This document shows, piece by piece, positions 1 through 64,000 of a stretch of DNA of 64,000 nt (positions within the stretch are counted from its first letter, which is position 1; the number at the start of each line of letters is the position of its first letter). The notes beneath the pieces were generated by a model. It saw only the letters and a program-made list of their open reading frames with translations, was not told where the DNA came from and ran no database searches. The translations under genes were made by a program, and so were the position numbers. The stretch comes from Saccostrea echinata (Eukaryota): positions 434,001 through 498,000 of the forward strand of contig NW_026889786.1 of the NCBI RefSeq assembly GCF_033153115.1, given 5' to 3'.

Positions 1-597
1 AGTTTTTAAAATCAAGCTTTTAACGTAAACTTTTAACATAAATGGTATATTTCATCTAATTTTTGTTACCCTACACTCGATATAAATGTTGTGTATATGT
101 ATTCAGGTAACACCTTACAAGAAAAAACAAAATACGGGGTATGCTTCTATCCTCTCTGCCACACTCCATTTCGCCATATGCAACATAGAGGAACTAATTT
201 TGCACATCGGCAAATGCTTCACACTAAGCAAGAATATAACAATTTTTTCAAAGACTTAATTTTCCTTTAATATATTGTTGATTTCAAGTAGTGATTCAAC
301 GCCTACCTTCTACGTGCAGCCTTAAGAGCCCAAATGTTCTACTTTCTACATCCCTAACAGACCAAAATTATTTGTTATAATTAAAACGTTTGAATATATT
401 GTGAAATTGTTAAAAAATTCTCAGCTTACACTAGACTGTTATAGATAAGTTTAACTTATTAAAGTTTATTCTTTTTTTTTAATGTAACATATTCTTTTTT
501 ATAGCTTTAACAAACCAACCCATGATAAACTAGAAGTTTTATCTTCTATAGCCCTAATAAACCATGTGGTCTACGCTCTTCTTTAATTTGTCGCCCG

Positions 598-694
598 TGT
601 CATATTATAATTTTTGAATTTACCGGGTGGTAGTAAATACAGGTATTTTTTGTATTCACTACCACCCGGTAAATTCAAAAATTACAATATGACA
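598..694. mobile_element. Small fold-back element (about 44-bp arms, TGT...ACA ends, GCCCG direct repeats) inserted in a SINE-like sequence
   Basis: tgtcatattataatttttgaatttaccgggtggtagt... pairs with ...actaccacccggtaaattcaaaaattacaatatgaca; gcccg at 593-597 and 695-699. Confidence 0.65.
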
Positions 695-1949
695 GCCCGT
701 GTGGCGCACATCGTTTCATTATAGAGTGGCGGAGTAGGGAGTTTTGTGTCGCAATAGGTGATGGCAGGAAAAAGATCCTAACTGCACAAATACCGGGTAC
801 AATTCCACCAGCAATTGGTGGCGTCCAAACATTCAGTGAAAAAATCTACAAGGGGCGTAAAGGAAATAAACAACCAAATCTACACCCCGAGAAAACCAAA
901 TGTTCTATCTCCCATAGCTTTAATAAACCAGAATTTCTAACTTTTTAAGGTGCAAATCAATACAAAGTGCTACGTTCTATATAGCTCTAAAAACTTACTT
1001 TTTCAGCTATAGCTTGATTTTTGTGTCATGCGGGACTAACATAGTACGTTTTCAAGTTCTCAGTTCTCTAAAAGTGATAGTCATAATATTTTACTTTTCA
1101 TTAGCTTCACATTGACTATAATATATATTGGACAATTCTATAAGATTAAGATTCAGATAAGTGAATATATAATATTTATTGAACATAAATAATGCGCTTT
1201 CTCTGTACAAATTCCTTTGTACCTTTTTAAATTTGTATGAACTTGTTTAGTGTACTCTTTATAGGTAATGTTTTTCAAACGTTTATTTATGTCTTCTAAA
1301 TCTTCCATATTTCACTAGCATAGTAATCAAAACTTTTCAAAGAGTGCTAAGCCTTTTAAGGTAGCATAAGATGACGCGGTGTCTACAGCCAAGGGAGAAA
1401 CATACCACCGAGTTTAAGGGATTTAAGAGGCTGGATTACTATTGATAAAGAAAAAGAAGATTCTCCAGTCTTCTATGATACTGAGGTTATCAAGTAAGAA
1501 ATGTGGAAAATTATCTAGGATTGCAAGATCTGACTTTTATTAAGTTTATATACAGTTATAAACAAGCAAACCCTTCGTAAATAGAAGATAGCAATTTGAT
1601 ATTTTGATACAAGTAAACAATATCACCCTTCCTAATGGTATTCTACTCGAAGTTTCAAACCAATAACATGGTGACAAACAAATCTAATGATTCGGTAAAT
1701 AATCAGTTCTGTTCAGTTTATCTGTATTTCTGGGGTAAGTCTGCACTCAATGACTGTCGATCCCGTCTACAACTCAGATACAAAATAGTAAATATAACTA
1801 AATCTTAAATATCTTAAACATTATAAGCAATAATACGAATACATATTTATCCTTTCTTGTACTATATGTCCCATTTGACTCTCTATAGATTAAGTTTTAA
1901 TTGTATCTATATTTTGAAATGCTACGTATACATAGTCTGTATTTCTAAG

Positions 1950-2470
1950 CTAGAGGTACTGTAAGCATTGAGCTCATAAAATGACCCCCAGCTCCCATAT
2001 GAGGATAGTGGGAAAGTGCATTTTTGCTATGGGAAACCCCAAATATCTGTCTGATCAGTGCATAAAAGAGGAGTTAAACAATTGCAATATATAATAAAGA
2101 TTTTGTAAAAGTCTCATCAATTTTTATCCGGTGGTATAGGAGGATTTGGGGATAAGAGATGAGTACCTCTAATGTTACAGAAAGAATGACAGTGTCCATG
2201 TTTTGCCATGGGAAATCCCAAATATGTGTCGAATGGAAACGAAAAATAGGAAGTGCACATGTAACAAAGATTCTCTCAATCTAATTACAATTAGCGGATT
2301 TGGAACATCTAATTTTAATTAGATTGAGATTCTCTGAAAGTCTCATTAAATTTTATCCAGTGGTATAGGAGGAGTTGCGGATGAGAGATGGGCAACCCCA
2401 AGTGTTACGGATGGGTACCCCCCTCACTATATACATGTACCCCCGCTTTTTAAGCGGAGGTATAATAATT
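1950..2470 (-). mobile_element. HINE/Helentron-like non-autonomous element with internal tandem repeats
   Basis: Repeated blocks (atgggaaa-cccaaatat; aagtctcat-aa-ttttatcc-gtggtataggagga) and a terminal hairpin cccccgctttttaagcggaggtataata typical of oyster HINE ends. Confidence 0.5.
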
Positions 2471-2609
2471 AAGTTACTATTCCTTTTTTATTCAGATAAA
2501 ATCAGCACATTCTCGGGTGATCAAGATTTTAAAAACGCATTTTCCAGTCATGTCCTTAGTGACATATCCTTTCCTACTACATACTGAGGTTGTATTCTCT
2601 TCGTTTAAT

Positions 2610-2907
2610 CACAGGCGCCTGAAGTGTGGAACGAAAGCCCCCCCCCCCCCCAATTGAAAAAAAAAATGAAAGAGCTTATAATTTTACAAAAATATATAAT
2701 TCCCCAGTCAATCGTCAATCATATATCGTTGTATTTTTAGTCTACCGTACAAGGTCATTCTCTAAACGTAAGAAAAAGTACAATCTGCTTGCATAGAACG
2801 ACATAAGGATGTTATTGACGGGGAAATTTTATATTTTTAAGAAATTATAAGCTCTTACATTTTTTTAATTAAAAGGGGGCTATCGATCCAAATTTCAGGC
2901 GCCTGTG
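2610..2907. mobile_element. MITE with long imperfect terminal inverted repeats (TIRs; CACAGGCGCCTGAA...TTCAGGCGCCTGTG)
   Basis: Perfect 14-bp terminal inverted repeat extending imperfectly for about 100 bp; flanks gtttaat / gttttat may be a target-site duplication (TSD). Confidence 0.75.
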
Positions 2908-3879
2908 GTTTTATTTATTAGATATTAGCAAACTGTAGATACGACAGTAGATTATGTAGCAAATAATCAGAGCCCCCTTCCTCCCTCATCGAAACAGCCC
3001 CCCCCCCTCTCGTTCCTGACAAAAAATAATAATCGTAATGCAAATTTACAGAAATAACAAACTTAAAAATATCTCATATCTATTAGATAGTGCACATAAT
3101 GTTTTATTATTTATTGCAGTGATTTGTTACACCTCAGAGATAACATTTTAACATTGATTATTTTGAACGACAAACACGGGAGACTTTAGTGCACACACCC
3201 GTTCCCTTTCGTAATCTTTGTTTCGTAATTGTTATCCTGGACGATTATGTATGGACTGTCTCTGTTTATTTTCAGATATCTGTATATACGTACATGTATA
3301 TGTTGATAATGAAAATGTTTCGATCTATTTTTTTTTCAAATTATCACAGAGGATTACGTTTGAAAAATTTTGTCAGTTATACACCGCGTGCACTGCCAGC
3401 TTAAAATATCGAACTACAAGCAGGTTTAAAAAGTTAAGTCTCTTAAGAATTCTTTTAAAAATCTAATATTCAGGCGATCTGAGACAACGAGAACTGAATG
3501 AAAGAAATAAGAAAATGTAAAAGAAGCGTGTTTACGTAAATTTACATATACATTTTCTTAGTAGGTCCATGAAACACATACAAAAAATGAACTCCACCAC
3601 TGACAGTGTACTGGGATAAATCACAAACAAAAGAATAAGACTTCAGCACAGACCAAGACACAGAAATCTGATGTTTTGAATTATGAAAATTAATAAATGG
3701 GTAAGGTGGTCGGAGTGTCTTCTCTGGATAATTTAAAATTGTTTAAAACTATCCTGAAGGGGTGGGTTGATTTTGTATTTATTATTAACATTAAAAAAAA
3801 AAATAAATCCAGCTTGATGCTGTCATAAGACAATATTGTAGTTGTCTTTGCCTCTAAAAACTAGTATACTTTCCTTTGC

Positions 3880-4580
3880 ACAAGGGTAACGAGCGAACCC
3901 CGAGTCTTGTTTTTCTTTAAAAGAATGAACATGTCTTACAGATTCATTTCTAAAACCTTACTGTTCATAAACAGGACATCTCCAATCATCGTCCAAAAGA
4001 TGAGATAGCTACTTCTAAAATGAATTAAGAGGGTATCTGAGAGAAAGTGGTTTTGTAGAAAAATATCCGTGTTTTTTGTCCCCTACTTAGTCATCCTTTG
4101 GAAATGAAAATTTTAAAACCATTTTGCACATCTAAGGAACACCACAAATTATTTTTCAAAAATGATTGCGGGTTCGCTTGAAATATTTGGGAGTTCTTGG
4201 AAAAAAGTTTTTTGTAGGAAAAGGAAAACGTTTTTGTCCCCTAAAATGCAGGCCTCCTGGATGAAAATGATAATTTTGAACCCCCCGTGCACATCTACAG
4301 GACACCACCACGATGTAAATGAAAAATTCCGAAATCTGATTGCACATCTACAAGACACCGCCAATCATATTCCAAAAGGTGATTGGGCTACTGCAAAAAA
4401 TGTCAGAATAGTTATGGGAACCCGGTTTTTTTTAGAAAAACGTCTCTTTTCGACCCCAAATTGACCCCGGGATGAAAGTGAAAATTTCAAAACATGAATA
4501 TCTATAGAGCATCTGAATCATATTTTAAAAGATGATTTGGCTACTGCATAAAGTGTGAGAGGTACATGTATTTTGAGAAC
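3880..4580. mobile_element. HINE/Helentron-like element with degenerate tandem repeats
   Basis: Starts acaagggtaacgagcgaacccc; recurring ttgcacatcta / aatcatatt / gggctactgca blocks. Confidence 0.45.
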
Positions 4581-5473
4581 CAGGGGGTCATAACATAAAG
4601 CTTACTAAGTTTTTGACTTATGTAGGGTCAAAAGTATGACTTAGGCGCAATCCTAGGACCTGCCTAAGTACTGCTTATATCTTATGCCGTAACATAAAAG
4701 AACTAAGCGAGGTCTTCGCTAAGTCAAACTTATGTTCACAATATTTCCTATGAATCACCCTAGTTTGGTGTATTTTTTGTGTTCTCTACCAATAAGTTCA
4801 GCATCATTTCATCTTATCAAAGATATATAAAAAAAAAACATGGACAATCAGTACTCACATGCCCCTTTTCTTATCTATGACGTCATATTGTCACCTTATT
4901 ATCTAGAGCAATTACGTATACCGACCTCTTTTTTTTGTTTATTTTAGGGTACTAGGTATCTTTAAATACATATTGATAACAAAAATGTGTCATTCTTAAT
5001 TTAGCTAAATCTTATTTGTACTTGTCAGTATTCAATACTTCACCGAACTTCTAAATTTGATTCTTTGATACTAATTTGATAGTTAGTACTACAAAATCTA
5101 TTTTAGAGAGGTAGTCTAGGCACAATAAAGAATCACATTGTCGAAACAAGGCACCGGTCTACAGAAAATGTACCAAAAAAAGTACACAATTTATCAGGTC
5201 AGTCTTTTGTGTTAATGTCCCAAGTATCAAACTTCGTTGACATCTATATAGCTGCCAATGATTCGATTCAAGGTACTTACTTATGCACGAAATAATTTTC
5301 TGTCAAATAATGGTTCACATTAGAAGTACTTTGTTCATATATCATTTAGGAACAGGAGTGCTCTGAGTTTATTATCCTCAGAAAGCATAAAGACTAGATT
5401 ACCACTAGGAGCAAAAATGGACAAATTATCCACCACATAAAGTTTTTTTTCTGTTAAGTTATATTACCTTTAT

Positions 5474-6355
5474 GTTCAAGTTCAAGTTCTTTATTGACTT
5501 CGAGCTTTACAGCTCATCAGTGCAATTATATACAAACATGACTGTACAAGTGGGTTTACAGGAGAATGTCGTGATAATTATGTACATATGAGATTTAAAA
5601 TACTTAATTTAACATGTCTTCTCTACTTTTTAAGCCAAAGTAGATAAATTTACCTAAATTGCATAATTCTTTCACATTTTCAACATTAAAAAGTTGCAAC
5701 AATTTAAACATTGAAGGTTTTTCCCAGTGATAAGACTTTATATATTTTTTTACGAAGGATTTCATAAGCAGAACAGATTAAAATAAAGTGATATTCATCC
5801 TCAACATAATTTGAGCACAAAAAACAATGTCTATAGTGTCTTTCTGTATTACTATATCGACCTGTTTCAATTGCCAATTGGTGTGATGACAATCTCAATT
5901 TAGAAATGCATTTTTGATATTTTATTGGTATGGGTTTCCGTAAGTAAAATTGTGAATTATGATTTGCAATTAAATATCTGTAAAGAAATGAACATTTTCT
6001 ACAACTATCTATTTGAGAAAGAATATTCTGTCTTGCTTGATCATAAATTCTTTGCTTTATGATGGGAAGGTCTACACATTCAACTTTTTGTTTTTCCCAC
6101 AATTCAAACATACCTAAATTACATAAAATACTTTAAACATTGGACAACCAGTTTTTTGAATTATGCATTTCTACACACTCATGTAAAACATTGTAACAAT
6201 GTTGAATGATACAATTTTTTTGGTCAAGAACTTTCTTCCAAAACTTGATTATATTATACATTCTTTGATAAAGCAGAGGATATCATCCTAATTCAGAATA
6301 TATAGGTACGTTACATGTTGTCCTTTTAACTCCTAAAATATGTCTACATATGGTT
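5474..6355 (-). mobile_element. 5'-truncated non-LTR retrotransposon relic, RTE-X-like ORF2 C-terminus plus 3' tail
   Basis: Translation CRHILGVKRTTCNVPIYSELG*YPL...KLRLSSHQLAIETGRY...CFLC...EDEYHFILIC; the minus-strand end is AATAAA followed by GAACTT repeats at 5474-5495; contains stops and a frameshift. Confidence 0.8.
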
Positions 6356-7727
6356 ACATGATCAGGATGAATATAAAGTCGGTTGTTACACTCCTATTTA
6401 TACCAATCACAGAATGACACTTATAAGTGCCACGACAGAAAGAATCGTGAAAACTCATTACCCTGCCTTTCAAGTTACATCAAATTATACCTCAGTTATT
6501 GGACAATTACGGCAACGTAGTTCTTCAGATTCTTGAGTAACACCTATGAGTTACCCACTAGAATACATCTGTAATTTTTGCTGAAGTTTAAAGTTCGAAT
6601 CAAGTGGATTTATGTACTTTAATTTAAAAAAATAATAATAATAAGGTATGATGAGGCTATTTTTTTTTGTTTATGTGCTTTCAGTAATAAATTCTGTTTT
6701 ACTCATTTTTTTTTTCGTCATAAACTGTGAATTACATTTCTTTTGGATAAATTCGCGGACCAGAACGTTAAATTTATCGATAATTCTGTATCTAGGTGAT
6801 AATTAATCGAACGAGATTCCAGTAGGCTTTTGTCTGATTCTCCGTCAGAGTGATCAATTCTGAATAATATCAACGGTATAAGGCACTTTAAAAGACATTC
6901 TGGTAAGAACTTCTAAAACGCATATATTTTTTGCAGCACTGACTTTAGGGGGGGGGGGGGGTACCTGTGCATGAAAGATAATATAAAATTAGTTGGTGGT
7001 GTAATAGTTGGGTTTTGAAAAGATAGTAAACAAATTGGTAGCATTAAAATCGTGATATTTAAGCTTTCATAGCTTCTTACAATGACTTTAACCAACAATA
7101 AAGAGTTCAAAATTAGTGTCATATACGTCAGGCCAGGAGGATAAATCCATGTGAAAGACCACCGTGCAAAAAAGCTCTAGAATGTGTAATATTGACACAT
7201 TTTACAAATAGAATAACTTCCATAATCTGATCAGAGTACTTATTTTAGAGGTAAATATCTGTGATTGTCAACCTCTGATTATATGACATCAAACGTGTTC
7301 AAACAATTGATTACTGCCATGTTTTAATAGAATGTTTTTAAAACATTCATTCTTTTACCTTTTGCGTAATTTTAATACTACTCGGTAGATTAGCCGCTTA
7401 TTAGATTGAAGCGTTAGAAAAAGTCTCTGTGTTTGCCCCCCCCCCCCCTCTCTCTCTTTAAATGGATCACAATCTAAATTTCCACAAGTGATTTAAAAAT
7501 AAAAGTCTATCGGCTGGATTAACAATAAACAAGTAAAACATCGGGCATGTTTGATATTATTCCCAAAATAAATACATACATGTAAATTCAATATCTATCA
7601 CTATACCTTGGTTTAAAATGAAAGGTTTTTTTTTGTTTTTGTTTGTTTGTTTCTTTGTTGGTTTTTTTTTTTTTTGAAAAGCAAATTATTGCTTCTTGAT
7701 TTAGTCCGGGTTTGTCGAAAAAGATAT

Positions 7728-8400
7728 TGCGATATTTCAAAAGCTTTTGACAAAGTTAATTTGGCATAAAGGTTTTATTTTTAAATTAGAGTCAAATGAG
7801 ATCCAAGGTACCTTATTAAAATCGATTAAGAATTATCTACACTGTATATGATAGAGTTCACAGAGTACATTTTTATGGATTCTGTTTGAATTTTAAACCT
7901 GCAGGTGTTCCACAAGGTTCTGTTCTAGGTTCTTTCCTATTCATCCTTTATATTAAGAATACGAGATAATTTAGCTCACAATATAAGGCTGTTTGTTGAT
8001 GATACATCCCTGTTTATAATTGTAGATAACGATGTTAATGCAGCTGTCATTTCCTTACAGCTAACTTAGATAATTGATAAATGGGCTTTCATGAAATGCT
8101 TTGTATTTAGATTTAGGTTGGTAAGAGAAGGGAAAAACAAAACTTTTATTATTCTAAAATAGTAAACGGCATAGCTCCTCTTTATCTGCAAGAAAAGGAC
8201 CCACCTTTTATGCCCTCAAAGCATGGTAACAGTCTTTGAAATATTCATTTTAAAGTTGTAATACCAAGGTCAACTGACAAGAACAGTCTTATAGTTCTAA
8301 AGTATTCTGCCTTCTTCTATTCAGTTATGGAATAACCTATCATTAAAAACAAAACGTATTGATTTCTTTTTCATCTTTCAAAAAAGTACTTAAAATCTTT
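7728..8400 (+). mobile_element. Degenerate CR1/L2-type LINE reverse transcriptase fragment
   Basis: Motifs CDISKAFDKV (7728), AGVPQGSVLG (7901), IRLFVDDTSL (7983, FADD-like), KIVNGIAPLYL, PSSIQLWNNL; frameshifts and an internal deletion. Confidence 0.85.
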
Positions 8401-8540
8401 TGTCATTTAGAAAGAATGAAAAGTGTCAAAATTTTAATTACGGTAATCACAAGGAAATTACAATACAATGAATACATTGAAATCTTGTAGAAGACTTATA
8501 TGGTTATGGATCCTGATGGTCATTCCAATTATGTAAAGAG

Positions 8541-9088
8541 TACGGCGTACATAAAACCTTGCATTATTATACTTTGTTGTTATTCAAAGAATTTATTATT
8601 CTTATTTTATTATTCTTATTCTAAAATATAGCATTCCTATTCGATAAAATGTGATTCGTATTCGATAAGCTGTTATTCCTATTCGAAAAATTTGAGACTC
8701 CTATTCGATAATTTGTCATTTCTTATCGATAAATTATTATTCCTTATTCCAAAATATAACATCCATATTCGAAAACATGTTTCCTATTCAATAACATGTC
8801 ATTCATATTCGAAAACATGTGATTCCTATTCGATATTTTGTCATTCCTTTTCGATAATTTTGTCATTTTATCGAATACGAATTATGTTTTTGAATAGGAA
8901 TAACAACTTATCGAATAGGAATGATAAATTATCGAATAGAATAACATTTTTTTCGCATAAGAATAACAACTTATCAAATAGGAATCACATTTTATCGTAT
9001 AGGAATGATATATTTTAGAATAATAACAACAATATTTTTGAATAGGAATAACAAAACGGTATAATAATGCAACGTTTTACACGCCATA
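8541..9088. mobile_element. Non-autonomous DNA transposon with TAY..RTA ends and 6-bp TSD (IS3EU-like), filled with inverted arrays of ~21-bp repeats
   Basis: TIR tacggcgt..aaaaccttgcattattatac vs gtataataatgcaacgttttacacgccata; AAAGAG at 8535-8540 and 9089-9094; (attcctattcgataa..)n then (ttatcgaataggaat..)n. Confidence 0.8.
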
Positions 9089-9286
9089 AAAGAGTCTTTA
9101 CACAATGAAATTAAAAAGTCTGTCGTATGCCATTAGGTCCGAGTTATGATGTCTTCGGGGGTCGGAACATGCTTCCCATGAATTTTTTTCGAAAAATAAG
9201 GCAAATACGTGTATTCTTAGAGTTAGATGAGGCAACATTTAAAACTTTTAATACAGGATTTTCAGGTGAAAAGGTTAAAATTATAA

Positions 9287-9378
9287 CAATCTGATTAAAA
9301 TCAGCTGTTCTGATACGCTACCGCTAACGAACGTTCGTAAGCGGTAGCGTATCAGAACAGCTGATTTTAATCAGATTG
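9287..9378. mobile_element. 92-bp loopless palindrome with ~10-bp flanking direct repeat (MULE-like MITE)
   Basis: 46-bp arms with one mismatch; aaaattataa (9277-9286) / aaaattatca (9379-9388). Confidence 0.75.
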
Positions 9379-10727
9379 AAAATTATCAGTAACATGTACC
9401 AAGTGATTTTTTTTTTTTGGGGGGGGGGGGGGTTAAAAAATAAACGTATAGCATTTTTTATGGACGACGAACACAGAATTTAATACAATGTATATATTTT
9501 CGTGATTTTAATAAACTATAAACTGCCAATCGATTTTGATAAAGCATGGGGTAAAGTTTGTCTAATAAGCATAGAACAATTTTGCAACAACCATTAATTT
9601 ACAAAAATGATAGTATAATTTTTCTTCTGGTTAAGTTCTGGTTTACGTAAAAAATAAATTACGGAATGTGGGGTGAAGGATACAGGGACGCTTTCCTATA
9701 TTTATTTATTTATTTTTTAGCTATATGTAATTCGCGGTCTTCCCACTCCCCTGTTCTTTAATGCTTGAATCATTAACTTGTTCCATGTACACCCGGTCGG
9801 AAATACGATACTCTTTAGAACAAATTAATTATTTATAATTTTAAACCAAAATTAGACTTAAATCTCTAACTACATGGCAATTTTGAGAAATCCTTAAATT
9901 ATTCAGGATAGACCCCTTCCTATTCATACGGGCATTTACATTTCATGAACAATTCTTATGCACTGTCGGAGATTTTTTCATGAGATTTTTTTTTTTTTTT
10001 TTTAGATTTCTTCTATTATTAAAATGATAAGTCTGATAAATTTGATTTATGACGTTTAATAAATATCATTTTTGAAAAAAAAAAAAATTCCAACTAGCCC
10101 CGGGGTTGTTTATCGGGGAAAGGGGGATTCTTTCTACGGTATCTGTGGCTCAAGTATGTTTTACTTTCCCTTTTGTTTGGCTGATACCAAATGACGTTGC
10201 GTTGAAATTTATTTTTGGAAGAACAACATGCATGCAGTGGTGTATGCGTTTCATTAATTAATATTGGCGTACTTAAAAGAAAAAAAAGAGACGGATTGGA
10301 ACTTATATATACCAATTACATTTTCATATTTCCAAATGTCCACCTATTTGTTTTGATTATGTAATTTGTGCAATGTTTTTCTTTCTTTCAACGTGCCAGT
10401 TTAAATAAAGCAGCCTTAACGTATCTTTGTACTAGTATTCATATAGTGAAATTAAACCTTCACGGAATTCCCAGTATATAATTAGTAATTCCTTGAAGTA
10501 CTTGACACGTGATGATAACACCAATGGTACACATTGTTTACACACACGTTTATCAATTGAACATCAAATATGGAAAATGCAAACATTTTTCTCCAGCCAC
10601 CAAAGGTCAGAATTAAATCAACTTAAAGAGACAGATAGGAATGTTCTTTTCAAATACCGGCGTACCAGAGAAGTACATATATTATGAATCTGATGCCTTA
10701 CCAACCATTATCACTATGATGTATAAA

Positions 10728-10738
10728 ATTTATTTATT

Positions 10739-10813
<75 letters not shown>

Positions 10814-10816
10814 TTT
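10728..10816. repeat. (ATTT)n microsatellite
   Basis: Direct reading. Confidence 0.95.
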
Positions 10817-12534
10817 CTGATGCATGTCATTACAACAGGCCCATATCTTTTTTTCAGTGAGAAGTTTTAAATTCAAATATAGTACAATTGCTCATTTGCA
10901 AGTATATCACCATAGAAGATAGGATGACAGATTTTTTTTAATCAAAACTAGTTTTCCTCCGTAATGGTACTTTTGTGGTATAAGTATACATATCATAATG
11001 CACATATATACATTTTAAGAAGCAAAAAATACATTTTTTAAATAACAAAGCACACAAAACTCAAAATTAAAGGTGATCCAGTGGGAGTATATAATATATA
11101 TGCGGGAAACAGCTTTTTTAGATTTATATAATAGACATTCACATATATTTTATATTGTTGGCATACACAAGGAATCAAGCGAACATGCAGATAGCCAGAA
11201 ATGAGAAAACCTAGTGATTGTTTACCGTTTAAACACATAATAAAACCAGATAAAGCTGATAATCCTATCTAATCTCTGTTTTAAATATAGAAAATGTTTC
11301 TTTTGTAAGATTATATCACCTGCCTCTTTTTTAAAACAATTTTTCAGCTGAATAAAGTTTTGACATACTTTTACACTTGTTAGGAGAAATGCTATAATAT
11401 GATAAGTCAATAAGCGTGAAAAACGGCAGTAATTCCCAGCACCTCCCCCCTTTCCTTACCTCACTTTCTGAGGAATTAGACTGAATCCATTGACAACATA
11501 CTTTCGAATACTAAATGATGTACTACGAGGGGGACCGGAAGCCTACCACTCAATAGTTTTTTTTTTCTTTGAAAAGTCTTCCACGCCCCCACCCCACCCT
11601 TCCGATTAAGAAATTTTGAGTTTTCTACAATTTCCTTCTTCTTCTTCTTTTAGCTTGTCAAAATCTTTGTCAGGCTTTAAAAAAAAATTTATATACTTAT
11701 TTTTATTTATTTATTTTGATTGTAAATTATTACACCCCAAAACTCGGGAAAAAAATCTTAGTGAAAAACTATGAAATGTGGCTGCGTTCAAAAGTTTTTT
11801 TTCCTGCAGTAAAAACCTACATGAGACAGAAAGCAAGTAGGAGTTGTTATAGACTGCCAAATCATACACATGTATAGTAAAGGATTTACATTTTAACGTC
11901 TGTAATATTTCAAAGGAAAAGTAAAACAAAAGGGTACAATTCTGGAAAGTGTAAACCAAGGTTTTTTTAATACCTTTTTATATCATAATTAGGAGACAAG
12001 CATTTCGTTTTACGTTTTTTTTTAATTTCTCTGAAATTTTCCAATTAGGAAATGTTTATATTTCGCTATATTTTTTCTCTCACTAAAATCAGTCAGCATT
12101 ACCAGGAAAAACACGCACACAAATTAAAAATAAAAGTAGATACTCGGAGAAGGATCTTTTTCCCCAAAAATTCTTGCAATATTGAAAAACAAATTCCTGC
12201 ATGATTGAAGAAATTTCAGCTTATATTGTCACAGTTTGCTTTGACCTGAAACTGTCCTCAGAAAAGTGGACTTTATTTGTTATTGATGGAGCAATATTAC
12301 ACAATTTTAAAGGTGTGATTGCATATAATACTGCTTATTTTCTTAACGTAAGCTGTGGGTTCTACATACTGACCAACGGACTGACCACTAATGACAACTT
12401 TCTATTGTCAATTGAATAATAATCATGTAAAGAGGCTGAAAAGCTTACAATGATTAGTGTCGTTGTTTTCAGCTGGCACTCAAGAACCCAATTGGCATGG
12501 CTAACTAAAACTCACCACCCACAGTCCGGCTAGC

Positions 12535-12545
12535 ATATATATAAC
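12535..12545 (+). promoter_or_regulatory. Candidate TATA box for the profilin-like transcript
   Basis: catatatataacc about 80 bp upstream of a strong donor cg|gtaagt (12625). Confidence 0.4.
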
Positions 12546-12616
12546 CTGGACAGAACAAGCACAGTTAATTAAAAAGCGTCAACATCGTTCACAGATATTA
12601 GGCCTACTGTATTTCA

Positions 12617-12948
12617 ATGAGACGGTAAGTACACTGGTCAATGACCTACACATTATATTTTAAGAAATTAAACATTTTATTTAATTCAATTTAATTAAAA
12701 CTTGAAAAGCAAAAATATACACCGTGATAAGAAGTATTATATGTATGTTAATCTCGAATGCAAAGAGCGTACTAGACATTACCCATCAATATTTAAAATC
12801 TTTTCGTTGTAGAAGGCAAATGTCCCACCATCGAGTTCATTTTAATCAATTACCGTCTTGGATTGACATACAAATTGATAACATGGAGGCCTACTTCTTA
12901 AGGAAAATGTGTCAGGACAACGGAAATATTCACCTTGACTTCATCTGA
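12617..12948 (+). CDS. Putative spliced small ORF, 47 aa, join(12617..12624,12813..12948)
   Basis: ATG AGA CG|gtaagt ... ttttcgttgtag|A AGG CAA keeps frame to TGA at 12946-12948; no recognisable homology. Confidence 0.35.
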
Positions 12949-13197
12949 GCAGGTACTCGTGGTCACACGAAGGACGCAGTGTTGTTTGCATACCTTGTCT
13001 AAAAAAGGGGAGGAGTTTCAAATCTAAATTTACTTCTTGCTTCAAATGATAAAACTTTGATGATTACGTACATATTTAATTGTCAATCAAGATACATTCT
13101 ACTCAGATCGACTCTTTATCCTCTAACGAACGGATCCTCATTCTGTGAAATGTGAACACATATCAGAACATCACTGAGGTTTAAAAAAGATTCAATC

Positions 13198-13599
13198 ATG
13201 GCTCAAGGACTGAAAGATCTGCATTTGAAACTTACCCGTAACGGAAAAATTGAAAAGGCTGCAATTGTTGACAAAACAGGGAAAATTGTCGCATGCAGTA
13301 AGAATTTTACTTTAACTGACTGTGATATTAACGCGATCAACTGTGCCCTGTCTGGACAATATTCTTCACTTGTGAAAATGAAATTTGGAAAAGAAATGTT
13401 CACGTGTTTTCGGCAATGTGAAGATAAAGACACTCTTGTGGGAAAAAACGATGAAGAGATTTTGGTCGCCCATCGCAGGAACGGTTTTCTGGTGGTTGGA
13501 ATTGGTTATTCAGATACGCCTGGTTCTTGCTTGTATGAGGTTACACACTTTGCCAAGAGATTCAACTCCAAAAGATACAGCTGCAAAATTGCTTCTTAG
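13198..13599 (+). CDS. Divergent profilin-family protein (133 aa, uninterrupted CDS)
   Basis: Profilin length; N-terminal pattern L..G.IEKAAI.D..G..VA.S..F.LT; C-terminal LVVG.....PG.C...V...A. Confidence 0.75.
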   Translation: MAQGLKDLHLKLTRNGKIEKAAIVDKTGKIVACSKNFTLTDCDINAINCALSGQYSSLVKMKFGKEMFTCFRQCEDKDTLVGKNDEEILVAHRRNGFLVVGIGYSDTPGSCLYEVTHFAKRFNSKRYSCKIAS

Positions 13600-15136
13600 A
13601 ATTGGAAGTTTACAGATTTTTAATTTTAAAAACTTTGAAAAACATTGAAAACTAGAAAGCTTCAGATTTTTGGTAACAGTAAACAGCTCTTTTTATTCTT
13701 GCTACTTGTGCGGTTTGTTCTCATCGGCTTTTATTCTGTTGTACAGAAAAGAGCAAATTTTTATGTTGTAAAAATGACAAACTTTGTTATTTTTTTTATT
13801 TGTGTTGTTATCGTTTATTCCTTTTTTACGTTTTAATAAAAAAAAAAACCAAAAAAAAAAAAAACCGAAATTTACTCGTAATTCTTTTCAGCCGCAATAA
13901 GCCTACGATCAACAGGTATAAATGACAGGTTTTTTTTTTTTTTTTTTTAGATTGATTTTACTTGAAGATCATACCTTTGATAAAAAAGGTCAATATTGAA
14001 ACGATTAATGATTTGCTTTTTATTTTCTTGAAATAGTGATCAACACATTGAAAATATATTAAAAGTACATTTTCTGTTTGACTTCAAATGTGATATTCAT
14101 ATAGCACAGAAATATATCCTAAAATTATTAACTTTTTTTTTAATTTAAACTTTTTGACTAATTTCAATAAAACGTTTCTTTGAATTAACAAACAAATTAT
14201 CTGTAACCAGAACAAGATACCGAAAACAGAAATTTGCTACCATATACCGTAACTCTTTTATTGTTTATTGCTGAACGTGTCCTACTCAAAAACTACCAAC
14301 AAAGGAATTGACTGACAGGATTCCATTCAAAATTAATCTCATAATGTTTAATAGATTCTTCATACATTTCTAGAAGTCATTAACTTAACACATTCTGGTT
14401 GGTCCTGAAATTGTGGGTGTTGGGGCCTTGTGAAATCCATGCTAATATGACCTTCGTGACATTCTTCGGCAAATAAAGGCTGGTCAGTATTAGAGAGTGG
14501 ACAGTATAATATTTCAGCTCATTGGTTAAGGAAATGGGGACAATTTGACAATAACTGGAACATGCACTTGATGATATTGATGACGTACTAGGGCGTGATG
14601 TCCTCGTGTGTCCTTTTTGTAAGCAGCCGTCGTCTCGACTTCTTCACAGAAAAGGAATTTAAAATTTTAGATACGGATGTAAACATTTAAACAATAACAA
14701 GATTTGAATCGATTAAGATACTCTGAAAGCATTTACAGTGTCGACGCATAGAATAAAAATTCCTTTAAACATAGACCTGAAGCAGGTCTATGCTTTAAAG
14801 AACCCTCTAAACATTGCACACTAAAGAGTTCTTTTATGCAATAAGAGTAATCTACCCTTTAATCTAAATTACTGTATTGCTGAATATTGTAATGAATTAA
14901 TTCAAGTATCTTAATATCTAAAAAGGCCAAGATAAATCCACTGCACACTTTATTTGAACGTAACCCCCCCCCCCATTAATTTAACAACAATGAGTTCTGT
15001 TCATCAAAACTACATTGTCTTTGTACATTTTTCCTGGGGGTAAATACCACGTATATCCTACGTTGAAAATTACAGAGAAAAGCTCCGTATTTACACCCTG
15101 AATACTATACAATTATTGCTGTTTTTTTTTTTTTTA

Positions 15137-15467
15137 GGTCAATACGATGATTTAGACACCTGAGGAGTACAATATTCACCGAGCCCGAAGGGCGAGGTGA
15201 ATATTGTACTTCAAAGGTGTCTAAATCATCGTATTGAGCTCAAAAAACAGCAATAACTGTTTTATTATATGATTATCTATTTTTGGTCTAATGTAGAATA
15301 AATAATTCGTTATATTGACCTGGAAATAATTCCTTATATTGACCTGGAAATAATTCCTTATATTGACCTGGAAGGTCAGGTGCAGGTCAATATAACGTAG
15401 CATTTTTCTAACATTGTTGGATCTCAGCCAATCAGAGAGATGGGAATTATTCAATCATATAATAAAA
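15137..15467. mobile_element. Hairpin-ended non-autonomous element (Crypton-like) with 24-bp triple repeat
   Basis: About 45-bp stem around ttcaccgagcccgaagggcgaggtgaa; tttattatatga / tcatataataaa inverted pair; (ttatattgacctggaaataattcc)x3. Confidence 0.55.
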
Positions 15468-16790
15468 TACAATATAATTTCCCTATGTCCAAAATATATT
15501 TTCCTTTGGTGTATAGAGGGATTTTACGAAAACCCACGAAAAATTCATTTTGTGATTCTGAATAAATATTTAAAAAAAATGGTAATATATTTGAAAACAT
15601 TTGGGTTCGGGGAAGAGGCAAAGAAACTGTCCCTCATTTATTCCTGTGCTCATTTTGATGCGCGATAGGGGAAACAAGTCAGAGATCACTCTAGTGCACT
15701 TAAAACACTTAGTCTCACGTTTCATTCCAACATGGGATTGGAATTGGAAATGCTAAATCGTGCAAGCTTTATTCTAAAATCACGATCTGGGAAAATCAAG
15801 TGGCCAGCAAACTGACGTATTAAAAAAAATGAAAAATAGATAAGCTAAGGACGATGTTGGCAAACACTGGTGTACTACTAGGGACGGACGTCTGGAAATG
15901 TCGGAGACTGATCGGGGATTTGATCACCAATCAAATATTTATCAAGTAATAATACGACTCAGGTGTGTTATGGATACATGAGTGACACCGAGAAAGTGTC
16001 AGAAAATATATACCCTTACGTATGCAGGTAACAAGAGTGCAACGACAGCGATCTAGTCCTGGCATGTTTGTTACTTAACAAAGATATTACTAATTCTGAT
16101 AACAGCGACCTTTTTATCAGCTATTTTAAAGATTAAACTAAATTGGGAATAAATATGCAGGTTTTTCATTGTAGAGAGAAGGTCGTTCACACAATAGCTA
16201 CGTGAAATGCTATGTACAACTTATGAAGTGTGTATTCTTGACCGATTGATTGACGAATGACCTTGAAAGTACTGATGTTTAAAATAATTAATTACGATAG
16301 ATTAATTACATGAATGGGATACCAAATTCACTATGTAAATACACGAATGCAAAATGTTATTTATATCTATTAATCTTTCTGTTGTCAAATCACCGGTAGT
16401 TCTTTTATATACTAGTAACGAAGTGTTCGAACTTGCATGTTGAATTTTGGTCGACTTTTAAAAAAATCCAAAATTAGTTCTCAATTTATAGATAGGGTCA
16501 GCCAACTTCCTTTTATACAGGTCCTTTTGCATATATTAACTGTAACACAATGATATTTTTCTGAATTTGAGCAAATTTTTCTATACTTAAAAGAACGTAA
16601 AAGAAGCATTCCACTCGGAGCTCCTTGCGTGGCTCGTACCTCGCACACTGTGGGGCGTAGCCATGGTAGCGGAGTCAGCCGAGGATTGCTAGCTCACTTT
16701 AAGATTTACAACGGGTTGCAATAATAATGTTTCTAGTTATTACAGACCCATATATCTTACTAAATTTCCATACTGAAAACGTTATGAATG

Positions 16791-19700
16791 GAGCTCATTT
16801 TCGTAGGTTAAAAAAAATAATTTTTCGCGTTATCACGCGAAACTTTCGAAAATAAACGCGTAACTTTCGCGTTATAACGCGAAGCTTACGCGAATAAACG
16901 CGAAACTTTCGCGTTTTAACGCGTAACTTTCGCGAACAAACGCGAAACTTTTATAACGCGTAACTTTTGCGAATAAACGCGAAACTTTCGCGTTAAAACG
17001 CGAAACTGTTGCTGTGAAACCGAGACATTTGCAGAAGTCTTCATTTTCTCTTGATTTTATAATCTATTTTATTCATAACAATGAAAAAAGAAAGGCTATT
17101 TTATACGAAAGCCCATTGAGCTCATTTTCGTAGGTAAAAAAAATAAATTTTTCTTGTTATTACGCGAAACTTTCGCGAATAAACGCGAAACTTTCGCGTT
17201 ACTTTCGCGAATAAACGCGTTACTTTCGCGAATAAACGCGAAACTTCCGCGTTATAACGCGAAACTTTCCCTGTAAAACAGAGACATTTGCATAAGTCTA
17301 CAGTTTGTTTTACTTTTTAATGATCTAGTTTATTCATTACAATGAAAAACGAAAGACTATTTTGAACTTGGATTAACACAAGCTGAAATTTTATGTTTTC
17401 TCGCCATTGAATGTGTCTCTCTTCTTTCTAAATCTTTTTTGTCGTCACATTTTGTCTTTCTCAATGCTGTTCAATACAAGTGTTGAAGCGTATAGTAGAG
17501 GAGCGAAAATACAAGTCTAATTTTAATTAGATTGAACACTCTCTATAGAATTTGAAATGAAAGATCTCAGAAAATTGACAACAATGAGGTAAATTTGTAT
17601 ATTTCACGGAACAATTGTGTCACATCACATGAGTAACATGTGAAAATTGGATGACAAATATTCGTATCAAATGATTCATCTCCAATAGACTCACTGTAGA
17701 CATACAACATTGTATTTTAAGGTTGCACCACTTGGTCATACCATTATAATTACTTACGAAAACATTGACAATTTATTCAAAGAAAGCAAGGAGTGGAGAT
17801 CTTCCTGAGAAAAAAAATTAGTCGAAAGAATTTCTTGGATTCAATAAGTGAAAAACAAGAAAATCTTTAAAGGAATATTCATTTAATTAATTAGTAAGGT
17901 TTTGAAATTAAATGCAAAATCAACACTAATCTATCCATTTCTCGCATCTATTCTCATTTACATCTTCTGAAGAAATGTCATTTATAAATATATAGAAGTC
18001 CCCCTCTGCGTTCATATTTTTATCTGTCAGTCAACATCACAGGTTCCTGAGAAACATGACTATAGATATATTATTTCGCGTTATAACGCGAAAGTTACGC
18101 GTTTATTCGCGAAAGTTACGCGTTTATTTGCGAACGTTTCGCGTTATAACGCGAAAATTACGCGTTTAATCGCGAAAGTTTCGCGTTATAACGCGAAAAA
18201 TATTTTTTTTTTACCTATGAAAATGAGCTCAATGGGCTTTCGTAATTTTGAACTTGGACCATCACAAGCTACAATTTTAAGTTTTCTCGACATTCTAAAT
18301 CTTTTTACCGTCACATTTTGTCTTCCTCAAAGCTGTTCAAACAATTCAAAATCTCTGCGAGTTTTTCCAAAGTGGAACTCTGTAATTATGAATTTTGGGG
18401 AAAAGATCACCCCTTTCCGTTGTCATTTTTAATACTCTCTGTAGAATTTGAAATAAAATTAAAATCTCACAAAATTGACAAATACAACATAGTATTTTGA
18501 GAGTTGCGCCACGTGATCATACCATTGCTTACGAAAACATTGACAATCAATTCAAATTGTACGTGCAAACTCTTTGCTGATTACCTAAACAGTTTTAATT
18601 CATGGCGCTAGTCCACGAACTTTTTAATAACCCCTCGTATAAATTATGGAGGAAAATCAAGAAAAGTAGACTCCTCTTCTCGAAAAATTTGTAAATAGCA
18701 GTATCCAATTATAACTGTTCTTTAAAAAGCGTCATATGGCACGTTAAGCTCTTGTACATTGTTCCCAATTTTTTTACCGTACGGTTACCTGAGGAGGGGG
18801 AGTGGTCTTGGTATACTGGTGTTATTTACCTGGGGAGCCCCAATACTCAAGATGTCAAAAATCCCTATACACGCTGCATTACACAGGAAGTCCGGCTTTT
18901 GGTAATCAGGGTCAACATTACGCGTTTTGTGCACAATTTAGAGTGAAAATATTTAAAATAAATTATGTACTGAAATATAAAATTTGTAGAGTTAGAGTTT
19001 TCGTCGATATCTTTTGAAGAAAAAAATTAAAAAAGACATCTTTTTTTAAAAATCGTAAAATTAAAAAAAAAAAAAAAGGTGAAAACTACAAAGCAATCAT
19101 ATCAATATTCTAATCGCCAATAAAAGAAATTATCATAAAATATTAAGTGTGAATATTGAAATAAAAAGATTTCACTTATTGTGTGGACACAGCGACATGA
19201 TATTTTTGTAACCAGAGTGTATACAAAGCGACCATTCACGCGGTACATGAAAGCGTGCGACTCGCGACCAGGTAATTGTTTTCAAAACATGCAAACTCTG
19301 ATGATCAGGTAGCCCACGTAGCTGGCCCGTCAATCAGATCGGAAGCTATTGTTTTTTTTAATGATTGACAGGCGGTATATTATTGATCTTGAATTAGGTG
19401 GATTTTGGGGGCGTTGACATAAAATTGGGTGTTTAAGCCAGGTTTCTACAGTGTATAATCTTTAGTCCAAAATGACGGATTGCTTAATTTACTAGTGGTA
19501 CAGTTTTAGTGAACTTTAATGATAAAAAAAAAAACAGCTTTGAAAAAAGTGACAAGTGGAGATCTTCCTGAAAAAATCACTCTAAAGAAGTCTGGGATTC
19601 AAGAAGTGAAAAACAAGAAAATCTTTAAAGGAATATTCATTTTATTAATTAGTAGGGTTTTGAAATAAAATGCAAAATTTCTGAAGACTAATCTATCCTA

Positions 19701-19923
19701 TTCTCGCATCATTTCTCTTTTACATCTTCTGAGGAAATGTAATTTATAAATTCATAGAAGTCCCCGTCTGCGTTTATGTTTCTTATCTGACGGTCATGAT
19801 CAAAGGTTCCTGAGTAACATAACTAAATACATATAATTTCGCGTTATAACGCGAAAGTTTCGGGTTATAACGCGAAAGATTTATTTTTTTAACCTACGAA
19901 AATGAGCTCAATGGGCTTTCGTA
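16791..19923. mobile_element. IS3EU-like non-autonomous element, outer copy with clipped left TIR
   Basis: gagctcattttcgtagg at 16791 vs cctacgaaaatgagctcaatgggctttcgta ending 19923; flanks tgaatg / tgaatt; subterminal CGCG-rich ~21-bp repeats. Confidence 0.7.
17104..18244. mobile_element. IS3EU-like non-autonomous element, inner copy nested in its own family member
   Basis: About 40-bp TIR tacgaaagcccattgagctcattttc(g/a)taggtaaaa with one mismatch; flanks atttta / attttg. Confidence 0.8.
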
Positions 19924-21323
19924 TGAATTGAATTAACGTCGAATAACTATTTTTTTAAGATACGGTATGATTTTGTTAAAACTGAACTGCTTTCTTGGTA
20001 TTATAGTAAAGCCTTTCTCAGGACAAGGACTCTTGTACATTAATGAAATTTTATATCTTAAAAACAAAAAACTGGACTCGCTGCTACTTTATCATGTTAT
20101 GGCCGTAGTACTCAACAAAAATAAATTGAACCCCCCCCCCCACCTATAAATTGAACCGGGGACTTTGCAACGTTATTGATTGCTAAAGCTGTGAAATTTT
20201 GCACTTTTGTCATTTTTTAAATGAAAGACAAAATCACAGTTATTGTTCAATTCGAAATTGATCCTGTCGATTTTTTTTACCCCAGGTTGCTTGCATAGAC
20301 CACGATGAAATACTTCAAAAGTAATTTTGAAATTTACTATGCATATTTGAATTAGGAGTTACTTTCCTCTTAACAGTCTTTAATAAACCGCAAATCAGAC
20401 ACGGATTACTTTTCCTGTGACTGATAATGAAATTCAAAGGTTAGAATACCCTATTTAATAGCTTTCCCCGCGTATCTCAGAATGATAGCGTCTTTCACTA
20501 TTTTTTGAAATTTTTATTCCTTCTTTTCCAACTTTACATAATGATAGGTTTATGCTTTCAAGTTTCGAGGCTATAATACTTTAAGAACGCTTAGGAACCA
20601 TTTTAGCTACGTGAAATGTAGTAACTTATGTCTGAAAATTTTGTCAATAAAGGAACTATGTTCATGTTTCGTATCGTTAAGAAATTCCTTGTTTTGGTGT
20701 GTGCAAAGGTCAAGGAGAATAATGACAAAGCGCAACAAGAGACAAAATCCCAGATTTTGCAATATGCATTGTAAGATACGTATATGTTCTGATATTCTCT
20801 ATTTACTGGGCGGAATTATATGAAAACGATAACGCTGGAAATTACCACAATAAGCTTTATAATACTAAAAACTCCAGTACCTCAAACCTTTAACTCATAT
20901 GAAACTACTATTGACACCAAGCTCGCTTAGTTATTATGTAAATTTTGAATTTACTTTATTTACTAATTTTGAGTTTACAAGTCTGACAAGCGAAAAACAA
21001 AAATCTGACCAAAAAGGGGGGTACTTCACAAAATAATCTGACAAGATAAAAAAATAAACTTCCAAATCCTGGAATTTGCCAGTGATCGACCTTACAACAA
21101 AAAGAAGGAAGGGGGGGGGGGGAGGGGGGGCAATCAGCGTAAAAATTACTATACTCCGAAAAAAATCCCCTCTAACCCCCCCCCCCCGCGATCTTCGGGC
21201 CTGCAATATACCATGAACCAACTTAATGGAACTAGTCTGCTGCAAGCATATAATAATATGAACCATCATAATGAAACTAGTTTTCTGCAAGCATATAATA
21301 ATATTTGTATATATTGTATATCA

Positions 21324-21368
<45 letters not shown>

Positions 21369-21905
21369 CTTTGTCGTCCGTCTGTCTGTTAACCTTTCAC
21401 ATTTTCAACTTCTTTCTCAAGAACCACTGGGCCAATTTTAACCAAAGTTGGTACAAAGCATTCTTGGTGAAGGGGAATTTAAATTTTCAAATTTCCGAGG
21501 GGAGATGATCAAGAATATACAAAAATAGGGTGGGGTAATTAAAAACCTTCTTTTCAAGGACCACTGGGCAAGAAAAGCTGAAACATATGTGATAGCTTCT
21601 TGAGGTAGTGTAGATTCTAAATTGTTCAAATCATGGTCCCCGTGGCTAGGGTGGGCCACAATAGGGAATCAAAGGTTTATATTGAAATATATAGGAACGA
21701 TCTTTAAAAACCTTCTTCTCATGAACCACTGGGCTAGAAAAGGTGAAACTTATGTAGAAGGTTCCTGAGGTGATGTAGATTCTAAATTGTTCAAATTATG
21801 ACCCCCGGGGTAGGGCCACAATAAGTATTACATGGGGGGAAAGTCTGGTTAGAACAGCAGGGCCAAAATTACTCAGGTAAGCGTTGTGGCCCATGGGGCT
21901 CTTGT
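21324..21905 (+). mobile_element. HINE (Helentron-associated) element carrying Cg170-like satellite monomers
   Basis: Start ttagctcacctgagctgaaagctcaagtgagcttttctgatc, gtcc/gtct microsatellite, ~2 monomers (cttcttctcatgaaccactgggc..agaaaagctgaaa..gtagattctaaattgttcaaatcatgg), end caggtaagcgttgtggcccatggggctcttgt. Confidence 0.85.
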
Positions 21906-24539
21906 ATTATTTACTTATGTATTTGAGATTTTGCTATTCAAACTTCTATTTCTAGAAAATATTTTAAATCGTAATGCGAGTATAAAAATATAACTAGGCA
22001 ACTATTGGTAAATTTTAATTACACAATTGATTAACAACAGCAAACATCATTAACAGTGACCGAATATAACAGTATAAATATAGTCCAATTTGTTAGGATC
22101 AACAAAAATATTTAACTGTATTCAAATAAACACGCAAACAAAAAAATAGAGATCGGAAACTAAAATCACTCCAACTAAAGAAAGATAACTCTTCACTGTG
22201 ATAAACTAAAAGAAGAACGACAACTCATATATGCTTCTACAGATGAGAAAATGGAATGTTCAAAGGACCGAATTTAAACAATATATCAAAAGAGGGGGAG
22301 GGTTATACATAATATATATGAAAAGATCTCGACTATGTAATAAGATGCACCAATTATTAATTAATAATAAATGAGTTTAAGTCTGAAAAAGTGCAGATGT
22401 AAAAAAAAAACAACCATGTATTAGTTTTAGAGCATTTCAATAATTTATTGTAAAAATAAATAATTAAAAGGCTATACAACTAATACATGCATCTCTAACT
22501 GACACTTATATTCAACATACCAACATAACAAATCACTTTTCCTCCATTTCCCAAGGAAATTATTATTGATTAAATAAACAAATAACAGGGAATTACACAA
22601 AACATAACATACTACCGGTAAGCTTAGTTTTTGGTAAAATTGGCAAACTAGCAAAACCGATGTATAACAGTCTAGAAAAAATCAGTTCATGTGCAAGGTA
22701 TTATAAATACAGAGACATTGATAACATGACATTTTAATACTACACTAATTCAATGACTGGCCTATATATTTGCTGAAAATAGAGATAAGACTTCATAAAT
22801 GTCAACTGAAAAAGTCTACTCAAAGCGACACTGCATATTCTTATCTTAAAATCAAGAATTTTAACAATATGAAGAAATCAAAATATGTGCATCATTTTTT
22901 TTTACATACCATATGTCATATCATTATGATAATTTAGATTGTAACTCCAATGATTAGAATATATTTAAATACAGCACTTTCTAGGGGGAAACACATATAA
23001 AATGTACTCATCAAAGTGGCCTTCAATTGAACAGTCAGACACTTTCAAAACTTTCAACATTAGGTTGATAGCAATCAAGTATTATAAAGTCGAAAAATGA
23101 GTTTTCTACAGCACCTCCCCCTATGCCAGGTATCACTATACAATCAGTCAGGAGTCTACCCCTCCCAAGTCTGGTTGGAGGTTTCTCACAGTGACAGCTG
23201 ATTTCATTAGAAAAGTTTTTTTGAGCCTTTCACTATACAGTAAAACATGTGCCTGGGACTGACAATTTTGCTTCATTATAAACCTAATTCATTACATCCT
23301 TTAAGTTCACAATACTTTTTTTCAACATGGAGAAGGAAAATCACTTTGCTATAAGCATACTTCATTATGTGTTCACTATAGCATGAATTCATTATAAACC
23401 TGTTTATTATAAGTGTGTTTCACTGTATACTGTAAGCTCAAATCACAGGTCACTGTCTGCAGCTTCTGAGCAATGAACAAGTATTAAGTAATGTACTAAA
23501 ACATGCTTCAGAATGAAAAATAAAAAAAATGGTGCAATAAATTCTTTTGTCATAATTTACAGCATCTAGGTGATTGTTGTTCACAACTTGGCATTCACAC
23601 AATGCAAAATTCTTGTTACATAATAAAATGTCAGTTTTAGAACCTAGTATGTTATATCATATAGTCATACAATAAACAGATTCTTGATATTCTAAAATCA
23701 CCAGATGTGCATATAGCATTTTAAATCAATATTCTGTAGCCAAAATTTGGTTAAAATACAGTATTAGTTAGGACTGCTGATCTGTAATGGTTACAAGGAC
23801 CTGCTGCATAACCACCATTATACTGTCATTACTTGCTCTTTAAGTAAGTACCAAACAGGCTGCTCAATAAAAATACATGTAAATAAAAAATGTTCAGTGG
23901 GATTAGGTTTTCCTTTAAGCATTGTAATGGATTTTATTTCACGGCTCTGTGATTTCTCATGCAGATGGGTAAGACGAAACTGTGAAACTTACACTGTAGC
24001 ATTCACAAGAAATTAATATGGGTAAAAAATGTAAACTATAAATTGAGCAAACTGAGAAAAAAGAAGATTTTCATTTAAAAAAAAACAACAACAAAATATT
24101 AGAATAACGTATGTGCAAATCAGTGGTGTGTAAAGTATGGTGTGTTTGAAAATATATTAAAAAAGTATTCCGAGGAGACAGCTAGTACATGCAGTTAATA
24201 ATAGACTGAAAATAAAAAAATAGTGGTGGGGGCACTTTCTAGGAAACAGGCACTATTAAGGTATACACTGTATATGCTACTGCTTTAAATATATATATAT
24301 TCACAGAATTCCTAACATTACGTAAGAAAACATAATAATATTTGAAAAATAATGAAGGCAAAATATTGTTCTTAGACCAAACACACAAAAGTATTATTTG
24401 CACTGTCGATTATTTTCATGCTAGAAATTCTTGCAATTATTGAGAAACATGTGGTCACAATTAATACTATGTAAATAATTTAGCAGCCTGATTGTTTGCC
24501 AAATGCATGTTGTTGCAATACAAACATCAAACAATATAG

Positions 24540-24541
<2 letters not shown>

Positions 24542-24617
<76 letters not shown>
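24542..24617. repeat. (TA)n microsatellite
   Basis: Direct reading. Confidence 0.95.
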
Positions 24618-24619
<2 letters not shown>

Positions 24620-25734
24620 CTCACATACTGCTGTATATCATAATATAAATTTCAAAGCTAAGAAAGCATGCAAATGTTGATTTATGAAGGTATGAAATTT
24701 TATCAAAATTCTGCTTTATAATTAGACTTTAAACTGAAGTGATGTTAAATTTTTTTTCTCTCTTTCTCTTCTACAGAAAACAAAATTAATAATCCAGGAC
24801 ATACACAAAGACACAACATCTATAAATAACTATTCCTTGTTAAAAAACTAACAATTATCAACAGTACAAAACATAGTATGTACTGGCCATTAAAAAATAC
24901 AAGTTCCCTGTATAGCCTAGACGAAAAACAACATAAAAATTAAAGTTATTTAACAATAATGAATCATTCTGCACACAATACATTTATTATGACAGATATT
25001 AACAGATAAAACACAATGATGAAATTGATATTTTAACACTATAAATCGATTGTTTAGGGTACAAACTTCAGAGGCAAGCTGTACTAAATGTTATAAAAAC
25101 TGTGTCAACACTCAAGTGATGTTACAAACTACTTAAAAAAAAGAGTGTTGAAGGATTATGACACTGGCATGTAAATGATGTTAATTTCCTTAAACAGTAT
25201 ACACATAAACATTTATAACACACCAAATATTACCAAATGAGGAATATTAAAGTAAGGTACTTAGGAGTGCAGAATATAAGTATAAGTATATATATAATAT
25301 ATATATATATAATGTTGACAAAATATGTGCACCAATATTTTAATATATAACAAATAATGTTATTCATAAATGTATTATGCTAGCAGTATACAAGAGCTGT
25401 AATAGGCAAATACAAACTGTGCTTCTCATATTTAAAATGTTTTAAGATCATTCAGTTTGTCAACAATTTGGCAATACATGTATCAGGAATATTTATCTGA
25501 AAATCATAAATAAGATAAATAAACATAAAATTAGATAATCATTAATCATGTTATAAAACTCATGTAAAATTTTTCATTAAGGCAAAAATCAAAAGCCAAC
25601 TCAAAATGAAAAGAAACAAAAAAAAAGCAAAATATAAACCAATGGAAAAGAATGGCAAGTTGTCATTGTAAAGCATTATACAGAGATGATTGCAAACTAA
25701 TGAAAATAAAATGTAAAACATAGGTAATTGGAGA

Positions 25735-26573
25735 TAAAGAGGTCACCTCAACAAATGTTGTCTTTAAGTAAGGCAAAGTCCCACACTAAACTAATAATAT
25801 AGTAGTGTGCATCCCTAGATGCAACATTTATACAATTTTGGTCTGATAGGGCATGCAGTTACTTGGGAATGGACTTATCTAAAAACTTTAAACTAGTCAT
25901 TCATCCAGAAAATGTAAGTCAAATCCAGCATCTGAAGCAAGTTTGAGTGTGTTCGTCCCTTGATGCACCATCCATGCAAGTTTGGTTCAGATAGGTCATA
26001 CAGTTTCTTGGCAATGGACCTGCTCCAAAAACTTTAACCTGATCACTCATCCAGAAAATGAAGGTCAGATCCAGCATCCAAAGCAAGTCAAGTAGTGTGC
26101 ATCCTTAGATGTATCATCCATGCAAGTTGAATCAACATTGAACTTATATTTACTTGGAAATGAGATCTGCTCTAAAAACTTTAACCTGGTCACTCATCCA
26201 GAAAATGTAGGTCAGATCCAGCATCCGCAGCAAGTCCAGTAGTGTGCATCCTTAGATTTATCATCCATGCAAGTTTGGTCAATATAGTTACTTGGAAATG
26301 AGATCTGCTCCAAAAACTTTAACCTGCTCCAAAAGCATTAACCTGCTTCAAGAACATTAACCCGGTCATTCTTTAGATGAAATTGCAGCATCTGAGACCT
26401 TGACTGGTACTATGAAACACACTAGAAGCATCCTCCATGCATCTCTGATAGATATAAGGCATAGAAGTTCACAAAAAGAAATCTGCTCCAAAAACTTTAA
26501 CCTGGGACGCTGACGCCGAGGGTATTACATAAGCCCCCCCCCCCCCCCCAACTTCATTGAGGTGAGCTAAAAA
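25735..26573 (-). mobile_element. HINE-like element with ~146-bp tandem repeat array
   Basis: tcatccagaaaatg at 25901, 26047, 26194; end gacgctgacgccg...aacttcattgaggtgagctaaaaa. Confidence 0.7.
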
Positions 26574-26666
26574 TAGCTATTTTTGTAATAAAATGATTTT
26601 CACATAGGCTTTCAAAACAAAATCAACTTCGAATACATTTTTCACAATATTAATTCACAAAAGAAA

Positions 26667-29600
26667 TTATACACATGTTTCAGCATTTGAAGTGACCAAG
26701 TTTCTCTGACAATCGGCATTATCCACCAGGATTTCTCGCTGTTTGGGAGTTCTACTGCTGACGTATGGTTTCTTTTTAATGAAAGACTTCAAGCATTTTC
26801 CTATTGGTACAAAGATCAGTAGGACACCAGACAATGCAATAAAAATTCCTCCCGCCAAAAATGTATGATCATAGGAGCCTGACATGTCATACAGAAAACC
26901 TGTAATCAGAAATAAAGAGTTTCAATCACAGATAAACCTATACAGTCAAACTTGTCTAACCCAAATGGTGTGTATTAAGAAAACTTGCATATTAAAATGA
27001 AAATTGTAGTACCTTTTGGTAAATTTAATCATTTAAAATCTCATCTAATCCAGAATGTTGTCTAGTCTGGAAAAATTCTTTTGAATCAGTGGTGTCCTGA
27101 TTAGACAAGTATTGGGACTTTCAATAATATTGAAGTGAAGAGGTGAATTTATCCATTTGAAGAGGCATTTAGAATTATATCCAATAATTTATTTACCGGT
27201 AGCCAATTATGAAATTTGGAGCAACAATTTCAATCATTGAAACGATGATGAATTGCCTCCCGTTAGCCCTTTATTAGAAGCCCCGAGTTTTACAGTACAT
27301 GCATATATGTTGAATACCAAGGATATATCAAGTGTGTTTATTTCAAACAGCATTACAAATACCATTCTAAAGATTGATATTTTGCATCCTCAAATATCTC
27401 TTTTTTCCTCAGCCCCAGGAAGTTTTTTGCAAGGTTTCATTTTAATTCTAATTAGTTCATCAATTCATTCATGATATGACAAATGCTACTTAGATGACTA
27501 AAAAATCAGTCACATTACAGCTATTTATCATATGATTAGATTTTTTGTCATTTTATTTTTTTTATTTCAAGAAAAAAAAAAAATCATGTTACTTTCATCC
27601 CAGTCCATATCATGGCACATAGAATTAAATCAACATCATGATAGCTAATTGATCCATGGTTATGGACAATGTATCTATCTAAAAGAAAACAAGTGTTTCA
27701 ATGCTGCTAAGGGTATTTGTCAAACATCAACTTATTACAATTTCTTTCATAAAAATGCCTTTAAAATTCAATCAGATAAATTACCAGGTAATCCCATGTT
27801 TGAAGGGATTCTAGTCAAATTGATAAAGGTGTGGCAGGCAGACAGGTTTCATCGCCGGTGGACAGATAGCTCAGTTGGTAGAGTACCTGAATGGGTGGAG
27901 ATTCAGGGGGCCCAGGTTCGAATCCTGGTCTGGTTCATCACATTTTTCTCCTCTCTGGTTACAAAGGTGTGATATGATTTTTGATGCAGCCTTATGCTTA
28001 CAACTTGGATGCATGACTTTGAGTTAACATTACGCCATATTTAAATGTATACCTCCCAATTCTGTATGGGAGACATAATTGAAATTCAGAAATGCTTAAA
28101 GCTTAATTGAATACTGCTTTCAGTATTCTGTGAGAGTTGGTATTCATGGGTTTCTTTCACTGATAAGAATAAATGGAATTTAATTGGTTCCTGAAAGAAA
28201 ATAATAGAAGCATTTAACTTACCAGCCACAGGAGGTCCTATAATATTGGCTAATCCCTGCATCATCATGGTTAGTCCATAGGAATTAGTCAGCTTATCAA
28301 TCCCAACAATTTCCACCAGAATCACAGTACTCAATGCATAGTTGGCACTGATAAAGAATCCAAATAGTCCTGCAATTATACACAGTGGTATGAAAGACAT
28401 GAACCATGGCACAACCATCACAGCTAACCCTGAGAACATGATGGACACTCCATAGAGCAAAGTCAGATCTATATTCTTATCCCCTATAAACCCATACATA
28501 ATCTGCCCAAAGGTATTCACAATTCCAAGGGCTGAGATAATGAAAGCTGGATTTTCTATTCCCTCTTCTTTAGCAATGTCATTCAAAAACACATATGGAA
28601 CATCATACCAGAAGTACAAGATGAAGTTGGATACCACAAACAGAAGAAAGGAAGGATTTTTCATGATTTTGAAATCAAACATCAACTTGAACATTTTCTT
28701 GATGTGTTTGGATAATCTCAGGAGCCTTGGTATAGGAAAACAGTCATCATCTTCTTCATCGGAACTGTCATCTAATATCTCTAGGTGTAGTTCTGGACAA
28801 CTCCTAGATCTGATCTGTGGAGTTGATGTAAATTTTGTCAAACTCCTTCTATAGAAAAGGTCTTTTCTGTACAGTGGATAATATTGCATAATTGTCTGTG
28901 GGGAAGGGTTTTTCTTCTGGGAGCTAGGCTTTTTCTTGTGTCTTTTCTGTACCACTTGATCTACAACATTCCCATCTTCATCAGCAAAGACAATATGTTC
29001 ATCACTTGTGACCATTAGTTGGTTGCTAGGTGATATGTCTGGATAAGATGTATTATTTTTTGTGTTCTCTGCATCCAAGTTTTGAAAGTATTGCTTCAGG
29101 ATATGCTGCAAGTTGCTGCCATTTTTTCTTATGTCACTTAACATCTCAATTGGAATATTTCTGGATTTCTTTATAAATGTAGGAAGTTGTACCTGAGAGT
29201 GACTAAGCTGCTCTATCTGAGCTAAATCTTCTGTTTCACTATCCGAACTCAGCTCATCTGAATTACTGACATGACGACTGCGATTGTGCAGACTAGCTTT
29301 TGAAATCGTTCTTGACATATTTTCAAATTTTTCTAAATTTCTTCTCCATTCTTCCATAGGAGTAAATTCCAGAGGTCTCATAAGGGCTCCACAAACGACC
29401 AAATTTAAAGTCACGCCACTAAGAATGACAAAAGATCCTCTCCATCCATACTCTTCAATGAGGAACTCTAAAAATGGAGCAAATGCAAATGTACCAATTC
29501 CAGACCCACATACAGATAACCCAGTGGCCAAGGATCGTTTCTTCTCAAAATAGTAGGCCACAATGACCAGTGAATTAACATACCCAATAGAGAGCCCAAA

Positions 29601-30056
29601 TCCTGCAACGAAACCAAAAGTAAAACAGATAAGGCCAATGGAATCCACAAAGGCACTAGCCAAGACTCCAACACTTGTGATCAATCCTCCAAGAATCTGG
29701 GCTTTTCTGCATCCTAATTTAGTTACAATGGCACTGGCTATAGGTCCACAAACCAGAGGGATTCCATAAAATAAGGATGCAATAATAGAGGTAACACCTT
29801 TACTCTGTCCGAAAACATCCGACAGCTCCGTAAAAAGTACACCAAATGATAATGTCAGTCCATCACTTATCACCATAACAAAGAAAGCACTGAGGACGAT
29901 TACCCATCCATAACCCCCATCTGGAGCAGGGGGCATTGAAATGGAGGAGTCACTTGATGAGGAAGATCCTTCAGATGAGGAAGCAGTATTGGAAGACACA
30001 CTACTCCTGGATTCATGACGCTTTCTTGATACTTGATCTTGCTCCTGTTCAAGCAT
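26667..30056 (-). CDS. SLC16/MCT monocarboxylate transporter with long central loop, copy A, 688 aa; complement(join(26667..26899,28223..30056))
   Basis: PDGGYGWV signature, YFEKKRSLATG, MFS hydrophobic helices, GPPVAG|FLYD across a phase-1 GT-AG intron; ends ETCV (class I PDZ-type motif). Confidence 0.93.
27788..27963 (+). mobile_element. tRNA-derived interspersed repeat in MCT-A intron
   Basis: A-box tagctcagttgg and B-box ggttcgaatcc, with no intact acceptor or anticodon stems. Confidence 0.7.
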
Positions 30057-30236
30057 TTTTTAGTTAAAAGGCTCTCAAGATAAAGGTTATTGCTATTGAA
30101 AAATTCTGCTAGGCTGATTGAAAATATAGAGGAAAAGCACAGTTTAGTCATTGGTCGATGCAGATGTAGAATGCTCTGGACACAGAGAGTATAATCCCAT
30201 AAATGACCAGCCATATGATTCCAATGTGGGAATATT
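30057..30236 (-). other. 5' leader part of MCT-A coding exon (acceptor ttttgcag|aatatt) containing upstream open frames
   Basis: A homologous acceptor and leader exist in copy B (47254) and copy C (54314). Confidence 0.65.
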
Positions 30237-31065
30237 CTGCAAAATGAAATAAGAATTATTATTATGTCACATTATATCTAGAGAATTACCTGTTCATAAA
30301 ACTGACCTTAAAATCTTTCCACAGCCTTGGAGTAATGCTAAGTTTTAAGCTTTGTTCTTTAATATTAAGTAAGTCTGCAGAGCTAAAAGTAGATAATGGA
30401 GACATCTACCAGTGTCAGCACATTTAACTGTGTGGAGAATTAAAGGACAGACTTAACAATTAATTGTTGATTTTGTCTTTTAAACTTACCAATACTAAGA
30501 AGTTAAACATATTCAGATCCTAGTTTTTCAACTGACAAATGGTTTCAAATATTTTGATATACTTTATATTAAATTTTATAAAGGGAAAAGAGGTTGCAGT
30601 TGCTGATTACACTAGCTGCCATCAATATTCAAAGGAAATGTCATTTAAACTGTGCACAGTGACCTGACAACAGAACTAAGGCTTACACATCAAGTGTTTT
30701 CATAATCCCTTTTAAAATCAAAGGTAACGCCAATAGTACAATATGCCCTTAATTAATCAATAAAATCAATTTCATTTCAAAGTTTCAAGGCCTATACCTC
30801 TTCATGTAGTGAATTAGAAGATTTAAAAGTAAAAAGACCATGAAAAGAATTTTTAGGGAAATCTAATAAAACAAAAATGAACGCACATGTCGAGGAAGAA
30901 AATTATGTACACTGTCACACGAGATGTTTTTAAATTTGAAAAATATGTTTTCAAAGAAGGAAATCAAAGAACTAAAAACCAACTAAAAATATTTTAATAC
31001 TTTCATTAATTTAGCACAAATCTGTTTGGCATACAGTTTCCACATCCCATGTCTAAATAAATAAA

Positions 31066-31524
31066 ACAAGAAGTCTGTGAGCCAATGTTCACTAATAAAA
31101 CCACTGCTCTGATGTGAATACACAAGTTCAGTTATGGACAGACACAGTGATAATCAGGAAATTGACATCAGATTTGTACAAGAATGAATCCAAACATATG
31201 GCATGCCTAAACAATGAGTGTGTTAAAATTTCAAGCACCTGCAATGAGTAGTTGCTGAGAAAACTGTGACCAAAATTTGTTATGTATGGTATGGACAGAC
31301 ACACAGATAAACAGGAAGTTGACATTGGATTTGTACAAAAATGAATCCCACTACCTGGTATATGGCATACCTAAACAAAGAGTGTGCTAAAATTTCAAGC
31401 ATCTCCAATGAGTAGTTGCTGAGAAAACTGCGACCAAAATTTGTTACAGACAGACACACAGACAGACAGACAAACAAGGGTAAAACAGTATATCCCCCTC
31501 ATCTTCGGAGCGGGGGTATAAAAA
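31066..31524 (-). mobile_element. HINE-like element with two tandem units
   Basis: acaagaagtctgtgagcc start, duplicated caggaa-ttgacat-gatttgtacaa-aatgaatcc block, (caga)n, hairpin cccctcatcttcggagcgggggtataaaaa. Confidence 0.7.
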
Positions 31525-31649
31525 CTTAACTGCCCAAACTTGAAAATCCTATTTTGTAGGGGTGGAGGTGGGGTGGGGGCCTTACAGCAGCAAAAAGGGA
31601 GGATGTTTACTACAGCAAAAGACCATACTCATAAAAAAGTGAGGGGAGG

Positions 31650-31813
31650 GGCCTTTCATTTGAGCTATCTTGAATCCCCTTCAACCAAGATTGCTTTGTG
31701 GTAAGTTTTGTTGAAAATAGCACAGTGGTTCTGAAGAAGAATTCAAAAATGTAAAAAGGCAGACAGATGGACAACAAACTTTGATCAGAACTTTCATCTC
31801 AGGTAAGCTAAAA
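31650..31813 (-). mobile_element. HINE fragment
   Basis: ttgaatccccttcaaccaag...gtggttctgaagaaga...cagacagatggac...tcaggtaagctaaaa. Confidence 0.6.
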
Positions 31814-33429
31814 CGGGTGAAATCTCAACTAAGCATAGTAATGAAGGATCTCAAAATCATGCTTGTCAATTTGTCATAAAACCAGTATTCATTTTAATTA
31901 ACAACATGCAAAGATGCCACACTTAAAGAAAATTTACAATTTTCCTCTTTTTCATTTTAATTTCATCAAATTCTAGATAAACTGCTTACTAAATGGAAAA
32001 CACATGCTTTAGAGTACAAGCTAGCCTATCATTGAATTTTCTCCTTTCAAATATCAGAGACATCTAACCATGTTAAATATCACAATAATTAACCTACTCA
32101 AATTTATCTCTCATTTAGATGTAAAGATAAAATGATGAAGACCTCTGAATAACAAACCTTGTAATGGTTAACCATTACATGAAATCCCACCATTGAGAAA
32201 TGGAATCACGTTTCATCTTCAAGTTAAGCACTGGAAATTCTATCCTAACTATAGGACACGGATTAACCTTTAATTTGCACTGATCTGATTTACAAGAGTT
32301 TTTATTACAGAACTACAATATTAAAAGAATTCGTTCATCTCTGAAGCTTAGATAAGCTTACATTTTATCAGTATCTGATGTTAAGGATATTGGCAATTGT
32401 TCTAGATCACCCACAGAGAAAATATACATGTCATCAATAGAGGATAAAATTAAAACAAGCAGGATGTTGTTATAATCAAGCAATAATCATGATGCAATAA
32501 CCATCATCAAAGACAGAATGCTGCAAAGTTCAAAACAGCGATGACCATTCGATATTTGACATGCATGTACCGGTAATGATGATAAATAATATTATAATTT
32601 TATATGTATATATATAAGCTTATATGATATAGTAAAGGTAATCGATTACAAAATCTGTAATCCGTTAGTCCAAAAAATAAAAAATAAAAATGAAATGTGT
32701 ATTTTTGAACACAATTTCAAAATTTCATATCAAATTTTTTTAAAAGATGAATAAATAAACCCTGATCCTTGATGCTATGGTTTTGAAGTATCTAATTAAT
32801 AAGCTAATTAAAGATAATTAAGGTTCTCCTGGTATTGATATAATTGCAGCAATTGGTCAGTTTGTGAAATGTTAGTTACTGTTTAAACAGCGCATCAGTG
32901 CTCAGCCTATCCTTAATTTCTTAATGAGTGGAAAATAATGAAATCACTTTCGGGTACTGTAAATGTTATAGTGAACCTGCTTTCAATGCGTATCTTACCC
33001 AGTGTACCAAGTATACTTTGCGTTTGTCAATCAAATAAGATTTTCAACTAAAATATGTAATTTATCAATCGTTCTGATGATAGCGACAATACAAGATGCG
33101 ACAAGGTATGACTTGAGAAGTTTTTTTCATATGTTCTTGATATATATCAGACATGTTTCATATTTTTTTAAATATAGAAATTATATTCATAATTGTATGT
33201 TTAAACATAATCAGAATATTACTGATGACTTTCCTAGTTATTTGTGTATATCAATACAAATAAACCTTACTTGAGGAAAAAAAAAACTACTGGTATATGT
33301 ATCTATTAAGAATACCAATCCATATGTATTTTGCTAAGATTAACCAGTTAATTGGTTGGATCATTATGTGCGGTTAATCGATTGGCAATTTTGTAATTGA
33401 TTGCCATCCCAAATATATATATATATAAT

Positions 33430-33434
<5 letters not shown>

Positions 33435-33508
<74 letters not shown>
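33435..33508. repeat. (TA)n microsatellite
   Basis: Direct reading. Confidence 0.95.
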
Positions 33509-33510
<2 letters not shown>

Positions 33511-33524
33511 GGTATATATAAATT

Positions 33525-33970
33525 TAAACAACAATTTAGAGCCTACAGCCTACACTACCTCAAAAAGTTTCCATATAAGTTTCAGCTATCCTGATCCAGT
33601 GGTTCTTGAGAAGATTTTTAAAGATTTTTCCTATGTATCTTAATGTAAAACTTCAATCAATCCCCCACCCTATCCCCAGAGGCCATAATTTAAAAAATTT
33701 AGAATGTACACTACCTCAGGGAGCTTCCACTTAAGTTTCAGCTTTCCTGGTTCAGTGGTTCTTGAGAAGAACATTTTTGAGGATGTTTCCTATGTATTTC
33801 AATGTATAACTTTGATTCACTATTGTGGCCCCACCTTACCCTGGAGGCCATGATTTGAGAATCTACTCTATCATAGAAAACTTCCACCCTAACCCCAGGG
33901 GCCATGATTTGAACAATTTAGAATCTACACTACCACGGAAAGCTTCCACATAAGTTTCAGCAATTTCATG
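33525..33970 (-). repeat. Cg170-like satellite monomers (about 2.5 units)
   Basis: Reverse complement of the monomers in 21540-21830: agcttccac..taagtttcagctttcctgg..cagtggttcttgagaaga..ggccatgatttgaacaatttagaatctacac. Confidence 0.75.
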
Positions 33971-34271
33971 GTTGATGACATTGTTGCAAACCACAGCCAA
34001 ACTGTACGATCCTCTCCCATTCTGGCCGTGGTTGAACGAGATGAGAATATTTTGTAGCTCATTAAAATATTGACCAATGCGAGTAAAGCATAGTTGGAAA
34101 ATGAAGTTTGACGCGACCTTTCAATACCCAATCACAGTATACGAAACATGTCTTGTATACTGTTGATGTCAATTGTTGATTTCAATTGCGATGAAAACAA
34201 ATATTGTCACTGGCTGAACATGATGTCACAATATAGAGGCGTGAATATTCAAGATTATTATGCCTCTACTG

Positions 34272-34888
34272 TTATTACTCTATATAAAATTAATACCACA
34301 ACTGTCTATTTCCCTGAGAAGATACTATATCCCTCATCGGAGGACTACTCCCTGAAAAATCGGAGCTACTCCCTGGGACTACTCCCTAATGAATATTTAT
34401 TAATAATTTTAACCAATTAAAATGAACAGTGGGCGGAGCGTTCAAGGAATCTCGGGTCTGTGACGTAATGTTATTAGCAATGTAACTATGACATCAAAAC
34501 ATTTTGACATGTAATGTCAAAATCATACTGGAATTCTAGCAAAATGAAGACAACGATAATCCTTCAAAGTGTCAGTGAAATTATTTTATATTTTCTAATA
34601 ATTTTATTTTCCTCGGTATTGATGCGTTAGTTATCTTACAATATTTTTAATCACATGCATTTGTGATTATTTAAATGCCTCTATATTGTTTTAAAAAATG
34701 TCCGAGTCTCTAGTTTAACATCCCATGATTGTTTCGGTATAATAAAACAGTTATGGAATGGGTACTCGGGAAATATCAAATCTATGGTTCCCCTCGGCAG
34801 GAAACTATTTCCCTCGGCGGCTTTGTTGCCTCCCTTGGGGAACCATAAATTTGCTATTTCCCTCTTACCCATTCCAGAACTGTATATT
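34272..34888. mobile_element. Hairpin-ended non-autonomous element (Crypton-like)
   Basis: Imperfect terminal stem cagttatggaatgggta...tatggttcccc / ggggaaccata...tacccattccagaactg; repeated ctactccct motifs; left boundary uncertain. Confidence 0.4.
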
Positions 34889-37070
34889 ATGACACTTTTT
34901 GTGATCAAGCAGCCATGGGTAGGAGAGAGCTATATGCGGACTTCGGACGGTGGCTTGAGACGATTGGTTGATGAAGAAGAAAAACAAAGTAAATGAAAAT
35001 ATTATTAAGTGAATTAAAACCATAACTTTTTAAAGAATCTTTACTACCACTGGTACAACATGCTAATTTTATTTTGAATTATAAACATAAAAACATTTAG
35101 CCTTTTAAAAGTCTGTTTTCATAAGGGCAATCTTGGATGAGTGAAATCTGATGGATGAATGAAAACTTTATAATTCACACCATTTAAACTTTAGTAGTTT
35201 TTTCAAACATCACAGAAGTATGCTATTGATTTATGTTCCTGTCTCTACTGACTTAAAATTTATTTTTAGACTTTAAAGGCCTTAAAAAGGAAATATATGT
35301 CAATAAGGGAGCTTAGATACATGTAGGTCTTCTATACACTTCTAATAATCAAACTGATAAGAGTAGACTAGAGACATAAATTACAAATGTTATTTATGTC
35401 CCTGGGTAGACATACTCAAGGCTTTCAAAAAGATTAGAAACAGAAAGTACTCTTACAAAAATAGGAGGTACCTTGTAGAAGCAATTTTTTATTAAATCAA
35501 ATTTTGTTATCAATGTTGAAATTTTTAAAAAAAATGTTATAAAATTTTTCTCCATCAAATATTTTTGCCAGTTCAGTCATGACTTCACTCAGGTAAAAGT
35601 ACAGGGTAGCGGCAGATTTTGAAAGGTCTGCATCCTGATCTGCTTGCATTGCAAAGCTAAAAGTTAGATAGATCAGTAAAAGTTACATTTATTTATTTGT
35701 TGTTTTACATTTTTATCACAACTGCAGCCCTGCACTTTTTAGTTCCCCCAGTAATTATCCTCTTACTTGATAATGTATCATCTCTTTTGGGTATCACTAT
35801 GTTTGATATATTTTGCAATGAACTCTTTTTCAATATATTTACATTTGCAAATGTTTTCTTTCATATAACGCTATTAAAAGCAACGCGTATCTATATCCGT
35901 ATAAACACGGGTTCCTCACGTCATAAATGTTTCAACGTAATTTCTCGGTGATGTCATAAAGGGTCAACGCGCAATCAATAGATCAAACTTAAAATTGTGC
36001 CGTTGAATTTGAAAAATAAAACATTTCATGCGTTAAAGATTATAATCAGGCAAATATAAATATGAATAAGTCACAAATGTAAATATAAGTAATAAGGTAT
36101 CATTTTAAAACATCTACCGGGATATATTCCGATAGATGTTTAAAAATGACACCTTATTTCTTAATTGTCAAGTCATAATTGCATTGGAAATCTATACATA
36201 TAACACGTTATATAATATGTAAATATTGTCTCCCAATATCATATTGATGTAAAAGAGATAACTGTCACATGGACAGAAATTAAAAAAATATGCATTTATT
36301 GATTGCACAGACTAAAAAGAAACATCTCCAAAATGAAATGAATCTGATGCTCTGTTATTTTCATTAAAAATTTTCATAACTCTGCATATTAAAAATAGTT
36401 TTCGCATATCGGCCTAATTATTGAATAATTCAACCAGGTAAGATACTTTTGCTTAGCAACCTTCTGAACAGCAGTATCAGTTTATCATGGGACTGTTTAA
36501 CTTTAAGGACATAATTTTTTCTTCATGGTTCAAATCAGCTGTTCATTGTTGACAAAAGCAAAGACAGTTATAAATAGCAATCAATCAACCGTGCAGTTAC
36601 TGTGCTCCAAATAATACACTGGGATTGAACGAAAAAAAAAAAAAAACTTACCCCATGTCACCTCAGAGAACGTCACATTAAACAGCGTGTGTTACAAGAA
36701 CTGTCCTTTAGAAAAATTTGGCTCTGTGAAAGTGGTTTCTGTGCAGAACGTTGGAGATTCAGCCTCTTTGCGCAGACAGTAACCTTTTGACCTATCGTTG
36801 AAATTATTAGAGTTATTCCCCTTTGCGAATTAGTGCACTTTATAAAAAGACGGTTTATGTATGTTTTCAATATTTCACATTCTATTATATATTAACCAAA
36901 TAATAATAATACTATAAAAAAAAATCACAGGAGCAGAGACAGAACAGATAATTTATGTCAATAAATCTTTAATCATTTTTTTTTCATTATTTATATTGTC
37001 ATATTTTCTTTTATTTATTTGTATTTTCATTTTTGCACTTGTAGCTAAAAATGTCCTACTCAGCCCTAAT

Positions 37071-37280
37071 NNNNNNNNNNNNNNNNNNNNNNNNNNNNNN
37101 NNNNNNNNNNNNNNNNNNNNNNNNNNNNNNNNNNNNNNNNNNNNNNNNNNNNNNNNNNNNNNNNNNNNNNNNNNNNNNNNNNNNNNNNNNNNNNNNNNNN
37201 NNNNNNNNNNNNNNNNNNNNNNNNNNNNNNNNNNNNNNNNNNNNNNNNNNNNNNNNNNNNNNNNNNNNNNNNNNNNNNNN
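37071..37280. other. Assembly gap (N)
   Basis: Run of N. Confidence 1.
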
Positions 37281-37286
37281 ACAACC

Positions 37287-37633
37287 AAGGGACGACTATT
37301 TGGTTGTGAAAGGGGAGCAGATTTTGGAAATTTGCCCTCAGAAATGTTGAATACTGAAAAATAAATAATCCGTCCTCCACTGGATAATCTGTCATTGCCT
37401 GGTGGTTACCCCCCCCCCCCCCCCACACACAATAGAGTTTAAGAGTTTGATAGCTATCCCTTTTTTTTTTTTTTTTGCTCGTTAAACTTTTTTCAGTGAA
37501 TAAGATAATAAATGATCTGTCCCTTATAAATCTGGAAATAAATAATCTCTTCTTCACTGGCATGAAAATAAATTAATAATCTGACTCGACACCCCCCCCC
37601 CTCCTCAATCAGAATCAATGGTCGTCCCCTTAG
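37287..37633. mobile_element. MITE with short TIR (aagggacgac / gtcgtcccctt)
   Basis: aagggacgactatttg vs caatggtcgtcccctta. Confidence 0.55.
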
Positions 37634-37770
37634 CAAGTGCCAGTGCTATTTTATGGATCATATGTGCTGAGCAATATCAACGTCGCTCTCTGTATTACTA
37701 TGTACAATATTGACGTGTTATTTATCAGCTCCGGACAGTACAATAGCCATCGGATTATTGACCGTAAGGC

Positions 37771-37910
37771 GGTTACGCCAAGTTACGTCACCTAGGGATA
37801 TACGATTAAACGTGTTTGGACGCAGATCGATTTGATCAACAGACGAAGCATATGTTTCGTGCATTTCAACAAAGATGGCCAACTGAAGAACATTAATTCT
37901 ATCCCAAGAG
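37771..37910 (+). promoter_or_regulatory. Candidate promoter and non-coding first exon of the Kelch gene
   Basis: TTACGTCA bZIP site at 37783-37790, aagatggcc motif, donor gag|gtaggt at 37911; matching acceptor ttacacag| at 40688, 21 nt before the ATG. Confidence 0.4.
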
Positions 37911-39535
37911 GTAGGTATTATGCACTTTCTATTTGATTTTAAATATGTTCAGTTCGCATGTTAATTCACTTTTATACCTATGCCATGCTTCAATCAGATG
38001 AGATTGCAATTATCTCATTGGAAGAATTTTGCGTAGTCGGTACGTTTTATGTTAAAAAAGAATAAAAATCCCACAATTTCTGTAAAATTAATATAATTCA
38101 AACTTCTGCAGGTTGACCAACGTTCAAACGATGTGTTCATGCATTCACCATATGATCATACACTAACAGTGGTCCCCTTTTAACCCATGTTTAATTATAT
38201 ATTAAAAAAAAAAGATTTGGTTATTCACTGTAAATTAAGGCTGATACGGTCTTTCGTGTCTGCAATTGCTGAATTATCTTTTATCTCCATTATATGATTC
38301 ACTGATCATCCAACCTATGTTTTTTTCTGTTAAGTTTCTTGAGATGGAACATCCTGAGCTCGTTTGCCCCCCCCCCCCCTTTTATTTTTTTTCAAATTTC
38401 TTGATCAGCCACTTCACAGTGCACTATTTAAAAGCAATGCAAGAATTTATTGGACTTAATAGTGGGTATTATTAATTTCTGATCTTTTTACAGTAAAAAC
38501 AAGCAAATAACACTCTTTCAAACACAAAGTATGTACTAGTTATTTTATTACATTCTTATTAATTTTTTTTTAAGTATTTTTAATTATTTTAAAATAAAAT
38601 TAAATCAGTTGACACTTGATAAACAAGTTTGACGCTGGAGGGCTAAAAGTGTTCTTGCTGATACTCTATAAAGATTAAGAAAAATTGAAACAGGTTCTCC
38701 TTTAGACATAGTACAAAACAAAAACAACTCTGAAATTCCCAAGGGGACAATTGCATTGGATTTCTCCACATAGATGTAAAGATAACTACATATTATAGTT
38801 GACTTGCAGAAAACTAGCAATGTCTAGAAACCCAGTTTTCGTTCGTTCGTATCATTCAAGTAAATGTAAAACCAACAACAAAAAAAGGTAAGCCCCAATT
38901 TTCAATTCCTTTATTATGTTTATCTTTGCAAAAAAAGTGGGGGGGGGGGGCTAATTGGACTTGATTTTATACGATGTACCTATTATCTTTTATTTTAAGA
39001 TTGCTCAAATGCAAGGAACATGTGACATGTTTTGACGCTTCGAATTATTAAAACAATTCTCTTTCATTTTAAATTGTTTATAATTAAGGGCATTTTGATA
39101 GCCAGAACAATCAATAAATGAATAAGCAGTAACTAACTGTTTAAAAATTTAACAGCCACCTGGCGTTTGGATAGTTTGAGATTACCCCCCCCCCCCAATT
39201 TATTTCATAATAAGCTTTAAAAATATCGACTAGCAAAGTTTGAATACTCACTAAAATTAAAACTAACTGCATGTACAGACCAATTTATGAATTCGATTGT
39301 TGGGGAAATCATGAATTTAGGAAAATTAGATATCTAAATTAATTTCCTATATTCTTGCTATCCAACGTTACGCTGCATTAAATTTTATGTTACATTTTAA
39401 ACAGATTAAGGGTTTTGGGGTTATAAATACGTCAAGTACCAGTGAAGTTTGAAATAAAATTTTATTTTCAGAAAATGTTCCGAATATTCGACTATCGTTC
39501 GAATAATGCAATCGAATAATCGACTAAGGAAAATA

Positions 39536-39679
39536 NNNNNNNNNNNNNNNNNNNNNNNNNNNNNNNNNNNNNNNNNNNNNNNNNNNNNNNNNNNNNNNNN
39601 NNNNNNNNNNNNNNNNNNNNNNNNNNNNNNNNNNNNNNNNNNNNNNNNNNNNNNNNNNNNNNNNNNNNNNNNNNNNNNN
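39536..39679. other. Assembly gap (N)
   Basis: Run of N. Confidence 1.
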
Positions 39680-40709
39680 CAAGCCACGATCAAACTGTAC
39701 GATCCTCTCCCATTAGGAGAGAGTTTACACATGTGCAGACTCCGGACAGTGCATTGAGACGATTCTGCATAGTATGAATCCATGAAACTGAATACATGCC
39801 CCCATGTAGCGCATTGTCCGCATATAGTGGACAAGAAGAAATATAGGGTAGCTCTAGTGATACCACTGACTTACCAGCATACGTTTATCCATGCGGTATT
39901 TTTCTGTTTTTTCTTTGGCAATATATCTCACGCGTATAGGAATAAATAACAAATAAATAATAAATATGACACGTCTTGACATCCTACAATTTGGGGGGAA
40001 AATACCTGCTCATCATCTTTTCACATTGCAAAGGTATTCGAAATGTAGCATCATAGCTTACCGAGACAAATTATCATTTACATTACAAACTCTTGATAAT
40101 CAGAAGCGATAATTCGACTTGATTTCTCACAAATCAGATCATTTCATCACTTGTAGTACACAGTGTTTGCCTACCGCCCCAGAGGTACATATGCTCCATG
40201 TGCACTAGTGGTACTGGTAAATTCTCTACATTAGTGCATTATATTGAGATCCTCAGCTGCAGGGTAGTTACCGATTACTCTATTATAGCAAAAATATTAT
40301 CAATCAATTTGTTAAATTAAAAAAATTAATAAAAACTCGTCTAGAACTGTAATTATAGATATAGATATCATCAGATCAGATAGGGTTCATCAACTGTAAC
40401 AAATGTCAATCTCGGAAATATATTGCCCAAAATCCTATTTTGTAGGGAGACGGGGAGGGGGAGACTTTCCTAAATCAATTTTCTTCAGATAGATGACTCT
40501 CCTTACTGTTTAAAAAAGGGTCCATGTTTCCTGGGAAGGTGCCAAGGTTAGTTTTTCCTTACTGTTTTAAGAGGGGTCATTGTTTCCGAGGGGAGTTCCA
40601 AGGTTATTTTTTGTTACCACCCACCCCGACCCCCCTCAAGAACCGTCTATGAACAAGTATTTTTGAGCGTTTTGAATTTATTACACAGATACACAACAAG
40701 GGAACAAAA

Positions 40710-42440
40710 ATGGAGGGAGAATCGTCAAATGTTTCCAGTTGCCTACTGGAGGGTCTCCGTAAAATGTACAAGTCTCAGCGGTTCACTGACGTCATCGTCA
40801 ACGTGGAGAACCAGTCTTTTCGGTGTCATCGGGTCATACTGTCGTCTGTTTCTCCGTATTTCGACGCCATGTTTTCTTCTGGAATGAAAGAATCCAACTC
40901 CATGGAAATAAATCTTCATAAAACCAACTCTAAATTATTTCACGACATCCTTCAGTATGTGTATTTAGGAAAAGACATCGTGAAACCAGATACTGTTGGG
41001 GATCTTCTGCAGATTTCCTCAATGCTTCAAATCACGTGTCTGCAGATCAGATGTGAAGAATACATAATAAGAAACATAGATGTTAACAACTGCTTAGGAG
41101 TCTGGAAACTAGGAAGGTCACATAACATTGAAAAACTAGTAGACAATAGCCACCCTTTTATTTTAAATAACTTCGATGACGTTTGGGAAAGCAGTGACTT
41201 TTTGAAACTTGAAAAGGACGAATTGGAATGCCTTATTCGTGACGAAAGGCTAAACGTTTCTTGCGAAGAGGTCGTCTGCAAGGCTCTTTTTCACTGGATA
41301 GCAGCAGACGAGATTCAAAGGAAAATAGCATTTCCGGAGCTCTTCGAACACATCAGACTCACCTCAGTCAGCCTTGAATTCCTACTCGATCAAGTTGATC
41401 AACATCCTATGATTCTTGAACATAGTGCTTGTCAAACTTCGGTGAAAAATGCCATCAAATACCATGCGTTGCCGTCAAGGCGCCAAGAGCTAATTTGGGA
41501 CGAGAAACCGTATCGGAATAACACAGAGCAGGAACAGATTCTGGCAATCGTGGGAAAGCGCCTTTCGAGCAATGATTCAATTGTTACAGAATTTGTCGGA
41601 TACAGTTTCGCAAACAAAAAATGGGTTGCACTTCAACCTATCGTTGCAGACATCGGAGAAGACTTCGCAGTTTGCTCTTATGGTCACGACATCTTCATAA
41701 CCGGCGGGACAACAAATATGACCAGTTGTATAAGATATTCTGCAAAATTGTCGCAGTGGCGGGAACGATCTACCATGCAGTGTGGTCGATACAGACATTC
41801 AATGGTGGCAATGTCGGACTCGTTGTTTGTGTTTGGTGGCTACAACTTTGGAACCTTAAACAGCGTCGAACAATATGACATGGGAACTGAAGCATGGAAA
41901 CAAGTTGGGGAACTACATTTTGGTGTTGACAGAAGCTCTGCAGCGGTGATAGGCGAAAAGGTCTACATCTTTGGAGGCAGTCTCGGCTTTACCGAGGAAA
42001 CCGCGGGAATACAGTGCTTTAACACCAAGACTTTCACGTGCTCATTGATTGCTAACCTTCCCAGACCCCCTAAATTCAGCAGTGCTATAAAATTTGCTGA
42101 CATAATATATGTCGTATGTGATAATGGAGAGGTGATATCCTTCAGTGCTAATGAAGGGCATCGTGTAATCCACAGACTCAAGAGCTTCTCGAGGAAGAAC
42201 TTCGGTCTCTTCATCGATAAAGGAACACCATGCATCGTTGGAGGGAACCAGAACGTGTTTTCTGACGAAGATAAGCTTTGTTCTGATGTGATCAAGATCG
42301 CAGAAGAGCCCAGCACGCATAATAGCCTTGAACTCCCATTTCAAATGGAGGTCATCAACTGTGTGCGTACTGTTGTTGCGAGAAAGTATCCACTTTTGGA
42401 GTGCGAGTCCTTAATACGAGAATTTGTGGACGTGGACTGA
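40710..42440 (+). CDS. BTB-BACK-Kelch protein (KLHL24-like family), 576 aa, single coding exon
   Basis: BTB FTDVIVNVENQSFRCHRVILSSVSPYFDAMFSSGMKES; BACK NCLGVW..LNVSCEEVV..WI..LFEHIRL; Kelch repeats IFITGG, LFVFGG..VEQYD..W, VYIFGG. Confidence 0.93.
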   Translation: MEGESSNVSSCLLEGLRKMYKSQRFTDVIVNVENQSFRCHRVILSSVSPYFDAMFSSGMKESNSMEINLHKTNSKLFHDILQYVYLGKDIVKPDTVGDLLQISSMLQITCLQIRCEEYIIRNIDVNNCLGVWKLGRSHNIEKLVDNSHPFILNNFDDVWESSDFLKLEKDELECLIRDERLNVSCEEVVCKALFHWIAADEIQRKIAFPELFEHIRLTSVSLEFLLDQVDQHPMILEHSACQTSVKNAIKYHALPSRRQELIWDEKPYRNNTEQEQILAIVGKRLSSNDSIVTEFVGYSFANKKWVALQPIVADIGEDFAVCSYGHDIFITGGTTNMTSCIRYSAKLSQWRERSTMQCGRYRHSMVAMSDSLFVFGGYNFGTLNSVEQYDMGTEAWKQVGELHFGVDRSSAAVIGEKVYIFGGSLGFTEETAGIQCFNTKTFTCSLIANLPRPPKFSSAIKFADIIYVVCDNGEVISFSANEGHRVIHRLKSFSRKNFGLFIDKGTPCIVGGNQNVFSDEDKLCSDVIKIAEEPSTHNSLELPFQMEVINCVRTVVARKYPLLECESLIREFVDVD

Positions 42441-42654
42441 TCTATACGAAAATTTGTATTACAAAACAGTGCAAAGAAATGATAAAATTGTTGGTACAAA
42501 GTTCCAGCAACAAGTGACGTTTATCTTCAGTAGTGTATACGAGTTAGATGAACATAATATTTATTTATTTATTTATTTGTGTACAGTACTGGTGTGATCC
42601 CTTTAAGTTCAAGTTTTTAAGGTAAATGTTTTAAAACGCTACTTTTAATTCAAT

Positions 42655-42981
42655 CCAGACACCTCACATATGGATGGTTTAATACCCCTCCCCCTTCCGA
42701 GAATATTTTTATGAGACACGAAATACATGAATTCCCAGCCTTTTATATCTATATTTCCGATATCTAATGCATTTTCCAGTACTAGTATCTTTATCTACCA
42801 GAGGGAGTCAATCTAAAAATTAACAAAAGCGGAAAATAAATTCGACAACAATGATATCAGATAGGGAATATAGGCATAAAAGGCTAGGAATCCATGCATT
42901 TTAAATGTGATCGTGTCTGTAATAAAAATTCTCAGGAAAAAGGGGGGGGGGGGTTACACCATCCATACGTCAGACGCCCGT
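42655..42981. mobile_element. MITE with degenerate TIRs and 8-bp TSD
   Basis: atatggatggt / accatccatac inverted; aattcaat at 42647-42654 and 42982-42989. Confidence 0.6.
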
Positions 42982-43261
42982 AATTCAATACACATGTATA
43001 TATTAATAGTTCTTTTATGTTTTTATTCCATATGATAAATTATTTATTAAATAATTATATTCTAAATTTGTTGTTTTAATATTTCCAACAGTATCTGTAG
43101 TGCCTCGTAATATTTTTTAAAGTTCACTTGGTAATTTCCAACTTTAAAGTTGGTAATTCCAACTTTAATCTTGGCTTTTCCAGCTTTAAAATTTTTCATA
43201 AAGTTTTGTTGTTAAGTTAACATTAACGTCCATTTCTAGCAAAATATTCAAGTTCCAAAAT

Positions 43262-43568
43262 AGGTGTGTCAGACTCTGTGGTATCTTTTATTTCAAGTTC
43301 ACTGGGATATATCGAGTTGACATATGAATGGAAATAACTATTGTTAATTGGTAATACGTCGTCGATATATCTAAATGTCGAGTTGAAGGTCACAGCAAGT
43401 GTTTTGTTTTGTTCTTCTCATGTACAAGTTTTTGAATAAAATTCTGCTTCATATGAATACAATAAATAAGTCTGCTAATAACGTGGCGCAATTGGTACCC
43501 ATGGAAATTCCGACAGATTGTTGGAAGACCTGATCTCCAAAAACTATATAGATATTGTCAATTAGAAA
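43262..43568 (-). mobile_element. Penelope-like retroelement RT fragment (frameshifted)
   Basis: FLIDNIYIVFGDQVFQQSVGISMGTNCATLLADLF/YSYEAEFIQKL/FNSTFRYIDDVL..IYPSELEIKDTTES. Confidence 0.85.
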
Positions 43569-43589
43569 GAATTTGATTCATCGAGAAAC

Positions 43590-43916
43590 ATTTGTTAAAA
43601 AACACTGTTACCATCTGAATGATAAAACCACGCCCTCCAGCGTGATAGAACTTAGTAACATTCAACATTGCTTGACGACGGGTAATATTCAAAAAAAAAA
43701 AAAATTGACTGCGCGGAATCTATGCGCACGCGCTTCACTTTTGTTTGAATAAAACATTCAGTATAATAGATACTAGTAGTATATGTAGTACTGTTGAGGG
43801 TAACATTGAAAATTTTCACCCGAAGAAAACCATTGTCTAACCGAGGCTGCACCTCAGTTTGACAATGGATAATGCGCCTCAGTTTGACAATGGTTTTCTT
43901 GGGGTGAAAATTTTCA

Positions 43917-43920
<4 letters not shown>
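43590..43920. mobile_element. Hairpin-ended element (Crypton-like), followed by (TA)n and a G-rich MITE to 44213
   Basis: Stem tgaaaattttcacccgaagaaaaccattgtc / gacaatggttttcttggggtgaaaattttca. Confidence 0.5.
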
Positions 43921-43962
<42 letters not shown>

Positions 43963-44584
43963 AAGCAATTTTTTTAATGGGGGGGGGGGGGAACAACCAT
44001 TCATTTTTAGTTCGGGGGGGGGGGGCGCTATCAACTATCCAAAATTCATTGATAAGCAAAAAAAAAAAAAAAAAAAAAAAAAAGGTCATCAGACGTTTTC
44101 ATTGAGGGGGCACAAGCACATAGTAGCTATGTTTTCCATAGTAATCCATATATCCGCAAAATTATTACGGGGGCACGCCGCCCCCCCCCTCCCCCCCGTT
44201 TCCTACGGCCATGTCATAGAAGGGACAAGTTAACAGCTTTTGCTGAAGAATCTGAAGAATCTTTGACTTCTGTATTACTCTTGAAAGCATTATAATTTAT
44301 GCAGTATTGTTGACGTGCTTTATTTTTGCAGACTATTCTAAAATCTGCGATAGAAAAGACAACAATAAACTAAATATGAGACCCCCCCCCCCCCCCCCCC
44401 GCTATTGTTAAACAAAAATGATGAGCTTAGTGCATGAAGTAATTTTAAATAAAATAAATTTCATCGTCACATAAAATAAACCATACATTAATCAGAAAGT
44501 AAAAGCAATGTCAATTCTTGGACTTTCGCCTTCCACCAGGATTTCTCGCCGTTCTGGAGTTTGCAGCTGATGGGATGAGAGATT

Positions 44585-47099
44585 TTAAGCTTTCACCAAG
44601 ATTTCTCGCCGTTTTGGAGTTCTTTTGCTGAGAGATCTTTTTCTGTAAATGAATGATTTTAAGCGTTTTCCAACTGGTAATAAGATCAGTAGTAGACCGG
44701 AAAAGGAGAAAAAGCTTCCCCCGACCAGGAAGGTGTGGTCATAGGAACCCGACAGGTCATAAAGTAAACCTGTGAACACGAAAATATTTCTACATACTAG
44801 TTCTTCGAAGAAAAAAGCATATAATAATTGTCATTTTTAAGGGAACAACTTCTAATTAACTTCTAATTAAGCAGACTCTCGGCTGAGGACAATTTAACGT
44901 ATATTCGAAATCTGTTTGTTTATTTGATGAAATTTATTACAAAGTACTGATAATATATAGAGTATTTTTCAATTCTTTAATAAGCAAATAAATTAATTGA
45001 TGTATTTTGCTTTGCCATACCTAGAGATGAATTACACGGAAAACAATTAAATGATATTTCTTAACTGAAAAATGTTTTAAGCACTTCATCATAACTGCGT
45101 CATAAGGGCCTACATGTACTGGGTATTTGTTTGTTTGTTTGTTTGTTTTTTAATAAAAAAAAGACCATTAAAACAGCAAATTCTTTTTATAAATCTCTTT
45201 AACTTAATAGAGATGAAAACAAAAATAAGAGGAACAATTACCAGCTACAGGAGGTCCTATGATATTGGCTAATCCCTGCATCATCATGGTTAGTCCATAG
45301 GAATTGGTCAGCTTATCAATCCCAACAATTTCCACCAGAATCACGGTATCCAGTGCATAGCTGGCGCTAACAAAGAACCCAAACAGGCTCGCAATAATGC
45401 AAAGTGGTACAAAAGACAGGAACCACGGAACAATCATTACACACAATCCTGAGAGCATGATCGACACTCCATAGAGCAAGGTCAGGTCTATGTTTCTGTC
45501 ACCTATAAATCCATATACAATCTGTCCAAAGGTATTCACAATTCCAAGGATTGAAATAATGAAGGCCGGATCTTCTATCCCCCCTTCTATAGCAATATCA
45601 TTCAGAAATACATATGGTACATCGTACCAGAAGTACGATATGAAGTTGGAAATCAGAAACATAAGAAAGAATGGGTTTTTCATGATTTTGAAATCAAACA
45701 TCAACTTGAACATTTTCTTGATGTGTTTGGATAATCTCAGGAGTCTTGGTATAGAAGAATCATTGTCATCGTCTTCATCATCGCTTTCATCTAACACCTC
45801 TGGGTGTATTGCTGGACAGCTCTTTGGTCGGTTCTTTGGAGTGACTGTAAATCTTTTAAGACTTCTTCTGTAAAATAAGTCTTTTCTGAACAGAGGATAA
45901 TACTGTATAATTGTTCGTCGATTTAGGGTCTTCCTCCGTACAAGAGATTTTTTCTTGCTTCTCTTTCTTACTATGTCATCTTTTACAAGTCTGTCTTTCT
46001 CGTGACAGGCATTTTGATCATCGTTTGCAACTACATTTATCATTTCCTGGCCCGGAAGTCTGTCTTTATTAGGTGCACAGGTATTTCCTGTGGTGTGAAC
46101 GTTGATTGTATCCATGCTTTGAAAATATTTCTTCAAGATGTGCTGCGAATTCTTACCATTTCTTCGTACAACACATAACATGTCAAGTGGAATATTCTTG
46201 GATTTATTTGTAAAAGTAGGCAATTGAACCATTGAATGACAACGCTGTCTTTTCTCAGCTAAGCATTTGTTATCATTGTGATAATCTAAGTTCAGCATAT
46301 CCGAACTGTTAGCGAGGCAATTTCGATTGTGCAGTTTAGATTCCGATATTGTTTTCGCCATATTTTCAAATTTTTCTAAATTTCTTTTCCATTCTTCCAA
46401 AGGAGTAAATTCCAAAGGTCTCATCAGTGCTCCACAAACGACTAAATTCAATGTGATGGCACTGAGAATAACAAAGGTACCTCTCCATCCATACTCTTCA
46501 ATGAGGAATTCCAAAAGTGGAGCAAACACAAAGGTACCGATACCAGATCCACAAACAGACAACCCGGACGCCAGAGATCGCTTCTTTTCAAAATAGTACG
46601 CCACAAGGACTGCAGACGTAATATACCCAATAGAGAGCCCGAATCCTGCGACAAAACCAAGGGTAAAACAGATAAGGCCAATGGAATCCACAAAGGCACT
46701 AGCCAAGACTCCAACACTTGTGATCAATCCTCCAAGAATCTGCGCTTTTCTGCATCCTAATTTAGTTACAATGGCACTGGCTATAGGTCCACAAATCATG
46801 GGGATTCCATAGAATAGGGATGCAATTATAGATGTTACACTTTTACTCTGCTTGAAAACATCTGACAACTCTGTAAAGAGTACACCAAATGATAGGGAAA
46901 ATCCTTCGCTAATAAGCATTACAAAGAAAGAACTAATAACAATCACCCAGCCATAGCCACCGTCTGGGGCCGGGGGCAGCGAAATAGAAGGGTCAAATAA
47001 TGAGGGAATTCCATCAGGCGGGGCAGTGATAAGAGATGACGCGCTGTATCCGGATTCAGCGTCCTTTCTTAATGCCTGATCCTGCTTCTCTTTAAGCAT
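44585..47099 (-). CDS. SLC16/MCT transporter copy B, 680 aa; complement(join(44585..44769,45242..47099))
   Basis: Paralog of copy A with the same intron position and phase; the ATG at 47099 aligns with the copy-A start (the ORF-track start at 47111 is TTG). Confidence 0.9.
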
Positions 47100-48648
47100 T
47101 TCTTTCTTCAAAGGCTTTCGGCTTGTAGGTTAAAAAGGGTTCGCTGATGAAAAAATACAAGATATGCTGTTTAATCATTGTTCAATGCAGCTGAAGGGAA
47201 TGGAAACCCTATCTCCATAAATGGACATTCTTGTGTTTCCATTATCGGAATACTCTGCAAACATAAGAAAAATACTTAAATGCAAATGGTCACAGATTTC
47301 GATGTTAAGAAATTCCAATCTCCAAACTTAACTATACATTAAATAAACTGACCAAAACATGTACCAATGAAGATCAGAAGATTTTCCATGTTAATAACGT
47401 CTCTACTAAGATCTGTAAAATCAGAAATATTCTCATCCACTTTGGGTACTTGTATTTTTTATGACCATGGGGGTTTAGGAATGGTCTTTAGCTTCATATT
47501 TTAGATCACTTAACATAATCACCTCTAGCTTCGACATCCATGTCCATCTTCAAGAGTAATTCATGTTAACTCTCTTCAAGACACTCAATTGTAAAATGCC
47601 GACCAATTGTTTAAATATTTACTAAAAAAATTTTCCATGAAGCTATACATTTACAATGTATATGCTGTACATAAAAACAAGTATTAAAAAGGCTTTAATT
47701 TGCTTTTGCTTCACTATCTAGACAACAGGAAAATGAAAACATCAGCTTCAACATTTCCTGTTGTTTGTTGGATATCTCTGCAAGTAGGAAAAAAACAGTC
47801 AAGGATGTACGTGGATCAACGCCACCCGTCACCATGCTCCAAGTTAGCTTTAATTTCGAAACAAAGGAGCAAAGACGTGCAACTGCATGGAAATTACCAT
47901 ATTATCTAATCATAACGTCATACATCATGTGTTTATGGAAAAAGGGAATTTTGACGAGCTCACTGTGTCAATCTTTCGAAGATTTAGTTCTTCAATATAC
48001 TCTAAATTCGAAGCCATTGTGGTTAAGTTAGGACTTATGTTTGTGGAGGGGGTGGGAGGTCCACACCGGCTTATAAAAAATTCTGACTCCGATACTTCTT
48101 TTGTACCCCAAAGTTTTGTGTTCATTTTTTTCCACAAAATGTGGAAATAGAATGGACACAAAACCAGTGGCTTGCGACGATATTTGTGGGTGTGATCGTA
48201 TTTACTATTAATTTTATTGTAACCCCTCTCCCCTCCCCCAAGGGAAAATTCTAGAATTTGCCGTTAGGAAAAATAGTATTGGATAACTATTACAAGTAGA
48301 TAGCTAATAAAATTTCATTTAAACTTACTTTCTGTTGAACGGGGGAGGGGCAATTTCCCTATTCAGGACCCAAGGTAAATTTCAAAATTATGTAAAGAAA
48401 TTTACTTTTTTTTCGTCAGGAATACCTTTCTTTAACATTCAAGAAAAGCACATTTGCTCAAAAGGTTGACCTTTGGATAAGAAGTTTGCCTCTCCAGAGA
48501 ATAAAATAAGACATTTATTTAGCAGTGCTTAGGCTCTATAAAGTGCTCACATTCAAGATCACGTGGCTTATGCCTTTTTTGCATCTTGGATTGTTTGGAC
48601 ATTTTTTTATATGCAGGTTTTTCCAGCAATTATGTATGCAATTAGGGG

Positions 48649-49145
48649 CAGGGTTCGACACTAACCTTAGTCCGTTAGTCTCAGACTAATACATTTTCAT
48701 TCGGACTAATAAAATATGTGGCTAATTAGTCCGAACGGACCAATAAAAATTTCTGAAAAACAATATGAATAAATTACCGATGTCCGATTCTCGACAACTT
48801 TTACTGGAAAACCCCGCGTGTATTTTTAGATTTCTAGCTTTTGGCGGGTAGTTACGCAATGCAGCGCTTAATTTTTCGACTGATCGATATGAAGTATAAG
48901 GTTTTAGCGATCATGATTTAGTATGACACTTTTAAGAAAGATGTTGGACGTTTTGGATGTAATGGAAAGACATAAAAAAAAAAAAAACGAGATCGGGAAT
49001 ACGATCGCATACTTGCTGATTGCGAGATTTCAATGAATCTGTGGAATATATTTCACGTAAATACTTTGTTTATTTCAAAAAATAATACGTATATTAATTG
49101 TCACGTTAAATTAATGTTAAAAACATTGATGTTTCTTTCTTTCTT

Positions 49146-49178
<33 letters not shown>

Positions 49179-49269
49179 ACGGACTAATAAAATCGCGTGC
49201 GGACTAGTAAACGTAATGAAGCACTAGTCCGGCTGGACTAAAGCCTTAAAAAGTTAGTGTCGAACCCTG
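48649..49269. mobile_element. hAT-like MITE with perfect 17-bp TIR and 6-bp TSD
   Basis: cagggttcgacactaac / gttagtgtcgaaccctg; tagggg on both sides; repeated ggactaa/ttagtcc subterminal motifs. Confidence 0.85.
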
Positions 49270-49823
49270 TAGGGGTACGTTTGTTAGAGGGATGTCTTTA
49301 ATGATACTGAAATATTTTAGACCACCACAAGTGCATGTCCAAGGAAGGAAGTTTTCCGCCTGCAAATCATAATTCCTGTCATTTTACGAGTAACATATTT
49401 TTTCATACTTGTCCTCACTTGTAAATCTCTGCTTTAGTTCATCAATTTCATCACTTTATCATCATCAATTGGTAGAGGAAAAGCCTTGGCCCTTATTTTA
49501 CAAATTTCCTCGTTTGGGTTAGATGAAACCGCAGAAGTGTTCATGTGGTAAATTCTAACAATAGGATATATGAATTTCAAAAACTTCATGTAAAAGTTTT
49601 ATGCAACTTTCTGTAAAGTTTGACCTTGGATCCATCACAAAATTATATATTTAAAAAAAATTCGTTTTGTTCATTTTTTTTTTTTTAAAAATCTAATGAG
49701 CATTTGATGTCTGTGAAAAAAAAATTCTGGTCTCGAAGACAACTTCCTTGCTGGAAGAGCTCCCAAGTAGCCAGGTGGATTGTCTTCTAAAACCTCCTCA
49801 TACTTGATATATGGAAGACTCTC

Positions 49824-50078
49824 CAGTGGCGGATCCAGGAATTTCATAATGGAGGGGTGCAGTAGAAAACGGGGGGTCTGCATTGAAGCCCCCCGTGGGT
49901 CTAGGGCAAAGCCCTGGTGGGGGTCCGGGGGCGAAGCCCCCGAAAGCTGACGAATTCTTACAAATAAGAGATGTGTTTTTCTTGATTTTAGGATAATGGA
50001 CATATGAGTTCTAAATACAAAAAATTCAAATGGGGGGGGGGGGGCATGCGCCAGGCGCGCTGGCCCTGGATCAGCCTT
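49824..50078. mobile_element. MITE (CAGTGGCGGATCCAGG family); copy at 56884-57145
   Basis: cagtggcggatccagg ... cctggatcagcc; actctc on both flanks. Confidence 0.65.
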
Positions 50079-50359
50079 TACTCTCACTCAAAATTCAGAG
50101 AAATATTTGTGAAACATACTATCTGTAAAGAACTGGAAATCAGTTGTATAATATCCAGCATAGTTTTCAGCATTGCTTGCTTTAAAATGTGACATTTTAT
50201 TCAAAATACACTCCGTGAAATACATGTACACATTTATACATAAAATTCACACAAAGGAACATAAAAAAAATATTCTTATGAATTCAATTCATTAAAATAA
50301 AGAAAATTGTTTTCATTGATTAAATTCTGTTTACAGAAAACGAAATGAATAGACCTATA

Positions 50360-51379
50360 TCACCTGATACAACCCTTAATTACACTGGGTCTAACTCCTA
50401 AACTTCTTCTTTGTTGAGCAGAACTGTTGAATTTATCAGCTTGTTGAAACACAGGAGTGAATGGTTTAGAGAGACCAGAGAGATTGTACCTGGAAACAAA
50501 ACTCTGTCGTCTGCTTGTGGACCCTGAACTCTGGACGGAGGGCTCCCACTGAAAGAAGCCACACCCATTTCTGTCTGTTGTCTTCACCCCCGCACAAGAA
50601 AAGAAAAATCGACCAAGGTTTGGTCCTGGGGATTGCACCATTCTCCTCTTTGACCGACGTCCACATTTACACAGGGGTGGTGTTGCTTTCATTGTTGATG
50701 ACATACTGGTGTCCGGGGTCTTAAGAATTGAATTGCTTGAGTTTATAGTAGAATTGGTAACATTTAAAGCAGATTTTTGACATAGTGAAAACTGAAAACT
50801 TGGACTAGGAACCTTAAATTGTCCACCATGTTCTACACTTGAAACTTGGGAATTGACACAAATTTTTCCACTTTTATCTGTGTTACTTTTGTTTGAGTCT
50901 TTAATAGAATTTTTATTTGGTTCACTTGCTTTACTCATATTGCCATTTCTATTAGATAAGCCACTGCCGGCTTTCATTTGCACACTGAACGACTCAACAG
51001 ATCTGCAGTTACCATCCATGTAAATCTGCTTCATTGAAAATCCTTTGGAGACAATATGCCTGGTTGGAGTTTCTCTCTGTGTGGCATTTTTCACCTTTGA
51101 ATCAGCAGACATGGATTCTCTGCTCCTTTTCAATAGCCTTGGAGATTTTCTGACAGGGGAGGTAACATGAGTCGGGGTTTTCTTTAAATGTCTGGGTGAT
51201 CTTCTAAGCACTGGCTTTAAGAAGCTGTGGGAGTTTTTGTCTGGTGTGGCCATCATAACTTCCTCTTCTTTACCCATGTCAGACATTCTCCTACGCTTTG
51301 GTAATGGGCTCCTGGTTGGACTTAATGGTTTCTTCGAGTTCAACAGATTCTCAACTGTGATCGGACTCGTGGATTTACT
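50360..51379 (-). pseudogene. ERI2: Orphan duplicate of the ERI2 terminal exon (GRF zinc finger)
   Basis: Same translation as 57427-58446, but its upstream intron is cut at the duplication junction 51646. Confidence 0.8.
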
Positions 51380-51584
51380 CTAATAAAAACAAGAGGAACT
51401 TTATTTGAAACACATCTTTATTGACAACATATACATGCATAGCATAAAGGTTAAAAAGACATACACTGTCTGCTGATATTTAACCAGTAAAATAAGGATG
51501 TAAAAAGGGATCACGCTAATATACTTAAGTAAAGAACTCCTTTCAGATTTTCTTTTCTATTTTTGAGAGATGATTTTTACTATT

Positions 51585-54159
51585 TTACTTTTTAATACAT
51601 GTATGTAAAAAAAAAAAATTGGTCCCTTTCTGTTGTGACATCCTGTAAGCTTTCACCAAGATTTCTCGCCGTTTTGGAGTTCTTTTGCTGAGAGATCTTT
51701 TTCTGTAAATGAATGATTTTAAGCGTTTTCCAACTGGTAATAAGATCAGTAGTAGACCGGAAAAGGAGAAAAAGCTTCCCCCGACCAGGAAGGTGTGGTC
51801 ATAGGAACCCGACAGGTCATAAAGTAAACCTGTGAACACGAAAATATTTCTACATACTAGTTCTTCGAAGAAAAAAGCATATAATAATTGTCATTTTTAA
51901 GGGAACAACTTCTAATTAACTTCTAATTAAGCAGACTCTCGGCTGAGGACAATTTAACGTATATTCGAAATCTGTTTGTTTATTTGATGAAATTTATTAC
52001 AAAGTACTGATAATATATAGAGTATTTTTCAATTCTTTAATAAGCAAATAAATTAATTGATGTATTTTGCTTTGCCATACCTAGAGATGAATTACACGGA
52101 AAACAATTAAATGATATTTCTTAACTGAAAAATGTTTTAAGCACTTCATCATAACTGCGTCATAAGGGCCTACATGTACTGGGTATTTGTTTGTTTGTTT
52201 GTTTGTTTTTTAATAAAAAAAAGACCATTAAAACAGCAAATTCTTTTTATAAATCTCTTTAACTTAATAGAGATGAAAACAAAAATAAGAGGAACAATTA
52301 CCAGCTACAGGAGGTCCTATGATATTGGCTAATCCCTGCATCATCATGGTTATTCCATAGGAATTGGTCAGCTTATCAATCCCAACAATTTCCACCAGAA
52401 TCACGGTATCCAGTGCATAGCTGGCGCTAACAAAGAACCCAAACAGGCTCGCAATAATGCAAAGTGGTACAAAAGACAGGAACCACGGAACAATCATTAC
52501 ACACAATCCTGAGAGCATGATCGACACTCCATAGAGCAAGGTCAGGTCTATGTTTCTGTCACCTATAAATCCATATACAATCTGTCCAAAGGTATTCACA
52601 ATTCCAAGGATTGAAATAATGAAGGCCGGATCTTCTATCCCCCCTTCTATAGCAATATCATTCAGAAATACATATGGTACATCGTACCAGAAGTACGATA
52701 TGAAGTTGGAAATCAGAAACATAAGAAAGAATGGGTTTTTCATGATTTTGAAATCAAACATCAACTTGAACATTTTCTTGATGTGTTTGGATAATCTCAG
52801 GAGTCTTGGTATAGAAGAATCATTGTCATCGTCTTCATCATCGCTTTCATCTAACACCTCTGGGTGTATTGCTGGACAGCTCTTTGGTCGGTTCTTTGGA
52901 GTGACTGTAAATCTTTTAAGACTTCTTCTGTAAAATAAGTCTTTTCTGAACAGAGGATAATACTGTATAATTGTTCGTCGATTTAGGGTCTTCCTCCGTA
53001 CAAGAGATTTTTTCTTGCTTCTCTTTCTTACTATGTCATCTTTTACAAGTCTGTCTTTCTCGTGACAGGCATTTTGATCATCGTTTGCAACTACATTTAT
53101 CATTTCCTGGCCCGGAAGTCTGTCTTTATTAGGTGCACAGGTATTTCCTGTGGTGTGAACGTTGATTGTATCCATGCTTTGAAAATATTTCTTCAAGATG
53201 TGCTGCGAATTCTTACCATTTCTTCGTACAACACATAACATGTCAAGTGGAATATTCTTGGATTTATTTGTAAAAGTAGGCAATTGAACCATTGAATGAC
53301 AACGCTGTCTTTTCTCAGCTAAGCATTTGTTATCATTGTGATAATCTAAGTTCAGCATATCCGAACTGTTAGCGAGGCAATTTCGATTGTGCAGTTTAGA
53401 TTCCGATATTGTTTTCGCCATATTTTCAAATTTTTCTAAATTTCTTTTCCATTCTTCCAAAGGAGTAAATTCCAAAGGTCTCATCAGTGCTCCACAAACG
53501 ACTAAATTCAATGTGATGGCACTGAGAATAACAAAGGTACCTCTCCATCCATACTCTTCAATGAGGAATTCCAAAAGTGGAGCAAACACAAAGGTACCGA
53601 TACCAGATCCACAAACAGACAACCCGGACGCCAGAGATCGCTTCTTTTCAAAATAGTACGCCACAAGGACTGCAGACGTAATATACCCAATAGAGAGCCC
53701 GAATCCTGCGACAAAACCAAGGGTAAAACAGATAAGGCCAATGGAATCCACAAAGGCACTAGCCAAGACTCCAACACTTGTGATCAATCCTCCAAGAATC
53801 TGCGCTTTTCTGCATCCTAATTTAGTTACAATGGCACTGGCTATAGGTCCACAAATCATGGGGATTCCATAGAATAGGGATGCAATTATAGATGTTACAC
53901 TTTTACTCTGCTTGAAAACATCTGACAACTCTGTAAAGAGTACACCAAATGATAGGGAAAATCCTTCGCTAATAAGCATTACAAAGAAAGAACTAATAAC
54001 AATCACCCAGCCATAGCCACCGTCTGGGGCCGGGGGCAGCGAAATAGAAGGGTCAAATAATGAGGGAATTCCATCAGGCGGGGCAGTGATAAGAGATGAC
54101 GCGCTGTATCCGGATTCAGCGTCCTTTCTTAATGCCTGATCCTGCTTCTCTTTAAGCAT
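51585..54159 (-). CDS. SLC16/MCT transporter copy C, 700 aa, chimeric C-terminus; complement(join(51585..51829,52302..54159))
   Basis: Same as copy B except YGLT->YGIT (52353) and loss of the stop at the junction, which adds YRMSQQKGTNFFFLHTCIKK. Confidence 0.75.
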
Positions 54160-56205
54160 TTCTTTCTTCAAAGGCTTTCGGCTTGTAGGTTAAAAAGGGT
54201 TCGCTGATGAAAAAATACAAGATATGCTGTTTAATCATTGTTCAATGCAGCTGAAGGGAATGGAAACCCTATCTCCATAAATGGACATTCTTGTGTTTCC
54301 ATTATCGGAATACTCTGCAAACATAAGAAAAATACTTAAATGCAAATGGTCACAGATTTCGATGTTAAGAAATTCCAATCTCCAAACTTAACTATACATT
54401 AAATAAACTGACCAAAACATGTACCAATGAAGATCAGAAGATTTTCCATGTTAATAACGTCTCTACTAAGATCTGTAAAATCAGAAATATTCTCATCCAC
54501 TTTGGGTACTTGTATTTTTTATGACCATGGGGGTTTAGGAATGGTCTTTAGCTTCATATTTTAGATCACTTAACATAATCACCTCTAGCTTCGACATCCA
54601 TGTCCATCTTCAAGAGTAATTCATGTTAACTCTCTTCAAGACACTCAATTGTAAAATGCCGACCAATTGTTTAAATATTTACTAAAAAAATTTTCCATGA
54701 AGCTATACATTTACAATGTATATGCTGTACATAAAAACAAGTATTAAAAAGGCTTTAATTTGCTTTTGCTTCACTATCTAGACAACAGGAAAATGAAAAC
54801 ATCAGCTTCAACATTTCCTGTTGTTTGTTGGATATCTCTGCAAGTAGGAAAAAAACAGTCAAGGATGTACGTGGATCAACGCCACCCGTCACCATGCTCC
54901 AAGTTAGCTTTAATTTCGAAACAAAGGAGCAAAGACGTGCAACTGCATGGAAATTACCATATTATCTAATCATAACGTCATACATCATGTGTTTATGGAA
55001 AAAGGGAATTTTGACGAGCTCACTGTGTCAATCTTTCGAAGATTTAGTTCTTCAATATACTCTAAATTCGAAGCCATTGTGGTTAAGTTAGGACTTATGT
55101 TTGTGGAGGGGGTGGGAGGTCCACACCGGCTTATAAAAAATTCTGACTCCGATACTTCTTTTGTACCCCAAAGTTTTGTGTTCATTTTTTTCCACAAAAT
55201 GTGGAAATAGAATGGACACAAAACCAGTGGCTTGCGACGATATTTGTGGGTGTGATCGTATTTACTATTAATTTTATTGTAACCCCTCTCCCCTCCCCCA
55301 AGGGAAAATTCTAGAATTTGCCGTTAGGAAAAATAGTATTGGATAACTATTACAAGTAGATAGCTAATAAAATTTCATTTAAACTTACTTTCTGTTGAAC
55401 GGGGGAGGGGCAATTTCCCTATTCAGGACCCAAGGTAAATTTCAAAATTATGTAAAGAAATTTACTTTTTTTTCGTCAGGAATACCTTTCTTTAACATTC
55501 AAGAAAAGCACATTTGCTCAAAAGGTTGACCTTTGGATAAGAAGTTTGCCTCTCCAGAGAATAAAATAAGACATTTATTTAGCAGTGCTTAGGCTCTATA
55601 AAGTGCTCACATTCAAGATCACGTGGCTTATGCCTTTTTTGCATCTTGGATTGTTTGGACATTTTTTTATATGCAGGTTTTTCCAGCAATTATGTATGCA
55701 ATTAGGGGCAGGGTTCGACACTAACCTTAGTCCGTTAGTCTCAGACTAATACATTTTCATTCGGACTAATAAAATATGTGGCTAATTAGTCCGAACGGAC
55801 CAATAAAAATTTCTGAAAAACAATATGAATAAATTACCGATGTCCGATTCTCGACAACTTTTACTGGAAAACCCCGCGTGTATTTTTAGATTTCTAGCTT
55901 TTGGCGGGTAGTTACGCAATGCAGCGCTTAATTTTTCGACTGATCGATATGAAGTATAAGGTTTTAGCGATCATGATTTAGTATGACACTTTTAAGAAAG
56001 ATGTTGGACGTTTTGGATGTAATGGAAAGACATAAAAAAAAAAAAAACGAGATCGGGAATACGATCGCATACTTGCTGATTGCGAGATTTCAATGAATCT
56101 GTGGAATATATTTCACGTAAATACTTTGTTTATTTCAAAAAATAATACGTATATTAATTGTCACGTTAAATTAATGTTAAAAACATTGATGTTTCTTTCT
56201 TTCTT

Positions 56206-56238
<33 letters not shown>

Positions 56239-58713
56239 ACGGACTAATAAAATCGCGTGCGGACTAGTAAACGTAATGAAGCACTAGTCCGGCTGGACTA
56301 AAGCCTTAAAAAGTTAGTGTCGAACCCTGTAGGGGTACGTTTGTTAGAGGGATGTCTTTAATGATACTGAAATATTTTAGACCACCACAAGTGCATGTCC
56401 AAGGAAGGAAGTTTTCCGCCTGCAAATCATAATTCCTGTCATTTTACGAGTAACATATTTTTTCATACTTGTCCTCACTTGTAAATCTCTGCTTTAGTTC
56501 ATCAATTTCATCACTTTATCATCATCAATTGGTAGAGGAAAAGCCTTGGCCCTTATTTTACAAATTTCCTCGTTTGGGTTAGATGAAACCGCAGAAGTGT
56601 TCATGTGGTAAATTCTAACAATAGGATATATGAATTTCAAAAACTTCATGTAAAAGTTTTATGCAACTTTCTGTAAAGTTTGACCTTGGATCCATCACAA
56701 AATTATATATTTAAAAAAAATTCGTTTTGTTCATTTTTTTTTTTTTAAAAATCTAATGAGCATTTGATGTCTGTGAAAAAAAAATTCTGGTCTCGAAGAC
56801 AACTTCCTTGCTGGAAGAGCTCCCAAGTAGCCAGGTGGATTGTCTTCTAAAACCTCCTCATACTTGATATATGGAAGACTCTCCAGTGGCGGATCCAGGA
56901 ATTTCATAATGGAGGGGTGCAGTAGAAAACGGGGGGTCTGCATTGAAGCCCCCCGTGGGTCTAGGGCAAAGCCCTGGTGGGGGTCCGGGGGCGAAGCCCC
57001 CGAAAGCTGACGAATTCTTACAAATAAGAGATGTGTTTTTCTTGATTTTAGGATAATGGACATATGAGTTCTAAATACAAAAAATTCAAATGGGGGGGGG
57101 GGGGGGGGGGGCATGCGCCAGGCGCGCTGGCCCTGGATCAGCCTTTACTCTCACTCAAAATTCAGAGAAATATTTGTGAAACATACTATCTGTAAAGAAC
57201 TGGAAATCAGTTGTATAATATCCAGCATAGTTTTCAGCATTGCTTGCTTTAAAATGTGACATTTTATTCAAAATACACTCCGTGAAATACATGTACACAT
57301 TTATACATAAAATTCACACAAAGGAACATAAAAAAAATATTCTTATGAATTCAATTCATTAAAATAAAGAAAATTGTTTTCATTGATTAAATTCTGTTTA
57401 CAGAAAACGAAATGAATAGACCTATATCACCTGATACAACCCTTAATTACACTGGGTCTAACTCCTAAACTTCTTCTTTGTTGAGCAGAACTGTTGAATT
57501 TATCAGCTTGTTGAAACACAGGAGTGAATGGTTTAGAGAGACCAGAGAGATTGTACCTGGAAACAAAACTCTGTCGTCTGCTTGTGGACCCTGAACTCTG
57601 GACGGAGGGCTCCCACTGAAAGAAGCCACACCCATTTCTGTCTGTTGTCTTCACCCCCGCACAAGAAAAGAAAAATCGACCAAGGTTTGGTCCTGGGGAT
57701 TGCACCATTCTCCTCTTTGACCGACGTCCACATTTACACAGGGGTGGTGTTGCTTTCATTGTTGATGACATACTGGTGTCCGGGGTCTTAAGAATTGAAT
57801 TGCTTGAGTTTATAGTAGAATTGGTAACATTTAAAGCAGATTTTTGACATAGTGAAAACTGAAAACTTGGACTAGGAACCTTAAATTGTCCACCATGTTC
57901 TACACTTGAAACTTGGGAATTGACACAAATTTTTCCACTTTTATCTGTGTTACTTTTGTTTGAGTCTTTAATAGAATTTTTATTTGGTTCACTTGCTTTA
58001 CTCATATTGCCATTTCTATTAGATAAGCCACTGCCGGCTTTCATTTGCACACTGAACGACTCAACAGATCTGCAGTTACCATCCATGTAAATCTGCTTCA
58101 TTGAAAATCCTTTGGAGACAATATGCCTGGTTGGAGTTTCTCTCTGTGTGGCATTTTTCACCTTTGAATCAGCAGACATGGATTCTCTGCTCCTTTTCAA
58201 TAGCCTTGGAGATTTTCTGACAGGGGAGGTAACATGAGTCGGGGTTTTCTTTAAATGTCTGGGTGATCTTCTAAGCACTGGCTTTAAGAAGCTGTGGGAG
58301 TTTTTGTCTGGTGTGGCCATCATAACTTCCTCTTCTTTACCCATGTCAGACATTCTCCTACGCTTTGGTAATGGGCTCCTGGTTGGACTTAATGGTTTCT
58401 TCGAGTTCAACAGATTCTCAACTGTGATCGGACTCGTGGATTTACTCTAATAAAAACAAGAGGAACTTTATTTGAAACACATCTTTATTGACAACATATA
58501 CATGCATAGCATAAAGGTTAAAAAGACATACACTGTCTGCTGATATTTAACCAGTAAAATAAGGATGTAAAAAGGGATCACGCTAATATACTTAAGTAAA
58601 GAACTCCTTTCAGATTTTCTTTTCTATTTTTGAGAGATGATTTTTACTATTTTACTTTTTAATACATGTATGTAAAAAAAAAAAATTGGTCCCTTTCTGT
58701 TGTGACATCCTGT
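51647..58713. repeat. Tandem segmental duplication, unit 2 (7067 bp)
   Basis: Differences noticed versus unit 1: one substitution (45293 g / 52353 t) and G-run 13 vs 20. Confidence 0.95.
55709..56329. mobile_element. Duplicated copy of the hAT-like MITE
   Basis: Same TIR and TSD as 48649-49269. Confidence 0.85.
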
Positions 58714-61700
58714 TTCCTGAGACCATGGTTTGAACAAATCTAAATCTTGAATAGACATATACATGAAATCTTTCAATTTTTATATTTTTAAGTTAAACAG
58801 TGTTTGAGAAGCTTTGTAAATGATCACACCCAAGGTATACAAATTTCTTCATTACCTCCCTTTGTAAAGAGGGTAATAGCCCTTCATTTCTATAAACCTG
58901 AATTCTCATCACTAATGAATATGTTTGTGGCAAGTTTCGTTGAAATTGGCCTAGCCTGCCTGAGTGACTCAAGTGACCCAAGAACATTATTTATTTAGCA
59001 AAAAAAACAGGTGACCTAAAAAAGCTATTACGAAAAAATTATCTTAAAATCTGTCTGTTACGGTGCATCACAGTCTTTGTTTGCTATCTATTGTTATTTA
59101 AGAAGACAACTGAGGTTTTTACCCCTCTAGTCAGAGTCTTTGTAATCTTCATGACACAACCATCACACATCATCCTGTAGGCCAAGGTAGCTGTGTTCCT
59201 GGCATCAACAATACCTACACAATAAAATAAATCCTTTCAAGCTTTGTTTTGAATTAATGTCACAAATGATAATTCAGGTTGTCAGAAGATAATAATTTCA
59301 CTGTTTTTTATTTTCTTTCTTAATAAATCCAGTCACACTTCATAATGCCTTTTAAGTTTCTTATTTAAGATCAACAACGTATCAATGGTATGCTTTTTAT
59401 ACAGTAAACTTACCGGAGTGCTCCCTGCCCTCAAACTCAATCCCCAGGTCCTGCAGAGCGCCATTTAATCCATTGGGTTTTCTGCTATAGAATTTCTGAA
59501 GTACAAATATGAAATATTTCATCATTTCACAAAATAAACATTCACTATCTATTCATCCAAAGATCCACTGAGCATTACACAATACTTATTGCAAACAGTT
59601 GAATTCATTCAAAGATTGCACTGTTTGTATAAAGATCTCTTTCAAATTGCACTAATTCTTTTTTCTCACGATGTTCATTGAATGGAACAAATATATGACA
59701 CTTCTATGATTTCTACACTGAATGTACAAAACTGTCTAGGGGTGAGGGTGGGGGGCTGTCAAATAATTGTGATAAATTCATTTTTATCATGTAGAAGGAT
59801 GACCTGACATTTGAACACATCTTACCCTGTAGGTGGCTCTTAAATCAATCCAGTTATTTAACTGTGATGGTTTTATTAGCTGTTTTCTTTTGCATTCATT
59901 TAAAAGACAAGTTCCAAGGTCCCAATCTGCAAATATGCAAGATAATGTAATTAGAAAATTTGAACTTATACAAATTGTGTTCAGTAGAAAAAAAAAGTGA
60001 CAAAGTCATGACTTGTTAAAATCGCAATATAATTTTTTTTTGAAGGTCTACATTTCAGACTCAGGGGAGCTATAAATAACAACTGTGAAGAATACTTTGA
60101 TGTAGAAGGAGTAATCAATATGTTAGGAACACAAGTTTTTTGAGATGGCAGTTTAAAAATACAGAGATATAATCCTTTAATTGTAAGCACTTTTTGTGTG
60201 CAATAGATATGAACTTTTTGAATGCATGGAACTGGAGCTCTTTGGTTGTCCATCCCAATTCTTTCAGAGTAGTAAGCTTTAGATCTTCAGCTACATAAAG
60301 GTGCAGTACCACTTAATTAATAAATTATTTTCAGAACATTCATTATGGCCTTATATCAATGAAATGTTTTCTTTACAAAGCTTATTCTTTTTACTCTCCA
60401 TAATGGAATGCTGTTATTTCATAGATAAGCTTGTTCCATACCAGACCATGTAACAAAGGTTGTGTATGCAGCATCCCCCAAGTCATCTGATGGAGGACCA
60501 AATATAAGGCCTTTTTCCTTCTGCAGTCTGTCCAGCCAATGAGAGAACTTCCTCAAACAAATACGGAGAGGGATTCCATTGTCTACTTGTTCCTGGGGAA
60601 ATTCATATATCAGTTATAATGATAAATTGGTAGAATAGTAAGGTATACAACCAAATTATTTTTACAATAGAATTTGTTGGTAAATATAGCCTAAAAGCAA
60701 AAACTTTTAAAGTGAGTTATGCTTAATACATGTACGTTGTGCAGTGATTTCATCAAAAGTAGCATCATTGCTGTGTGAATACCTGAGTAATTCCCGTCAG
60801 CTGTTTACAAAAGTCACTTAACATTGGTTGCTCCTCTGGGAGAACATAATAATGGAATTCACTCTCCACTTCTCCAGTTGTAGTGTTTAGTAACACTGCA
60901 GGAAACTCAACTGAAAGCAATCAAAGTTCCACAGTGTAAACATCAACTTTACAAAATTTTGGTAAAATTATTTTTTTTTCTAGTTTACAAACAAAAATTA
61001 CTTTATGTCAAAATAACAACATATGACAAGCTATTAAAGTGTAGATACAACAGAACATGTTGCTTAACAACTTAACTTGGTCTTATATAATATTATATCT
61101 GTGTTTCAGCAAAGAATTTCTTTTAGCATCCCTGGAAGAGCACCTACTCTACCTAGGTGCAAAATTCTAATTCTTTCCAATATCAAGGTCCATTCAAAAT
61201 ATTCTTACTAATTTCTTGGGTCTGAAACTTTCTTTGCTCCCAGCATGTGGACTCATAATCCAAGACTATTAGATATGAAAACTCCTGGTCTAAAGCAACG
61301 AGAACAATCTCATCAGTTTGTCATTTCATGTACATGTATTTCAGCTTTAGAATAAATAGATACAACAATATTGGTCATTCTTTTTTTGACAAAAATAAAG
61401 TTTACATAAATATCTTGCTAATTAAATTTAATGTACTTTAAAAACTCCAAATCAACAACTGCTGAAATATGAGTTTCTTACATTTTGCTCTGGATCTTTT
61501 CTTACTGTGGAGATTTGTACCAGGATTTTTCCTTTGTCTCAGGAAACCAAGCTCTCTATAAAATATTCTTTGGTTAGAGCTACGTATAAAACTAAAAAGA
61601 CTTGTAAAAATATACTGGTACTTTAATTATTAAGTTAAAGTAAAACATGGTGATGCATATTTATAGTTATAGCAAAGTGTCAAGAATGAACAATTTTGAT

Positions 61701-62785
61701 TCATATAATTGTACCGGGTATATTCATTGTATCCATATAGTTCATCATATGTTTGCTTTAAGTATAAATTAAAGACAGTGTAGAAATATCGTAAAATGAT
61801 ACAGAAATACAACCTTGATAAACCTTAGAAAAAAACAATTTAGTTATCAAATATATCAATATAGAAAACAAAGCTGTCTATCTATGTAGATCTCTCATTC
61901 TTAAAGGGGCCTGGACACAGATTTGAAGTTAATATTTTCTCTAAAATTTTCTGTATAATATCATGACTTATATGTTGCTATAGCATTTCACATGAAAATT
62001 TAATAAAAGCTTGTTCAGAAACTTCTTTTATCTGGAAGTTATTGAAACTACAAATTCCGGATGTGTTTGATTGACACATCCGTGCACTTTCACAAAGAAA
62101 ACTTTATCCATAATATTTAAGAAAGTAGAAATTTTGTTTTATATTAATGAAAAATATTAAAACTATAATCCAGAAAATTCATAATAATGTGAGAAAGCAA
62201 AAGCAACTCACAAGGATTTTCAGTTCATGCTCAGTGATGTGTGCAAAGTTTAACAAATTGAACACACCCAGTGAAACGTAAACATTAACAAAAACAGAGC
62301 TTGTGCTCCTCTATGCGATAGCATGAATAGAGGTCTGGCTTTAGTCAGATTGTGCCCTGTTCACAAAAAACAGACTGTTTGACGTAAAGTAAAAAAGAAT
62401 GTCGTTGTCATTGAATTCTAAGAATATTCATGTAAGTTCAATTCATTTAACTTGTTTTATTTTTTTTGAATAAGCATAGAAATTTAAAATGTTAACAATG
62501 CAACCTTTGAATAACAGCTTTCCTATCCCTCAAACATCGATATGGTATAGATCTGATAAAATTCGGCCGTCACCAACTAAGCCGGGTAAACCCGGCTAGG
62601 CGCTTAGAATCCAGCGGCTTGGCTAATATACAGTAATGGAAATATTACTTCCATCGTTTATAGTTTATGTCACAATCATTCATGATTGTCACAATCTTGA
62701 ACATTCCAAGTGGATTAATTGTTATAAACTTCATATGGTCGAGTCCAGAGCTTTCCTACCTGGCTAGTTCCTTTGTTGTTTTCAT
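57427..62785 (-). CDS. ERI2: ERI1 exoribonuclease family member 2, 584 aa; complement(join(57427..58446,59123..59214,59414..59495,59826..59926,60442..60592,60783..60910,61209..61289,61482..61555,62760..62785))
   Basis: All eight introns are GT-AG with consistent phases (1755 nt total). MKTTKELARELG; DEDDh motifs YLIVLDYESTCW, EIIEFPAVLLN, VTWSDWDLG, WIDLRATY, FEGREHSGIVDARNTA; C-terminal GRF zinc finger CKCGRR..GPNLGRFFFSC..CGFFQW. Confidence 0.93.
61901..62500. mobile_element. Probable Kolobok-like MITE in ERI2 intron 1
   Basis: ttaa|aggggcctggacacagattt left end; right end not clearly found. Confidence 0.35.
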
Positions 62786-63289
62786 ATTTACTTAATTTTG
62801 ACCAAGTATCCATTTATCATTCGAGCATTTTACACCTGACCAGCGTTTTCAGAAGCGTTACAACTTCAACGTGTTTGAAGTTTACCGCGCCACTTGGCGG
62901 CTTCTAAGCGGAATGGTATAAAAGTGGGCACACATGTATTCAAATACCTAAATCTATTTGCAAGCCGCCAGCAGCCATTTATCTGTTTATCATGTTTACT
63001 CTGATCTTAGAGATCAATTATAATCTTGTTTAAATTATTTAAACAAAAATATTTAAGAGATAGTCCAACATTATAATGAAACTGAATAAAATCAATATTG
63101 GGAACCGAATCACATTTGGATTTTAGTCGCTCCCTATTTTTATATCAGCTGAACGTTTCAAGCAATGTCGTTTTCCGCATTGATTTTGTTAATCATTTTA
63201 ACATTGACATTTGATTTCCAATCACATGTGTCATAATATGATACATACTGGTCCAGCTTAAAATTCACATCTTTATGAAACTTTAGGAC
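62786..63289. promoter_or_regulatory. Putative bidirectional promoter/leader region between ERI2 and the divergent gene
   Basis: 504 bp between opposing ATGs; tttgaa (62874), ccgcgcca and ttggcgg (62885-62900), tataaaa (62917). Confidence 0.45.
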
Positions 63290-63367
63290 ATGGAGACAAA
63301 AAGAGAAAAGAGACTAGAGGCAAAGAAAAGAAAAGCAGCTGCTTTTTTACAACTTGTCAAAAAAGAG
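63290..63367 (+). CDS. First coding exon of a divergent gene, probably RNA exonuclease 5 (REXO5/NEF-sp-like); continues beyond the window
   Basis: tttag|gac ATG METKREKRLEAKKRKAAAFLQLVKKE|gtaagt. Resembles, from memory, the basic N-terminal helix of invertebrate REXO5; human REXO5 lies head-to-head with ERI2. Confidence 0.55.
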
Positions 63368-63718
63368 GTAAGTTAGCAGCTAGGAGAGATCAGCTGGATA
63401 TGAGTGTAGAAATTTTTTTTTAATACTTTCTAAGTTAAACAGATTTATTCATCAGCAGAATGTGATATTTCTGGAAAATTGAATCTTTGATTGAATCTTT
63501 TGATGTGTAATTTACAAGAAGGATTTAAAATTCCTTTTAATCGACTATTGAGTTCATCTCGAAACCTTCCACAACTAATCTTGAAGTCCATTATACCATT
63601 TAATATTTCCATTTCTATTTGTTTTCTCTGTGATAACTCTTTGAAAGTTAGGAGAGTTGATTTCTTGATCATTCTACCGGAATGCAAATTTCGCCAAGCG
63701 AAAGGCCAGGAGCTAAGA

Positions 63719-63822
63719 AGGCCTAATATGCATGTAATTCTTGTGCGGCTGTCTTTGTGTCTGACTCTAATGAGGCCTTATATGCATGTAATTCTCGTGC
63801 GGCTGTCTTTGTGTTTGACGTC
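63719..63822. repeat. 54-bp tandem repeat (2 copies)
   Basis: aggcct-atatgcatgtaattct-gtgcggctgtctttgtgt at 63719 and 63773. Confidence 0.85.
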
Positions 63823-64000
63823 AGTGGGCAGGGACTATTGAAATTGACATGTGAGGCCTCGTGTAATTTAAATCTATTAGTCTACATTTTTTAAAATCTA
63901 AATTTACAATTTTATTTCACAATGAAATGGAAATATAAGGATTCACTGTCTAGTTAGTAGAGTATGCCAGGGACATCAACGATAGTTGGAAACGTGGGAT

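Follow-up and report, generated by a model that had tools for sequence, protein, structure and literature searches.

The annotated 5′ untranslated region of an SLC16-type monocarboxylate transporter (MCT) gene in Saccostrea echinata contains what, to judge from its sequence, is an unannotated coding element: an upstream open reading frame (uORF) conserved from bivalves to octopus. Codon comparisons between orthologous leaders clearly indicate that a 30-codon core of this uORF is under purifying selection in its own frame. The overlapping, conserved-peptide uORF probably represses MCT translation in cis through leaky scanning and nascent-peptide stalling, a reading to which we assign a probability of roughly 0.6. 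The locus lies within the window, i.e., the whole stretch of 64,000 nucleotides that was analysed (positions 434,001–498,000 of contig NW_026889786.1 in the 923-Mb genome), and its relevant features are as follows.

28223..30056, minus strand: coding part of exon 1 of MCT copy A, by translation an SLC16-type MFS transporter with a long loop
26667..26899, minus strand: last coding exon of MCT copy A; its translation matches the C-terminus of P0001, coordinates counted from translation output
30237..30238, minus strand: splice acceptor AG, opening the large exon that contains leader and uORF along with the greater part of the MCT coding sequence
29900..30214, minus strand: overlapping uORF of 104 aa plus stop, +1 to MCT, ending 154 nt beyond the MCT ATG
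30083..30172, minus strand: conserved core of 30 codons, LHL.RPM.K[LI]C.S.[IL]F[ST]I.LAEF[FY].S..L, holding an internal ATG at 30151

MCT copy A is 100% identical to P0001, a Saccostrea echinata protein of 688 aa that NCBI names monocarboxylate transporter 12-like (PF07690). Its ATG at 30056 has a strong context (A at −3), and its orthologues among the best 120 of 899 relatives begin at the equivalent Met; within the same 120, relatives with a complete N-terminus display a Ser-rich stretch followed by a PDGG.GW motif, and an N-terminal extension resembling the leader peptide is absent. In contigs from four runs, whose RNA nature is a guess, the match stops at 30237 in 4/4 cases, and records from X1, X2, and X8 continue for 15, 86, and 127 letters beyond this end, which fits use of the acceptor. 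The uORF ATG at 30214 and the MCT ATG reside on the same exon and are spanned by single contigs in all four of these presumed RNA runs. A paralogous MCT elsewhere (L005, G000:C10:5710286; 52% identical) has its ATG about 15 nt after an acceptor and lacks the uORF core.

Two further copies, B and C, are 78% identical to copy A. They represent one 7068-bp tandem duplicate with 99.9% identity and 0 differences in 341 nt and, being nearly identical, are treated as one datum. From its sequence the duplicate may be either recent or an assembly artefact; its junction lies where the MCT coding sequence ends, and copy C therefore has a different C-terminal tail. Both leaders have lost the conserved frame.

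47100..47254, minus strand: leader of MCT copy B; acceptor kept, conserved uORF frame wrecked by stops and deletions, no profile match
54160..54314, minus strand: leader of MCT copy C, identical to that of copy B

The duplicate (44586–58713) also carries a last exon resembling a GRF zinc finger (51379–50363 and 58446–57430). The exon at 50363–51379 may belong to an ERI2-type gene; NCBI's name for a Mytilus galloprovincialis MCT relative, P0087, is ‘ERI1 exoribonuclease 2’, a hint that mussels, too, have an ERI2-type gene next to this MCT. Between copies A and B, on the opposite strand, a single ORF of 595 codons (40653–42437, plus strand) looks by eye like a BTB-BACK-Kelch protein, and an intronless ORF of 147 codons (13156–13596, plus strand) is presumably, again by eye, a profilin. 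Interspersed repeats at 31133–31446 and 31620–31800 have very high summed depth in all four runs.

Evidence for selection on the core derives from two orthologous leaders. When metagenomes were scanned with 31 aligned MCTs, 80 loci were obtained, two of which, L012 and L013, include the leader, and these two carry the core. Both cluster with Dreissena and Mya proteins in a midpoint-rooted FastTree phylogeny of the N-terminal MFS half (182 rows; proteins or loci lacking the DG..GW anchor or with fewer than 150 residues after it were left out). In each of them an acceptor is followed by a frame that shares its core with the phase-2 frame in copy A. Across an ungapped 90-nt block (30172–30083), copy A differs from L012 at 27 and from L013 at 26 bases; the encoded core is identical at 24/30 and 23/30 residues between A and the two clam-type loci, and at 26/30 in the remaining pair. 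Codons with synonymous and non-synonymous differences stand at 14:6, 12:7, and 12:4 in the three pairs, and third positions account for 22 of the 36 variable columns (binomial p = 6e-4, from three DNA sequences). Read in the MCT frame, the same block shows worse identity than in the phase-1 frame and contains three stops in each sequence. The start codons are arranged alike in all three leaders available as DNA, with a weak first upstream AUG (C at −3) and a strong MCT AUG (A at −3); in copy A the former is the first in-exon ATG at 30214, with G at +4. Within L012 (1380–1425), a one-base difference in a T-run relative to P0157/P0123 leaves, in place of the overlapping 156-aa uORF, a 99-aa form ending 6 nt before the MCT ATG, reflecting either polymorphism or an assembly error.

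Protein searches extend the family further. A profile built from the three uORFs detected 26 proteins of 68–175 aa among 650 candidates, and a profile of the core added one relative among 7425 candidates, giving 27 in total. Since such searches cover only called ORFs of at least 54 aa, long overlapping forms are favoured, and the relatives are not independent because many are close kin. The one named member is a 68-aa hypothetical protein of Octopus vulgaris (CAI9738542.1), known there from the protein alone. An alignment of 28 sequences reveals 11 invariant columns, a Cys among them, and 8 nearly invariant ones, all confined to residues 16–44 of the copy A peptide. Conservation then drops sharply, from 28/28 at residue 44 to 8/27 by residue 48, and the tails beyond, 15–112 aa in length, are not conserved. 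The start distance is kept at 29–32 residues ahead of the core Met in 19 of 26 relatives, though the sequences there differ widely. The core is located entirely upstream of the MCT AUG, ending 27 nt before it in copy A and farther off in clams. Oyster-clade members of 104 aa (P0148, P0152) start at the Met equivalent to 30214, and longer oyster forms read through the intron pyrimidine tract. In L013/P0122, P0131, P0141, and one allele of the L012 species, the core is kept without overlap and the frame stops before the MCT AUG.

A direct tie to the transporter is provided by the tails, 22 of 26 relatives ending in a +1 read-out of the MCT PDGG.GW motif. When uORF tails and MCT N-termini were fitted as two readings of one DNA (n = 29, of which 14 had no close MCT partner in the comparison set and 5, without a PDGG.GW-type ending, were skipped), incompatible codons numbered 0/54, 0/51, 1/51, 1/53, and 1/54 in five uORFs and 5–12 in five further ones, compared with medians near 60%. 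For example, pairing P0162 with P0011, from the Mytilus clade, leaves 0/37 codons incompatible. Leader DNA and dual-coding fits together imply that the element accompanies this MCT in the oyster, mussel, and clam clades, these labels denoting tree position and not record names. Partners from scallops or gastropods did not turn up, possibly because of the way ORFs were called.

Within the Saccostrea echinata genome there is one clear copy of the core and no free-standing one. The core profile, run over six frames of the window and the loci, scores in copy A (three overlapping copies), L012, and L013 only (E about 1e-23), the next value being 0.08, and finds no match in the leaders of copies B and C. 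Three weak matches in the same genome (L093–L095, E 0.02–0.3) are attributed to chance: no MCT is nearby, L093 and L094 are two copies of a repeat, and L093 shares 46 of 90 nt with the core. A match at one viral-contig locus, antisense to a 1444-aa phage ORF, was likewise rejected as chance. No fusion of the core to a longer protein occurs among 26 matches of 71–2000 aa, a search that is weak for long proteins.

As to where translation of the uORF begins, a survey of 11 consensus donors yielded one candidate exon upstream of the acceptor.

36651..36656, minus strand: candidate donor (GT 36651) and ATG 36656, in frame with the conserved uORF if spliced

The AUG at 36656 has a strong context and would precede the core Met by 30 codons, as in clams and octopus; if this donor is used, the leaky-scanning step is weakened. 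At the other donor put forward in the original prediction, 32998, depth in the bin 32887–33067 is 0.03–0.18 in three runs and 0 in the fourth, compared with 5–19 on the exon, low cover not being proof. An alignable exon shared upstream of A and B was not found, the best stretches measuring 20–32 nt. Residues preceding the first in-exon Met (window 30236–30215) are alike in the oyster and the mussel-type relatives P0124 and P0132, a likeness that suggests a start farther upstream, or at a near-cognate codon, in some transcripts.

According to the mechanism proposed here, some scanning ribosomes would start at the weak upstream AUG and could not then reach the MCT AUG; others would leak past and initiate at the strong MCT AUG. 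Translation of the core would slow the ribosome or halt it shortly ahead of the MCT AUG, and a stalled ribosome might block or queue the leaking 40S subunits. Substrate, pH, or stress could tune the stall and thereby the amount of transporter, the nature of the signal being a guess. The capacity of the ribosome exit tunnel roughly equals the length of a 30-residue core, and elongation arrest is suggested by a conserved block of tunnel length that breaks off sharply at its C-terminal side and is followed by a free tail. The reasoning matches that published for HOL1, AZIN1, and AAP and for the overlapping ORF of DCP2. Against stalling, the core is not placed at the stop codon and has no Pro/Gly-type motif at its end. 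Also against the proposed mechanism, the overlap is not universal, as the four forms stopping ahead of the MCT AUG demonstrate.

It is also possible, if unlikely, that the conserved frame encodes a released microprotein acting in trans, through its 30-residue motif, on the MCT, on a ubiquitin-ligase adaptor, or on some other target, from a bicistronic mRNA like that of chk and CG45092 in flies. Invariant residues including a Cys in bivalves and octopus agree with this, as do the tidy annotated form in Octopus and the second ORF of 165 aa borne by fly chk mRNAs, and a short binding motif in a disordered protein could yield the same conservation pattern. Furthermore, P-M-x-x-x-C-x-x-x-[IL] within the core resembles a BC-box, whose consensus is [APST]-L-x-x-x-C-x-x-x-[AILV] followed by a cullin box; the core has Met at the Leu position in 28/28 sequences, and it has no Pfam match. 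Against a released microprotein, the tails are unrelated and mostly an alternative-frame read-out of the MCT, and because the uORF overlaps the MCT AUG, the two products are mutually exclusive per ribosome. Neither a fold, nor a Pfam family, nor a free-standing genomic copy speaks for an independent protein. AlphaFold assigns the uORF peptide a mean pLDDT of 50 with 0 residues at or above 70, so that no fold is predicted. Pfam returned no match for three of four queries and a chance match for the fourth (E 0.33), with no Ig domain; in the ESM Atlas, residues 1–60 of the copy A uORF retrieved nothing (best 0.76) and the L013 core no usable match. Complex prediction of P0001 with uORF residues 1–50, run without alignments, scored 0.00 in two runs, a value that counts neither for nor against an interaction.

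Control by overlap alone, of the ATF4 uORF2 type or by Hox-like sensing of start stringency, with the peptide constraint caused otherwise, e.g., by a degron that clears the by-product, appears improbable. This reading accounts for the weak upstream and strong main AUG in all three leaders, and start-stringency control has a precedent in Hox mRNAs (PMC8892498). Nevertheless, overlap as such has no need for an invariant block of 30 codons, and four forms hold the core without overlapping. In favour of this reading, overlap is also seen in nine annelid-type loci (L055, L056, L057, L062, L063, L064, L069, L070, L071), of which four fall beside Capitella in the tree. Some 100 nt ahead of the MCT ATG, they keep an open +1 frame with a weak AUG; this frame extends 76 nt over the MCT start, and their +2 frame closes within 6–11 codons. 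In five loci that were compared, all close kin, the peptides show 28 synonymous and 90 non-synonymous differences, from which it follows that the layout is kept and the peptide is not. A faint M-x-x-x-C ... S-N-N likeness to the mollusc core is visible in these frames, without purifying selection, and L063 carries a 15-nt deletion that keeps the frame. Among loci of the insect clade, L018 has a non-overlapping AUG-initiated ORF of 88 codons about 500–220 nt upstream of ATG 2633, recalling the CG45092 layout, and L015 and L016 have +1 overlapping frames that differ by a frameshift.

The original prediction had placed the second product of the leader in another frame, namely a hydrophobic one read in phase 1 from the acceptor, and had likened it to the single-pass partners of MCTs.

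30148..30234, minus strand: hydrophobic phase-1 frame of 28 codons; a shadow of the conserved frame with no sign of selection

Its description was accurate. The frame runs for 28 residues from the acceptor to a TGA at 30150–30148, 91 nt before the MCT ATG; it is hydrophobic in A and not in B (best 19-residue Kyte-Doolittle window 2.03 vs 0.11), and the leader of B keeps the acceptor and is shorter by the 9 nt reported (80 vs 89 nt). The interpretation fared less well. An open frame with a shared stop in copies B and C had been noted, yet it does not go beyond chance: the 24 A/B substitutions split 6/9/9 over codon positions, a flat pattern, and in 20000 neutral simulations at the A/B divergence the frame stayed open in 43% and open with the stop in 18%. 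In 20000 synonymous recodings of the conserved neighbouring frame it stayed open in 100%, and since none of them closed it, its openness is a by-product. Even the apparently conserved TGA consists of the ATG of the core's Pro-Met-Thr (30151) plus the following A. Orthologous leaders had been named as decisive, with stops and missing codon-level conservation counting against the idea, and this is what both leaders available as DNA display: L012 has an internal stop 6 codons past the acceptor and L013 has lost the stop. Identity in the phase-1 frame amounts to 12, 10, and 13 of 29 in the three leader pairs, with 1–2 synonymous vs 16–19 non-synonymous codons. A homologue search with the peptide (30 residues) against 1.84 billion representatives retrieved a single, irrelevant repeat protein at 24% identity, and Pfam gave no match.

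In favour of a single-pass partner, equal hydrophobicity is reached by only 22 of 1028 stop-ending 28-codon frames in non-coding DNA of the window, and candidate consensus donors at 34868 and 39251 would supply an in-frame AUG. Opposed to this are the flat pattern, the openness imposed by the conserved frame, the disrupted clam-type leaders with their few synonymous codons, and the empty searches; the idea is very improbable and already largely refuted. Basigin and embigin are single-pass chaperones of MCTs, and the likeness to them is limited to the notion of a small partner, the mollusc uORF having neither a conserved transmembrane segment nor an Ig domain. A basigin-like membrane micropeptide is thus unsupported: the phase-1 frame lacks conservation, and the selected frame lacks a transmembrane stretch in its first 46 residues (best Kyte-Doolittle window 1.11). 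What does stand from the original prediction is that the leader holds a second selected frame, intact in A and decayed in B and C; it is the phase-2 frame, not the phase-1 frame.

A conserved RNA element or a relic MCT coding exon is a scarcely credible alternative: an MCT frame one base away makes a recoding event conceivable, yet third-position bias is confined to one frame, no conserved RNA fold was found in the three sequences (−3.95 kcal/mol, double change at 1/10 pairs), the motif is not in the N-termini of the best 120 of 899 MCT relatives nor in any fused form, and A, L012, and L013 all have in-frame stops immediately ahead of the MCT ATG.

The uORF offers a short, testable arrest-peptide candidate on a transporter mRNA, with paralogue B as a natural control for loss of the element. 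A further, doubtful speculation is that this is an ancient arrest peptide by which molluscs sense cell acidity or a monocarboxylate (lactate, pyruvate, or a related acid) and adjust how much of the cognate transporter is made. Were this true, central carbon metabolism in animals would have a nascent peptide that senses a metabolite, one that would suit an intertidal life with tolerance of anoxia; to our knowledge, few metabolite-responsive arrest peptides are known in animals. No published description of the mollusc MCT uORF or its core motif was found among the matches listed from the literature on MCT/SLC16, CG3409/CG45092, and mollusc uORFs.

Among the closest known systems are the conserved-peptide uORFs (CPuORFs) of animals, whose computable features are all present here: an upstream AUG in the same exon, purifying selection in the uORF's own frame, and linkage to an orthologous MCT (L012, L013, and the dual-coding fits). 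In two screens, animal CPuORFs are likewise AUG-initiated upstream frames with low non-synonymous change that accompany one main ORF (PMC7530721, PMC2276209); the mollusc uORF differs in having an internal conserved block and a tail that reaches into the main ORF. The screens began from fly, zebrafish, chicken, and human, and their main texts mention neither SLC16, nor molluscs, nor CG3409, although the supplement of PMC7530721 may bear on the point. Sequence-dependent uORFs act mostly through stalling, according to one of these studies (PMC7530721). In HOL1, AZIN1, and AAP, a conserved uORF peptide is combined with leaky scanning, and HOL1 controls a small-molecule importer (PMC11550727). HOL1 and AAP, as described there, stall at the stop codon on short peptides, whereas the mollusc core lies 15–112 residues before the stop, so that the motif is not at the uORF stop as in stop-codon arrest. 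Out-of-frame overlap of the ATF4/DCP2 type is found in copy A and, judged by pattern, in 22/26 relatives. The overlapping ORF of DCP2 runs out of frame across the main AUG and includes a conserved inhibitory or pausing element (10.64898/2026.08.25.746704); that element is situated in the 3′ part inside the main ORF, in contrast to the mollusc core, which is wholly upstream of the MCT AUG.

The system nearest in kind of transporter is fly chk (CG3409), whose dicistronic arrangement with CG45092, mentioned in the original prediction, is confirmed as annotated (PMC5775259; supplement rows of PMC4528330). In the tree, the lophotrochozoan group has the insect long-loop MCTs as its sister clade; word-limited searches yielded no named insect protein with the mollusc profile, chk and CG45092 not being among the sequences compared. 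According to these sources, all chk transcripts carry CG45092, a 165-aa ORF separated by 291 nt and reportedly without a homologue outside Drosophila (PMC5775259, PMC4528330). Both systems therefore pair a long-loop MCT mRNA with a second ORF, which in flies is set apart by this spacer and in copy A overlaps the MCT. The comparison raises the question of whether the chk/CG45092 layout of flies and the overlapping frames of annelids are forms of one old control.
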